A stretch of DNA of 64,000 bases, from positions 1,003,528 through 1,067,527 of the forward strand of contig BCIN01000008.1 of NCBI GenBank assembly GCA_039545335.1, read 5' to 3'. The first letter of the stretch is position 1; each line of letters begins with the position of its first letter. Source of the stretch: Kondoa subrosea (taxonomy: Eukaryota). The notes beneath the pieces were generated by a model. That model had not been told where the DNA came from and made no database searches. It saw only the letters and a program-made list of their open reading frames with translations. Made by a program: the position numbers and the translations under genes. Shown one piece after another: positions 1-64,000 of this stretch.

Positions 1-911
1 CATCATTGCTTGCTTCTTCAGCTTCAGATAAAGCGAACCCGTTCTTCTTCTTCTCCCTACATTGTCTTTTTGGTCTTCTACCTCCGCTCTCTGTTTCCTC
101 ATCGGCAGAGCAAGGCGATTCGATACGAGCCCGTTTCTGCGATTGTGGAGAAGTAGCTTCTGGTTGAGAGGCACCTTGACTACTTTTCTTTTTCTCAGCA
201 GCAAGGTCAGCCCTTGTTTGCCTCAAATGAGCACTCAGAGATGACGAATCGAGTCGGCAAGATGAAAGCTGCTTGTCTAATGAGTCAACACGGATGTCCA
301 GTGCTTTGATAGTATTCGTTTTCGTAAGCACTTCCTGATTGAGAGCTCTGACTTTATCTTCTGCAAATGCGTGGTCTTGAAGAAGTTGTTCATAGTTGCG
401 CTCAAGCTGATTGTAGTCTGTCTGCATCTTCTGCATTTTCGTTTCCAAAGCGCTAACTTCAGAATTAATAGCTTGCTATAAATCAACTCATGAACATTCT
501 CTGTCCAGTTATGGTAGAGAGCAACAACATACCAGTTCGTCGGCTCTTATACCACCAATGAATTCCCGATACTCCTTGATAGTGAGTCCACACTCGGGAT
601 CAGAATGCAGAGATGCTTTCAGCTCTCTCTTCCGGCACAATTCGACCAGTCCGAAGCGGCAGGCGAGCTTGAATTGATGGTAGGCTTCTTTTGCAGTGAC
701 CATCTCACTAAACGGGCGTACACATAAGCACCCAGAAGCACGGATGGAAAGCAGCTTACAACTCCAAAAGCGACTTTTCAAATGCTTGAACTATTGCAGC
801 GAGACCACCAATGCTAGCGAACCGTTCTAAATCTTTGCATATCATGTCCATCTTCTCCTGATCACTCATCACAGGGCCATTGCCAGATGAAGACGATTGG
901 GAGATATTCAT
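1..911 (-). CDS. Hypothetical multi-exon protein, partial (runs off the left edge), coiled-coil-like C-terminal part
   Basis: ATG at 911 opens MNISQSSSSGNGPVMSDQEKMDMICKDLER up to a GTTCGC donor; further coding-like segments at 509-710 and below. No family recognised and exon phases are unresolved. Confidence 0.35.
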
Positions 912-1318
912 GACTTCCAGGAGGGGATGAGTAAGATGAGAATGATAGACAGTGAATAGAGTACTGTACGGAGAGCAGAAGAAGAGTCCGGTTCAGCAAC
1001 AGTGACACCCAAGCAGAATCGATTTCTAGCTGTCTCAATCAGATAATCAAAGATAGCTAGAGCGCTCAAATACAGTAACTCCTGGAAGCAGACTAGAAAT
1101 GACCAAGACAATGATTTCAGCTAGCAGAGCCGACAGAACAAGGCGGAGCAGTCGTTGTCGAGGAGAACAGATCAAATATCGAATGTTCGACCGCATCGGT
1201 GATTTACAGCTTAAAGCATGCTGTTCCTGCTCCGTTCCGAAATGGATGAAGATCTCAGTCATTAATAGTGCCTGCGGTTCCTCAATATTGATAGAAATAC
1301 ATCGGTTTGCATTGGAAG

Positions 1319-4138
1319 CTAGCTTTGATCCACATCGATACTCGCCGCATACGCTTCCTTCTCCTTCTGTTCCGATTGATCTATCAGGTAGCGAATAGCG
1401 AATGAGTTCTCATCGCAACTGAACAAAACTCAGCGAAGATTCCAAAGGATGGAAGACAAAACTCACATCTTGACAATATGCTGCTGACAATCCTGCAACA
1501 CTTTCTGAAGACTTCGCAGAGTAGCAGCTACCTCCGCTGCTTTAATTTTGAGTGATCGACCATGAGCAGCTATCAGACCATCGATCCACATGAGGTTGAA
1601 TTCGATATGCCGGCTTCCTTTTTCCAGTTCAGAAGCAATAAACCGTATAAGAGGTTCAGCGTAGACTTCTGGTAATTGCGAAGAAAGACGAGGAATATCG
1701 AAAGGATGTACGGATTCGTAAACTTGGCGTATTATTTGCTGTTCATTGAGACGGAAAGCCATGACAAGCGCTTTCAAATGTTCTGAATCATCGATAGCCT
1801 GATCTATTGTTTCAGGAGTCACTTCAATATCGAGATCGAAAGGGTCGAAAGCGGCTACATCAGAATCGAGTGAGTAGACAAGAAGACCTTCAGTTGATGC
1901 AGCAGCCCAACTGCGACCAGCGGGAGAGAACCTTATGCACTTTGTTCTTGCTTCAGGTCTGTACTTGCGTTTTGACTTGTCTCCTTTGATTGCTCCAGGT
2001 AAAGTAGCATCCAATCTTTCTTCTAAATCGCTCGCATCACCCGTTTCATCAATCAAATCCAGCGCAACACCTTCGGCTGTAATCTTTCTCGAGTCCAAGA
2101 AATCTTGAGTACCATCCAAAGCCAAGTTCTCACTGATCGTCCATTTCCGTAGTAAGACGCTTTCCCTCACATCATAAAGACAAACATGTTTGCTGTTGCC
2201 TCCGGCCAAAACGCAAGATCCATCAGCAGTATAAGAAATTGACGTGAACGCTTTGCCAGATTCACTATTTGCAGCTGTTCTTCGATCATCAGCTTTCCTT
2301 CCTCCTCCAACATCTCTTCTTCCTTCAATCAAACCAACTTGTCTACCTTCTTTCGGATCAAAGAATAAAATCCGACCACTTAAATTCGTCACAGCCAATT
2401 CTTTTCCATCAGGTCTCCAACAACAACTCAATCCATCCGAACCAAGATTGAAACTTTCTGAACTTCCTCCTCTTCTTCCATACAATTCCCAAGTTCTAGC
2501 ACTCCCATCCCAAGAACTTGATGCCAATCTTAAATCACCAGCAGTAGAAAAAGATAAACAAGAAATAGGTCCTTCGTGACCTGATAAAGTTTCAATAAGT
2601 TTCCCAGTTTGGGTTGACCAAACGTAGATTTCGAAATTGCCAGAAGAAGCTGCTGATCCTGCTGCAGCTACAATTTCACCCGATGGATCTACTGCTAGAG
2701 AGTTGAATTGGACTGGTGAAGGTGAAGTGAAAGTTCTGAAATTTCGATAGCGAACCATATCGAAAGCTCTAACGGTCCCATCTAGAGAAGCAGAAAAGAT
2801 GACTTGACCTTGTTTTGAGAATTCGACAGCTGAGATTGACGAAGAATGGTTGTCGAAAGTAACGAAACAGAATCCAGAAGTTGCGTTCCATAATTTTACT
2901 TTCCCATCATCACCTCCGGTAACGATGTATTGACCACCATCGTCCGGAGAAAAGGCCAAACAGTTCATATCAAAGTAATGACCTTGTTGTTTGAGGATAT
3001 AGGATTCAGATTGCCATTCCCAAACCAGAAGCTGCCCAAGTTTCGAAGCACCGAAAGCGAGCCATTCTCCTGTTGTATTCACTGCTACTGAAGTAATCTT
3101 TTCTTGAGAGATGGAAAGAGTATGGATAGAATTGAACGAAGGCATTTCCCAAAGACCGAAAACACCATTGGTGAAACCGACAATGAGAAGGGAAGAAGGT
3201 GAATGAAAAGTGACTGAAACAACTTTGCTGTTTGGTTGGTTGCAGAAATGTTTTGATTGCACTCCCCATCGAGTGTTGGCAACTTGATTGACTGGATGAT
3301 CGAGAGAAGAAGTAGAAGGAACAGGTTCAGCAGGTGCCATTTCCGTATCATCGTCGTCTTCAGAATCTTCTTCCGAGCTCTTTGCCTGCCAGGTATACAC
3401 GGCGCCATCTCGACCGATAGTGTAGATTGATTTCTGATCTTTTGAGAAGTAGGCAGCGAGAACATAATCTTTGTGGCCAGCAAGAGTCTTTGATTTGTAT
3501 CCTTTGACGTGCTGTACGATGAAGAGTCGAGCAGTCATATCTTTGCTGGTAGTAAGGAAGAATCTACAAGCAAGCAATAAGTAAAAATCAGTCGTAGATT
3601 GGCTTCTCTGACCTTGAATCTGCAGACCATTGTACACTGAGCACTTCATCATAATGACCGGTATAAGTCTTATGCAATACAAAGGGGGCAAACTCTCTTG
3701 CCAAGTGAGATGGAGTGAGCCAAACTTGAGCTTGATTGCCTTTGGTCACCAAGATGTATTTGCCATTGGGTGAGAATTGCACATCATTGACTGGAGCTTT
3801 GAGATTGAAGTGATGCAGAACAGTAGATCGTTTGAAATGAACCAGCATAGCTCTTCCATCTGTATCCACTGAGAGCAAAATATTTCCATCTGGTGAAAGA
3901 GCTATTCGAGCGACATTCTTGCGATGCTCGTAGTTGAGAACTCGGGATTTGCTGTTGACCAAGTCGAAGACTGCTACCCTGTTGCCTACAGGCGATAGCA
4001 CTGTATTTCCATCTTGCGAGAAAATGACATTGCCTTGCTTATACACCGTTCCTGTGATAGAATTGAGCTCCTGCTGCTGTCATAGTCTCCAGAAAGCTGA
4101 CCTAGTAGATTCTGGAAAGTGAATGCACTCAGCACCAT
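1319..4138 (-). CDS. PWP2: Periodic tryptophan protein 2 (WD40 SSU processome UTP-B subunit, Utp1)
   Basis: Spliced start MVLSAFTFQNLLG|TVYKQGNVIFSQDGNTVLSPVGNRVAVFDL. Many WD40 repeats, LGQLLVWEWQSESYILKQQGH, C-terminal Utp12-like FDPFDLDIEVTPE region. Last exon CDENSFAIRYLIDQ...* at 1319. Confidence 0.95.
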
Positions 4139-4337
4139 CGAAACTTAGTAGACGTGCTTCGTCGTGTTAATGCAAAAGCGATCATGTCAAAATACCAGAG
4201 CGGAAGCTTCAGTCAGTACAATGAGCACATGTACAGGCACTACGTATACTATTTACAAATTCAACAGACTCAACAGACGAATGTTACACATATTCGACCT
4301 AGATCTCAATCTCAATCCTCCTCTCTTCATCTTCTTT

Positions 4338-6445
4338 TCAATAGTTGAAGCTTTCCCTGACCACAGCTTTCCTGTCAAACCCATTTTCTTCTAAAGCTTT
4401 GCAAGCACCTTCTTCATAAGCGGCCGAACCGCACAAGAATACTTTCCTCTCCTTCAAATCTGCAACAAAGGATAAAGACGAGCCGAGCAATCTTCCTTTG
4501 CTGTAAGAAGTAGAAGGAGTAGAAGATGGAATAGGAGAAGAAGTATCGCCTGTGAGCTGATAACGAACTTGAACGTTCTGGAGTTCCGAGTGATTGATCG
4601 CTTTGTCAATGATATCTTGGAAAGTTGTGTATTCTGAAGCGCGGCAGGAGATGATGAGTATAATATCGTCTTCTTTTCTTCTTCCTTGAATCATAGCCAG
4701 AGCTGGAGTAACACCAATACCGCCAGCAAGCAGAAGTATTTTGCCAGGTTCACTAGGCAGAACGAAAGTGCCTGCAATGCCGAAGAGAGGTAAGGAGATA
4801 GCTGCTTGACCTTTGAATTGTCCATCATCTTTCTCATTCACCATCTTTCCGAAATGGAAAATGACGGGCGTAACTCTGCCATCTTTCTTCAGGCGCATGG
4901 TGATTGACATCGCTACTGATTTCTCTTCCTTTTTCGGAACCCAAGAAGAAATTGTCCAGCTTCTTACGCCGCTGATCCGAGTCGTTCAGCATGTGTGAAA
5001 ATAACAGCGACAAACTTACTCATCGTTCAACTCCTTTTCACCACCTCTATATCTAGCCATATGAGAGTATCGCTTAGAACTAGGATCCAAGAAGACGCTA
5101 CAGTCCAGAATAGCATATTGACCAGGTTTGTATGAATCATAAAGCTCTTCAAAAGATTGGTTTTCTGTAGGAGCAAGGTTGAAAGTAACGGTAGCTAATT
5201 CATCGGAGAGCAACTCAAAGCGAGAAAAAGTAGCTGATGAAGTATTCCGGTCTGCTGAGACTTTCAACCCAGATTCCGAGTTCAAGAGTCGGACAGGAGG
5301 ATTATATGGACTAGGAGAAGCTGTGTTGACCTGACGAAGTGGTAAAGCTTGAGGAGAAAAGATATAGCCAGTAACTCGTAATTCAGTAACAGCATGAACG
5401 CCTCGCATCAAGGCTTGTTGGACAGCTGAACGTCCAAAGTATTGCTTGACCGTGCCAGTGAGGTAAAGAATATCGCCTGTATGCCAATTTGGAATTGTGA
5501 AGCCAGCTAAAGGGGTTTGTTGCATGCTATGTACTTGAATGAGTATATATGCACCTCTACGCTCGATGGGGATAGCTTACTTGCCAACTGACTGCATATA
5601 TCTAGTCTGACATTAGAGAGAGATGTCCGCTCTGATGCCGAAACTCACCTGTTACCGCTCCAATCAGGCAAATACACGGTATTGCGAGTCTTCGGATCAA
5701 CTCGAATGAAGCCAGAATGACCGCCTCGATGATTCATGCCAAGATGAGATTCGTCTTCGTCCATCGGAGGCAAGTAAGCAGTGGCTAAGAACAGAATATC
5801 GGCTTTCGCTATATGATCAAGAACAAGATCTGGCAGAGGTTCATCTGATGCGTTGAACTGGGACAAAAGTCCTTGGGAGGAAGATGTAGAAGGTGCCGGT
5901 CGAGCTTCCAATTCTCGTATCGTAATATACTCTGCTTTGTGGTTTAGGATACTGGCTACTTGCAGGTACAACTACTGACTTGGACAATTACCCAGAGCTT
6001 GATTGATTCGGAAGTCAAGCAAACAAGTACCATCTTCCTGCTTCTCTATACTATCGAGGTGACCAGCAAACTTGTTTCTCCTTCGGTTCTCCAGATTTAT
6101 AGCTACTCCGCTGATCAGATGCTTGTTCAGGATAGTTTTGCCTCGCGATAGGTTCTCGAGTACCGGATCACCAGTCGTGAGCTTCGCCTTGACTTGCATC
6201 TTATAGTTGTGCGAAGCAGAGGCGAAGTTGCGCTCTCCATTGCAAGTAAGAATGCTCGCCCACGGTCGACCTTGCGAATCAAGTGAAGTGACAGGTAAGA
6301 ACTGCAACTCCTGTAGTAGACCGCGATGTTCCGCAGGCAAAGAAGGCTCTATTGCATTGTATCCACCGCTCGAAGCTTGAACAAACCCGAGTTGACTTTG
6401 TGCGGAGATTTCTCCCTTATGCCAGACTTTGGGGCCCACGAACAT
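4338..6445 (-). CDS. Pyridoxamine 5'-phosphate oxidase-like FMN-binding / ferredoxin-reductase-type FAD/NAD-binding oxidoreductase
   Basis: N-terminal WHKGE...DSQGRPWASIL...RRRNKFAG...GNCP; second PNPOx-like domain (MNHRGGHSGF, LPDWSGNR); C-terminal FNR motifs PGQY, LAGGIGVTP, VFLCG, RESFNY. Confidence 0.85.
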
Positions 6446-6635
6446 GGCTGATGTGTTGGTCAAAAGCAGAGGTATAGAAGAGCACAACGGTATTCGCCAA
6501 TCTCAAACGCAAGGTATCATTTGGCTGCTACAGGAAAAGCAGCCCAATCATTACTAATCATTTCATTAGGGAATATTAATGTTATGAGATGACCTTACAT
6601 ACAACATCTTAAAATACAGTATGGCTATTTTACAA

Positions 6636-9600
6636 TCATGCTCCTGACTTGACAGATGAAGTATTATCCCGTACAGACTGCTGAAATCTCTTGAGTAAGT
6701 CTTTGGCTGCTGGACTCGATACTTCATTCAGCCGACTGTTGCCCAGAGAGGAAACAAAAGAAGATGCAAGAGTTGATTTCCCAAGAGAAATAGGCATAGG
6801 AGCTGTTTCACTCGTTGAGCTTTCGGCAAAACTTGCTCGATGACTCTTCCTTCGCAGCGCTTTGATATTTTCTGAGCTTGCTTGGCCTTCGCCTGCACTA
6901 ACATACGTAAAGCCGGCAGATGTGGTAGGCGATACGCTTTGATAGACTGAAGTCGACGTTCCCGCAGCCGAAGACTTTGGACGGTAGAGTATAGGTTTGC
7001 TATTGCGACTTTGAGCCGGAGATGTACCTCGAATAGATGCTACGAGAGAAGGGTTCGAAGGCAAGAATGCCGGAGACGTGGATAATGCTGAGACTGAAGG
7101 CAGATTGTCCAGCTTTGATTCAGGAGCAGACTGCGAGATCACAGCTGGCTCAAGTGTGGTAGGAGACGAGGCTTTAATTGAGTTAGATGCCGCTAAGGAT
7201 CGAGTCAAGCCGGATGGATTAGCCCGAGGTATTGGTTGCGATGCTGCTGATTTGAGAGGCGTAAAATTCGTGCTATCCATAGGCGAAGTAGAGTGAAGAG
7301 CGACGGTCTTTTCTTCTGAGTTTTCGATTGAACTAGCTGACGGATCAGCAAGCTTTCGATCGTTTACTGGTGAGGAAGGTGCAGATTTAGATGGCGGAGG
7401 TGAATCCAAAACAGTTGCAGATGGTTGAGGCAGAGAAGTAGAAGCCGATTTTCTGCGTGTAGAACTATATCGGGAGCTAGGTGCCCAGCTTTCGGTTTGC
7501 AATAGCCAATACTTTGTGCCATTAGCAAGACCGTATGGGTTGCTGGTAGGGTCCTGTTGACGTTGTCAGCTACATCTTGGAGACAAACTGAGGACAAACC
7601 TTCGCATCGACTACCTTTTCGTCGATTTGCGAAATGCGTGCAACCAGCCCTTTAATAATCCGATTTTAGTCAAAAACTTCATACTATGTAAATCGCAAGA
7701 AGGCGTACATTCCCGAGTCTTGATCTGCTCAGCTACTTGTCCAGTAGGTGAAAGGAAATAATGGGGAAAGCCAGCATTGAAAGCTGCCCAAACTTGCGCT
7801 GTCGTATTTCGTGTCGGTAAAAAGAGCGCGAGATCGCCCTGCGCAAAATTGCGAAAGGCAATTTTCTCCGCTGCAGCTGCTGTAGATTGTTTGGCTCGCT
7901 CTCTGTATCCTTTGCATTCTTTCTGCCATTTCCGAAGAGAAAGGTTCAGCTCAGCTGATTTCGAGGTCACTGCACTTTGCAGCACCGAGTTCGATTCACA
8001 CAGGCGAGATTCCATGTCCTGCAGAGCCGTATCCACTCGATCCAGAAGTTCTTCGTTTTCTGGAAAGGTGAAATTGGACGATGTAGGCTCTTCCGTAGCT
8101 GCGACTACATCTTCGCCCGAAGGTTTACTTTGTAATACCTGCAGAGTACTATGATGCTGCTCCAAGACTGACTTGATCATCAAGAAGACTTTGCTCATCG
8201 CTGTAGAGTATCTAGCTTTCTCCGAGTGAGATTCGGCTTGTGATATTTCGACCCGTTTTTGACTCGAGACCAATTGCGCTTGCAAGCTCGAGAGCTGCAG
8301 GTTGAGCTGATCCAGATCTTCGGACCGCTCTTGCAATGCTGTGCGCGTATCGCCCTCCAGCTTTCGCAGTTTGTCCAGCTGTTCCTCCAATCCAGCGCGA
8401 TCGAGTTCACTCTCGACTCTGTAGTCTGCGAATTCTTTCTGAGAATTCGAGAGGATTGTTTGCTCTGATTTAAGATGTTGTAGCGTTTCATCATAGAGGG
8501 ATTGTAGAGAGGCTACTTTGCTGCGGAGATCTTCCAAATCAGACACATCTTGTTGACGCTGTTTTGACTGGATATCCATTGTCAGTTCAGCCGCGTCCAA
8601 TTGGTGCCGAATGCCGACATTCTTTTCTTCCAAAAACTTCAGCTTGTCCAGGCTCAATCTGTTTTCGAATTGCAAATTGGCCAAAGCTTGAGAAAGTTCG
8701 GCAGAAGTGGCGTGAACATCGCTAAGCTCCTTTTCATGAGTGGTCTTCTCCTGTGAAGCTGAGATCTTCGCAGCTTGAAGAAGGCCTTTGCCTTCAGCTA
8801 CTTCTCGCGAATATCGATCGCGCTCGGATAGAGCAATTTGCAAGTTAGCTTGAACTTCTTCCAAGCGTGTTGCTAGATCCGCTTGCGTTCCCTTTTGCAC
8901 ATCAATAGCTTTCAGTCTATGTGTTCGCTCGCTTTCAAGTTCGGTGTGAAGTCTTGATTCTCGATCCAACATGCTACTACGTTCGTGCAGAGCTCTTTGT
9001 AGTTTGGCTTCTAAACCAGCGTTCTTCATGCTAAGTTCGGCTACTTCGCTTTCTCTAGCACTCCGTTCATTTTGCAATTCCCGCTCGGCATTGAATTTCG
9101 CATCTTCCAGAGAACGGAGTTGACCCTCCAAAGCAACTTGAGAAGCTGATGGCGTTCCAGAAGGGCTCACTGTAAGACAGCGGAGATCTTTGAGACGAGG
9201 CAAGAAAGAAAATTGAGAACTTACCTGGTTTTGACGATGATATCCGCTCAAACTCTTTCTCCATGCTTTCTAACTTTATGAGTTGGTCTTCTAGTAATGA
9301 CTTAGCTTGAACAAGAGGGTGCACAGCTTCTTGCCCAAGGATCAGGTCCTCGGGTGAAAGGGCCTCATATAGCTCAGACAACCTATTTCGTAGATCTAAA
9401 TAATGATATAAGGCTAATCTGACTCAACCAGATGTCAGGAAGCTCACCCTTGATATTGTCCAAAGTCACTTCGGGAAGTTCCTCGAGCGCTTCACCACTT
9501 TTCCCTCTTTTGATCTCAACTTCGGCCAGGTCAGTAGATTGATCTAGCCCTTTGATCTCCCATGGTAAGCGACCGCCCAATTCGCTTCTGTATAACAAGC

Positions 9601-11384
9601 GTTTCTTGTTCTCTGAAGCGGTGATCTTGGACAAGATAGCATTCAGAGCCGAAGAATGAGTAGAAAGTAAGCGAGCTGTAAACGGGCGAATCAGTGGACC
9701 GATATGAATGAATCAGGTGATGACTTTACAGAAGGTCTTGCGCCGTAACAGCTCAACTATTGTACCAACATAAGCAGGAACCATGTCTTGCAGTCTAGCT
9801 AAGTGCTTGAAGGAATCGCATCGAGTCCTACAGAGTGCGATCAGTATTTTGGCGACATTGATCCGGTCGGCGGGAACCTACTTGAGATCGGTATCGAGCG
9901 ATTTGATCAATCCAGGCGTTGCTGAAAGATCCGACTGTAGAAGTGCAATATGTTGCAGAGATCCGATCACGGATCTGGTCGCTGCATTCTGTTGGCACAG
10001 ACTGAGTGATGTGCTACCGTTTATTTCTTGAGGCGGTTTACCTTGCGAGCAACCAGATAAAGCAACCTTTCCCTCGATTCACTTTCAAGCACAGCTAATT
10101 CTGACAACATATCCGCTTCTGCTTCTTTATCCGGTGCTGTAATCCTTTATCAGCTTGCTCTTCTAGAACAAGCGTCGAACTGACTGACCACTTTCTATAT
10201 TTCCTACCAGCTCTTCAACTCGTCTCCCAGCATCCAAAGAATCCTTTTCACAATCTTCCAAATCATCTAAATTTCCCTGAGCGAAATCCATAAATAATTC
10301 TTCTCCGCCTTCCTGAACGGCTTGTAACAGAGTATTCAGTTTCGTAAATTGGCTAGACATGTTGTTGTACGTCTTCTCGCATGATTGATAGACCGAATCA
10401 AATTTCTCTAGAGAGATGTAATCGACTAGAAAGCGTTCTTTAGGTATAGAAGTGATGGGTGAAGTAGCTTTGAGGGGAGCTGAAGTGGATCGGATGTGCG
10501 TGAAGTCAGGATTGAAAGAAGTAGAAGGTAATCTTCGAGGAGTTATCGAGGATGTCCCAAGGTTGGTAGAGGTGATAAGAGAAGGTAAGATTTTGATCTT
10601 GCGAACAAGTTGTAAACTTGGGTTATATGTCGCTAGTAATCGAGCGTAAGAAGAGAGTAAAGGTGATGCAAAGAGTTCAAAGGCTTCCGCTCCACCTTGT
10701 TTAGCTGTTCGGTGTCTATCGAGATTTGATAAAGCAACGGAAAGAGAGCTACGTTGAAGACTGAGGGAAGACAGAAGTGATTGTACTGATTCTAGATGGG
10801 CTTTAGAGGTTCTGAGATGCTTGTGAGCTAGTGCTTGAGCTGATATACCGTCTGACAAAGCTGTTCATCATTGATCAGTCTCTGTAATACGGATCAATGG
10901 GCTTGCACTGACTTGGCAGAACACCTTCCTTCAGAATAGAAGAAGGCGAAAGAGCAAGCTCGCTCTCTAGCTCATCAGGATCTGCCTCCAGATGTTCCCG
11001 GTTGAAGCAATATACATCTGTAATCGAGCCAGCTGTGATCTTCCTGCGTTCATCTACAGGCGAAGATCTTCGGCCAGAGTGATCGCTATAGTTGATGACC
11101 TCTCCAGACCCAGAAGGCGTAGCATTAGCGGCTCGTTTACAGGTTTCAATCAAGTGGGGTAAAGATGAGTTGCTGATTTGGCATCCGTTAGAATCCATCA
11201 GTATAAGGGACGAAGCAGGAATCAAGAGAAGTCGAGACAGCAATATCTGCAGGTCTTCCAGCCTGTCCCACAGCTATTACTATGCATTCCATTCGATGTT
11301 CCATTTCGCAATTCACCTTGAAACGCTCTCTATCTCATCCGCGATGTCAAAGGTCGAGCCATCGTGAGCTCGAATGGCTCTCAT
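6636..11384 (-). CDS. ATG11: Autophagy-related protein 11 (selective autophagy scaffold)
   Basis: Long coiled coil; ATG11 C-terminal motif KIAFRNFAQGDLALFLPTRN...WAAFNAGFPHYFL; spliced start MRAIRAHDGSTFDI at 11384; multiple introns. Confidence 0.9.
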
Positions 11385-11769
11385 TCTGGGATATATATAA
11401 CGCCAAAGGGTATCAACTGGTCAGGGCATCACTTGCTTGTTTCGAGTTGAGACAGCAAGTTGACAGCAAATGGTGACGTGAAATGAAGATCTAGTGGCTG
11501 AACCAGCGCAAATCAGACTTCTATGCTGCCTTATACTTGACTTATAACTCCTGTGCTCGCTTGGACTGGCAATCTTTTCGGCGAGCTCCTCACTTTGCAC
11601 TTGTTCTCTTTGACCTGTATAGGCCCACGACACATTGAAACTGCAGAGGAAGTCGAATATTGCGATAACTGACTGGCGGGAGGATATTCAGCTTCAACGC
11701 GATGGAGGATCGCATCACTCATACATTCGAACTTGATAGAAGTTGCCCCGAAGAAGGGCAAGCAGCAGT

Positions 11770-13217
11770 TCAAGCGCCAATACCAGCAGCTTCTCCAAAC
11801 AGAGCTTGACTATGGTGCCGCGGTCGTCAGAGCCGACAGATGTTTGCATCCCTCACACATCGTCTTCTGTATAAGTATATAATCCACCAGCATCGAATGA
11901 TCCTTCAGCGGCAGCTTCGAAAGCGATAGACCGCTCTGGATCTTCATCCGAGTCGATAGAGACAGATGAGGTAGAGTAAGACCGAGCCTTGCTTTTCGAT
12001 TTACTGATGCTGGCCCGTTTCTTTGGCTTGATGATTTCTTCTTGCTCTTCTTCCACATCCTCATCCTCTTCTACTTGAACCTCTTCCTCTTCTTCTTCTT
12101 CAGATATTTCAGCAGCTTTCTTCCGTCGCTTTTTATCATATTTGCCTTCCGCGGCATCTTTGCGACGGAAACACCCTCGAACTAGCTCTGACCAATATTG
12201 AGAGGTCTTGCAGCTTGTACAGGTACCAATAGTAGGTAGAAGGCTTTCAGAAGTGATGTACCGTTCTGCCAAACAATCGAGATGCGAGACTGAAGTACAT
12301 TTAGCCTCGGGACAGAAGGAAAAGGAAAGATGATCCTGCAGCAATCGGATCAGTGATATCCTATTGCTCACCACACAACGCGTACTTCTGTGTCAATTGA
12401 CTTCTTGCAGCATGCACAGATATGGTTCAGATCTTGAACTTTCTGCCATTTAGACCATTGTTCTACAGCCCAGTCTCGATCTTCCGTATCAATCGGATCC
12501 AAGCAGTCCTTCTGCCCATATCGCTTCGGATTCTCTCTTATCAATCTCTTGCCATCTACACCTTCTCTTCTCAAAATGATAGCTACATGATCCAAGTTTG
12601 GCCAAAAATCTCTACTAGCTAATCGTTCATTCGAGATCTTCCTGACTCAACCAGCCCTCTTATATGGCTTGACAGTCAGGGGACCATTTCGCAAAGCTTC
12701 ATCCCAAACTCTTTGCGCTTCGTCCGAATAAATTCTAATCTTTAAACCCAAACCATTCCAAGGATTGCAACTCAACATTCTTTGCAGCACAGCGATCTTG
12801 TATTGGAAATGATTGCCTCCTTTGCCAGGTTGAGCAGTAAACCAAGCTTGACCTTGATCGTTTCTCAAATGTCTAGAAATCTGAGGTTTCTGCCAGGCCC
12901 ATTCAAATTGCAAAGCAGCTAGTTTGGATGGGAAACCATAGACGTTGATCTCCATTTCCCAAGGCCGAGCCCATCGGGTTTGCATGGCTCCGCCTGCTTT
13001 TAATTCACCGTTATGCTGACGGATTCGACGAGGTGGATCAGGTGAAGAACCGATATAGGTGCGATTCGAGAAGACGCCATCTTTCTTACTGTACTCCGTG
13101 GTGAGATTGTGAAAGAGAAGTGGTACCGAGAACTTACGAGCGTAAAAGATAGCAAACATAAAGAGTAGGAAAGACGTGATTCGTCGAAGTAGAGCGAGAA
13201 GAAGTGGTAGGTTTCAT
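11770..13217 (-). CDS. SLX1: Structure-specific endonuclease SLX1 (GIY-YIG plus C-terminal Cys/His zinc domain)
   Basis: VCYLLRS|...[20 protein letters not shown]...[19 protein letters not shown]-terminal CACC...[14 protein letters not shown]...GTCTSC. The last exon and stop (11770 vs 11853) are uncertain. Confidence 0.9.
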
Positions 13218-13597
13218 CAGCGCAACTGAATCTTGCGTGTTTCAAACGAAGAAAAGATGTGATGCAGAATCAGACAACAAAGCAGATCATGGAAATGCTC
13301 GAGAACCAGTGAAAGCTTGCAGAAGAGCGCGGATGGGACTCTACACTTAAGCTATTGAGCTGACGGCAGGACTGGTCATAGCAATGACAGGGTATTTGGA
13401 GGCATTGCTCGCTGTTTCGTGTCAACCCAAAGGTTGGACAAGAGCGACCAAGCAAGCTCGAAAAAAGTGCCAACCCGGCTTAGAATAGGCTCTCATCAGA
13501 TATCCCGGACTGCTGCTATACCTTTATCGAGATACCAAAGCATTCTACCCAATCTTTTTTGCATTGCTCAAACTACGCGAAAACTTGTCGGACGAAC

Positions 13598-15759
13598 ATG
13601 GCAGACAAAGCCAGTATACTACAGCAGAGCTTTCAGTCTGAGGCTGTATCTCTGAAAGTGACGTTCGCTAGAAGAAGGCTACAACAAGAAAAGCTCGCAG
13701 CTTTGCCAACATTGGGTTCCGTGCAGCAATATCAGCATCATTGTATCAACGGAATACCGATCAGCTCGCCATACTTCACACCGCTTCGTGATCTTATTGA
13801 ACGAATTCCAGAAATCTCTGCAGCCCGTATGTGTCAATTGGCAGTACTCTGCGGTGTCCCAATCTTGAAAAACGGCAAACGCATACAGAATCAGATTGAG
13901 ATACGATCAGAGCTGCAGCGCTGTCAATCGATGGTCTATCTTAATCCTCCTATCCTCTTGGCCGACGCTGCACCTACCAGATATGACTACACTTGTCGAT
14001 ACCTTATGCAAGAACTAGCCCATTTGTTTGATGATCTGAATTTGCGCAAGAAGGTGAAACGGTCTGGAGCCCACGATCCCTATTGGCATTGTCTTCGCAA
14101 CGAATTAGCCAAGCAATTCAGACAAGATCCATTGCTCGATGGTACCATTGATCTTAGCCGATACAAATACCTACTGAATTGTGAGTTTCTTCCGTCTTCT
14201 GGCTTGTGCTATCTTCAGAAGCTGTCTCAGTGGTCGGAAAGGCGTCTAAAGATCACATCAAAAAGCTTCGCAAGCTTCTAGATTCTGTACATCAGCAGAA
14301 TGTTTCGATTGAGCCCTCGTCACTTATCAGCACTTTGCAGCAGGACCCGAAACCTCAGCATTCCTCAACCGCTCAAGCTGGTTCTCTTGATAAAGCTGAT
14401 GAGGGATTCGACGAAGAAGGTCAAGATGAACCCGCTTCGACACAACATGAGGCACAAACCATTGAACAAGTCTTTGGCTCTACCACTTCTCCTTCTATTC
14501 CTGAGGTCGATGACTCTGACGAAGAGGAATCTGGCGATGAGAGCTTCTCGAACTGCGAAGCCAGCGAAGAAGATGGACCGGTCGCTTCTATTGGAGAAAC
14601 AGATCTCCTCGTGCAAGATCCTTCATATACAGCTGCAGCTTCTACGTCGCAAAAAGGTGTTTCTGCCGACGTGTCTGAGTCTGAAAGTACCTCTTCGAGC
14701 GAACAATTGATCAAAGAGGAAGATGAAGTCGTTCTGATTGATGAAAAAAGACAGCCTTCTGCTGCAAGTAACGCAAGGCAACTCAGTGCTGCATCCGGAT
14801 CTGAAGGTTCCTCTGCAAGCGAGGAGTCGAGCGAGGAGGAAGATCAAGTCGTCACAATTGTTGAAGAAAGACAGCGAGCGCCATCTGATACAAACAATTC
14901 AAGGCAGTTTGGTGCTTCAAGCTCTACTCAACCTCAATCTTCGTCCGTGAAATCTGTAACACTACAAGCATATGCACATTCTCGCCAGGATACGCGAGTA
15001 GGCCCAGCTCTGACAATTCATCCAAGTCAGCAAAGTCGCAGAAACGCTGTGCCGACGCATTCTCATGTCCCTCAACCCACTCTCTTCCGTCTTGGGAAAG
15101 GCAGCAAGTTCGCAACAAGGGATGCCTTGATCTACGCTCTTTCTCTAGCAGTTCCATCGGATGAAGGTTGGTCATGGGACTTGGATAAGACTTCATCTTT
15201 GGTATTACATGCATGGTGCAACCAGTCGGGGAAGAGAAGGTTGAGGTGTAAAGCTGGTGCGAAAGCTACATGTGACGAGAACGGTACTTGGTATGTGCTG
15301 CTGTCGTTTGACTGGCCGCACCTAATGCGTATAAACAGGACAATCGTCAATTTCGAGCCAGGTCATCAACCGCATAAAGATGCTCCTCATCCATCTACCA
15401 TTCTTGAGATTTCTCTTCCTGATCATTACCGCTTACCGACTCAACCAGTTCAAGCTCCAAATCTCGCTTCTTCCGCTGTCGGTACTTCAAATAGATCAGA
15501 GGCGGACGAGGATCTGCTTGCTATTCTCAAAAGCTGCATGAAGGACGATCTAGCGAAGAAAGTTGCTCTCATCCTAAACAAGGAATCGATTACAGTCAAT
15601 GATCTCGATGAAGATTTCGCAGCTTATCTTGCAAGTGGAGAGATGAAGATGGAGGGTCTATCGGGATTTGAAGAGTTTACCGCGAAGAAGAAATTGGGAG
15701 CCTGGTTGGAAGAAAAGATTGCGAGAAAAAGAGTAAAGCTTGAAGAAGAGTTGCTTTGA
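13598..15759 (+). CDS. Family member A: HxxRNE module, acidic linker, Mutator/FAR1/WRKY-GCM1-like zinc finger, SAM-like C-terminal domain
   Basis: ORFs 13559-14281 and 14206-15759 joined by intron ~14181-14230; second intron ~15291-15338. Spliced WCNQSGKRRLRCKAGAKATCDENGTW|TIVNFEPGHQPH. Clear similarity to genes at 18930 and 29105. Confidence 0.75.
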
Positions 15760-16316
15760 GGATAGAAGATCGAAAATTTATGCAGTGCTATTGTAAGTCA
15801 ACCTACCTCGTATCGTGTAAGCTGATAATTGTCATAGCAAATCATCTTTATTATACATCAAAATAGCGCTGGACGCCTATCATGTCAATACCTTTATAAG
15901 CTGGAAGCAGACCAAGTCTTGCTTCGTTCAGGCTGAGAATCGTGTATATACCAGATCATGGGCAGCTAATATTATGCTACTGTTCTACTGATGCAATCAC
16001 TACACAAGCTCGATCAACCTTGAGCGAAATCACATTGGCTGCCTTGACCTCAACCGACCGAATACATTGATCACTTGCATAACGATAGTGCTGGTTGGTG
16101 CTGGAGACTTGAGATACCACAGGCCGTGCTGTTATACCCCTTGACAAGATACCTCGAGCGCGTTTACTTACAGTAATTACGTCCGAGGTTGGAAAGCTCT
16201 TGTCTGCCTTCAACTGGCCTTCTATACCTCTTCTCTTCTCTCGTTCATCTCAGCGCGATTGCGTAGACTGCTTTATCTTCTTCCTTGCCCTTCTGCTCTA
16301 CTCTACACCAACAAGT

Positions 16317-17098
16317 ATGGCCAAGAAGCGTAAGCCGAAGCAGCAGCATTGCGACGAGTACAGAGGAGGGAAATTTGCTCAACTCACAGTACGCAAGAGC
16401 AAGCGGCGCCACGCGGATTGCGCAATTAATCTGATGATTTTGGGAAAGATTCAGAGAATGAAGTTGATGATGATTTCGAGGACCCCAAGAATTCGAATGG
16501 AGCGCGCTCAGGTAGTACTTCTTCCTCTTCAAAGTCGAGTTCCGACGATGCAGAGGACAGCGAATCGGATAGCTCCAGCTCAGATGATACGGAAGGTAGT
16601 ACTCATATTTCAGCCACCCAAGTCAATATCAAGCAAGCAGAGGGTGCTGTTGTATCATTGCCGACCTTTGTACTGCACCGCAACAGCATAATTGGCGACA
16701 ATACTGGTGCTTTGTCACCTAGACGTTCTGGAACACGTCTTGCTCGCTATCGGAAATCAGCTGCTTTAGCTCGAACTTTACCCATTACCCAATCAAAAGA
16801 GATTGCTGAAGCAGAGATGTTTGCCGAATTGAGGGTCCCTTTGAAGGGTTACGAAAGTACAGCGGTGAAGTTGGCTATCCTCTTCACAGCACAGAACATC
16901 AAGATCAATGATTTCTTTGATCGAGCTTGGTTTCCTGCTTATTTGGCGAGCGCTAGTTGTGATTTACCTACTTTGAATGCCCCAGAGAGATTTATGGTTA
17001 AAAGAAAGTTGGGTAACTGGTTAGAGGTACAAGAAAGAAGTCGTAAGAGAGCAAGCTGTGAAAGCGTTGAGGAGGACGACGAAGAAGAAGAAGAATGA
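16317..17098 (+). CDS. Family member B: short protein with acidic/Ser-rich region and SAM-like C-terminal domain only
   Basis: C-terminal ...KLAILFTAQNIKIND...PAYLAS...LNAPERFMVKRKLGNWLE aligns by eye with the C-termini of members A, C and D. The 5' exon structure (frame change near 16430) is uncertain. Confidence 0.55.
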
Positions 17099-17366
17099 AC
17101 AAGGCGGGTTCTCGATGGTATGTTGGCAATTCTTACCTAGAGACACAATCTCAAGTACTGATAATGCTTCTGTTCCGTACAGCTGCGCCAGCGGAAATAC
17201 TAACAAGTGAGCATTGTATGTTGCAGAGCTATGCGTGCTGTACAGGATATTTTAACTCTCGTCAAGTTCCGCCTTTGAGTGCATTACATCGGGAATCATG
17301 TGCGAGAAACGACCGCTCTTGTCTATCTATTCATTTCTACAAGCATGCATCTGTCTATTTACCACT

Positions 17367-18593
17367 CTACTCAGCCAGGACTTTCGCAGCCATCTCTTTG
17401 AGTTGTACTTCTGCTTTCTCAAATCTTGCCAGAGCATCTTTTTGCAATGATAGAACAGGTTCTTCAGCTAAGACTTTCTTCAACGTCTCTTCGCTAGCAT
17501 CTACTACTTCAGATTGAGGCATCTTGAGCGCCCTATCCCTCAGATCTTCATAATGCTTATCGAAAGGAGTGGAAGCGAGAACTTCCAGGGCAGAAGGGGA
17601 TAGTGTAATGTGAGGGAGACCGCAGAGTGACATGATCTCGTCGGCAGTGACAAGACTGCAGCAAATCTTCAGTTTTGTAGACTGTTCAACAGAACAGGCT
17701 TACCTGGCAGCGAGAAGTTCGGTAGATGCACCCATTGATCTATAAGCTACATGAATCGCTCGAGAGACTTGAACACCTCGCATTTCGTTGAGCGGATCTT
17801 TGTAGATGACATGTTGGGAAGGTTCAAGGTGGACCACTGCGAAACGATTCAGCATTAAGTACACCAGAGAGCTGTTTTAAAATACCTAAAGGATTTACAT
17901 AAGGAGCACAATACCGACAACCAGCTTTTGCAGCCGCTAAACCTTGTTCAAGCGAGAAACAGGTAGTAGCCAAAGTTCTCAAGCTATGCTCTTTCTCCAA
18001 AACAGCACATGCTTGCAATCCTTCCAGAGTAGAAGGGATCTTAATGCATACTCTTGATCGAGGGAGACCATGGTCTTCATACAAAGATGCTAGTCGAAGT
18101 GCTTGAGCTATTGTTGCATCCCTATCTGAAGCTTGACTTGGGTTGGTTTGAGCGTGTAAGAAGCCAGAGGGCTCAAGATGAGGCATGACCAGCATTCCAA
18201 GATGAACGGTCTGCATAGAATCAATGGAGCAGATATTTATGTAGCTTTGAGCTTACAGCGCAATCCACAGCGAATTGAGGCATGTCTGAATCAGAAATCT
18301 TGAACTTGGATTGCAATGCTTGGCCTTTCTTGACTGCTTCTCGTAGAATATGCGAATGAGCTGGTTTGCTCAGCTCTCCAAGCACAATGAGCTGATTGGA
18401 AGTCATATCGCAGAAAGCTGTAATTTGATGAGCTCAAGAATAAGGAGATGCGCATAGCTTACGCTTATGCTTAAGAGCAACTACATAGATTTCAGAAGAG
18501 ATAGAACGTGATCTGAAAGAGCGTACCAACAGCGTCATTGCAGTCAACGTCTAAGGTGCAGTGTAAGCGAAACTCGTCAAGACAACTTCGCAT
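17367..18593 (-). CDS. Transaldolase-family protein (divergent fungal type)
   Basis: MRSCLDEFRLHCTLDVDCNDA..., DMTSNQ, RVCIKIPSTLEGLQAC (Schiff-base Lys), TLATTCFSLEQGLAAAKAGCRYCAPYVN, HITLSP, DALARFEKAE. Confidence 0.85.
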
Positions 18594-18929
18594 TTCGGAA
18601 TGGAATGAAAGTGAGAAGAGAAGAGAGGGAGAAAAGTGAATGCGAAGCAAGGAGAGTATCACAAGGAACAAGACAGCAAGCTAGCAGACTTCTCCACCAA
18701 ACGGATCTCGCGGATTCAGCTTAAAAGTCGCTTCTTCTCCGAGAACAATGATGATACCCTAAACAATAGTCGAGTGCTCGTCCAAGAATGAAATAGACAT
18801 CTCCGGTCATGCATGCGCGTTTGGACCTCTTTGCAGTTTCGCTCCGTAAAAAAGAATGCCTCTGTTCTTTCGTGCCTCTTGTATACCCTGTCTGCTTGAG
18901 GGTTCCCTTGCTCTGTCGTCTGCTTTGTT

Positions 18930-21900
18930 ATGAACGAGTCTGAGAAGAAGAAGGGCAAGAAGAGGGCTCTCGAAAATGCTTGGCCTGTTGTGTCGAATAA
19001 GAAACCCAAAGTTGCTCATCTGAGCGCAGTACAGACTCTTCTCAAGCGCAAAGAATTTAGTGATATCAACCAAATCAGTAGTCGAGCGCCGTATCAATTG
19101 CAAGAGCTTGCAGGCAAATGGCTAGACAAGCAAGATTTCGTGCATCTAGATAGAACAGACTTGGTAAAAAGACTGACTCTGGAGCAAGCAAGAATGGTCG
19201 TCCGTCGGCCTTTCAAGCTGGAAGGAGACCAACTTTGGTATTCTTCAGCAACGCAAGAAATGCTCAAAAAGTGGGAAAGTACTCTTATGATCGCGGTACC
19301 TCAAGATCTATCTGTGACCTGCGCATGTCACTATTTGCGTAATGAAATTGCCAAGCGGATCGGGGAGGATCCCATGGATCATACAAATAAAATGAAAACC
19401 CTTGTTCTGCAAAATTACTTAAGGAGTAAGTCCGCTGTTGCATCTATTGTCCTTTTTTACAGACGCATGCATTCACAGACGAGGGCTTCAGAGTACGCTG
19501 CCGCATGAACCGTGATAGTATAGGCTCTAATGTATCCTTAGATCTGCGTGCGATCCGTGGCCGTTGAAGTAACTAGAGAAGCGCTGGTCAAAGTGTTTGA
19601 AACATGTGGTACTATGTAAGCCAACCATAATCTGTCATTCAATGATATTGACCGGAATGGCAGACTACATGTTTATCTGAACAGTAGCGAATATGCAGGG
19701 GTGAACATATCTGGGTCAGCCGTTCGGGGTACTTGCTTGCATCACTGACAATTCGTAGTGTGGAAACGCCGTTGCGAAACGTAAACATTGCATTCTCTGA
19801 GCCAGATTCAGTGCAAAAAGCTATCAAAATAGCAGATGGATCTATGCTTGGTGGCTTCACAATCAGAGTTCGGCCGGTAGTGGCTGCTCCGTGCGAGTAC
19901 TTCAACCCGCAAGACCCCGATCAGGCCTTGCTAGAATTGTCCGAAGACCAATGGGCGGCGGGACCCTTTGCTATGTGTGGACGACCTGTGGAAGATTGCT
20001 TCTTTGATGAATTACGGAGTACACAAGATCTAGAAGGCATGCACATTGATGGACAGAGATCACTAGCCATCAAATATGGTTTGCTTCGAGCTAATGCAGA
20101 TGTCGGATCCGCCGAAAACTTCGAGATTGTTTTACCACGACTAGTTCCCATGCGATCTAAAGTGTCTCTATCTCTGCCGATCAAGATTGGTGCACCTTTC
20201 ACGTATAAACGGACATTTGCGATCGTCGGCCTAGAAGGCTACGCTCAGCGCTTACAGCTTCAGATTCCTCCCTACTTGAATTCGCACGCCAGAATACACT
20301 TTATTCGCAATGAAGCAGCCAAGCTCCTCAAGCGAGACGTCTTCTTCGAGGGACAATTAGATGCTGATTTTTACAAGGACTTTTCGCGCAGTAGGTCCCT
20401 TCCCAGACCTTGTTAACCCGACTCAGCTCTAATACGCCCAGTCGGGTTATCTGGAATCTTGGCTAGGACAATCAAGGAGTCTGCCGAAAAGCTTTCTAGA
20501 CGACCTTTACGACAGCTTGAAAACGCAATCTCTTTGCCGGCAGCAACTGAGGTTGACCCAACATCCAATTTTGCAAACTCCTCCGATACGCTTCAGAATG
20601 AAAGTGCTGTCGGTCATTGTGGTCCTTTCACAATTCAAGGCCTCTGCATCTCCGACGATAAGTTCATCCAACTCAGAAGGGCTGATTTATCCGACGACAG
20701 CACAATCCTTTCGCTCGCTAGATCTCATAGCGTATGGCTGAGTGAAAAGGTACCTGATTCGGCGCAGCGAAAAGAGGTAGTGAAAACACTTGCTATCATG
20801 CGCAGCCAAGTCTCTGTACAGCTACCATTGCAAATTGGTGCTCCTTACCAATACTCTTCTCGTCAAGAAGTCGCCATGATCAAAGAATGCGCCAAACTGT
20901 TGGATATTTCAGCTCCTTCCTCTTTGACATCACATGCTCGTCTCCACTACCTACGTAACGAAATTGCGAAACAATTGAAGTGCGATATATATGTGGAAGG
21001 AAAGCTTGACTCGGCAATTTACGATTCACTCAAGCGAAGTAAGCAGATATGCACAGACTCTACCAGGCTAATTTATCTGCGCACAGATGGTTTACCTGGC
21101 TTTCTCGATCTGCAAAATTCCATGCATGCTCGCAAGGCTAAATGTGAGCTTGTATTTCCGCAAAGGAACTCGCTTGAACTGTTCTCTAGCCTCGAGAAGC
21201 AACGCTCTATTTCAGCTTGGTCCTACCTCAGACAAGCAGCCTATACGATTCGAGCGAATCAGTACACTAGAACCATCTCAGCGCGTATCTGCTGTCACAT
21301 CAAGCACATCTGACCTAGAAGAGCGCATCAAGGTTGAAGAGGAAGATAATCGTCCATACTTACAAGCGTCGACATCCAAGCATAGCAACGTCGTTAGTCA
21401 TGATGAACCAGAAGGAACAACCGAATCGGAGCCCGAGGCCGAGCCAGAAGCTAGTGCAGTCAATAACACAAGCAAGGCTCAGCCAATATTGAAGCTCTTG
21501 AAGGGCACACGCGCAACCCTTGTCATCGATGAAAGCTCAGAAGAAGAGGAAACCTCGAGCAGTAGCGAAGAGGAAGAGCCACCAGTCGCAAAACCTGCTC
21601 GCTCGACTTCATCAACACTCTCTACAAAAGCTCGAGCCACTCCACCTTCTCTTCCCTCTTTCCCGGGCCCAATGCCTTCACCGAATGATAATCGACCCGC
21701 GGTCAATCCCAATCCGATCTATCGGGGACCTGACCCTTACAAAGCACTCACCCGACCTAGGGAGCACCGTCCTCCTCCGCATATCAACACGCTCAGCAAG
21801 AAAAAAGCAGCAGAGTCAGCAACTACTTCTCCAGCGCAACAAGCACCAATAGCTAGTTCTTCCGCACAACGGTCTTCTCTCCAACGAAAGCCGATCGATA

Positions 21901-22626
21901 AAGACGTAGATTCTCTCCTAGATACTTCTCGGCAAAACAATTCTGCTCGAGTAGCTTCATCAAGAGATATTGCAACTAAAACAATCCGTCTAGCTAAAGG
22001 GCTTCTCTTCACGTCGAAAGAAGCTTGCTATCAAGTTTTGCTCCATTCGCAACCCGAAGATAAAGAGTGGAAATGGGACAAAAAGAGCAGTTCCGGTGAG
22101 CTTACAGTATGGTGTAGTCATGCTGGAAAGCGCAAGATGAAATGCAAATGCAAGGTCACAGCCAGACGAAACGACAATGGTCTATGGTAAGTATTTTCTT
22201 TACGAGATAGAGGCACCGATAACATTATAATTCAGGTTCATTGATGTCTTTCAACCTGTTCACGACCTGCATTCTGGACATATGGCTGTCACCAAGATCG
22301 ACGTGATTGCTCCCATTGCGTATTTATGCGAATCTCCTACGAGGTATTCTACAACTACAATGGTTCCGGTTGACGCGAATGTAGAGAAGCTTCTCGCTCA
22401 ATTCCTTGACCAGCCGCTCTTGGCTCGAGTTGCTCAGCATTTCACAAACGAAAACATCCCGGCAGTCAAGATCGATAAGCACTTACTAAACAAGCTTCGG
22501 AAGAATGTAATCGAGTGGGGAAATCTCACCAGCTTCGAGAAGGTCGAACTGATGGGCCAGTTCGAGGATTGGCTGGAAAAGGAAAAGGGACGGAAGAAGG
22601 TGAAGTTGGAAGAAGCGGGCTTGTGA
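18930..22626 (+). CDS. Family member C: three HxxRNE modules, an RRM, Mutator/WRKY-GCM1-like zinc finger, SAM-like C-terminal domain
   Basis: HYLRNEIAK (~19330), HFIRNEAAK (~20300), HYLRNEIAK (~20945). RRM-like ICVRSVAVEVTREALVKVFETCGTI...NIAFSEPDSVQKAIKIADGSMLGGFTIRV. Finger WCSHAGKRKMKC...W|FIDVFQPVHDLH. Joined through several plausible GT-AG introns. Confidence 0.7.
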
Positions 22627-22813
22627 ACAATGAGCCAATTTCTGATGCGGAAAGGCACAAGCAAGTACTTCAAGCCCCAGAATTACCCCAATGATAAAAT
22701 TCAGTAGGGCAAATCGGCAATGTATGGGTAAATGGAATGAGCTGGTACGCATAAGCATGAAAGAATGTCTAGGCAAATACAGTCTATGAAGTCTCTATGA
22801 GTATCTATATCAT

Positions 22814-24368
22814 CTATTGCATCCAAGGATAGTTCTTTCCCATCTCGGACAACTTCTTCTCTACAGTCTCACTTCGTACAAGACCTGCTTGAATATCCTT
22901 GACTGTGATTTTGCCTTGCATCACTTCCTCGACCTTCTCTTTGACCTAATCGAGAAGATCAATTCCTATGGTAGTAACGAAAAGAATGAGAACTTGCCTG
23001 AGTGAAATCTAGGAAAGGTAAAAACGGAATCTTCTCTTTGTGACAATGGTCAGCCAAATCATTACTTGAGTTTGGGTTGATTTTCTGTTGTAGTTCTGAG
23101 CCATTGTGAAAGTATTTATGTGAGAAGGTTTGCTTACAACGAAAAGAACATCCGCAGATGCAGCAGCAGACATCTACTTTCTCTTCAGACAAATAGCGAG
23201 ACACAGAATGGAGTGTAGAACTCACGTCCGAAACACCATCACCGCAAAAGAAAATAGTCGGTCTTTGATCAGCTGGCAAATCGGCATATGGCTTGAGTGC
23301 TTTTGATTTATCATGACCATAATGACTATACGAGGATGTAAGAAAGTATACAGAAGTCACAGGAGGAAAGCTTACGATTCGGGATGTCTGTATTTGATGC
23401 GGAAGTGACCATCTGGCAATACTTCTGCGTCGTTTGCGATGACTTGAATCTTGCTTGCTTCTTCCTCGCCTACTAGGTTGCTGAAGATTGATTTGATGCT
23501 GTATCAAAAAGCAACGTCAGCGCTTCAATACTCAGCGAATAATTGTAGCTTACATCGGGACCATTCCGCTGTTACATAGGACTTAGCGAAAGCATTAAAT
23601 TGAAGAGGAGGCGATATACCTCGAGACAATGACCACGGGTAAGTTCTGCTGTTTCGACCACTCCAGGAAAGGTTTGAAGCCAGAGTCGAGCGTGATAGCT
23701 AGATTCGAGTAAATTACAGCAGATCTCATCAATAAGGAGCAAAGCTGACCTTTGGTGACCTTTTCTTTGCATTCCTAGCTTCGTTCGTCAATATAGACCT
23801 CAAGATAGCATCAACGCAAACTCACCTCGAACTTATAATTCTCGTTCACGCTTTCCAACATCTCGCGGAAAGCATCCCTATAGACGCTGATCGGCCTATG
23901 GTAGGATTCTGCCAAACGGGAAGCTCACCTAAAGCCAATTGCTCCAGACAGGATATCGACATTGCCTTGTCTACGCTTCACTTCCCCGAAGCCTAGGTTA
24001 TCGGTCATCCAATCTAGCATACCAGATACGTTGAGACTGATCAAAGCAATCAGTTCTGAGCTTTCAGTTCCATAAGGCCGTGCTCACTTTCTCAAAAATC
24101 GGTCATTGGACTGCACCGACCATTACTGATATCCAGAGCTCTCAGCAATACCCTAGTGAACCCAAGAAGGAGCATACCTATCTTTGTTGGTGATCTGAAT
24201 CGCTCAATTCAGCTTCAAGGCATCTTCATCTGCTAGGCTTGAACGGACCGTTCCATCAAAGTCGCTCATCAGAAGCCACCTGAAAAGTGCTGACGTAATC
24301 AGCATCATCTGAGCGACTTTGATGGGACTCAACTTGTAGCCAGCATAAGGAAGTTGATCTTGTGTCAT
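22814..24368 (-). CDS. HAD-superfamily phosphatase (MtnX/Pyp1/PHOSPHO-like)
   Basis: Spliced KWLLMSDFDGT|ITNKDS|N|DWMTDNLGFG (DxDGT motif I), GMVP, HYGHDKS, IFFCGDGVSD|...ADVLF. Many very small exons. Confidence 0.85.
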
Positions 24369-24397
24369 TTTGGTCGTTTTTGGTGGAAAGACGGGAA

Positions 24398-25773
24398 ATG
24401 AGTCGCGGGAATGGAGCCTTCGGTGGTCATGATGCGGGATTAGTAGGGGAGAAAGGAGCTACGAAGGTCCTGCGGCATCTACAGGAGAATCCGGATATAT
24501 CGCGTTTGATATTGTCTCACAATGAACTCCGAGACAAAGGCATTCAGAGTAAGGCTGCACGTCCAGAGCTCTGTATTTAGCTTACATATCAATAGCTTTG
24601 AGCCAAGGGATCGTCCAGCTCCGCGTGAAAGGAATCCATCCGGGAATATCAGAACTCAATCTGGCGAATAACGAGATTTCGGACGAAGGCCTTCTCTCGA
24701 TCATCACCAATCTTCTTCTGCCTACTCCTCCGCTCAAACCAACTCTTCACTCGCTTTATCTATCAGCAAATCGAATAACATTACGAGACCCGAAAGTAGC
24801 AGCACTTTTGGCAACAGCTCTATCTCATCCTCATGCATCTCTTCATTTCCTGTCTCTATCTTCTCAGTCCATATATCTAGATCAATTCCTCAACCTTTGC
24901 TCTCCAACATCCCTGCGCTGTCTCTTGCTGAACGTATGCACAATCAGGAATGGTAAAACTTTGCTTAGCTTTCTTCAAGATCCGTCACGAGGAGGGAAAT
25001 TAGAAGTCCTGGAACTGAATGGCAACGATTTGGGATCTTATTATTGCCGCAAAATCTCGGAAGTGGTCATCAGCGGATCTAATACTTCTTTACTTCGCCT
25101 GGAATTGTCGGCAAACGAAAGATCGGATGATCCTGCTTCTCCTGCTTCATCTCGCTCTAATGTGGGCTCTGAGTCTGATGAACCTGGAACTGAAGAGGGA
25201 GACGATATGCCGCGATTGGAAGTGTTCTCTTCTTCTGATTCAGATTCAGACCAAAGAACTTCAAGACTACTTCGTCAAGCACTACTATTGAATCGAGAAA
25301 GGAGGAAATATACAAGACAAGCTGCTTTCACTCTTCTTTCTTTATCGCGGATCATCCTCTTAGGTAGCGAGAAACCGAAACCTCAAGTCTCATTGGAAGA
25401 AGTGTACGAACATCTTGAACGGACTTCATTACAAATACAAGAACAAAAAGAACTCACTTCCCTCTCTCATCTTACTTTCTTCCCTTTCAAACGATTACCG
25501 AATGAACTGCAGTACTCTATCTTACGGTTAGTCGTTCAGTTAGATCCTTCTCAAACAGACCAGCTATGGCCAACAAAGAATATAGTGGCTAAGCGAACCT
25601 GTATATCTCCTTTGACTGAAAATCAATTCCTTAAAGTCGTTCACTATGCCGAAGATAGAGCTTCGATCAGAAGGGAATGGGAGCAGAATAGAAGATCGAG
25701 AGGAGATGCGCGAGAGGCGGGAAAGAGAGACAGATGTTTGGAAAAGATGAATTGTGCGAGATGGGAACGATGA
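24398..25773 (+). CDS. RNI-like leucine-rich repeat protein with C-terminal F-box-like motif
   Basis: LRRs LILSHNELRDKG, LNLANNEISDEG, LYLSANRI, LELNGNDLG, LELSANE; late FPFKRLPNELQYSILRLV; intron ~24549-24594. Confidence 0.75.
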
Positions 25774-26067
25774 CAGATTACCTTGTGACAACAATTTCGA
25801 CCGTAATAAAAGGCACCTCGAGAGTATTCTAGTTATACGGTATTACTAAATCTCCATTTGCTTCGCTCTAGTCGGGTATCATGGCAATTGCATTGTTTCA
25901 CTTTAGCTTTCATTTCCCATAGTTCTGGAGTCATTGAGTTAAAGATGAGGGATACCATCGTTTTGATCGATAGCTCGACAAGTAGTCTAACTGAGTAAGC
26001 CAACTTCAATTTTCATCACAGGTGAAAACTCACACTAATCATCTGAATTCTCGTGAAAGACATGACT

Positions 26068-28085
26068 TTATTCCTCCTCTACCCACCAATGTGAGGCTTC
26101 CGATTGTCCAATGTCGTACTGCAACCAAAAGCTAGGTGCAATACTTCTCAATCCCCAGGCCACAACTCCTATTCTGGTGCTCGACAATCTGGTGATTTTG
26201 ATTTCTTGGTCGTAGGTGATTGCTGTAAGAGAAGTAAAGCTGGGAAAGAGCGTTGTGTTGAGCAGCGTGTCAAAAAGAGCAATAGGCACAGTTGCTGCAA
26301 CTCTAGTGGAAAGCTTCAGTGATTCAAGAGGTGGGAGAGTGGTTGCTTGACGCAGAACGAGGTGAAAATCTTCCCAAATAGACGCAGCTGGACTTGGATC
26401 GGTACATTTCATGTAGAGATGTTTACATCTGACAAGTCGTGGAAGAGCAAGTGCAAAGAAACCCCAGTCCCACGAGCCGCACATAGTCAGCGATTCAAGA
26501 TCATCAAGGCTGCCAAGCGCTGAATGTGGAAATTCCTGGAGAGTCATCTCTGAACCCGATTCAGATAGCCTAGATGTCTTCATAGCCATTGTTGGCTGTA
26601 GAGGTGGCACTGAATATAGAATGATCAGTCCACTCTGCAACTATCTTTCAGCCAGGCGTATTTACGGCATTTTGGTTTGCCAGACGAAACATCCACTTTG
26701 ATCTCTTCCCAACCAACCAGCAGCATTTGCAGATCAGCATCATGTCCAGATCGAAACACATTTTTGTTTACTCTTCCCACAAACATATGCGGAGATTGAC
26801 GAAAGAACTCAGATTTGCCTGAGTCTGTTTCTAGCTTCACTTTTTTCAATCGGGGGAACAGTTCGTGACTCAACAGGACATTCATTAAGGCTGTCGAGAA
26901 AGGTTCGTAAGTGAACAAGTCAATTTCTTCCAAGCCATCAGCTAGAAAGGGGCTGATTTTGAACACTTGTTCCAAAAGGGTCGATGACAGCGGTTCTTCT
27001 TCGTCGTCAAGCGGTTCTTCTTCGTCGTCAAAATGTAGCTTCAGCTGGCGGCACCTTTTAAGATTTTGCAAGAAGAATTGCAGGGCAGAAATTGCTTCGC
27101 GATGTACGGGTATTGAATGGAGTGAAAGAGAAAGAAGAGTCGAGAAGCAGGAGGTCAAGCTTTCTAGCTGTTTTGGAATACAGTCTAGAGTTAGAGACGA
27201 GGGTTTTGAGGATGCAAGAAGAAGATGGAGATCGGAGTAAAAGTTTTCACCGGCTGGGTTGCATCTGTAGCTAAGGTTCGTGAGCCGCTTCATGGTAGTA
27301 AAATCGTAGTATTGTTCAAAGCTATTCCATCCAGCCGTAAATCGACGAGATTCGGAAAAGCCGACGACCAATGTAGCAGACTGTCGTTGCCAAGGAGTTC
27401 CAGAAGATTGGCCCTGCATTGCGACAAACTATATCGAACGATGCCACCGGAAAATGGACACGAGGCAAGCAGATCTCGCAAATTTGGAAGGATGCTGTAG
27501 TCCTCAATTTCGTTTGCCGACACGTCCTCATCCTCGACTTCGTAATGCGATCTTTGCCAACAAACTTGAATGCCTATTTCCGTCACATTTGGTAGCAGCT
27601 TCAGGATACGCAGGGCTCGATCAAGCCGCTTCTCGCTCAAGGTCAAGGCCCGTCTTAAGTCTGGGTAGGTTACGATGCGCCGCTCGCTGTATGGCTTGTG
27701 GATAGGTGTCTGACCCATGTCCAATCTGACACCAATAAACCAATGGATTTTTTTGACCATACCCGCAAGATCTGAATTGAACAAGGAAGTGAGGACTTCT
27801 TGACGGTGGGCCGTGATATCGATGGTCCGGTAAAGTTCGGGGAGAAAGGCATGATCTGGAAATACAGCAGTTAGATGACAGAGACTGTTTGCGCATAACA
27901 TGATGCTACATACAGAAGGATTCTGTTTGATTCTAGCCATAAGCAAGCTGAACAAAAAAGCTAACGGAAGACTTACTGCAAGTCAAGCATAAATTGAAGA
28001 ATTCGTTCTGGGTTTCCAACAGCGAGTCGCTCAATAGAATGATTTCTTCCGCGACCATGCGACAGATATCCATGGGAAGAGACAT
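26068..28085 (-). pseudogene. F-box/LRR-like protein with an apparent frameshift near 27320 (pseudogene or assembly error)
   Basis: N-terminal MSLPMDICRMVAEEI..NLCLTC (F-box-like), LYRTIDI, degenerate LRRs (LPNVTEIGI, FPNLVDLRLDGI, FPRLKKVKL). Reading frame changes at ~27320 with no suitable intron. Confidence 0.55.
26989..27030. repeat. Perfect 21-bp tandem duplication (encodes DDEEEPL x2 on the minus strand)
   Basis: agcggttcttcttcgtcgtca repeated twice. Confidence 0.9.
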
Positions 28086-29104
28086 TTGTCAGGCAGAAAA
28101 TGGATTTACGCCTCAGGAGATTCAACACCAGATCCAACTTCAGGCTAACAAGACTTGCAAGAGACTAGGATGAAACCTTGACAGACTAGAAGCCACGATA
28201 CAGGCTGGAACGAGGTTCTCGAGCGCCGACCGAGCACAAGTTTGCGAGAATGAAATTTGGTCCTCTTGCGCCCAGACAATGACTTCCTTTACGTGGCTTG
28301 CTGCTCTTCTTGCTTCCTAACAGTCTCTCAATCTCCCAATCTATTGTTTCGCGCGGCTGCAAGGGTTCAGCTCAGTCTTCGATCGTTGCTCAAGGTCGAA
28401 AGCGAGTCAAGTGAATCTCGTCTGTTTCGCTGAATACCTTTGCAGAGTTTGCAGTACTTTGCAGTCTTTCGTGTCACTGCAAAGCCGTCTATGATTTTGT
28501 CTTGATGTTTGATCCTGCTTTCGATCGAATCTCAGTGTTTGTACTCACTGTACTAAGATGTTTCGCTCGAATCGCGCTGATAAAGCTTCGCGGATAGTTG
28601 TCGCTTGTGTCCTGTCGGAAGACTTCTTTAACGAGCTTCCTCATCTCTTATCTAGTCTGATTATGCATCTTACACGCATGTTCTGTCAGCCTGTGTTTTG
28701 TAGAAATCCCTACAAGCTTCACAGCTATCTAATGTCTGATATATCTGTGGGCTATGGCTATAGCTGCTCTTCCAATATCGAGCCATCATTGAATGTCAGC
28801 CTAGCTGTGTCTACTTTGAATTGGTAGCGAGTGATCTTCGCTTTCGGTTCGAAGACAAGACACTCACTAGTAAGTTACACGTGGATTAGGCTCCGGATAA
28901 GGCTGAAATCACGCGCAGGGAAGGCGAGTAAAGACTCGGATAATTCTATGTTGCTTCGGTTAAGAAACTCGAACAAATCGCGCAGCAAGCCTTAGTAAGA
29001 AGATCCTCAGGAAGCATAGCGATAGCGATAATGTAGTTATGATCTATAGACTTGTGCCTATGCCCGATCATCGTCATGCAAAACACGCTTAAGCTGCATC
29101 CGCG

Positions 29105-31641
29105 ATGTCGCTCGACAATTTGATTTTGCCAACCGAGCTGGGCCCTCTGCCAGCTCTCGTGAAAGCTCCTGATCCACCTCCGGGCTTGATGCTGCCAGAG
29201 CTCTCCGTCTCGAATCCCAAACCTCTATTGACGATTCGAAACCTCGAAGCTTTCGCTCATCCTGTCCTGAAAGACTTGGCTACTCTGGTCAGTACTACTT
29301 TGGAAGAAGAAGCATGGTATCACGGAATGACAGAGCCTCAATTGTTGCATGTGCTGAGGCTGTTGAAGGATCAATATGCCAACAACTCTTACAATGGTTG
29401 GTCCATCGATGATCCAAGATGGGATGCGCTCAAGCAGGCAGGTCCTCTTGATAAACTTACACTGGATCAGCTTTATGCCCTGACTTCGATTTACTCGTTG
29501 AATGAGCAAGTCGAAGAAGATGAAGCTTACGACCGGGAAATCGCATTAGAGAAACTTTCTGAGGCTCTCGTTGTTCTTTCTATGAAGAAACCTGTCTTGA
29601 TTGGTGCACCTTATCTTTACAAAGAGAAAGTTGGCGCAAATACTCGCGGAAATCTCCTCAATCTCTTTCGCGAAATCGGTCTCGTCACTCCGCAACACCT
29701 GCAAGGTCACGCTATCTATCATCACTGTCGAAATGAGATTACTCGTACTATCGGAGAAGATCCTTTGTTGAATGGTGAATTGAGTGTACCGCGAATGAAT
29801 ACGTTACTCAAGCGTGAGTTTTGCGTAACCATTGATATGGCAAACGCTGACTGAATTGTAGGCCTGCAAGAGATCAAGCGTGGATCTACCGAAGCTAGAC
29901 CGCCTGTCAGCCGAGAAACAGTCGCACCGCAGCCTCTCGCTTCGGCTCAAGCCTTGTTCGAAGAAGCTGGATCTACTTCAGAATCTGAGTCTTCTCGCTC
30001 ACCTTCTCCTAAACCACCGAAACGAGCAAGAAGAGAAAGATCACTGAGCTTGGATCCCGCTTTCAATCCAAATGTGATGTATTTCCCTCCGGCAGGTCAA
30101 CGCAAAGAAAGAAAGGTTCCTACTCTGGCTCCAGAACCTATTCCCTCCATACTGCCTACTCTCATTCAGCCCGAAAGACCTACTTTACCTGCAAGGTCTC
30201 AATCTGCTCGAGTCCCTACCCCAATCTTACCTCCTTCTAACAATCCTTTACCCAAACGAAAAACCACACCAATCTTGCCTCCCGCTACGGAACCAGCGCC
30301 TGTTGTTCCTGCATATGTTGATCGTCCTTGGCCAAGATTGGCAGATGATGATGGTCCACCTCTACCACCTTTCGATCCTAATTGGCAACCTGCACCAGGT
30401 CAACCTATTTACATGCAAAAACCGAAACCTTTTGTTTTGGATGATTTGGGTGCATCAAAGCAGAAGAAACAACAAGAAGAAAGGCGGAAGAAGAATGAGG
30501 AGAATCATAAAAGACAGAAAGCAGCTAAAGCAGCCATCGCTCGACTTCCAGCTTCAGCTCGAGTTCAACAAGAAGCAGCAAACGTTTCTGCTGATAGACA
30601 AGCTTCTGCAGCTTCCTCTTCTTCCAACACTGCCACCGCTGGTCCTTCTGCTGTCGTTTCTTTACCTAACATCGCTGCTTCAATAGCAAAAGCTAAAATT
30701 GAGAAAGCTCAAGAAGAGAAGAAAGCTAAAACACCAAAGAAAGGCAAAGTCGATTCCGCTGCTCCTGCTACAAACCAGCCAAAGAAATTGAGCAAAGGTC
30801 AAAGGAGGAAACAAAGAAAAGTAGAAGAAGAAGCTTTAGCAGCTGCGGCGGAAGCAGAGAAACTGAAAGCCAACACAGTTCATCTAGGCAAAGGACTGAA
30901 ATTCCAAGGCAAACAAAAGCTCTTGGATGCTTTCCAATATGCTGTACCGAAAGATAATGGTTTATGGGATTGGGATAGCAAATCAAGCGGTTTGGTCATT
31001 GACATGTATTGCAACAAGAGCGAAAAGAGAAGAGTCGCTTGCAAAGTTGGAGTGAAAGCTACTACAGATGGCAATGATGTCTGGTGAGCTATCAATTCAT
31101 CACTGTGTGAAGGAAATGCTCATGTTATTTCGATAGGACTGTCGTTCAATTCGAAACTAATCACACTTGCCCTCGCCTACCTGGCCGAATAGCTCAAACT
31201 CTTACCGATGTCGTCCTTCCGGACAATCTTTTACCAATTTCAACTCCGCCTGCGCCTACTGAAGCTGCTGCCGGCCCTGCTCCAATTGCTTCCACTTCCG
31301 GTAACAAGCCTAAAGCGTCAAAGAAGAGAGCAAGATCGACAGATCCCTCAACTGCGAAGGCCTCTACTTCTACTCCTTCATCCACTGTTGATCCAGCTCT
31401 GCTCAAGCTATTGAACGAATGCTTGAAAGAAGAACTAGCACTAAAGACTGCTAAACTCTTTGCATCGCAGAACATGGGCATTGAAGACATGGATGCTCAT
31501 TTCGGCGAATACTTGCAAGGACCTGATGTAGATCTTGGTGATCTATCAGCGCCGGAAAAATTCTTTGTCAAGACTTTGTTGGCAAATCATTTGCTGGGCA
31601 ATGCTGCGCCGAAGAGGAAGAAGACAAAGACTGTTGTGTGA
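29105..31641 (+). CDS. Family member D: HxxRNE module, Pro/Lys-rich linker, Mutator/WRKY-GCM1-like zinc finger (C2HC), SAM-like C-terminal domain
   Basis: IGAPYLY...GHAIYHHCRNEITRTIGEDPLLNG; LGKGLKF...YCNKSEKRRVAC...W|TVVQFETNHTC; C-terminal LFASQNMGIED...LSAPEKFFVK...KRKKTK. Confidence 0.75.
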
Positions 31642-32192
31642 AAGCTGCTATTCAGAGTTGTTTGTGTTTGGCAGGAGGTCAACTCTAACTCCCTCGATCA
31701 AGGTTCGCGATGTTGGTCATGTCCATGTAAGCCATCGGCAGCCGATGAAAGTGGATCTAAAGTCATAGCCAGTAGATAATTACAGTAACCTGCTTGCTTT
31801 GTTGTACAAATCTTTCTTCAGAGGCAATGTGATAATGATGTGGATTAGTAATGCTTTGCAAACAGATCAAGGCAGCATTTATGGAAGAAGGCATAGCAGA
31901 CAAATATCGTAAAACACGAACTAGAAAGATGCGGTACGAGTGATAGCCTTAGAGACGAGATGTAATAAGTGCATTAAAAAGACCATTCGACCTAATTGCG
32001 ATTCGTTGAAAACACCTCCGCAGCGCAACTTAAAATGGTGAATCTAAGCGATTCTTAAGTATCGCTAGCATCAGTCTGTGCAGTGACATCACTGACATGA
32101 TCACAAATCAATGGCATCGATCCCTGCAGCCAGTAGTATCAGACTTCGATCTCCATCTGAACAAACCAGGATACTCACAATCCAACCACTCT

Positions 32193-33469
32193 TCAAAACC
32201 CCAAAGAATCGCTGTGCTTGCCATGGTTTGCATCCTCATACAAACTAATCCCACGTTCATCCAAAGCTTTCACCAAAGCTTTCCTTCCCACATCGCTAGC
32301 ATTGGCAAAAGACAAACTCTCAAGATCGGCAAAGTTGCTCCCTACTTTGATAGCAGAGGCAAAAGAATCAATGTCAATGTAATTCAGGTGAAGATCTTGA
32401 ACACTTTTGCTCGCAAAGACGCCGGAGGGAATTTCAGCATCATTTTGGTAAAAGAGACCGCTGATTTGTTTACTGTGAAGAAAGCAATGAGATGTAAATG
32501 TCAATGATATTTGTATATATGAAAAAGACCTTACTGCAAAGGTTGATCTTCGATTTGCGAAACACCAAGGTAAAGCAAATTGGGCAAAGAGCTGACCAGA
32601 GAAGAAGAATCGAAAGCTGGTGCGTCAACAAACATGCCAAGATGAACCAAAGTTTCTGGTAAAACAGCAATAACGGAATCGATTTGATCTTCATTGAGCT
32701 TCTTGTCGAACTCGAGATGGAAAATGGACAAGATACTGTCTTCTTTCGCTGATAAATCGAAATCTGGAGCATTAACTTTGCCCGAGCCAAAAAGTTGAAG
32801 ATGTAAACGCTGCAAAAGTGGAAAACCAACAAAGAAAGAGATTTGATCTGCCAAAATTGATTCTTTGGTAGTAAAACCACGCAATCTGACTTCTTTCATC
32901 TTGTTCAAATCTGCAGCTTCTAGCTCATCAATCACTTCATTCAAAGATGGTAAAGCTGAATGAGGTTTGCCAACACCATCGCTTGAGATATGCAAGACTG
33001 TCAAATGAGCGAAAGTGAGGACGCCTCTGAGCAAATCGACTCGAGATTCCCGCATATGACTTCCTGTAGGATAGTGCATGAAACCAAATTGAGTAATCGA
33101 TGCTGCGGCTTTAGATGAATTGCTGTTGGCCAATTTGTAAGCTTCCAAAAAGCTGCCTCGAACAGATGGATGGAAGACAAGCATAGGGCTGGATTTAACT
33201 TCAGAGGCTTTAATAGCTGCTTTTGCTGGTTTACTGAGAGACTTGCAGATACGTTGCAAATCGAGCATTGATCTTTGATAGCGAATGTATTTCTTGTGTT
33301 GCGTGAAAGCTGGTTTGGTTATAGCCATGAAAATGCGCTCTTGAAGCTCGCGAGATAAAGTCATGAAAGTAGCTGGGACAGGCTTGCGCTTCTCAGAACT
33401 GTCGAGACCTGAGTCTCTTGGTTTTCTCTTGCTGGGATTGGCAGCTTTGCCTCCTCGAGTACGCGGCAT
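32193..33469 (-). CDS. F-box/LRR-like protein
   Basis: FMTLSRELQERIFMAI (F-box-like) followed by degenerate LRRs (FPLLQRLHL, LPETLVHLG, LPNLLYLGV). The 3' end is uncertain. Confidence 0.6.
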
Positions 33470-34981
33470 ATTCAGTTAGTTAGGAGCTCAGCCGCGATGA
33501 ACTGGATTCGAGATAGGCGCTGGCAGAGCTGCATCGATGTTGGAAAGCAACCTTGTTTTGTTTTGTCGAAATTAGGCAGCTTGACGTTGGAACACGATCT
33601 CGCAATAGGAGATATTCTCAGGCGATCTGTGTAGCTCCATGTACTGACTTCCTGCTACGCGTTCCAGCTATTCTCGCTTGAATCCTTCTATCAGAGCAAA
33701 AAACACCTGAAAAGACAAACCTCGTCGCAGCGCGTTTCCAAGGCTGGCAGTCCGTTGTCAGGGGTGTCAAGATCAGCAATCCAGATCCGCATCAAGCTCG
33801 TGGCTAGGGCATTAGAGCGATATCGCCGATTCCATCCCTCAACACAGTTGTCGCTACAGTGGTTTTCCAGTAAGGTGTCTTCCTCAGTACACACTATATT
33901 TGCTACGGTCATCCTGAGATTGATATTTCGAACCTCGCTTGTTACCAGTCAGTATCAAAACTGCTGTCTCCCCTTTCGAAATCTAGTCCTCTCTTCCCTC
34001 TCTTGACTATTACCATGCTTCCACCATTGCCGTTAACGGTATTCAGTCTCTCTACTCCATACTATCTGGACTGGCCAATTCAAGCACCAGAGCCAAACAT
34101 TTACCGCTGCAAACCTGACGATGGCGAATACCTATCTTTTGCATTTCTGTCTCATGAATACTTTATACGCGTCTTTAAGGTAATCTTCACACCTCTGAGA
34201 TCTTCATCCTGACTGATATGCCTTCGCAAAGACTGGAAGAGCTTCAAGTATTGATCACTACAAATTCTCTCATTCCTGCAGAACGAAAGAATGCGATAGT
34301 GGTAGAATCGTCAGAGTTCTACGCCATATTGTCTGTCTCTCTACATTCAGCGGGTATAAGCCAAGGAATACCAGGTTGGTCCATGCCTGTTGTGGAAGGT
34401 AAATGGACCTGCGCATTGCTTGGGATCAGGCGGTTCGTCTTCTTTGTTCTCGACTGCAATCGCATGGACTGATATCTTCTGGGTAGTGATCTTGTCGCTT
34501 CGCAAACCGAGCTACTCAACATTTGTATTACGAAAGGTTTTTTATCTGCTACAGAGCATTACTTAAGTATGCTGGCTCATCGATTCGATTTGGCTTGTGG
34601 CTGATCAGACTCTAAATCAGAGGAGGCTCGATCCTTACCATCTAATTCAAGTCTCGGAGAAAGATTATTGGATCGGTTTGGTGTACCATTCAAATCGCGC
34701 GCCGTCACCAACGAATCTGATTCATCAGCAACATCTAGTCAACCTAAGATCATCGAAGCTGGTACTGAAAGCACTCATACATCTTCTGACGGCTAGCTCG
34801 AAGTTCTGCAAGGCTCCTTCAAGTAACTTTCGGATGTGCGAACCTGTGTGTATAATAGTATTTGTAATTGCATATCTTTGTCACCGCTGCTATACTGCTT
34901 TATTCATGCTTGTATTCGCCATATCGAAATTGAAGACCAACCTTGTTTTTTCCGGGTTGATCTTGCAACACGAAGTCCAAA

Positions 34982-36359
34982 ATGGCCAAACGCAAGTCTG
35001 CTGTACCTACAGTACCTGCACCAGAACAGCCTGCCATTGAATTAGACCCAGAGTGCGTTCCATTCCAATGCAAAGCCAAGATTCTTGCTTGCTTTGTGTG
35101 CTTCGCGGCAATTTGGCTGATTGGCTTGTTCCCGACTACAGAGAAGAAGAGGAGGAAGAGGAAGAAGAGGAACAGCAGGAAGCCGAAGAATACGAATCTG
35201 AGACTTCATCACAATCTGGCACTGAATCTTTGACTTGGATCTCATGGTTCTGCTCTTTGCCTGGACATGAATGTATATCCCCTTCGACGCATATGTTAAT
35301 CTGATCAAGCTCATCTAATGTACTCAACAGACTTTGCGGAAGTAGCAGAAGACTTCATTGAAGATGACTTCAATCTGACTGGCTTGAACGCTCTTGTACC
35401 ATTCTACAAAGAAGCACTGGATATGGTATTGGATGTAGAACCTGAGGAAGAGCAGCTCAAGATTCCGGATGTATCCCTTATCGAAAGCTCTGCCGAACTA
35501 CTCTATGGCTTGATTCACCAACGTTTCATCATCACTCGTCAGGGCTTTCAGCAGATGGTCAGTCTTTCGCTTTATACTTCGCTGTCAGACCTTCCTAATG
35601 TGATGGCAGTCTGAGAAATACGAGAATGCTCATTTCGGCACATGCGCTCGAGTATATTGCAATTCTGTCAAGGTACTGCCATGTGGTCGAACCGATCTAC
35701 CAGGTGTAGATACAGTCAAACTTTTTTGTCCTTCTTGTATCGACATCTACACACCACCTTCAAGTCGATTCAACGGTGTAGACGGAGCTTTCTTTGGAAC
35801 GACTTTCCCTCATCTTTTCTTCCAATCTCACAAAGATCTTTTGCCACAACATCCAATCCTCGATATGAAACTTAGAGAACAACAACCTTCTGCTGTTCGG
35901 GTTGGAAATTCAGAACCTACTACGAATCCTTTACTCAGCAACTCTCTACCGAAAAACATTGACGCTTCTAGAGCTTCTTCACTCGGTCCAGGTATGGAAC
36001 AACAACCTTCTACTACAACTCCTTCTTCCTCTTCTACTGCAACAACAACAAAACGAAGTGGAAACGTTTTCCCAGCTACTACACCTTTAACTTCTAGTGC
36101 GAAATTGTATATTCCAAGAATTTATGGATTCAAAGTTTCTGAAAAAGCTAGAAGTGGACCTAGAATGCAATGGATGCGAATGAGGGAAAGGAATGCTAAA
36201 GAATTGGAAACTGTTGATTCGAAAGGAAGATTTATTGGTAGGGAAGGTACTGTGGATACTACTGATGAAGAAGAAGAGGAAGATGATGAAGATGAAGACG
36301 AGAGTGAGGAAGAGATAATTCAACAGGAACCAAAGTCTGGAAAGAAGTCAAAGGCTTGA
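34982..36359 (+). CDS. CKB1: Casein kinase II regulatory beta subunit
   Basis: [63 protein letters not shown]...[36 protein letters not shown]. Confidence 0.93.
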
Positions 36360-36767
36360 AAGGATACACCTGTGGACATAAATTGGCTGGTTGTAATCTC
36401 GGTTTCTGATGCGATACACATGTAGATTTGCTTGCTGTCCGCCTTCACAGATCTCTGATCATCAATTGAAATCGGCTTCATTTGATCTGATAAGCTGAGT
36501 CTTCTTCTGCTGCAACCAGCCAGGAGAATACCTAGGATACTATATTCCCATGCTCGTGCGATAGAGTTGCCATACCTGCTTCTGCCGGGCCTCCTTTCTT
36601 TCTGGGCTTCCTGAATCTAGCCGCAGCAATAGAAGCATCCTTGAAGCATCCTCGCTAGCGAGACGAGAGAATGTTATGCGTCTCCTCTATAACGGTTGCT
36701 ACGACTCTGTTTGGATTAGTCTGTGAAGTTCAAGCGCTCTGCTTGCGTCTGGCAGTGTCACGACAAG

Positions 36768-39700
36768 ATGGAAATAGATTACAAAAGTCAAATACCTTTA
36801 TTAGGGCAGCTGTTGGAGTCTCTGGAAGCGAAATTGCTGCCTACATCAAGCTCTGATGTAGCACAACTCTGGCTTTCGGATTGTTTGAGAGACAAACAAC
36901 TTTTGCCTGAATTGGTTCTGGCGAGTAAGCCGCTCGTTCATTGGGCCTGGAAAGGCTCTGAAGGTCTGCATTAGCTGCCGAAGGACCTCTGAGAAATCTT
37001 CTTCTTCAAGCTCTATCTGGTCAGAAAGTATCGTTTCATCCTGTTGCCGATGCATTGCTTTCTCGTTTTGCAAGATGGTTCAATACTTCTCTTGCTCTTA
37101 TACGAGACGATCTTTCAACCCAAGATGATGTACATAAGATAGCGATAGCTTTTCCTCCGGCTGTTGCTTTAATTGACAAAATTGTCTATGGAAAAATCAA
37201 ACTACCTACAGCTACGCCAGTACCTGTAAGAGCGGCATATGATGAAGTGTCAAGCTCAGATAGCGAAACATCGGAAGCAGAGAGCGATATAGACTCTTCG
37301 GAAGAGGAAAGGAGGACGAGAAAGGAATTGATGGCTCCTCGGATTCAGGTCCAGGCGAAAATGAGTCAGAAAGAACGCAAAAGAAGAGCTGGGAATGGTC
37401 AAGGAGATACTGCAAATGGAAGTACATCTGGTTCTAATGCGATGAACGAGCTGAAGCGTACATTCGGTTATGGTAAGGTGTCGAACAAGCTTTCAAGTCA
37501 GCAGCTGATTCCCTCTTCAACAGCTAAATTGAATATTCCCACAACACCACTAGCCGCTATACGTCTAGCTGCCGAAATTGATGTTGTCAAGCGGAGCATT
37601 TTGGATGTATGTAAACTAGCTTGGCCGGAATCGGCGCTGATTTGATTGTCAAAAGAACATACTGAACAACGTGATACGTCGTGATGAGGTGATCCAGCAT
37701 CTCATTAAGACCTATTTTCAGCTATCCGTACTTCCTTCTGCTAATGAATCCACTTTGGATGAGCGGAACTCAAAGATACATCCTGGTCACAACGATCAAA
37801 AGAAGGTTTTAGACGTCTCTGAAGCTCAGAAGACCAAAGCTAACGTCCCGTTGGTATCCCAAAATCGCTCAGAGATTGATCCTTATTCTCTTTTCCCCTC
37901 GATTGCACCGTACAAAGCTGCTCAGCTCTTTTTAGAAGACGATCAAGCGAAACTGGGACCATGGCACATCTTCGTTAGCGGAAGAGCTATCTCCGATCTC
38001 AAGAATCTCCGCGATGAAGCTGCTCTGAAAATCGCTGTGAAGAAGATTGGAGACCTCAGTCGCGGTTTCTTCTCAGATGACAACCAGAAAGCTCTTACTG
38101 TCGCCTCTGGTTGCGTTCCTATCTTTGAAGCGAAAGCCAGTGGTGATATGAGAATCGTGTGGTCTGTCGATCTGCGAGAAGAGAGTAGAGAAGATACAAT
38201 TGATGGTCAAAAGCGCTCCGTTCAAGTTGTAAAGCAAATCATTAAGCTCTGGGCTGTTTCTACACACGCGCAAATTGATAATTCGAATTGGCAAGCTTTG
38301 GCCAAGCAATCTTCGACAAAATTACCAGAATATAGACGGAGGTGCAATTTCAGAGCCGAAGGTGGACGCCGGACGGGGGCAAAAGTCAACAATTCGTGAG
38401 CTTCTATCTCCTGCATTATAGCATTGCTGACGTTCAAGAAGTATTCCACCTTCCGAATGGCCCAAATTGACCGGTGAACCCGATCTTCTGCAAAGAAGTG
38501 ATGTTACTACTTCCAGGCTTTCAGATGAAGACCTGCTCAGCTTACACAACATGCTCGCGCTATCTAAATTCATTCCACTTTCCATTCATCTGCTTAAACA
38601 GATTGTTGCTTCAGATGACAGTATCGCACAAGTCTTCGACGTAGCTGCATCGGAAAGGGAGATCATCGATCACGACGGAAGTTTGTTCGTTATTGGGAGG
38701 CAAGTTTTCTTTCGCTCTTTAGCTCCTGATATTATTGCTGAAGGCGCAACCTAGATCGGGCTCTGGCAAAACTACTTGCATAACGTTCAGACTCTTCGGG
38801 ATTGAAAAGGCGTTCGATCGCCTACGCAAGAACGATCCTGATGCTGTTAAAGTTAGACAACTTTTCATAACGCAAAGTCGTAAGTCATATCGAATATTAG
38901 CTATATTTTTGGCTGACTCATTTCAGCTGTTCTGGCTGCTCGTGTGTCGTGCTGAGTTGTGGAGATTACTTACCACTCATCAGGTCTTGCAGGTATTCGG
39001 GAATATTACGACAAACTAGAGAAGGCCTCATCTCTTGCTCTCATGAACAAAGAAGAGTTGAAGAAGCTCTCCTCGACGAAAGAAAAACAAGGGCTGTACG
39101 ATATGGATGACAGCTCCTTCGATTCCGGCTTGCCGAATTCTTGGAGTGACTTGAAGACAAGCACTTTCCCTTATTCCTTTCCTATCCGCAGCTGGTGAGG
39201 CTACTCGAAGCAGACTTTGGAATACGACATGGTATCACTTCATCAGCTGCTCAAAAGCGAGCGATTGCAAAACGCTCAAGTTTGGCTGCCTCAACGCTGA
39301 ATCTATCGAATACCGAAGAAGTGGAGACGGCTGTCGTTGAAGAGAGTGCCGATTGGCAACATCATATCACCTTCGATGTCTTCGAAACACAATGGCAGCA
39401 CTTTGACGCAAGATTGACGGCTCGCCTCACCCCTGCTCTAGTGTTTGCCGAAATTTTGGGCATCATTGAAGGGTCAGAGGCCGCTGCACAGACAACTGAG
39501 GGGTATTTGTCGCGTGAGGCATACCTTGGGCTCTCTATTCGCGGGCATGGACTTCTTTCAGATCATCGAGACCGAATCTATTCACTTTTCGAATTGTACC
39601 GCCAGTGGAAAGCTTCCCGATTTGATTTCATGCAGCGGAACGAACCTTCACTCTTCTACAGCATTTGTCGCGAGCGAAAGCAAGGAAACAAGTCGATTTC

Positions 39701-42700
39701 TTATACGTGGATGAAGCACAAGACTGCCTTATGTCTGATCTTCAAATGCTTCGTCAACTTTGCTCAAATCCAAGGGGTTATTTCTTGGCTGGCGATACGG
39801 CTCAAACTGTTGCTCGAGGATCTTCTTTCAAGTTCGAAGAGCTCAAGGCTTCCTTCTGGAGATTAGAACAAGCCGAACCTCTGGTGCTCAAAGGAGCTCG
39901 GCAAGCAATGCATCCAGCTCAGTATCAGCTATCAATCAATTTCAGATCACATCAAGGAGTAGTTGGCTTGGCCAGCTCGCTAGTTGACACGATCATATAC
40001 TTCTTTCCCAACTCTCTAGATAAACTTGAACGAGAAAAAGGACAGACTGACGGTCCCAAGCCAATCTGGTATGCGCCTAAGGTGGATGATAATTCTGGTA
40101 GACAGTACGTGCGAATTCGTGAGATTTTATCTGAGCTGAGCATATCACACTAGCTTGGAGCACTTCATGCTCAATTCTAGCGGAAGCATCGAATTTGGAG
40201 CTGACTCGGTCATTTTGGTTCGAGATGAACAGTCAGTTTTTCATTGTCCATTATTTTCTGTTTTGAAGTCGCGGAAAAGAGCTAGAGAGAAGTTGAAGCT
40301 ATTGGTTGGCGATGCCGCCCTTATCTTGACCATATATGAGAGCAAAGGTCTAGAATTCGATCACGTGTTGATGTGAGCAGGAGAATAGTATGACCGTGAA
40401 ATCTATGCTAAGCTTGCAGCAGCTATCAATTTTTACAAGATGGCGCTGCTTCTTTTACCGATTGGCGAATCCTTCTTCGATTGCTGGAAGGCGAAGCTGC
40501 TGAAAATGCGCCGCGGTTTGATTCGACTCGGCATGCTATATTGTACGTCGCTTTCTTGATGCTGAGTTCCTGTCTAAGGCAACGCTCTTGCAGATGTCTA
40601 GAACTCAAACAACTCTGTAAGTATGCATTATATTCTGGTTCTAGGCTTGAATAGCTTGTTCACAGATGTTGCCGTCACTCGAAGTCGCAAAAACCTCTGG
40701 CTGTGGGAACCTGCCTATGATACACATCCATTACAGACTCTTTGGCTTGATCAAGACCTGGTCCGTATCTGCACTTCGGAAAAGGAACTCCCTTCCTTCA
40801 AAGGTGTGTCGCAGGCGTTGTTCTGTTCTGTGCTGAAACGACACCTAGGGAACTCTACACCAGAGCAATGGCTCGCTTTAGGGCAAAACCTTTTCAATCA
40901 AGGGTGAGTTTCAACCTCCAGCGCTTGTTTCATTGCTAAACTTCTTACTGGCAGAACTTGGGCTGCTGTCATCATCTGCTTTAGCCGTGCAGAACAGGAA
41001 GGCTATATCAAGATCACACTAGCTTATCAAGCACGCCATCAAGCTAGAATATTGTTCAAGAGCCAAACAAGCACTCCGGTTAGAGTGACATCGTCTTTCA
41101 TGAATGCTGGGTACGAGCTTTTTGCGCTGCCTCGTTTGTCTCGCTGATCGATTCGTCGCAGTGATCTCTTCGTTGAGGCTGCACAGGCGATAGGAGCAGA
41201 GGATCAGAGACAAAGGAAAAGTCTGTGGGAGGCAGCTGCCCCTTGCTTTGATTCTGCTGGTCCTTCCGCTCTGACCAAAGCAGCCTATGCTTGGGAGCAA
41301 GCTGGCAACTTCGAAAATGCTGCATCCCGATATCTTAGAGATCGGAACGTCGATAATGCTGTTAGGCTCTTAAATCAGAGGCGCAGCGAAATCTCTGAAG
41401 ACCTCATCGAAAACATTCAATTCCAAGGTTCGATGATCTATGCAAACGAGCGCGCGTACATGAAACTCTTGTCCATACACCGAACTCCGCAAGCTGTTGT
41501 CGATTGGCTCAGGGAATTCGATTTCAATGCTGAATTGGTTCCCGTGCTGGAAGCGACTGGCTCGTTCGCCGAAGCTGCTGCAATTGCAGAAGAACAATCG
41601 AACTATACTAGAGCAGCCAGACTTTACAGCAAAGTGGATTCTGATGCTTCCCGTTTGTCTGGACTGATTTGTCATGTCAAATCTGCATGGGCCCGACTTC
41701 CAATTCCCGCCCTAGACATTCGCACGGAACTCGACTTTCCGATAGTCATACAAGCGCTGAAGGGTGTTGAAGAGCTGCAAACGAAGCTCACCACAGTGCC
41801 TCCGGCTGTTCTGATCCAAGTATGTACTTCTGCATGTGAGCTTACTAATCACACGCTGACACAAGACCATAGATCGACCTTCTACACGGCTTGCTGCACA
41901 AAGATGCGGACACTGTCAGAGCAATTTTACCTCGCCTCTCTAATGCGCAACTCCCTTTAGCTCAATTTCATACTCTGGACTTCCTTTCTCGAAGCGAATT
42001 TCGTCTTCTTGATCAATCAAATGACGCTTATCTCATCAACATCCGTACATTGAAACACTACATTCGCGATGTCCGTTTTTTCACGGCCAGCTTCTACCTC
42101 GACTCTTTGTCGGAATCTGCGCAGATGGCTCTTGGTATTACTCTGGACTCAGCTGGCGATGCGCATCTTGTCACAGTTGCTACGTACTCGCCATTGTACA
42201 GTGCAGCAAAAGATTTGATGTTGCTGAATCAAGCGCATCAGGCTGTTGATTCTGATCAAATAGTGGTGAATTGGGACTTTCTGAGGTCATCAGCTTTTCT
42301 TTTCTTTATCAAGCGAATCAATACAAGGACATTGGCTCTCTATTCAGCTATGCGAAGATCATCTCTTGTCACGTCGCTGCCCTCTACTGCTCAAGATATC
42401 GGCGAAAGCATGGATGTGGTTGTGGAGATGTACCACTTCTTGTGTGATGTACGTGCAATGTACAAACACAGCTCGGCAAGCTCGAAGAGCAAAAGCTATG
42501 ATAGGCTGTACACGCTGCCAAGGTGAGTAATGTTCTTGCGATAGCTTCCCATAGCACTTATAAAATAAGGTTCAGCGAATGGCTGCTCGGAGCACAGCAC
42601 ACACTATTTCCGTCGAAAATTGATGTAGCAGGCGTGCGGGAACTTGATCCAGAGTATGTCAAGAATTGGAAGAAGTTGGCTAGGTGAGCTGGCGATTAGA

Positions 42701-44765
42701 GAGAGTTATATTCACGCTGATTTGGATGGCAGGATTTTCCAAGGACTTGCCTCCGATAGGCTTTACGACCTTGGCACAGACTTTCGACGACGCGATCTTC
42801 TCTCAACCTGGCTCACTTTCAGCATGTTATCTTGTGAATTGTCTATTGGCATACAGATGGAGTCGTTCTCCTCATACGCGCCGAAGTTACCGATTGCGGC
42901 TACACTATCCGCTCCTCGTAGTCTAAGGCGTGGTCCACCTCAACAGCAAAGGAATGTGCTTCAAGACCATATCTTTTACATACAAAACGCCTCTCGCGGC
43001 GTACTGACTGCGAAAGTGATTTCAGAGAGTCTTGAATTTGCGCTGTATGTAAAGTACAAGGTGCTAGGATTGCGCTAAAAGAATCTCAGGCATCTTGCTC
43101 GTCCCAATTACGGTGAACTTTTCAGGGTTGATGGCAACATGCTCATGCACTACGTCGAGAGGTCGGTTCGATGCTTCGAGTAATGCTCACCGACACTGAT
43201 ACTGCTGATACTGCTACCTGCTACAGCATTGCTCCGTTTATTATTAGCGGAGTTCGATCCAGCTTGGCCGCTTTCCAGAAACTTCCGGGAAAAGGCTTTA
43301 CAGATCTTCTGCTACCTTTGTCTGCCATGCGGAGTCTGGTTATAAAACATCTTTACTCGCACAATCAGGCCAACTTTGGGCACATGCATGGTCCTTTTCG
43401 GCTGCTCGAAAATATAGCAAAGTCTTTGCAAGATTCAGATGCTATCTGGGCCCATCAGCCTCAAGATAATCTCTTGTTACTTCAACGAATGTGAGTGAGC
43501 AGCTCTGAATACCAATCTGTACGCTGATAGTCTGCTTCAGATCCGTGCTGACGGCCGTCAGTAAGTCAAAATATACCAATGCACTAGTGCCTGGTCTGAT
43601 GAAACCGTAGGTGCATATAATGTACAATTCTTTCGCAGACAGGCATCAATTATGTGGAATTTGGTCAATAAGCAGATTTCGCCGAATCGCCAATACAAAC
43701 CCACCTGGCCAGATGTTGAAGAAGATCTCACCATCATTGCAGCATCTTTGGCAGGTTCGGTTGCTCGATTTGTTCAGATAAGAATCGGTTCAGCGGCAAA
43801 TCCAGAAGCCGACTTACCTAGCACCGAAGTCATCAGAGTCGATAGTATTGGACAGCTACCTGGTGTACTATCTCCTGGCTTTGCTGCATTACTTTCTACT
43901 TCGCCTTCTTCTTCTGTTCTTGACAAAATCTCCCAATCAGACGCAACAGCGACTCGAACCATTCGTTCGACAAACAGATACGAGGCCATACAACCAGTAG
44001 CTGATGAAAGAAGCCAGAAAATGGAAGAAGACGACGAGGCGTTGCAGGAGATTGCATTGGTTGTCACACCTGCAATGGAAGAAGCAGCTAAGCGTCTTTC
44101 GAAATGGTACAAGAGATACCTGCAGAAGCAAGCGAAACAGGCTGGAATGGACGAAAATACTAGACTCACTCAAAGTATTCTTGCCAAGATGACATCTGAA
44201 ACCCAAAAAGCCTCATTGCCCGTCAGATACCGGTTCATACTTCTTGGTCCAGTGATCCATCTGATTGCTGCTCTACAAAAGCTTGAAGAAGAACACGGTC
44301 AGCGCAAGCGTAAGAACAATCTTCTAATGAGAACAGCAATCGGCGACGATATGACTTTGATGCAAATCAGAACTAAGGCTTTGAGGTCAGCACCAGCCTT
44401 ATGCTGCGGCTTATATCTCTGACAATGTCTGCAACAGTGCTCAGCGCAAGGAGCTGAACCGTCTCAAGCCAATACTCAAATGTGAGGTACTGGCTGAAGC
44501 ATTCGACATGGAGCAAATCAAAAGCTATACTTGTTCGACCTTTCGCTTGTTCGATAGCTTCGATCACGAATCCTTCTCTGGTCCTTCTACTCGCAAGGAT
44601 CTACTTCAGAATCTCCAGCTCGCTCATCGTGGTATTGTGGATGTTGCGCTGCCTCGAATCGCAAAGCCCAAACCTCCTAAGCCTTCCAAACCAGCACTCA
44701 ACACAAGATCAGAACTTGATGAAGATTTGTATGATGATTATTCGGACTCAGAAGAGGAGCTTTAG
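36768..44765 (+). CDS. TRANK1/LBA1-like large SF1 (UvrD-like) helicase with TPR region and RelE/ParE-like domain; two apparent frameshifts
   Basis: Walker A GR|SGSGKTT, RQLFITQS, Walker B LYVDEAQD, LAGDTAQTVARGSSFKF, NFRSHQG, FGADSVILVRD, ILTIYESKGLEFDHV, YVAVTRSRKNLWLWE, then TPR-like helices. More than 15 introns. Confidence 0.85.
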
Positions 44766-45019
44766 GACACGACTCATTACAGTGCAATATGAATCATGAT
44801 TCTGAATGCTTCTCGCTCTTTTCCGCGGAGTCGTACATGTTCCGCGGTTCAGACCATACGGCTCACATCGATGCTTAGCACTGTGCCTATCTTGTAGCCC
44901 TGCGACTTCTTTGCGAACCTCACGTCACACTTAGTCGGGTTTGAAGCCGGTTCCTTGCGTCTTTGAATTGCGAAGGTTTGAGGTCTTCCTCTCACAACCT
45001 CTTTTTCATATAGTCAAGT

Positions 45020-46442
45020 ATGGATATTACAAAGACACACTCTTCTCACATGCCCAGCAGTACGTCCATGCACTGGTCTTGCTCTGTAAAGCAATAGTGA
45101 CGTTTGTATCTTTACAGTGACCTCTCATTTGCCTACGCCTAACCATGGCCTTGAGACTGCCACTGAATCAGGCCACAACGTTCTCTGGGTCGTCTTCGCT
45201 GCCATGTTGCTCTCGTGAGTCCCGCAATGCAAAGTCCGAATCGGTAAGAAGTCTAATCTTACAATGTCTCTGCGTGCCCAGAACTGCTGTATTCTTTGGT
45301 CTCTCATTCCGCAGAGCCAAGCGAGACAGACTCTTCTTCTACCTCACTGGCTTGGTCACCATGTTTGCGGCCATTTCATACTACTCCAGTAAGCTTTCAA
45401 ACCCGATTTACAAGATCGATAGCTTATCTAGAATTCGTTCAGTGGCTATTGGTTTCGGCACTACCCTCATCCCTGCTCGCGGGCCCAAACATGTCGGTGT
45501 TCACAACTTCCGCGAAGTCTTCTCTGCCAGGTCGGTCACAGCCGCTCCATTTTGTTGTATGCTCATTCTCATTTCCCTTGGCGTTTAGGTACTTCGACTG
45601 GATGTATGTCATGAGCCGTCTCCGGTAGCAGCTCCGTATGCTCACCTCTTTTCTCTCTGAACGCCATAGGGTCACCACTCCTCTATTGTTGCTCGATTTG
45701 GGTTTCTTCGCTGGCTTGGCTCCAATTGACCTGATCTTGGTCGTCATCGCTGATGTCCTCATGGTCGTCACCGGTTACTTCGCTGGCATTACTCACGGTC
45801 TAGCCCACCGCATGGGCTTCTATGCCATGTCTTGCGTCTTCATGCTCGTTGTCGTCAGTATTTGGATATCTTTCATTTGTCAACCAGTCATCTAAATTTT
45901 TTGAGACAGTTCGGTATCCTTCTGGTCAACGGTAGCTCAGCTGCCAAGGCCCGCGGTGACAAGGTCAAGAACGCCTACTTCATCCTTATGATGATGAGTC
46001 AGTATCCGTTTTTCTTAGTTGAGATCGTCTTACTCATTGTTCTCGCTCAGCTATCGTACTCTGGACCGCTTATCCAATTGTATGGATGTTCGGAGAAGGG
46101 CTCAACGTCATTCGTCAGTCTTTCCAGTTTCAAATAGGGCAAAGCTCATTTCGCAATGTAGACTCTGACACCGAAATCTACCTCTACACCGTTCTCGATG
46201 TTCTTGCCAAGCCTGTGAGTTTAATCAATGTTCTCCCATTTGGGCTCACCGACTGATCTTGCTCTAGGTATTCGGTGCTCTTCTTCTCTCCTTCCACGGC
46301 AAGATTGAAGAGATGGAAACAAGCCTACCTGCTTGGGTAAGCCGACTACTTGGTATTGCGACACACTGCTAACATCCATTCTTAGTTCGTCGAACCTTCT
46401 GCTGGAGGTGAATCTTACAGCATCTTGCCTCAACACGAATAA
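45020..46442 (+). CDS. Microbial (type I) rhodopsin, DTD motif, retinal-binding Lys present
   Basis: Spliced helix C RYFDWMVTTPLLLLDL; helix D ADVLMVVTG; helix F LWTAYPIVWMFGEG; helix G YTVLDVLAKP|VFGALLL. Confidence 0.9.
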
Positions 46443-46820
46443 GCGATAACAGCGCCAATCGACTAATCAGCTCGCTTTGGATCTGGAAGCAGAGCATTAT
46501 GAAACAGTTCAAGTGAACGACAGTAATGAAGGATGGAATTGAGTTATTGTATTATACACCTACGATTGCAAAACATGCTCTCTTTTAGTATCGTTACTAC
46601 CTTCTCGTGCTACTGCCCTGCTGCCCTGCTTTGGACTTTCTTGCGCTGACTTTGAGGGTTTGTCCAAACAACGGCTCAATTGTTCAAATTCGCCAGCTTG
46701 AGTCTGCAGCTCGGTAAGGCCTAGCATCAACTACTGCAGCGAAGTATTTCTGAGGCAAAATTACAGCCCAAATCTGCATGATTGCACCCAGCTCACTTGC
46801 ACCAAATTGAAAAAGCAGCA

Positions 46821-49800
46821 ATGGCTAGGCCTAGCTCTCCCGAAGCAGCTAGGCGCCAGTCTTTGCGTGCTAGCGGCTCCTCACTCTCTCCTGCCGTCCC
46901 TTCCTCAAGCAGAGAAGCTCAAATAGCAGACAAGCTGCTGAACGAGCAAGACATCCATGTTCGCCTTACTCTGGCTGTGGAGATCAGGGATTCTGTAGAT
47001 TCCTTTCGCGAGACCGACTACAAGTCCTTTGTCGACACTGTTTTGCCTGCAATCATGTCAATTTTCAGAGCTGGTCCAGTATCTCTTTTCGCTGCAACAC
47101 CAGAACACAAGTTTCGAGTGACTTTGATGGAAGCTATACATCGTCTAGGTCAATCTGAACCACTCAAATCGCATGCTCTGGAACTCATGAATCTTCTACT
47201 CTACTTGCTGCGAAACGACAACGAAGATATTGCTTCGACCGCTATGAAGATCATCATTGATTTGCATCGTTCGTTTAAAGAAGTACTCTCTGGAACAGTG
47301 GAAGAATTCTTTACTATCGTCAAGGATTATTATCGTGGCATGGAAGCTGTAGTAACGAATCTTTTTCCAGCAAGCGATATTAAGAATGGTGAAGAACCTG
47401 TTGAAGCACCCACTACTCCAGCTTTGACTGCTTCCGGATCAATGCAACCCGCAACCAATAACACTCTTTTACCAATGGCCACTCAATCTTTCAAAGTCGT
47501 CAGCGAATGTCCAATAGCTATCGTCTTTCTCTTTCAGACCTATCGAGATGTGGTTCCGACTGAAACTAAGATCTTTGTTCCTATCATTTTCAACTTCTTG
47601 CAAATCACTCCGGCAGCCCAATTCCAAGCTCATCAAGAAGCGGAAGCAAGAGGCGAGATTTATACTGGCGTTGCACCTGCTCTGGAAGTCAAGCGAAGTC
47701 AATTTAACGAACTCCTCAACGCTCAAGTTAAGACCATGTCCTTCGTCGCTTATGTTCTTCGAGTCGCTTTCACCGCTTTGAACAATTATAGAACCGTCTT
47801 ACCAAGCATCATTGTTCGCTTAATGAAAGATATGCCAACTGAAGCCGTAGCAACAAGGAAAGAACTCATCGTCGCTCATCGCCATATCTTAGCAACTGAT
47901 TTTCGAGCTCACTTCATCCCCTATATCGACGTTCTTCTCAATGATCGGGTTTTAATTGGTACTGGTACGACTTCAAACGAAACTTTACGTCAAACTGGTT
48001 ACTCTACAATGGCGGATATGATCCATCATGTTCGAGCGGATCTCAACATCGAACAAATTTCAAGAGTTATTCATACTTTCTCTTGCCATCTTCATGACAA
48101 CACCCTCAATTTCGCTATTCAAACTATGGGATCCAAACTTCTTCTGAATCTCATCGGTTCTATCATTGTGAAGGACAGGGAAGTGGCAATTCAACTCTTG
48201 AATCGGATATTGGAAGTCTTTATCTTGAAAATTGAAAGCTTGGCAGCTTGCAAAGATGATTGGGATAAATGGGGCAGACCAAAAAGATCGTACAAGAGGA
48301 GAAGTGCAGAAGAGGTTGGAGGTGGTGGAGAAGAAGGAGGTGATCAAGAAGGAGAAGAAGAGAAGGAGTTTGACGAGATTGATTTGGAAAGAAGAAAACC
48401 TATTGGAGCTTTGGTTTGCATGTCAGCGGAACATGGTGCGGAAGCTTTGAAAGGTTCGTCTTATTGCTTTTATTTTCCAAGTAGGCCGACTTGCTGATCT
48501 ACATTGTAGATGCACGGACTCTGCTGCGAAATCTCATTCATGCCCTCAAGGCTGTTCTCTCGGCCTTGAAACATGTACACGGCGCTCCTCCAGACGCAAA
48601 ACAGATGGGCCGACTCTTCATTTCCGGTATGAAATGCATGTCCATGTTTGATCATCTCAAAGGACTCGGCGACAAAGGAAGAGTCGAATTGAAAGAAGTC
48701 ATGGAACCTTTCGCCGAACTCTTTACCCAAACCGATCTCCTTATCTTTCAAGAAATCTTCGAGAATCGCATGCAGCTCTTTCTTGATGAAGTTTGTGCAA
48801 ACGGTGAATTACTTCTTATCGCTCAATTCCTACTTTCGCACAAAGAATACTCGCATGCTTTTGTCAATATTCTGCTCCGATTCTTGGTCAGTCTTCTCCC
48901 AACGATTGGCAATCGATCAGAACATACTGCTTTGATTCTCGTTCGTCTCTACAAAATGAGTTTCATGGCAATCACAATCTTCCCTGAAGCAAACGAAAGC
49001 ACTCTTCTTCCGCATCTCACCCACATAATCATGCAGTCACTCAAACTAGCAAGTCAAGCAGAGAATCCAGTACACTACTACAATCTTCTTCGGTCTCTCT
49101 TCCGCAGTATTGGTGGTGGTCGCTTTGAAACCCTTTATCGCGAAGTATTGCCTTTGCTGCAAGTCATACTGGAACAGCTCAATGCCCTACTCAATGCAGC
49201 CGACCGATCGAAACGAGACTGCTTTGTCGAACTTTGTCTGACAGTACCAGTCCGACTCAGTGTCCTATTACCAAACCTCTCGTACTTGATGAAACCTCTT
49301 GTCTTGGCTCTTGAGTCAGGTAACGAACTCGTCACGCAAGGTTTACGCACTTTGGAACTCTGCGTGGACAATCTCACTCAAGAGTTCCTCAATCCACTCA
49401 TGGCACCGGTCATTAACGACGTGATGACTGCTCTTTGGAAGCTCCTCAAGCCACTTCCAGCGAATCAGCATTTTTCTCATCAGACTTTGCGAATCCTAGG
49501 TAAAATCGGTGGTAGAAATCGGCACATCCTTGGGCCGCTCAAACTTAAGTGGCAAGCAGTCGGGGAACAAGCTATGATCCCTATCTACTTTGATCAATCA
49601 GCACAAGGTTTGCCTATGGGTCCTGTAGCGGATCTGGCTGCTAGAACTCTCAAAAGAGGGGACATCTATTATCGAGGTCAAGCTTTTGCCTTCTTTAAGA
49701 GTGCAGCAACGTGCTTTATCAAAGAGGTATGCTCCCTTGGACATGAGCCGAGTCGTTGCTTATATGGTCTCTAGTCACCAAGCACTGGAGAATCGGAAGA

Positions 49801-52800
49801 GACCTTTCAAACCATCCTCCTAGGTCTTCTGGAATGCACGAGATTAGAAGAATTACAAGAAGAGGCTACAACTTATGTCAAAGAGCTGGTTAATTTCATC
49901 TTCCAATCAGAGCTGCGCAAGGAATTGGTCGAAATGGGAGTCGGCAAACAAACGTTACCTTTGGTGTCTGCTCTTCTGGATGCCTTGACGGAAAACCTAG
50001 CAAGTGCGACCGGAAACGATCTCACTCAGGCTTTGGACTTCACCAAAGTATTGATTAATGCTGTTATTGAAGATGCCAACATTTCATCAGATCTGACGCA
50101 TGCTGTTCTACGTCAATTCACAACCAGATTGGCATCAGTATGCTACGAGCATGCCTGGGCCCGCAAAAGTGGAGGTGCAGCTGGACTCCGCTTGTTGGCT
50201 ACAAATATATCGCTTGAGTTCTCAAGTCGCTGGTGCGCAAGTCATGAACTTGAGGTCATGCGAGCTCTTCTCTATATGCTCAAAGATGCACCAGCTGATC
50301 CGCCTGCAAATGTTCAAGACGCATCAGAGACTCTGCTTCATGTGATGCGAAATAGCTACATCGTTGGACCACCAGATCCGAGTGAAGCAGGCTTAGCTCG
50401 ACACAAATACATGATCACTCTTTTGATTGTGGAATTGGCCTCACAAACGGCTATCGTACGAGAAACGACCAAGAAAGCAATAGAAATTATAGCGACAGCG
50501 CTGAATCAACCAATCGCTGAACTTCTTCACGATTCGCGCGATCGTCTCCTCGGGCCCATCTTCCAAAAACCGCTTCGAGCTCTAGCTTTTTCAATGCAAA
50601 TTGGTAATATCGATGCAATCACTTACTGCATTTCGCTCAGTCCACCATTGCTCGACTTCGAAGCCAAGTCAAATGACCAAGCGAACAGCGACAATCCAGC
50701 TGCGGCGTCAAATGCTGCTACTATGGAAACTTCGCTTTCTCGTGTTTTAGTTGAAGCTTTAGGTATTGCAGATGCCGATGACCAAGCATTGGCTGGGCGC
50801 AACAACCAGCAACGAAATGCAAATCTCCTGGTGAAACTTCGTGTGGTCTGCGTCAAAATGCTTTCAGCAGCTATGGCAACTGCAGAATTCAACTTGCCCA
50901 GACAAACGCAGACTCGTATGCGCATTCTGGCGGTATATTTCAAGCTGCTCTATTCCCGTGCTCCTGAAGTGGTCGATGCTTCCTACGATGCTCTGCATCA
51001 AGTCACAAATGGATCATCGAAACTGCCGAAGGAGTTACTCCAATCTGGTCTGCGTCCAGTATTGATGAATCTAGCAGATCACCGGTGAGCCTTTTGCTTT
51101 CATTTGCGATCAGCCTGTACTTATCATCGATCTCAGCAAACTTACTGTACCCAGTTTGGAAGGTTTGGCGAAGCTGTTAGGTCTCTTGACAAGCTACTTT
51201 CGCGTTGAAATTGGTCACAAACTCCTGGATCATTTTAGAGCTATCTCGAATGATCTTTCAGCGCTGACTCACGCTGCTCTCAATCCACAAAACGAGAACA
51301 GTGAGCTCGCGATTTTGGCTGGAGTGGTCAATATCTTCCGCCTTTTACCTCACCCTGCTTCTGCCATCTTCCTGGAGCAACTGTGCACTCTGGTCACTGA
51401 TGTCGAAACATCGCTCAAAAAAGCAGGGCCAACTCAATTTACGACGCCGCTGGCCCTTTACCTTGACCGATATCCCGAAGCAACAGTTGAATTCTTCTTT
51501 GTCAGAATTGTTGACGACTCGGCATACGCTCGCACATTTTATGCTGTACTGGCATCCAAAGAAGCACCAAACCTCAGAGATTATCTAGTAGCAAACGTGA
51601 CCACCATCTTTCCGCCTCTTTTCGGAGAAGATCCAAGACCTCCTCCGACGGCTGATGAATCTCCAAGACGCCCGTGGAGAGCAGCTCTACACGGTGCTGA
51701 ACTTCTGCTGTGCCTCTTGCGCGATAGCCCACCTTGGGTAGCAGAAGAAAAGAATAAGACTTTGTTGGGCGCTCTGTGTCAGCGATGGATATCAAGTATA
51801 CGATTGAGTCGTCTGCAGTCTGAAGGTCAAGACCACCTCGATCAAGTGGCCGAAGACGCAATTCTCTTGGATGTGTTCTTGGCTGTTCTCAAGCAGAAAC
51901 CCGACATTGACCTTCTCTTTCACATGGCTAGCATTTATACCGACAGAAGTTGCTGTGATCACATCAAGTTGTCTCGCTTCTACTTCGAAGATATCTGCGC
52001 AAGTCACGATGTGCCAATGAAACGTCGTATCCTTGAACGCTGGGTCGAACTGATCGAAGTAAGCAGCATCTCAGCTGATCACAAAGCTGCTGCTCTCCAG
52101 CATTTCATCAACCCGATGCTGGATCTCTCTTTCTCTCGCGGTCAAGCGGAAATAGCTCTTCTCGACAGCGTCTATATCGATCGCTTACACTCTAAATTGT
52201 GGCAGCCAGCATTAAGTCCCGAGTGGCGAAGCGCTTGGCTGAACTCGGAATGCCTGAAGATAGAACTATTACGCATGACTACACTGATTGTGTCCAACCG
52301 ACCCAAGTTGATTGCTGATCGCCGTAAAGATGTCATCAAATTTGGATGGCTCAACAACAGCGATCACGATACAACCGTCTCGCAAGCTGCTTTTGCTCTG
52401 ATTGCGGCATTCCTCACGCGCTACGAATCACCTGCGAAATTCGTTATTCATGTCTATTGCAATTTGCTGAAGGCTCATACAACGGAGGCTAGATCACTTG
52501 TCAAAGACGCACTTGATGAGCTTGCAACAGCACTTCCTATTCGTGGATCTTATTCCGCTGACTTGAATCCCCCCACCTGGGTCAAAACAACGCGTCAAGT
52601 CCTGATGGAAGACGGTCATAACAACGTATCTCAGCTGACACATATCTACTCTTTCATCGTCAGGCACCCCGATCTCTTCTTTCCGCGTAGGGACCTCTTC
52701 ATACCACACATCACCGGCAGTATGCCAAAACTGGTACTCTCTAATAGTGCATCTCACGAGACGCGAAATCTGGCAGCCGATCTATACGCTACTCTGTTAT

Positions 52801-55800
52801 CCTGGGAAGGTCAAAGGTCCGTATTGCAGAAGGAGGAAGACAGCAAGATGGAAACAGAGAACCCGGATGAAGCCAGAAGACGAACGCGAGCTGATCGATC
52901 AGGTTCGGCTGCAGCTTCCAGCACTGTCTCGTCTTCACAGACATATAGCATACCTTTGCCAATGCGGGAAAATCTGTTGACTTTCTTGATCAAAGCCGTC
53001 ATCTCTTCTAGCGATTATACTATGCCAAGAGATCCAGCAAACCGAGAAGTGGCAGTCAAAGACTACAATCAGCGAAAACAGTTTGTGGATCGCAGTATGG
53101 CTTTATTGAAGCAATTCCTAGCGCCTGAAGTTTGGTCAGACATCAATATCAAGCTTCCACCTTTCCAAATGCCTTTGATTCGCAGTGAGCTGAACGAGCT
53201 GACCCTTCCTGCGTTCATCAGCGCACTCGAAATCCTCAAAATGGTGGTTTCCTTCAAATCAGATGAATGGGTTCTGGCCAATATCATACCTTTGCAAAAG
53301 CTCTTGGAGAAAACGGTCCTGGCAAAGGAAAGCGAAGCTCACCGATGCATTGCACCATTGCTTGAGCGAATGTTTTCGGTCTTTCCAAATAGCCAGCAGG
53401 CAGCATCTGAAGGTCAAGAAGAAGCAGAGGGAACTTCAGCTTTGCCGTCTCAGTTGTCAAACGAGGGGAATGCTCTCTTTTCGTGGGCTAATTCAACAAT
53501 AGAAGAAGGTCTGCGAGGCGGTGGGACTGGCCTACAAGGATCTATTCTTTTGCTGCAGTCTATGACCGGGTCGCATCCAAATCGATTGGAACCTTTCTTC
53601 GTTCCACTTGGCAGAGTTCTTACCAGACTATTGAAAGAGCATCTCGGCGGGACTACAACTGAAGCATCTTCGCCAGAAACATGCAGAGTACTGCTGGAAG
53701 ATATTATTCGATTACTGCGTTTGCGGGTCGCTGATCTCGGAGAACAGCGCCGTTGGTATTTAAGCTCATTGATACAGATCGTCGAGAAATCTCCTTCCAT
53801 ACGCCTCTGCCGAACAGTTCTGGAAGTTGTCAGACATTGGATCTTGGTGGATCGAACTTTGGCACATCCTATGCCAAGAGAAAAGGCTACCATTCTCAGC
53901 AAGATGATGTCATTTGAACGCAGAGAAGATCAAACGCTCTATCAAGATTTCCTCACTTTGATCTTCGACATTTATAGTGATCCGACATTTGCTCGAAGCG
54001 AATTAACAGTGCGACTTGAACAAGCTTTCTTGCTAGGCTGCCGTGATCGCGATCCGGTTGTTCGTGGTCGCTTTCTTGAACTGTTTGACCGCAGCATTTC
54101 AAGTTCTCTGTATGCTCGCTTGCATTACATTGTCGGAGTTCAGTCTTGGGAAGCATTAGGCGAAACAATTTGGGTTCATCAGGCTCTAGACCTGCTACTT
54201 GGAGCAGCGGACCAAGAGCGTGCCCTTTTCACACCGTCCCAGCGCTTCAGTGCCAATCCTGCTTCAACTTCAGCTTCATCTTTCCTAGAAGAATTGGCTC
54301 GTGGCAAAAGTCGGGCTCTTCTAAATGCCACTCGCAAGCTGGTCTATGCCGATGCGAACACAACGCAGATTATTTGGACTGCCGCCTTCAAGTCTGCTTG
54401 GAGCTGTCTCAATCGCAAAGAACAACATGACATTAATCGCTACATGATCGTATTGCTGTCCAAGGAATATCATCTCGGTGCTGTTGATCGCAGACCTAAT
54501 AACATACAAATGCTATTGGCGGGCTTGCTCGCTTGCACACCTTCACCTTCGGTACCGCCACATCTAGTGCGTTATCTTGGAAGAACCTTCAATGCCTGGC
54601 ATATATCAGCCGAGTTGTTGCAAGAAGCCGTAGCCGAATATCGCGAAGAACAGCCTCATATTCAAGAGAGTACTTTGGATGCTTTAGCTGAATTGTACTC
54701 CGATCTGAGCGAAGATGATTTGTTTTATGGCCTATGGCGCCGTCGCTGTAAGTTCATATCCTGTAATGCTCTGGCGTAAGCTGATTCGAGTAGCATTCTA
54801 TCCTGAAACCAATATTGCCATCTCTTTCGAGCAAGCTGGCATGTGGGCTCAAGCGCAACAAATGTACGAAGCCGCACAAATTAAAGCCAGAACAGGGGTC
54901 ATGCCATTCACTGAATCCGAGTATGCTGTTTGGGAAGACCATTGGGTTACTTGTGCCATGAAGTTGCAACAGGTGAGTTCATCCTCTGGCTTCACTCTTG
55001 CGTTACTGAATTGAAACCGAAGTGGGACATTCTGACGGAACTTGCGAGACATGAAGGCAATTCTGATCTGATGCTCGAGTGCAGCTGGCGGCTTGGTGAC
55101 TGGTTCGCCGATCGCGACAAAGTTGAAGAAACAATCGGACATCTTGCTTCTGTTGCCACCCCTCGACGACGGGTCTTTGAGGCTTACCTCGCTCTTGTCA
55201 AGTCTAATCAGACAGAAGATCGTAAACCATTCATCGAGGCTTGTAATGGCGGTATTGAACTTGCGTTGCGAAAATGGTTCTATTTACCGGAAGTTGTCAG
55301 CGCTGCTCATGTTCCTCTCTTCCAGCTCTTTCAGCAATTTGTGGAATTGCAAGAAGCTGGTTCTATCTTCACCAGCTTGGCTGCTACCAATGCGGGCAAT
55401 TTAGATCAACGATCTGTCGAGCTCAAAAGTATCTTAATCACATGGCGAGAGCGCCTTCCAAATGCCTGGGACGACATCAACATCTGGAGTGACCTGGTCG
55501 CTTGGAGACAGCATGTCTTTGACGCTATCAACAAGTGTTATCTCCCTCTTTTACCTCACGTCCAGCAAGCGCCCAATGGAGCTCCAAACGCCAATTCTCT
55601 GGCTTACAGAGGTTATCACGAAACAGCTTGGATCATCAATCGCTTCGCACATGTAGCTAGGCAGCATCAGCTCAGTGAAGTCTGCATTGGTTCTCTGACA
55701 AAGATCTATACCTTGCCAAACATTGAGATTCAAGAAGCCTTCTTGAAGCTCCGAGAGCAAGCTAAATGTCACTACCAGAACCCTGGAGAACTCACTGCAG

Positions 55801-58681
55801 GTCTAGAAGTCATTAACAATACCAATCTGGCCTACTTTGGCCCTTCACAAAAAGCCGAATTCTACACGCTTAAGGGAATGTTCTTGGCTCGGTTAGGTCT
55901 AAACGAAGAAGCGAATCAAGTTTTCAACTCGGCTGTTTCATTGGACATGGGCTTTGGCAAAGCTTGGGCACATTGGGGTGAATTTCATGATCGCCAATTT
56001 ACAGCCAATCCGCAAGATCTATCTCTTGCTGCAAACGCAGTCGGTTGCTATCTGCATGCTGCAAGTATCTACAAGAGTGCCAAAGTGCGCAAGTTGCTCG
56101 TTCGAATTCTATGGCTTCTCTCTCTTGACGATTCGAATGGCACAATTGCAAAGGCGTTTAATACTTTCAAAGGCGAACCGCCTACCTGGTACTGGGTCAC
56201 CTTCATCCCTCAATTGCTGCTCTCCTTATCTCATCGCGAAGCGCGCTTCGCTAAAGCGATCTTGCAAAAGATTGCGCGGACGTTCCCGCAAGTGAGTTCT
56301 CGCATTCGTTCATATGATTAGTTTGGCCTGAGCTCTCGATTATAGGCGCTTTTCTTCCAGCTTCGTACCAACAAGCAAGAACTCGACAGCGTAAAGGCTC
56401 AGTTCGAAGCCCGGCGGTTAGCTGCAAGTGGCGGGCAAGCTAACAAGGGGAATGGTTCATTGCCCACTACCGATTCATCATCCAGTAAAGATCAGGATGT
56501 AGAGATGGGAACGCAATCATACCCATCAAGCACGGCCAACACTCAGATGCCCGTTCAAGTCATGGGTCCCAATGGACAAATGATAACCATGCCAGCTCCC
56601 AGCAATCAAGCTCAGCCTCAGAACCAGCATAGGCAACCTTGGGAATATGTTGAAGAGATTGGCTCTTTGCTCAAAACCGCTTTCCCGTTATTGGCCCTTA
56701 CTTTGGAAACTATAGCTGATCAGATCTACCAACGCTTCAAGCCTTCAGCTGAAGAAGACGTTTACCGCATGATCTGTGCAATGATAAATGATGCCCTCCA
56801 GGTTCGTCTCGCTGAGCCGTGTCTCAGTTTCAGTTCTCACTTTGTGTCAGCAACACATTGTCCGTAGTCCGGATCACAAGGATAGCGGGGCTTTATCGCC
56901 AGCTACAATTCTCAATGTTCAGAAGTTCGCAGATGGTTTGCCGCATGGCTTGAAGGTTTGCCTTTTGCTATAGCTGAATTCCGCCGGGATTTACAAAACG
57001 AGAATAGGTTCCGTTCACCGAAGACTTCGTCAACAACGTGCCAACCGTAAGACAATATGTACAGCGCCTTCAGCGTTGGCGTAACAAATATGAGCATTTG
57101 ATCGACCGCCGAGTGAAAAAGAACCCGCTCGAATCGACCAGTCATTGGCTAGTCGAATTCCAATATCACAAATTCGATGACATTGAAGTACCGGGGCAAT
57201 ATCTAAGGGTGCGAAGCATTTCGATACCTTATCGTATCCGCTCACGTTCTCATGCTCTCTTCAGAACGAGGATACCGCTCAAAACTTTGTCCGGGTTTCA
57301 CATTTCCATTCTCGATTCGATTATGTACGACAAGGAGCCGGACCTTTCCGTCGCTTGACTATCGTTGGGCACGACGGTAGCATACACCCGTTCGCGATAC
57401 AATTCCCTGCGAACAGGGCGAGTCGAAGAGAGGAAAGAATCGTCCAGTTCTTCAGGCTGCTCAATGGGTATGTAGTGTATTGGCGCTTATTCATAAAGCT
57501 AATTGTTCTTCAGGCCGCTCGCGAAGCACAAAGAATCTCGCAAGCGTAATCTTCAATTTGATCTTCCAGTCGCAATACCCTTTTCACCTACTTTACGGTT
57601 GGTTGAGAATGAAGCCTCTGTGACGACTTTGCAAGATGTGTACGAAACCTACTGCCGTCAACGTGGTATGGACAAAGATGATCCGATCATGGGCTTTGTA
57701 GAAAAGCTGCGCGAGCTTTCTGCAGCACGTGATGGTCTGGTATGTCGCACATCATTCGTAAAGGCAGAAGTCTAAAGCTCTTTATAGGAAGGCAACACAT
57801 TGGATGCGGCAAAATTGGAAGTCTTCCAAGAAATCGTGTCCAAGATCTTCCCAGATGATATTCTCAAGAATGTGAGCTACCTTGATAAGTACCATCTGTG
57901 TAATACTCACTCTTGGTCAGTTCATGGCGCGCTCAATGTCAACGCCTGGTGATCTGTGGCACATGCGAAAGCAAATGACCTCACAATTCGCCTCCTTCAT
58001 CTTCATGACCTACATTTTCTCTATTGGGATGCGACATCCTAGCCGGATTTCGTTTTCCCGGTCCACTGGATCCTTGTATACGACAGACATGCTGCCTAGT
58101 AAGTCTGCCATTGAAGCTTGTCGAATGCTGCTAACATCTTTGCCAGCCTTTGTTGCCGGAAAAGCAGAATTCGGCCATACAGAAAGCGTACCATTCCGCT
58201 TTACGCCAAACTTACAACGATTCTTCGGTGCTATTGGAACAGAAGGCGTTTTGACTAGTGCACTGCTAGCCATCGCTCGAGCTTTGACTGAGATAGAGGT
58301 ATGTTTCGGCTGGCTCTGATAACTCGTATACTAAAGATAACTGGCAGAACGACTTGGAGCATCGGTCAAGCATCTTCGTCCGAGAAGAGATGATCATCTG
58401 TCATCAACTGCTCAAGAAGTCTACTTCAGACAGCTCATTACGAGAAAACACTGTGCATAACGTCAATGCACTAGTACAACGAGCCAATCTTCTAGCATGC
58501 AAGTTGGAACGCGAAAAGGTTAGTTGAACTCATATGTATGCTTATAAGCGTTCTGATCCACGTCTTCTAGACCCCTGTCGGAGGAGTGCCAGCTACTCAA
58601 ACCATCACCGAATTGCTCTCTTCCTCTACGAACCCACAACGTCTCGCTTTGCTTGATCCGCTTCTTTTGCCCTGGCTGTAG
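46821..58681 (+). CDS. TRA1: Transcription-associated protein 1 (TRRAP; SAGA/NuA4 PIKK pseudokinase)
   Basis: [46 protein letters not shown] region ([25 protein letters not shown]), PI3K-like region ([21 protein letters not shown]), FATC ending [12 protein letters not shown]. Confidence 0.96.
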
Positions 58682-58896
58682 TGTGAGATGATCATCAATT
58701 TCAGAGTTCGGCGCTGATCTGAATTGGTTCTTTCAGATGTTTATTGTTGTATATTTTTCAATTACCCAAGGAACTGTACATTGAGTTGTATATATATATC
58801 ATGCATTGTATCTCTTTGACCCCACAAACCATATCATTCGACGATTCTACAAAGCAGCTTGCTACATAGTATGTACACGTGATCGCCCTTACACTA

Positions 58897-60942
58897 CTAT
58901 GCAGTCTCGTTCCACAAGCTCGTGAACCTCTGTTCTGCATCTGGACGTATTTACGTACTGAGCGATCTAATGACTTTATGTGAAGAAGTGTAAACTTACC
59001 CAATCGACAATCGAACCCATACAGAAGTTCCTGTGTATCTCTGATGAAGAAAATTGAGCCAAACACAACAGAATAATCAATGGACTTACTTGTCCACATA
59101 TCTATCTGGATTCTTTCCGCTGGCTTTCGCCTGGCTGAACTTCAAATCACGCTCCGCCTCGAGTAAATGTCAGCGAAGTTTCGTTAAATCTCACTACAAA
59201 GTATTTACCTTGGCTGCTCCTGCACCAAGATGGAGTTCTCTACCGCTGGCGGCGCTTTGCTGCACAAGATCGTCAGCTCGTGGTTTGCGGAGCGTCTGAT
59301 ATATTTTCAGGGCTTTTGAGACATCGGTTTTCGACTTAATCTTCGAGAGCACAACGCCAAGAACAGCTCCGCTGTGTTCATAGTGAGTAAGGTAAGCTTC
59401 GTCTCGACAAGATTGGACAACAGCACAAACTCTTCTACAGCTTGCGCAGCGCCTTGAGCCAGATCTAGAGAACATCGTCAGCGATCATTATGTGGGTCCT
59501 CAATATCTTGCTTGCGAGGCAATGTTGGGTGGCAAGCATCGCCAATCAACGCGACTGTTGAACGATAGATTGAGTAAATAGCGACTTGACGAGATCGAAT
59601 AATTGATGTACCATTATTATAAGACCACTGCGGCACTGGCTTGTGCACTTTTAGAGCCCACTCTAGGATATTGCCGTCTGGAGCCATGTTCAAAAGCTTC
59701 TGGACCTGTCCAATAAAGAATACATTCAAACTCTGTACCTGAAAAACGCGGAACAGCGGAATACCTTAGGGGATTTGAAGTCCTTAAAAACATGCAGCAT
59801 CTCTTCCTTACTTCCTGAGGAGGTCCATGCTGCGGAAGGCCCAGCTGCAAAATTTGTGTCCGGATGAGCAGAGACGATATTGTATATCCTTTTTTTTCTT
59901 TTTTTCAGTTCATATCATGCGAAATCTCTGCGGATCTCACCGATGTTGAGAGATAGGATAAGCAATTATGTGTCTTGGAAGAGAGTATGAGTTCCGCAGA
60001 CGAGAAGAAGGACGATCAAATACCTCTTTTCGCCGATCCAGCGATGGGAAACCGGATTTTCAATCAGCTCCATCAGTTCAGGATCGTCCAGACATTGTTC
60101 TCGCTTGATTAGAATGCGGTACGCTGCTTGGCCAGTTTCAATTGCTGCAGAGACGTTCAGAAGATCACTCAAATGGGAAGAAATAGAGCGAGTCCTACAG
60201 CCGTCTTCTCCTCCAGTCAGTTCTAGTATTTTCGTGCGTACGAACGACTTGACTCCGTCCGCAGCTAGAATCACATCAGCGTCAATCCATTCTCCTTCTG
60301 ATGAAGCCTGTGTGAATGGGCGAATCTTCACGCGAGTAGATTCGAAATCAATCTCGGTAGCAAGGGAATTGACTATAGTCTTGACATCAGCTCGATTGCA
60401 GCCGGTATATAGCGCTCGGTGCAGTGCAGCTCTATGTGCAACCTGAGAGAGAGGAAAATGAGTTCAGTCTGAAGCGAAAGAAGAGCAAAGAAGAGCATGA
60501 AAGAGCAAAGAGAGCATGACTTACAAGATAAGGGTAGCCAAATCGTTTCTCAGTCTCCGTGACATCTACAGAGGAAAGAATAGTATCGTTTTCGGCATCG
60601 ACTATTCGTGCTTCTTTCAAGGCAACGCCCTCTTTCAATGCGATGTCCAGGACACCCCATCGATCGAGCATTCGTCCCAAATTGGGTCCAATATTGATGC
60701 CTGCCCCATAAACATACGGTAAGCTGGAGAAAGAAAGGCAAGCATGGTTGCTTGAGATACCAGCTCCAACTTCGCCCAACGCCGGAGCTGATTCGTAGAC
60801 AGTGACATCCTTCATTCCTTCAGTTGCGCAAGCCAAGGCAGCTGCCAGGCCGCCCATTCCTTCCATACTAGATGAGTCGATTGATTCTAATTCAGTATTT
60901 AGACTTACCTGCTCCAATGATCACTACTTTGAGATCTGTCAT
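58897..60942 (-). CDS. FAD-dependent monooxygenase (salicylate hydroxylase-like, group A)
   Basis: MTDLKVVIIGA|GMGGLAAA (GxGxxG), EVGAG|INIGPN, ADVILAADGVKS, ALIGDACHPTLP, AQGAAQAV. Confidence 0.9.
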
Positions 60943-60963
60943 GTTGTACTGCTTGTTGATGCT

Positions 60964-60996
60964 GGACAGGCAGATGTGTCACATTGCTGCCTGTCC
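60964..60996. promoter_or_regulatory. Inverted repeat / stem-loop about 22 nt upstream of the monooxygenase ATG
   Basis: ggacaggcag (60964-60973) is the exact reverse complement of ctgcctgtcc (60987-60996); the inner atgt/acat also pairs. Confidence 0.5.
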
Positions 60997-61005
60997 CAGG
61001 CTATG

Positions 61006-61029
61006 GGTAAATAATCGGTAAATAATCGG
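61006..61029. promoter_or_regulatory. 11-bp direct repeat forming CGG-N8-CGG (candidate Zn2Cys6 site) in the divergent promoter
   Basis: ggtaaataatc-ggtaaataatc-gg between the divergent monooxygenase and carrier genes. Confidence 0.4.
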
Positions 61030-61267
61030 CCAATTTTCTCTCGTCCGAAGCCAATTCCCCAGTCTCTGTCTTTTCGTGCTTTACTATCCCAGTATATCTT
61101 TGTCGAACGGCCGATTCATCTTCAAAAGCCAAGGATTGGCCGAAGAAGAGTCTGCTGCAATTCTTGCTCCTCCAAACCTATTCACGTGGGCTTTGGTGTG
61201 GACCTGAAATCTCAAGCAACGCTCTGTATTTGTAGCGGATCAAGAATAGTGCAAGGCCTTTACCGAT

Positions 61268-62662
61268 ATGACAAGTTCTGCCTATCCCTTCTGGCTTGGG
61301 TGAGTGATATGCGTTTAACGTCTAAGCTGTTGATATTGATTCGCTTGCAGTGGCCTGTCAGCTTCTATGGCTTCATGCATCAGTCAGTCCGACCAGTAAG
61401 TTCGTGAAGCGAGCTGACATCTTCTTCAGCTCATCCAGCGGATCAAACAAAATATCGTATGCAAGTGATGGAAACTCGAACTTCAATGGGCAAAGCACTT
61501 AAACATTTTGCAACTCGAGATGGTTCGTAGCATCGAGCAATTGGTTTGACTTGCCATGCTAATCTATACTCTTCTCGCAGGTATACCTAGTCTATGGACA
61601 GGCGTTTCGGCTTCTATCCTTCGTCAATCTACCTATTCTACTGCTCGTTTCGCTCTTTATGGCTGGGCAATATCACAAGCTACTCGCAAAGGAGATGCCA
61701 AAGTACCTTTTGGAACAGTAGTGTTGTGTGCTGGAGCAGCGGGTGCGGCAGCAGGTCTTATTGGTAATCCTTGCGAGGTGAACTCAATACATCTGTTATA
61801 TGAAGAAGCGCTCATAGAAAGGTTCGATACTAGGTCGTGCTCGTGCGGATGTGTGCAGATGGAGCGAAACCGGCAACAGCTCAATACAAATACTCAAACG
61901 CTTTTGATGGCCTGTACAAAGTTTTGAGTCGAGAAGGTTTGGCCGCAATGTATCGTGGATTGCTGCCTAATGTCGTGAGGAGCGCATTGATGAGTAAATC
62001 TTCCCTGTGACACCCATGCGAGACACTGCTCATTTTGCCTTCAGATGTCTCTCAAATCGCTACTTATCAAGTAAGACGATCGCTTGAAAGCGGTATACAG
62101 GTCTTTGATTCAGCTTTGTGTGCTTCTCAGGTATCGAAAAGTCTCATCCTTAAACACGTTGCATCGAAAGATGGAGTTCCAGTCCATCTAGGAGCTAGCA
62201 TTCTGTCTGGAACAGTTGCTACTACCGTGTGCGCACCAGCAGATGTGCTCAAGTCAAGAATCCAGTCGGCTTCTGGTAATCAGGTAAGTTTGTGCCTTCA
62301 TACGCAGACTCAAGTTGACTTTCATCAAAGGGGATCATGGATGTGATACGAACATCTCTGAAAGCGGAGGGACCTGGTTTCCTCTTCCGAGGTTGGGTGC
62401 CAGCTTGGCTGAGATTGGGGTAAGTTTTGTTTGACTAGCGCCCTCAATACGAAATCTGACATGATTTTATAGACCAAACACTGTCTTGATGTTCGTCTTC
62501 ATGGAACAGCTTCAAAAGGGTGTAGAGTCAGTCTTCTCTATCTCTGGCCTGATACTGGTTATGACTAATACCTGTTCCAGTCTTTGGCGCAATCGACAAA
62601 TGCAGACTGCTATTGTTCCTGCAAGGGTGGATTCTATTCAGGAGAAGAAGGTGATGGCATAA
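61268..62662 (+). CDS. DIC1: Mitochondrial dicarboxylate carrier (SLC25 family)
   Basis: YPFWLG|G, HPADQTKYRMQ, GVSASILRQSTYSTARF, GNPCE|VVLVRMCAD, CAPADVLKSRIQ, GWVPAWLRLG|PNTVLMF. Confidence 0.8.
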
Positions 62663-63002
62663 TAGGGCATTGGATCTGTGGTTGTCATTTTATACACTTT
62701 GTACTGCTGTACTTGGGCTTGTCGATAGTTGTGCATAACATGATTTCTATGCACATCGGCCAAAGATTTCACGTTTGTACTGAGCCTCGCCATGACAAGA
62801 AACAAATAGCAGGAAGTCAGCTGATCGAAAGAAGTAGGAGGGAATCAATGAATTAGAGAAAAGGAGATAACTAGATTTGGTCAAGAATAGCGCATTGAAG
62901 TGTGTCAACCAAGTCAAATAAAATTTCAACAAACTATCATTTCAAGCAAGCAAACATACTGATACAAACACCGCTCTCTTTCCCCTGAATCAGAAGAACA
63001 GC

Positions 63003-64000: not shown

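Follow-up and report, generated by a model that had tools for sequence, protein, structure and literature searches.

The question raised by this locus is what a repeated protein segment, recognisable by an H-x-x-R-N-E core, contributes to the genes that carry it: a catalytic or metal-binding pocket, as the initial annotation had suggested, or something of a different kind. The window, meaning the whole 64,000-nucleotide stretch of DNA that was analysed, holds five copies of this segment on the + strand, distributed over three neighbouring, intron-rich fungal genes, A (one copy), C (three copies) and D (one copy). The segment represents a real protein domain, some 145 residues long and absent from existing catalogues, and is most likely a lineage-restricted accessory domain of gene regulators, not an enzyme site.

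The Module and Its Copies

A six-frame scan of the window for H-x-x-R-N-E returned seven matches, five of which lie on the + strand within long open frames, with their His codons at 14087, 19329, 20297, 20945 and 29720. Two further matches fall on the - strand, where stop codons surround them, and were set aside as chance occurrences. When aligned, the five copies occupy around 145 columns, and not the 130 or so residues first proposed for the module, and H, R, N, E and D are invariant among them. Identity between the copies is only 18-36%; the invariant residues and the intron discussed below were nevertheless kept.

The reality of the repeat was assessed by a leave-one-out test, in which a profile built from four copies was searched against 1286 window ORFs. 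Each copy, at the place where it had been reported, was recovered by the profile lacking it (E-values in Table 1), while the top non-member scored E 0.2 or worse, and the claim of a five-copy module stands. A profile made from database relatives alone found exactly the same five copies, at E 3.8e-18 to 4.9e-37, with the next score at 0.7, and no sixth copy was found when one was looked for in the window. The match of C1 to a profile of the N-half begins only at profile position 16.

Table 1. Predicted features of genes A to D, with positions in the window.
Feature	Position	Strand	Remarks
Gene A model	13598..15759	+	Exons 13598-14180, 14231-15290, 15339-15759; predicted 687 aa
Copy A	13724..14179	+	First coding exon of gene A; alignment; leave-one-out E 2.9e-8; database-only profile E 3.8e-18
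Intron closing A	14181..14230	+	GTGAGT...CAG, 50 nt, phase 1; spliced gene A model open
Finger of gene A	15082..15380	+	C-x8-C...W...H-x2-H; in-frame intron 15291-15338 inside; finger profile match
SAM-like tail of gene A	15505..15753	+	pLDDT about 90; SAM entries best, Z 7.4 to 5.2 (VIA line, 8); tail profile match
SAM-like tail of gene B	16808..17071	+	Tail profile match
Gene C model	18930..22626	+	Exons 18930-19425, small exon(s) not placed, 19699-20390, 20442-21038, 21087-21143 (?), 21190-22186, 22236-22626; predicted
Copy C1	19038..19424	+	First coding exon of gene C; N-part divergent or truncated; alignment; leave-one-out E 2.3e-10
Donor behind C1	19426..19431	+	GTAAGT, phase 1
Copy C2	19946..20389	+	Copy used for modelling; alignment; leave-one-out E 1.8e-23; AlphaFold pLDDT 86
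Intron closing C2	20391..20441	+	GTAGGT...CTAAT...CAG, 51 nt, phase 1
Copy C3	20597..21037	+	Within symmetric 1-1 exon 20442-21038 (597 nt); alignment; leave-one-out E 2.9e-29
Intron closing C3	21039..21086	+	GTAAGC...CTAAT...CAG, 48 nt, phase 1
Finger of gene C	21981..22290	+	C-x8-C...H-x2-H; phase-2 intron 22187-22235 in Trp codon; finger profile match
SAM-like tail of gene C	22372..22620	+	Tail profile E 4.5e-39, sequence within the profile's own training set
Gene D model	29105..31641	+	Exons 29105-29813, 29862-31083, 31137-31641; predicted 811 aa
Copy D	29369..29812	+	First coding exon of gene D; alignment; leave-one-out E 9.1e-16
Intron closing D	29814..29861	+	GTGAGT...CTGAC...TAG, 48 nt, phase 1; spliced gene D model open
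Finger of gene D	30875..31180	+	C-x8-C...W...H-x-C; phase-2 intron 31084-31136 in Trp codon; finger profile match
SAM-like tail of gene D	31396..31638	+	Tail profile match

The Intron at the Module End

Each of the five copies stops exactly one base ahead of a predicted GT donor, which makes the intron one of phase 1, and the donor lies 31 or 32 codons from the core His in every case. The earlier observation that a phase-1 donor closes every copy was thus borne out in five of five. For A, C2, C3 and D, frame-restoring acceptors give predicted introns of 48-51 nt, with an alternative acceptor at 14218 (38 nt) that likewise keeps the frame behind copy A. Between the C1 donor and the C2 exon there are eight open splice paths, none of them preferred, and the membership of C1 in one transcript with C2 and C3 is putative; for gene C to run on into the long downstream frame, one more intron has to be assumed, with 21144-21189 as its most plausible position. 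The segment between C1 and C2 resembles an RRM by eye only, and its two exon pieces matched 0 Pfam families at E<=10.

This regularity had been taken as a sign of exon-level duplication or shuffling, a view that survives in part. Only the C3 exon is bordered by phase-1 introns on both flanks, and it fits one internal exon duplication. The modules of A, C1 and D, in contrast, sit in first coding exons, so that the intron common to these three is more simply explained by inheritance through gene duplication than by exon shuffling.

Relatives and Age of the Domain

A profile search that covered 1.84 billion representative proteins gave 12 matches at the cut-off of E<=0.001, of which 10 are true relatives (E 3.6e-26 to 3.1e-5), all of them unnamed short eukaryote-like ORFs and each the only member of its cluster. 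The two remaining matches were rejected as repeat proteins that aligned over profile positions 40-90 only. No Pfam family at the cut-off was found in ten scanned window ORFs of genes A-D, the 10 relatives or the 15 alignment members, a PDB sequence search with the module had no match (best E 0.018), and a search of the ESM Atlas yielded no usable one. The module had been called novel ahead of any such search, and nothing catalogued in these three collections matches it.

The relatives also bear on the intron. In nine of the 10, the alignment of the module is succeeded by one of G, R, S or C and then by one of I, M, K, T or E, which is the encoding expected of NGT + RWG, a donor that has been read through, and the ORFs with this signature end 2-46 codons further on. 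The signature points to an intron position that is probably conserved at the module end across the whole family. Since a phase-1 intron follows the last helix in all window copies and, by this signature, in nine of 10 relatives, the end of the domain would coincide with the end of an exon, and would have done so for a long time. In the tree, A, C1 and C2 each pair with a foreign sequence and not with another window copy; the pairings of C1 with P0006 (support 94/88) and of C2 with P0001 (89/88) indicate that the duplications are older than the species split.

Conserved Residues and the Question of a Catalytic Site

Conservation was counted over 15 sequences, the five window copies and the 10 relatives, in C2 numbering. 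L66, P78, R121 and N122 are conserved in all 15, and Y87, H118, D131 and G136 in 14, with H118 replaced by D in one; E123 is kept in 13 and is Q or A in two, and the upstream His, H114, is kept in seven. The H-R-N-E core that had appeared invariant therefore shrinks in the wider family to R-N, as R121 and N122 are the only polar residues that never vary.

These counts weigh on the idea that invariant His, Arg, Asn and Glu residues make up a catalytic or metal pocket, such as the site of a small nuclease or hydrolase. Within the window the idea has some appeal, given that all four residues are invariant among the five copies and that one helix carries both His114 and His118, at an i, i+4 spacing. 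The substitutions of E123 and H118 and the frequent loss of H114 speak against it, as do the structural searches, since neither Foldseek nor VIA found an enzyme fold or a metal-site protein as a consistent neighbour of the C2 model; the module is, moreover, small and helical and occurs as tandem repeats within proteins that look like regulators. With His and Glu not invariant and no enzyme or metal-site fold among the structural matches, a catalytic or metal H/H/E site in the module is unlikely, and the pocket formed by the full residue set retains very little credibility.

The Predicted Fold

The AlphaFold model of C2, confident at a pLDDT of 86, is all-helical, with six helices and two small hairpins; its pTM is only 0.56, which makes the packing of the N-half against the C-half uncertain. 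Foldseek gave no match to this model at E<=0.001 in PDB or BFVD, and a VIA comparison with 48,161 chains reached a best Z of 4.6, against a caution line of Z 8, and so offered no clear fold neighbour. Among the best 50 VIA matches listed, seven are of the HeH type, with Z values of 2.9-3.6, which lie in a range that the tool rates common: the emerin LEM domain (2odc, Z 3.6, 46/47 residues), emerin LEM with BAF (7ndy, Z 3.5), LAP2 (Z 3.2), the SAP domains of SLX4 (7bu5, with MUS81, Z 3.6), Hcc-1 (Z 3.3) and Ku70 (Z 2.9), and YqbF (Z 3.1). All seven fall at model residues ~19-80, in the N-half, and align 42-55 residues at an rmsd of 2.1-3.9, which is close to the full length of the LEM and SAP domains concerned. 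For the C-half, no consistent structural neighbour was present among the same best 50. The likeness to HeH and SAP motifs noted in the initial annotation thus receives weak structural backing for the N-half only (Z<=3.6), but none from sequence profiles, as the SAP, LEM and HeH Pfam profiles matched 0 of 15 module sequences at E<=10 and no whole ORF at E<=1. One protein, P0002, has the N-half by itself (domain E 8.2e-12).

Apart from this weak superposition on whole LEM and SAP domains, a point of comparison with SAP, LEM and yeast HEH proteins is that the module carriers look nuclear. In its passages on yeast Lem2/Man1, PMC3337167 describes the HEH fold as DNA- or chromatin-binding. Unlike SAP and LEM domains, the module has a longer inter-helix linker, places a hairpin and an extra helix ahead of the unit, and adds a C-half of ~70 residues with the R-N helix, for which SAP and LEM proteins have no counterpart.

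The Carrier Proteins

The carriers share an order of parts, in which the module or modules are followed by a long linker (acidic or rich in Ser, and dotted with basic patches), a Cys/His finger and a C-terminal helical domain. The finger profile matches A, C and D and the tail profile A, B, C and D, with gene B having the SAM-like tail and neither module nor finger.

The ligand order of WRKY-GCM1 fingers, C...C...H-x(1-2)-H/C, is present in the predicted spliced products of A, C and D. The likeness may extend to the secondary structure, predicted at low confidence as one helix and then four strands. An aromatic residue right before the first Cys is a further point of likeness, as are a Trp strand that comes after two Cys and, beyond it, H-x-C or H-x2-H. 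The intron within the gene A finger appears as an alignment gap against D and has the splice signals GTATGT/CTAAT/CAG. Ligand pattern and N-terminal helix agree with the MULE-type WRKY-GCM1 fingers described by Babu et al. 2006 (PMC1702500), and fit a putative finger of this type in the carriers. The sections of that paper on fungi report stand-alone WRKY-GCM1 (MULE/FAR1-type) fingers, for example Rbf1, Rcs1/Aft and solo copies in basidiomycetes, as recruited regulators that arose from MULE transposases on repeated occasions; among the architectures given in those sections, none has this N-terminal module or a SAM-like tail. In literature full text, no paper was found that pairs 'WRKY-GCM1' with 'SAM domain'. 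The carrier finger differs from known WRKY-GCM1 proteins in having no Pfam or PDB-sequence match: WRKY, FAR1, FLYWCH and GCM profiles found nothing at E<=1 in whole ORFs or at E<=10 in unspliced finger pieces, nor did a PDB sequence search with the latter. A low-confidence model of the finger, with one helix and four strands by DSSP (pLDDT under 50, from a sequence with 16 intron-encoded residues), had no WRKY-GCM1-type neighbour in VIA or Foldseek searches.

For the tail model, the top six VIA matches are all SAM-type, with Z 7.4-6.0 over 65-77 residues, below the VIA line of 8; the best entries include the ASK3 SAM domain (Z 7.4, 71/71 residues), LEAFY (4ude, Z 6.9, 75/78) and, lower down, the p73 SAM domain (Z 5.7). 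LEAFY and p63/p73 combine a DNA-binding domain with SAM-type oligomerisation, and the C-terminal 85 residues of the carrier, modelled at a pLDDT of about 90, have SAM domains as their nearest structures. In contrast to those proteins, the carrier tail found no SAM match in Foldseek, and the four tails together matched 0 Pfam families at E<=10; the tail also lies at the C-terminus, where a long basic helix closes it.

A finger of this putative ancestry raises the further possibility that the module is a mobile-element leftover, which accompanied the finger of a MULE-type transposon protein and persists as a passenger that does little by itself. The repeated derivation of such fungal fingers from MULE transposases, as described in PMC1702500, would suit this origin, as would the clustering of A, B, C and D within 18 kb. 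However, no transposase domain was found in any window ORF of 150 aa or more, and the surrounding genes are housekeeping ones (SLX1, transaldolase, ATG11, ATG17-like, CK2 beta and Tra1). The persistence of the invariant residues and of the intron in copies of such low identity, together with the foreign pairings of A, C1 and C2 in the tree, argues for long purifying selection, and the leftover explanation is considered decidedly improbable.

Possible Functions of the Module

Lineage-restricted orphan domains are common in fungal regulators, and the location of the module N-terminal to a probable DNA-binding zinc finger points to an accessory regulator domain and not to an enzyme. The leading proposal, a tentative one, is that the module is an accessory contact domain, for nucleic acid or chromatin, of nuclear transcription-factor-like proteins. 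In carriers of this presumed kind, the putative finger would bind DNA in a sequence-specific manner and the SAM-like tail would bring about self-association, while the N-half of the module would be a helix-extension-helix (SAP/LEM-like) unit that may also occur alone. On helix 113-128 of the C-half, a helical wheel places A115, H118, Y119, N122 and K126 at 125-175 degrees from the hydrophobic face, so that the side opposite that face would bear the best-conserved polar and aromatic residues. A stripe of His118, Tyr/Trp119, Asn122 and Lys126, flanked by the invariant Arg121, may then be a surface for binding, with nucleic acid or chromatin as the likeliest target; the three copies in tandem in gene C would raise the valency of such contacts. 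We infer the exposure of this stripe from the helical-wheel calculation and not from the model, and the conserved Arg, Asn, His and Asp might just as well be buried, as a polar network whose only role is to hold the fold together.

The His/aromatic/Asn/Lys stripe would fit contacts with a protein no less than contacts with nucleic acid, and it is possible, if somewhat doubtful, that the module serves protein-protein docking or self-association with no direct nucleic-acid contact, the tandem copies of gene C pairing among themselves or recruiting several partners. LEM binds BAF and the SLX4 SAP domain binds MUS81, and HeH units of exactly these partner-binding kinds occur among the weak structural neighbours (7ndy, Z 3.5; 7bu5, Z 3.6); the number of modules also varies, from one to three per protein. 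Against this, no partner is known, and the carriers already have a likely oligomerisation tail. The best reading is that the partner of the module would be nucleic acid, chromatin or protein. A bolder and rather unlikely version would see in the module a new nucleic-acid- or chromatin-reading fold, a HeH unit welded to a helix whose Arg-Asn, His, aromatic and Lys residues read bases or a chromatin mark; with the transposon-derived finger and a polymerising SAM-like tail, it would represent a new class of multivalent regulator restricted to a poorly sampled fungal lineage.

Implications

If the reading of the module as an accessory domain of nuclear regulators is right, it would not amount to a new kind of system. 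It would be a domain absent from every catalogue, with a predicted fold that has no clear solved neighbour, carried by some 10 sequence clusters among 1.84 billion, and its practical value would be that of a candidate Pfam or InterPro entry. The module would also illustrate cleanly how the boundary of a domain can stay tied to a phase-1 intron of old standing, and it would add an accessory domain to the fungal regulators that are built on transposon-type fingers.

The Five-Copy Repeat and Its Relatives

The H-x-x-R-N-E core, reported by the initial annotation in five copies of a repeat, was matched seven times in a six-frame scan of the window. Five of the matches fall within long open frames of the plus strand, where they had first been placed, and the two on the minus strand were dismissed, being surrounded by stop codons. 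The five copies (A, D and the three copies C1, C2 and C3 of gene C) can be aligned across about 145 columns, so that the repeat was upheld but its proposed length of about 130 residues had to be raised. When profiles were built from four copies, the fifth was recovered in every case (E 2.9e-8 for A, 2.3e-10 for C1, 1.8e-23 for C2, 2.9e-29 for C3 and 9.1e-16 for D). A profile of ten foreign sequences only retrieved exactly the five window copies at E 3.8e-18 to 4.9e-37, with the next hit at 0.7. Both kinds of recovery put the repeat well past chance. No sixth copy was found with the five-copy profile among 1286 window ORFs of at least 30 aa, the next best E being 0.13.

The foreign sequences came from a profile search run exhaustively over 1.84 billion representatives, with 12 proteins returned at E ≤ 0.001. 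Two of these (P0009 and P0012) were discarded because they are long, internally repetitive proteins with a match confined to profile positions 40-90. The ten accepted relatives, at E 3.6e-26 to 3.1e-5, come from Logan, ENA and JGI assemblies; they are unnamed ORFs, 152-313 aa in length, and each forms a cluster with a single member. Word-index searching with the profile of all 15 sequences (five window copies and ten relatives) returned P0010 and P0006 only, both among the known relatives. The same kind of search with exon 1 of gene D against longer proteins gave none at E ≤ 0.01 (1838 candidates), and the finger and tail of gene A, described below, had no match among 1359 candidates. For searching metagenome DNA, the alignment offered no stretch of sufficient conservation. 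A metagenome locus found with P0010 as the query (L001) was rejected as spurious, with 31 residues matched on a high-GC contig of bacterial type. For two module-bearing ORFs, P0004 and P0005, the longest contig is given as 53,828 bases; they probably share one contig, echoing the clustering in the window.

The module had been put forward as novel, and this was borne out, since no Pfam family passed its threshold in the ten ORFs scanned from genes A-D, the ten relatives or the 15 alignment members. Nor did PDB sequences supply a solved relative, or the ESM Atlas a usable language-model neighbour.

Features of the window (window positions; gene and splice models are predictions)
Feature	Position	Strand	Description
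SLX1 gene	11856-13213	-	GIY-YIG + SLX1_C
Gene A	13598-15759	+	predicted spliced model, 687 aa
Donor, copy A	14181	+	phase 1, GTGAGT
Gene A finger intron	15291-15338		predicted, 48 nt
Gene B	~16317-17098		small paralogue
Gene C	18930-22626	+	partial splice model
Donor, copy C1	19426	+	phase 1, GTAAGT
C1-C2 interval	19542-19945		RRM-like by eye
Donor, copy C2	20391	+	phase 1, GTAGGT
C3 exon	20442-21038		597 nt
Donor, copy C3	21039	+	phase 1, GTAAGC
Gene C micro-exon	21087-21143		probable, 57 nt
Long ORF	24553-25770	+	between C and D / past D
Long ORF	26071-27982	-	between C and D / past D
Gene D	29105-31641	+	predicted spliced model, 811 aa
Donor, copy D	29814	+	phase 1, GTGAGT
Long ORF	32534-33475	-	between C and D / past D
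Tra1/TRRAP gene	46782-56864	+	Tra1 central, Tra1 ring, FAT

The Closing Intron and Exon History

All splicing in the window was predicted from sequence, and on donor signals and codon phase a phase-1 intron stands at the equivalent position in all five copies, as had been proposed. The GT donor lies 31 codons past the core His in A, C2, C3 and D, splitting a codon after its first base, and 32 codons past it in C1, which has one additional loop residue. With frame-restoring acceptors, the predicted introns measure 50 (A), 51 (C2), 48 (C3) and 48 nt (D). After C1, a simple 116-nt intron was rejected for giving the wrong frame, and eight longer predicted splice paths keep the frame open.

All ten relative ORFs end shortly past the module. 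In nine of them, the aligned module is followed first by G, R, S or C and then by I, M, K, T or E, with the ORF stopping 2-46 codons on. These residues match the read-through of an N/GT-RWG donor by a gene caller, and this signature suggests that the nine have a phase-1 intron at the same place; P0011 is the one relative that does not carry it.

Exon-level duplication or shuffling, earlier suggested for the whole set, was retained for C2 and C3 only. The C3 exon is the only module exon with phase-1 introns on both sides, which fits a single internal tandem exon duplication, and C2 and C3 are 36% identical. For A, C1 and D, the first coding exon holds the module, and thus inheritance from a single ancestral gene best accounts for the intron they share. 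The tree of the 15 sequences has long branches and leaves most of its forks unresolved. In it, C1 pairs with P0006 (94/88), C2 with P0001 (89/88), and A with P0008 (93/89), the last two on long branches. These pairings, along with the 18-36% identity of the window copies to one another, argue that the duplications are old and took place before the split from the host organisms of the relatives.

The Genes Around the Module

The window has a G+C fraction of 0.43-0.48 over its 64 kb and dense genes with very short predicted introns of 46-53 nt (GTRNGY donors, CTRAY branch sites and YAG acceptors). The genes adjoining those with the module are housekeeping ones, encoding a Utp12-type WD40 protein, ATG11, an ATG17-like protein, SLX1, transaldolase, casein kinase II beta, a UvrD-like helicase and Tra1, and no transposase domain was found among window ORFs of at least 150 aa. 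It is improbable that the module is a passive relic of a transposon, given these neighbours, the deep divergence in which invariant residues were nevertheless retained, and the tree, in which window copies pair with foreign sequences.

The gene for the structure-specific endonuclease SLX1 lies immediately upstream of gene A; its position and the appearance of the SLX4 SAP domain among the weak structural matches to the module are regarded as coincidence. The large Tra1/TRRAP gene is divided by short introns into several open frames. Three long ORFs between C and D or past D, which had no Pfam match or a sub-threshold LRR_6 only, may be further lineage-specific genes.

Fold and Conserved Residues of the Module

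The module was modelled with AlphaFold2 on the 15-row alignment (pLDDT 86, pTM 0.56) as two short hairpins and six helices (residues 18-25, 34-43, 56-73, 90-102, 113-128 and 140-147; copy C2 numbering throughout). None of the Foldseek matches to this model reached E ≤ 0.001, whether in the PDB (0 of 43) or in BFVD (0 of 74), and a VIA re-examination of Foldseek's 42 candidate chains gave none at Z ≥ 2. A search independent of Foldseek, over 48,161 chains, gave a top Z of 4.6, under the tool's typical value even for unmatched models. Among the matches listed were seven helix-extension-helix rows with weak Z scores of 2.9-3.6 (two of emerin LEM, LAP2, the SAP domains of SLX4, Hcc-1 and Ku70, and YqbF), all on model residues ~19-80 and several spanning nearly the whole of the small domain. 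The HeH/SAP resemblance noticed at the outset thus persists as weak fold matches of the N-terminal half, but not in sequence, as the SAP, LEM and HeH profiles matched none of the 15 module sequences at E ≤ 10. The C-terminal half had no consistent structural neighbour among the matches listed.

The N-terminal half appears to be a separable unit, because an extra one occurs by itself in P0002 (domain E 8.2e-12) and the first 15 profile positions are missing from C1. A second N-terminal half ahead of the module of D was not significant (domain E 170), and hhalign gave a probability below 1% both for an internal duplication, N-half against C-half, and for either half against the SAM-like tail.

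Four residues are invariant in all 15 sequences (L66, P78, R121 and N122), and Y87, H118, D131 and G136 each occur in 14. E123 is found in 13, with Q in P0001 and A in P0006, and the upstream H114 in only seven. The family signature reads G-x2-[IVL]-x-D-x2-F-x2-L-R ... L-A-x2-Y ... L ... P-x2-I-G-x-P-Y-x-Y ... H-[YW]-[LI]-R-N-E-[IVL]-[AC]-K-x-L-x2-D-P-x3-G, so that H-x-x-R-N-E is the core of a larger pattern in which R-N alone is fixed. Invariant His, Arg, Asn and Glu residues in the five copies had suggested a ligand, metal or catalytic site. Since the proposed ligands vary among the 15 sequences and no enzyme-like fold emerged from the structure searches, a catalytic or metal site is very improbable.

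On a helical wheel drawn from the alignment for helix 113-128, I117, L120, I124 and L128 occupy the hydrophobic face, while A115, H118, Y/W119, N122 and K126 lie at 125-175 degrees from it, flanked by R121. From these wheel positions, rather than from model coordinates, the polar and aromatic residues with the strongest conservation would form a stripe facing away from the core. By eye, the R-N-E-[IA]-A-K helix looks like helix 3 of the homeodomain, with its WFxNRR motif, or the bZIP basic-region signature, and both were rejected as the helix spacing is unfit.

The Carrier Proteins

In A, C and D, the module is followed by long linkers, acidic or Ser-rich and with basic patches, then by a conserved segment that shows a Cys/His finger pattern, and then by a conserved, SAM-like C-terminal domain, the tail. 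The finger ligands are arranged as C-x8-C ... W ... and then H-x-C in D or H-x2-H in A and C. A phase-2 intron interrupts the fingers of C and D inside the Trp codon, and at the same codon the alignment shows a 16-residue "insert" in gene A. This is a predicted 48-nt intron, in frame and stop-free, with GTATGT, CTAAT and CAG signals; read through, it would put 16 false residues into the finger.

The putative finger has an aromatic residue ahead of the first Cys and was modelled as a helix and four strands at pLDDT < 50, with the unspliced sequence folded. The ligand pattern, the aromatic residue and the helix with strands fit the MULE-type WRKY-GCM1 fingers as presented by Babu et al. (PMC1702500). 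The finger had no match in Pfam or PDB sequences.

The tail was modelled at pLDDT ~90, and its top structural neighbours are SAM domains, namely ASK3 (Z 7.4, 71/71 residues), LEAFY (6.9), CNK (6.8) and Sans (6.6), followed at lower scores by EphA5, tankyrase, p73 and Ste50. No SAM match for the tail was given by Foldseek or found in Pfam.

Gene B encodes a basic N-terminus and a stretch that is acidic and Ser-rich; of the shared parts it has the SAM-like tail alone, with no module and no finger. In gene C, the probable micro-exon, followed by a 46-nt intron (GTGAGC...TCTAG) to 21189, was proposed because without it the C3 exon would not connect with the long frame further downstream. The C1-C2 interval has a strand-helix-strand look, as does a stretch ahead of the module in P0001; no RRM was matched in the interval by Pfam at E ≤ 10.

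A New Domain in a Known Kind of Protein

The module is a helical domain that is conserved, rare and modelled with confidence, and an old phase-1 intron marks its end. The finger and tail that accompany it suggest that the products of A, C and D are nuclear regulators, in which the putative finger would read DNA and the SAM-like tail would polymerise. The module would supply a second contact, through its HeH-like N-terminal half and the proposed stripe on helix 113-128 (His, the aromatic residue, Arg-Asn and Lys). That its ligand is nucleic acid or chromatin is the preferred reading, held tentatively at a little under an even chance; a protein partner in that role is somewhat unlikely.

Full-text searches found no paper that joins WRKY-GCM1 with a SAM domain, or that combines helix-extension-helix, SAP and LEM domains in fungi. 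As an observation the module is solid, its function is offered as a proposal, and it is a new domain family inside a known kind of protein, modular regulators with a transposon-type finger at their centre.

Follow-up and report, generated by a model that had tools for sequence, protein, structure and literature searches.

RelE toxins are thought of as prokaryotic proteins. In type III CRISPR systems, the CARF-RelE protein Cami1 is activated by cyclic oligoadenylate. TRANK1 (LBA1) is a UvrD-type helicase with TPR, and the animal protein presumably bears, before its helicase, a segment similar to the one described below. RelE domains fused to SF-I helicases (the Z5902 family) were reportedly described by Anantharaman and Aravind in 2003; that paper may also note one from a fungus, in which case our finding would be less new. 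The RelE-UvrD fusion as such is already known from ARMADA II, which the accessible parts of two preprints (bioRxiv 2025.09.15.676423 and 2025.09.22.677730) present as a tested anti-phage system: ArmD (Z5902/ECs_5264) of ARMADA type II carries an N-terminal RelE-like domain on a UvrD helicase, as does the fungal family reported here, and a RelE-helicase beside Tiamat type I-K is a fusion of the same kind. In their accessible text, the papers that define the fold (PMC3482391 and PMC3710099) have no RelE-UvrD-TPR protein among their fusions. The superfamily survey of Gerdes (2025) gives only scattered eukaryotic toxin-antitoxin fusions, with no mention of helicase, UvrD, TPR, or TRANK1 in the main text consulted and none of helicase or UvrD in the searched portion of its supplements. 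No eukaryotic RelE-helicase was found in a literature search covering sources other than subscription journals and bioRxiv supplements (such as ARMADA Table S2). Searches for TRANK1 paired with RelE as whole words found nothing, and those on TRANK1, UvrD, and a ribonuclease domain returned only unrelated work.

The locus analyzed here lies in 64,000 nucleotides of intron-rich fungal DNA from Kondoa subrosea (contig BCIN01000008.1), referred to as the window. A sequence-only reading had proposed a RelE/ParE-like toxin domain at 37955..38280, fused upstream of an SF1 helicase-TPR protein. The features of the gene are as follows.

36768..44765, + strand: whole gene, a hand-built predicted model with 23 exons and 22 introns
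36768..37958, + strand: N-terminal region of ~364 aa, containing an acidic and low-complexity stretch
37959..38282, + strand: core of the RelE/ParE (BECR) fold, residues 21-128 of P0001, from structure matches; pLDDT 86.7
38283..38354, + strand: C-terminal helices of the domain, with conserved W131, Y145, R148, C149, and R152
38518..38616, + strand: conserved linker of helix, short strand (~38569-38580), and second helix, with docking onto the RelE domain predicted by modeling
38695..38773, + strand: Walker A, split by a GC-AG intron at 38700-38754
39145..39155 (near 39149), + strand: frame break 1, in exon 7; not explicable by an intron, and called as a frameshift in spliced alignment
39626..39636 (near 39631), + strand: frame break 2, in exon 7; not explicable by an intron, and called as a frameshift in spliced alignment
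39707-39724, + strand: helicase motif II (hand model)
39788-39808, + strand: helicase motif III (hand model)
39938-39952, + strand: helicase motif IV (hand model)
40341-40358, + strand: helicase motif V (hand model)
40668-40688, + strand: helicase motif VI (hand model)
40849..41819, + strand: TPR-like helical repeats, with weak, subthreshold Pfam TPR matches (E 0.017 and 0.026)
41873..44765, + strand: C-terminal region, aligning weakly to fungal homologues up to ~residue 2,290

In the hand model, the introns are 43-55 nt long (21 GT-AG and one GC-AG), and the 2,306 codons end in a single terminal stop when read with X at the two frame breaks. For 37886-40994, the model was reproduced, intron donors included, by independent spliced alignment against a homologue. 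Pfam gave no family match for the N-terminal region and no credible one for the C-terminal region. The peptide with the RelE-like pattern is in frame at 37956-38280 within one exon (37656-38395), and the limits proposed for it agree with those of the structure matches (37959-38282). The segment spans residues 364-469 of the gene product, and Walker A stands at residue 596, followed by motifs II to VI in order. The segment had been said to lie directly before Walker A; it does not, because 127 residues separate the two in the gene model, with an intron (38396-38438) also intervening. CK2 beta lies directly upstream (35050-36359) and Tra1 further downstream (45900-58500); these flanking genes are housekeeping genes and were counted against a defence reading.

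An SF1 helicase with TPR-like repeats in a single gene, close to what was first proposed, is supported: UvrD-type motifs and, less firmly, TPR-like repeats follow the RelE-like domain. The window gene matches the Pfam UvrD helicase family (E 8.7e-5), and motifs I to VI with a UvrD-like fold place it in the UvrD/Rep-type SF1 class, in a copy that is frame-broken as assembled. The nearest solved helicases are the DNA helicases UvrD, PcrA, and Rep. Among 180 long homologues, Walker A is kept in 177, motif II in 174, and motif VI in 166. Support for the repeats in homologues consists of subthreshold TPR_1 matches and of helical repeats in a homologue model.

An AlphaFold2 model of the RelE-like domain, built from an 82-row alignment, had a mean pLDDT of 86.7. 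When it was searched against 48,161 chains, rows 1-24 were all RelE/ParE-superfamily toxins or Cami1 (Z 10.3-6.5), and the first unrelated chains appeared at Z 6.0. The best match was VIA (Z 10.3, rmsd 3.1 over 97 residues), with YafQ at Z 9.8 (rmsd 2.4 over 86 residues), YoeB at Z 9.6, and Cami1, likewise a sensor-fused RelE domain but without a helicase, at Z 9.4 (rmsd 3.0 over 92 residues). Foldseek ranked RelE1 first (E 3.9e-3), with nothing at E<=0.001. RNase-type chains (Z 9.6-10.3) lead both fold searches; ParE gyrase inhibitors follow closely at Z 9.1-9.5 (ParE-type chains, Z 8.3-9.5), which counts against an RNase reading. The model has the N-terminal helices over an antiparallel meander sheet, with strand 1 at the edge, that define the BECR fold. 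As first proposed, the domain is real and, by its modeled fold, a member of the RelE/ParE superfamily. A segment search of 1.84 billion representatives matched 202 clusters at E<=1e-3, and these matches, together with the superfamily chains in fold rows 1-24, argue that the segment is not a chance resemblance.

Direct profile searches with the domain gave no match in Pfam, NCBIfam, or PADLOC, and none in the PDB searched by sequence; hence, the homologues are annotated only as UvrD-domain proteins. A second Atlas search returned generic bacterial UvrD clusters only, and a word-index search for longer proteins yielded none among 750 candidates. In the Atlas feature search, the domain matched (score, 0.86) a cluster 13% of whose members have ParE_toxin. 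The best feature match (0.92) was a 150-aa eukaryotic cluster whose commonest phylum is Streptophyta, a lead that plants too carry the domain. In common with the ribosope-dependent mRNA interferases RelE, YoeB, YafQ, and HigB (fold matches at Z 9.6-10.3), the window domain has basic residues and a His where the catalytic sites align, as well as basic residues on helices 1 and 2. Unlike them, it is embedded in a 2,300-aa eukaryotic protein, lacks a Pfam match, and has a longer strand 3-4 hairpin and extra C-terminal helices. The arrangement also departs from a type II toxin-antitoxin system: there is no separate, adjacent antitoxin gene, only a predicted helix-strand element in cis.

The domain is widespread in fungi. 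Of the 202 clusters, 150 were listed, most of them with proteins of 1,500-2,400 aa, and among 20 looked up for taxon, the named matches came from Agaricomycetes, Leucosporidium, and Jimgerdemannia. A search with the helicase alone returned, in its best 120 of 1,219 matches, 109 new proteins, 108 of which carry the RelE-like domain (>=25 bits), including proteins from Glomeromycota and a chytrid; the lone homologue without it is N-terminally cut and begins 120 residues before Walker A. The RelE-like domain is a constant, intron-containing component of these fungal helicases, which form a widespread family. Multiple copies are found among the matches listed, with at least four entries from Ambispora leptoticha and near-adjacent locus tags in at least three species, and three metagenome contigs bear two gene copies each. 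Viral matches were generic helicases only, without the RelE-like domain, and no animal sequences were among the matches listed. Two repeat-rich matches (P0023 and P0081) were spurious and were dropped. Three proteins of ~4,000 aa, P0161 and P0270 (Schizophyllum commune) and P0162 (Dinochytrium), have two RelE-helicase units in tandem and may be fused gene calls or true duplications. The sole GTDB match of a pattern scan, L007, was rejected as a bacterial homologue. Its record (CBDIIG010000002.1, 440 kb), filed in a Sediminibacterium MAG, has a GC content of 27% and yields open frames only if TAA/TAG are translated as Gln; the contig is ciliate-type DNA within a bacterial genome bin. At 5269-12945 it encodes a 2,558-aa ciliate-type homologue of the helicase in which the RelE domain is not detectable, and this was counted against our preferred reading.

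To place the conserved residues on the RelE catalytic site, we used a sequence alignment to E. coli RelE, which is weak, and a joint alignment for YafQ, rather than residue-level superposition. Conservation was counted in the main fungal set of 228 rows, whose taxa are only partly verified.

38088..38090, + strand: K64, basic, before strand 2; kept in 188 of 223 rows and K in all four deep rows
38127-38129, + strand: E77, aligned with RelE K52; kept in 185 of 223
38133-38135, + strand: K79, aligned with RelE K54; kept in 181 of 223
38151-38153, + strand: R85, aligned with RelE R61; kept in 208 of 222
38265..38267, + strand: H123, at the general-acid position, aligned with RelE R81 and YafQ H87; kept in 162 of 193

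According to the accessible text of PMC5027501 and PMC4652777, K52 or K54 is the base and R81 the acid in RelE, and YoeB H83 and YafQ H87 occupy the acid position. By this alignment, which is of low probability, the domain has basic residues on strands 2 and 3 and a general acid after the last strand, as an RNase of the RelE type would. The hhalign probability for RelE was 1-5%, and in hmmsearch, the shuffles scoring as well as the family profile, per 1,000, numbered 26 and 6 for RelE, 0 and 6 for YoeB, and 122 and 149 for YafQ. The profile thus beats shuffles only modestly against single toxins, and since the alignments to toxins are weak, the residue register is likely rather than proven.

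Conservation of the Lys, Arg, and His residues, which had been named as a check, holds for K79, R85, and H123 in the main fungal set and reaches across deep branches. Four deep rows were compared (two Endogonales proteins, one chytrid, and the divergent locus L088): among 34 family-conserved columns scorable in them, 9 were identical, and the 6 polar ones were K64, E77, K79, R85, Q113, and H123. E77, K79, R85, and H123 are common to basidiomycetes, Endogonales, a chytrid, and one divergent locus. With Glomeromycota counted, the exact E-K-R-H set is found in 137 of 225 complete rows, and Arg is present at all four sites in 6. Many further polar residues are conserved in basidiomycetes too, which was counted against an RNase reading. 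Glomeromycota drop K79 (kept in 4/32), R85 (8/32), and H123 (0/31) yet retain the fold residues W22, G56, D91, and Q113 (32/32 each), so the three are dispensable for the fold. Loci L066, L072, L075, and L076 also lack the catalytic-position set. In a subgroup comprising P0065, P0101, P0128, and their kin (two named Ceratobasidium), Arg replaces E77 and H123; with His changed to Arg as in RelE, this subgroup appears closer to the chemistry of E. coli RelE. Judged from the alignments, the pattern is that of an ancestral site retained in some lineages and dropped in others.

The linker between the domain and the helicase was examined in a homologue, P0034, whose RelE domain was modeled as a complex with its residues 175-790. 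The score was 0.65, against 0.00 for the best of three controls; runs agreed in >=91% of contacts, and the partner pLDDT was >=77. Among microbial pairs, 51 of 78 solved ones and 2 of 108 mismatched ones attained the mark used for such scores; the corresponding figures for eukaryotes were 39 of 65 and 2 of 126. Mapped to the window, the predicted interface consists of a conserved helix, a short strand pairing with strand 1 of the RelE domain, and a second helix; the linker helix contacts the C-terminal helix of the domain. In the parts of the literature consulted, the neutralizing motif of relBE-type antitoxins is a helix followed by a strand (PMC5416850), and RelB works by displacing the RelE C-terminal helix (PMC3507626). 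The linker is predicted to dock on the domain in the manner of a RelB-type antitoxin. The four catalytic-position residues are absent from the confidently named interface, so the contact may be plain domain packing. The two parts belong to a single chain, and the score may also reflect likeness to solved toxin-antitoxin pairs.

To find bacterial relatives, plasmids were searched by tblastn with a fungal homologue, which returned 127 records with cyanobacterial proteins on top. The closest relatives found, Crinalium WP_015205634.1, Euhalothece WP_146297469.1, and Methylosinus WP_099832079.1, are RelE-UvrD-TPR/ankyrin proteins annotated merely as UvrD or AAA and without a full-length PADLOC model; they differ from the fungal proteins in having ~960-1,100 aa and in beginning at the RelE domain. 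The cyanobacterial relatives, found by helicase alone, bear weak N-terminal matches to YoeB (E 0.023) or HigB-like (E 0.012) profiles, a possible, indirect sequence link between the fungal domain and known toxins, and the Crinalium protein also has a TPR match. The fungal domain profile scored 13 and 22 bits on the N-termini of the cyanobacterial proteins, above all 1,000 shuffles, and gave no score on ArmD, UvrD, or HelD. Both cyanobacterial proteins have E, R, R, and H at the four sites. The fungal alignment is colinear with the Crinalium protein from the RelE domain to the TPR (hhalign probability 100, E 2e-42, 637 columns).

The helicase gave the same picture. The three RelE-bearing plasmid proteins scored 169, 149, and 84 bits, compared to 52 for ArmD and 25-33 for Rep, UvrD, and HelD. 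In a helicase tree of 19 rows, the 12 eukaryotic rows grouped at 100/99 and were joined to the three RelE-bearing plasmid proteins at 100/99; ArmD formed a long branch outside this group, from which UvrD, Rep, and HelD were also excluded. ArmD aligns with the fungal family over the helicase (E 8.9e-15) but differs from it in lacking TPR and in belonging to a four-gene operon; the window gene has no ArmA/B/C operon around it and so falls outside ARMADA II. The likeness to prokaryotic anti-phage fusions raised in the sequence-only reading proves, by the colinear alignment and the tree, to be homology. On the best explanation, the eukaryotic family has single-gene bacterial RelE-UvrD-TPR/ankyrin proteins either as its ancestors or as its sister group.

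As for the surroundings of these genes, the Crinalium gene lies two genes away from Menshen nsnA/nsnB, and the Euhalothece gene adjoins a NERD-UvrD gene; this defence-gene context comes from two neighbourhoods rather than a survey. Sampling of 401 genomes of one bacterial phylum gave 21 matches. At all 12 bacterial loci examined, the N-terminus outscored each of 500 shuffles; the scores were low (6-10 bits) at 11 loci and reached 30 bits at the other, which has E, R, R, and H. Searches made by terms other than their accessions found no functional study of these bacterial proteins in the literature. In Shigella and Escherichia plasmids, ~100 records hold an ankyrin/UvrD protein akin to those of the bacterial sister family, with a match that does not extend over the RelE part.

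The RelE fold, the fixed coupling to a helicase, the conservation at RelE catalytic positions, and the bacterial sister group are computational results, and from them we infer a function for the family. Our preferred reading, to which we give an even chance, is a self-restrained, helicase-gated RNase of bacterial defence ancestry, likely acting in defence through translation shut-off or RNA destruction. The domain would be a metal-independent endoribonuclease in which the His serves as general acid and Lys/Arg hold the phosphate. The linker helix and strand would keep it quiet in cis, as RelB-type antitoxins do RelE; the helicase or TPR part would bind a trigger ligand, and ATP turnover with ligand binding would free or position the RNase domain to cut RNA, most likely ribosome-bound mRNA or invading RNA. 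The purpose would probably be defence against viruses or parasitic nucleic acids during infection. An inherited RNA-cutting defence machine is suggested by the cutting-site residues kept across many fungi and related bacterial proteins. The reading is favored by the fold, the 108/109 coupling, the conserved RelE-site residues, bacterial relatives near Menshen, the linker docking score, the several and neighbouring copies per genome, and the interferon induction of TRANK1 described in the accessible text of PMC8278099; it is weakened by loss of the site in Glomeromycota and four loci, the ciliate homologue without the domain, and the frame-broken window copy.

The sequence-only reading, of a sensor (TPR), helicase, and ribonuclease in one protein that may act in antiviral defence or regulated cell death, is supported in part, in its fold, conserved residues, domain makeup, and likeness to bacterial fusions, while the functional roles it names are putative.

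The same fold and residue evidence would suit an active RNase-helicase co-opted for RNA silencing or RNA quality control, which would remove stalled or aberrant transcripts or supply an RdRP and would itself play no part in defence or cell death. A domain packed closely against the remainder of the protein, as the model predicts, fits a helicase-fed nuclease, and the neighbours are housekeeping genes; however, multiple copies, long branches, and repeated site loss fit conflict genes better than housekeeping, and the bacterial relatives occur on plasmids and near defence genes. We consider this alternative unlikely. Whole clades that keep the domain without K79, R85, and H123 could instead point to a module that binds RNA or ribosomes without catalysis and serves only to guide or control the helicase, in line with the absence of toxin matches to the window domain in Pfam, NCBIfam, and PADLOC, and a domain packed in a 250-kDa protein may fail to reach the ribosomal A site. 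Nonetheless, both bacteria and basidiomycetes retain the same residues, among them a His where the general acid would sit, which binding alone does not demand, and an inert module is rather improbable. A ParE-like inhibitor of a DNA-handling enzyme, suggested by the ParE chains, the Atlas ParE_toxin cluster, and a helicase whose nearest solved relatives work on DNA, is very improbable, as RNase-type chains lead both fold searches and the bacterial relatives match YoeB and HigB-like profiles, not ParE.

In the present case, fungal helicases of a widespread family hold a RelE domain as a fixed part, and a bacterial sister group, encoded near defence genes in the neighbourhoods examined, can be traced. 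The finding supplies a concrete catalytic hypothesis (four residues and one restraining linker) for proteins annotated only as UvrD-domain proteins. It would also lengthen the list of bacterial defence modules put to use in eukaryotic immunity and offer a candidate antiviral effector in fungi. Kinship to animal TRANK1 is tentatively suggested by one fungal homologue (P0220) labeled TPR and ankyrin repeat-containing protein 1 in the database; no ankyrin repeats were seen in the window protein. If it holds, the catalytic hypothesis reaches a human gene described as interferon-induced and of unclear function in the available text of PMC8278099. A bolder reading, which we regard as conceivable though doubtful, is that eukaryotes inherited a bacterial one-gene toxin-antitoxin-sensor machine composed of a RelE mRNA interferase, an in-cis antitoxin motif, a UvrD helicase gate, and a TPR sensor. 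It would survive as the TRANK1 family, with the fungal members and human TRANK1 acting as regulated RNases that shut off translation in innate immunity.

The two frame breaks in the helicase exon had been missed in the sequence-only reading. Neither is explained by an intron: even with introns of 38-90 nt allowed, spliced alignment preferred frameshifts. The window copy is frame-broken as assembled, through either an assembly error or recent decay. A second copy lies in the same genome on contig C4 (~410000-419300, minus strand; L002 and L003). It has other intron positions and is far more intron-rich, with 24 introns over the RelE and helicase region and micro-exons among them; in spliced alignment, it shows no frameshift or stop over that region, and it keeps E-K-R-H. 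Separately from the function of the family, we weighed recent pseudogenization of the window copy against mis-assembly of an intact gene. The two breaks lie <0.5 kb apart, the paralogue has none over the matching region and could cover a loss, and the frame switches in the adjacent Tra1 gene all sit where an intron fits in the printed sequence. Against this, the 2,306 codons lack a premature stop, the 22 introns are well formed, and all helicase motifs and the four RelE-site residues are intact. Because two breaks are set against otherwise intact coding features, a pseudogene is possible but is the less probable explanation. Elsewhere in the window, Utp12 and Atg11 lie near its start.
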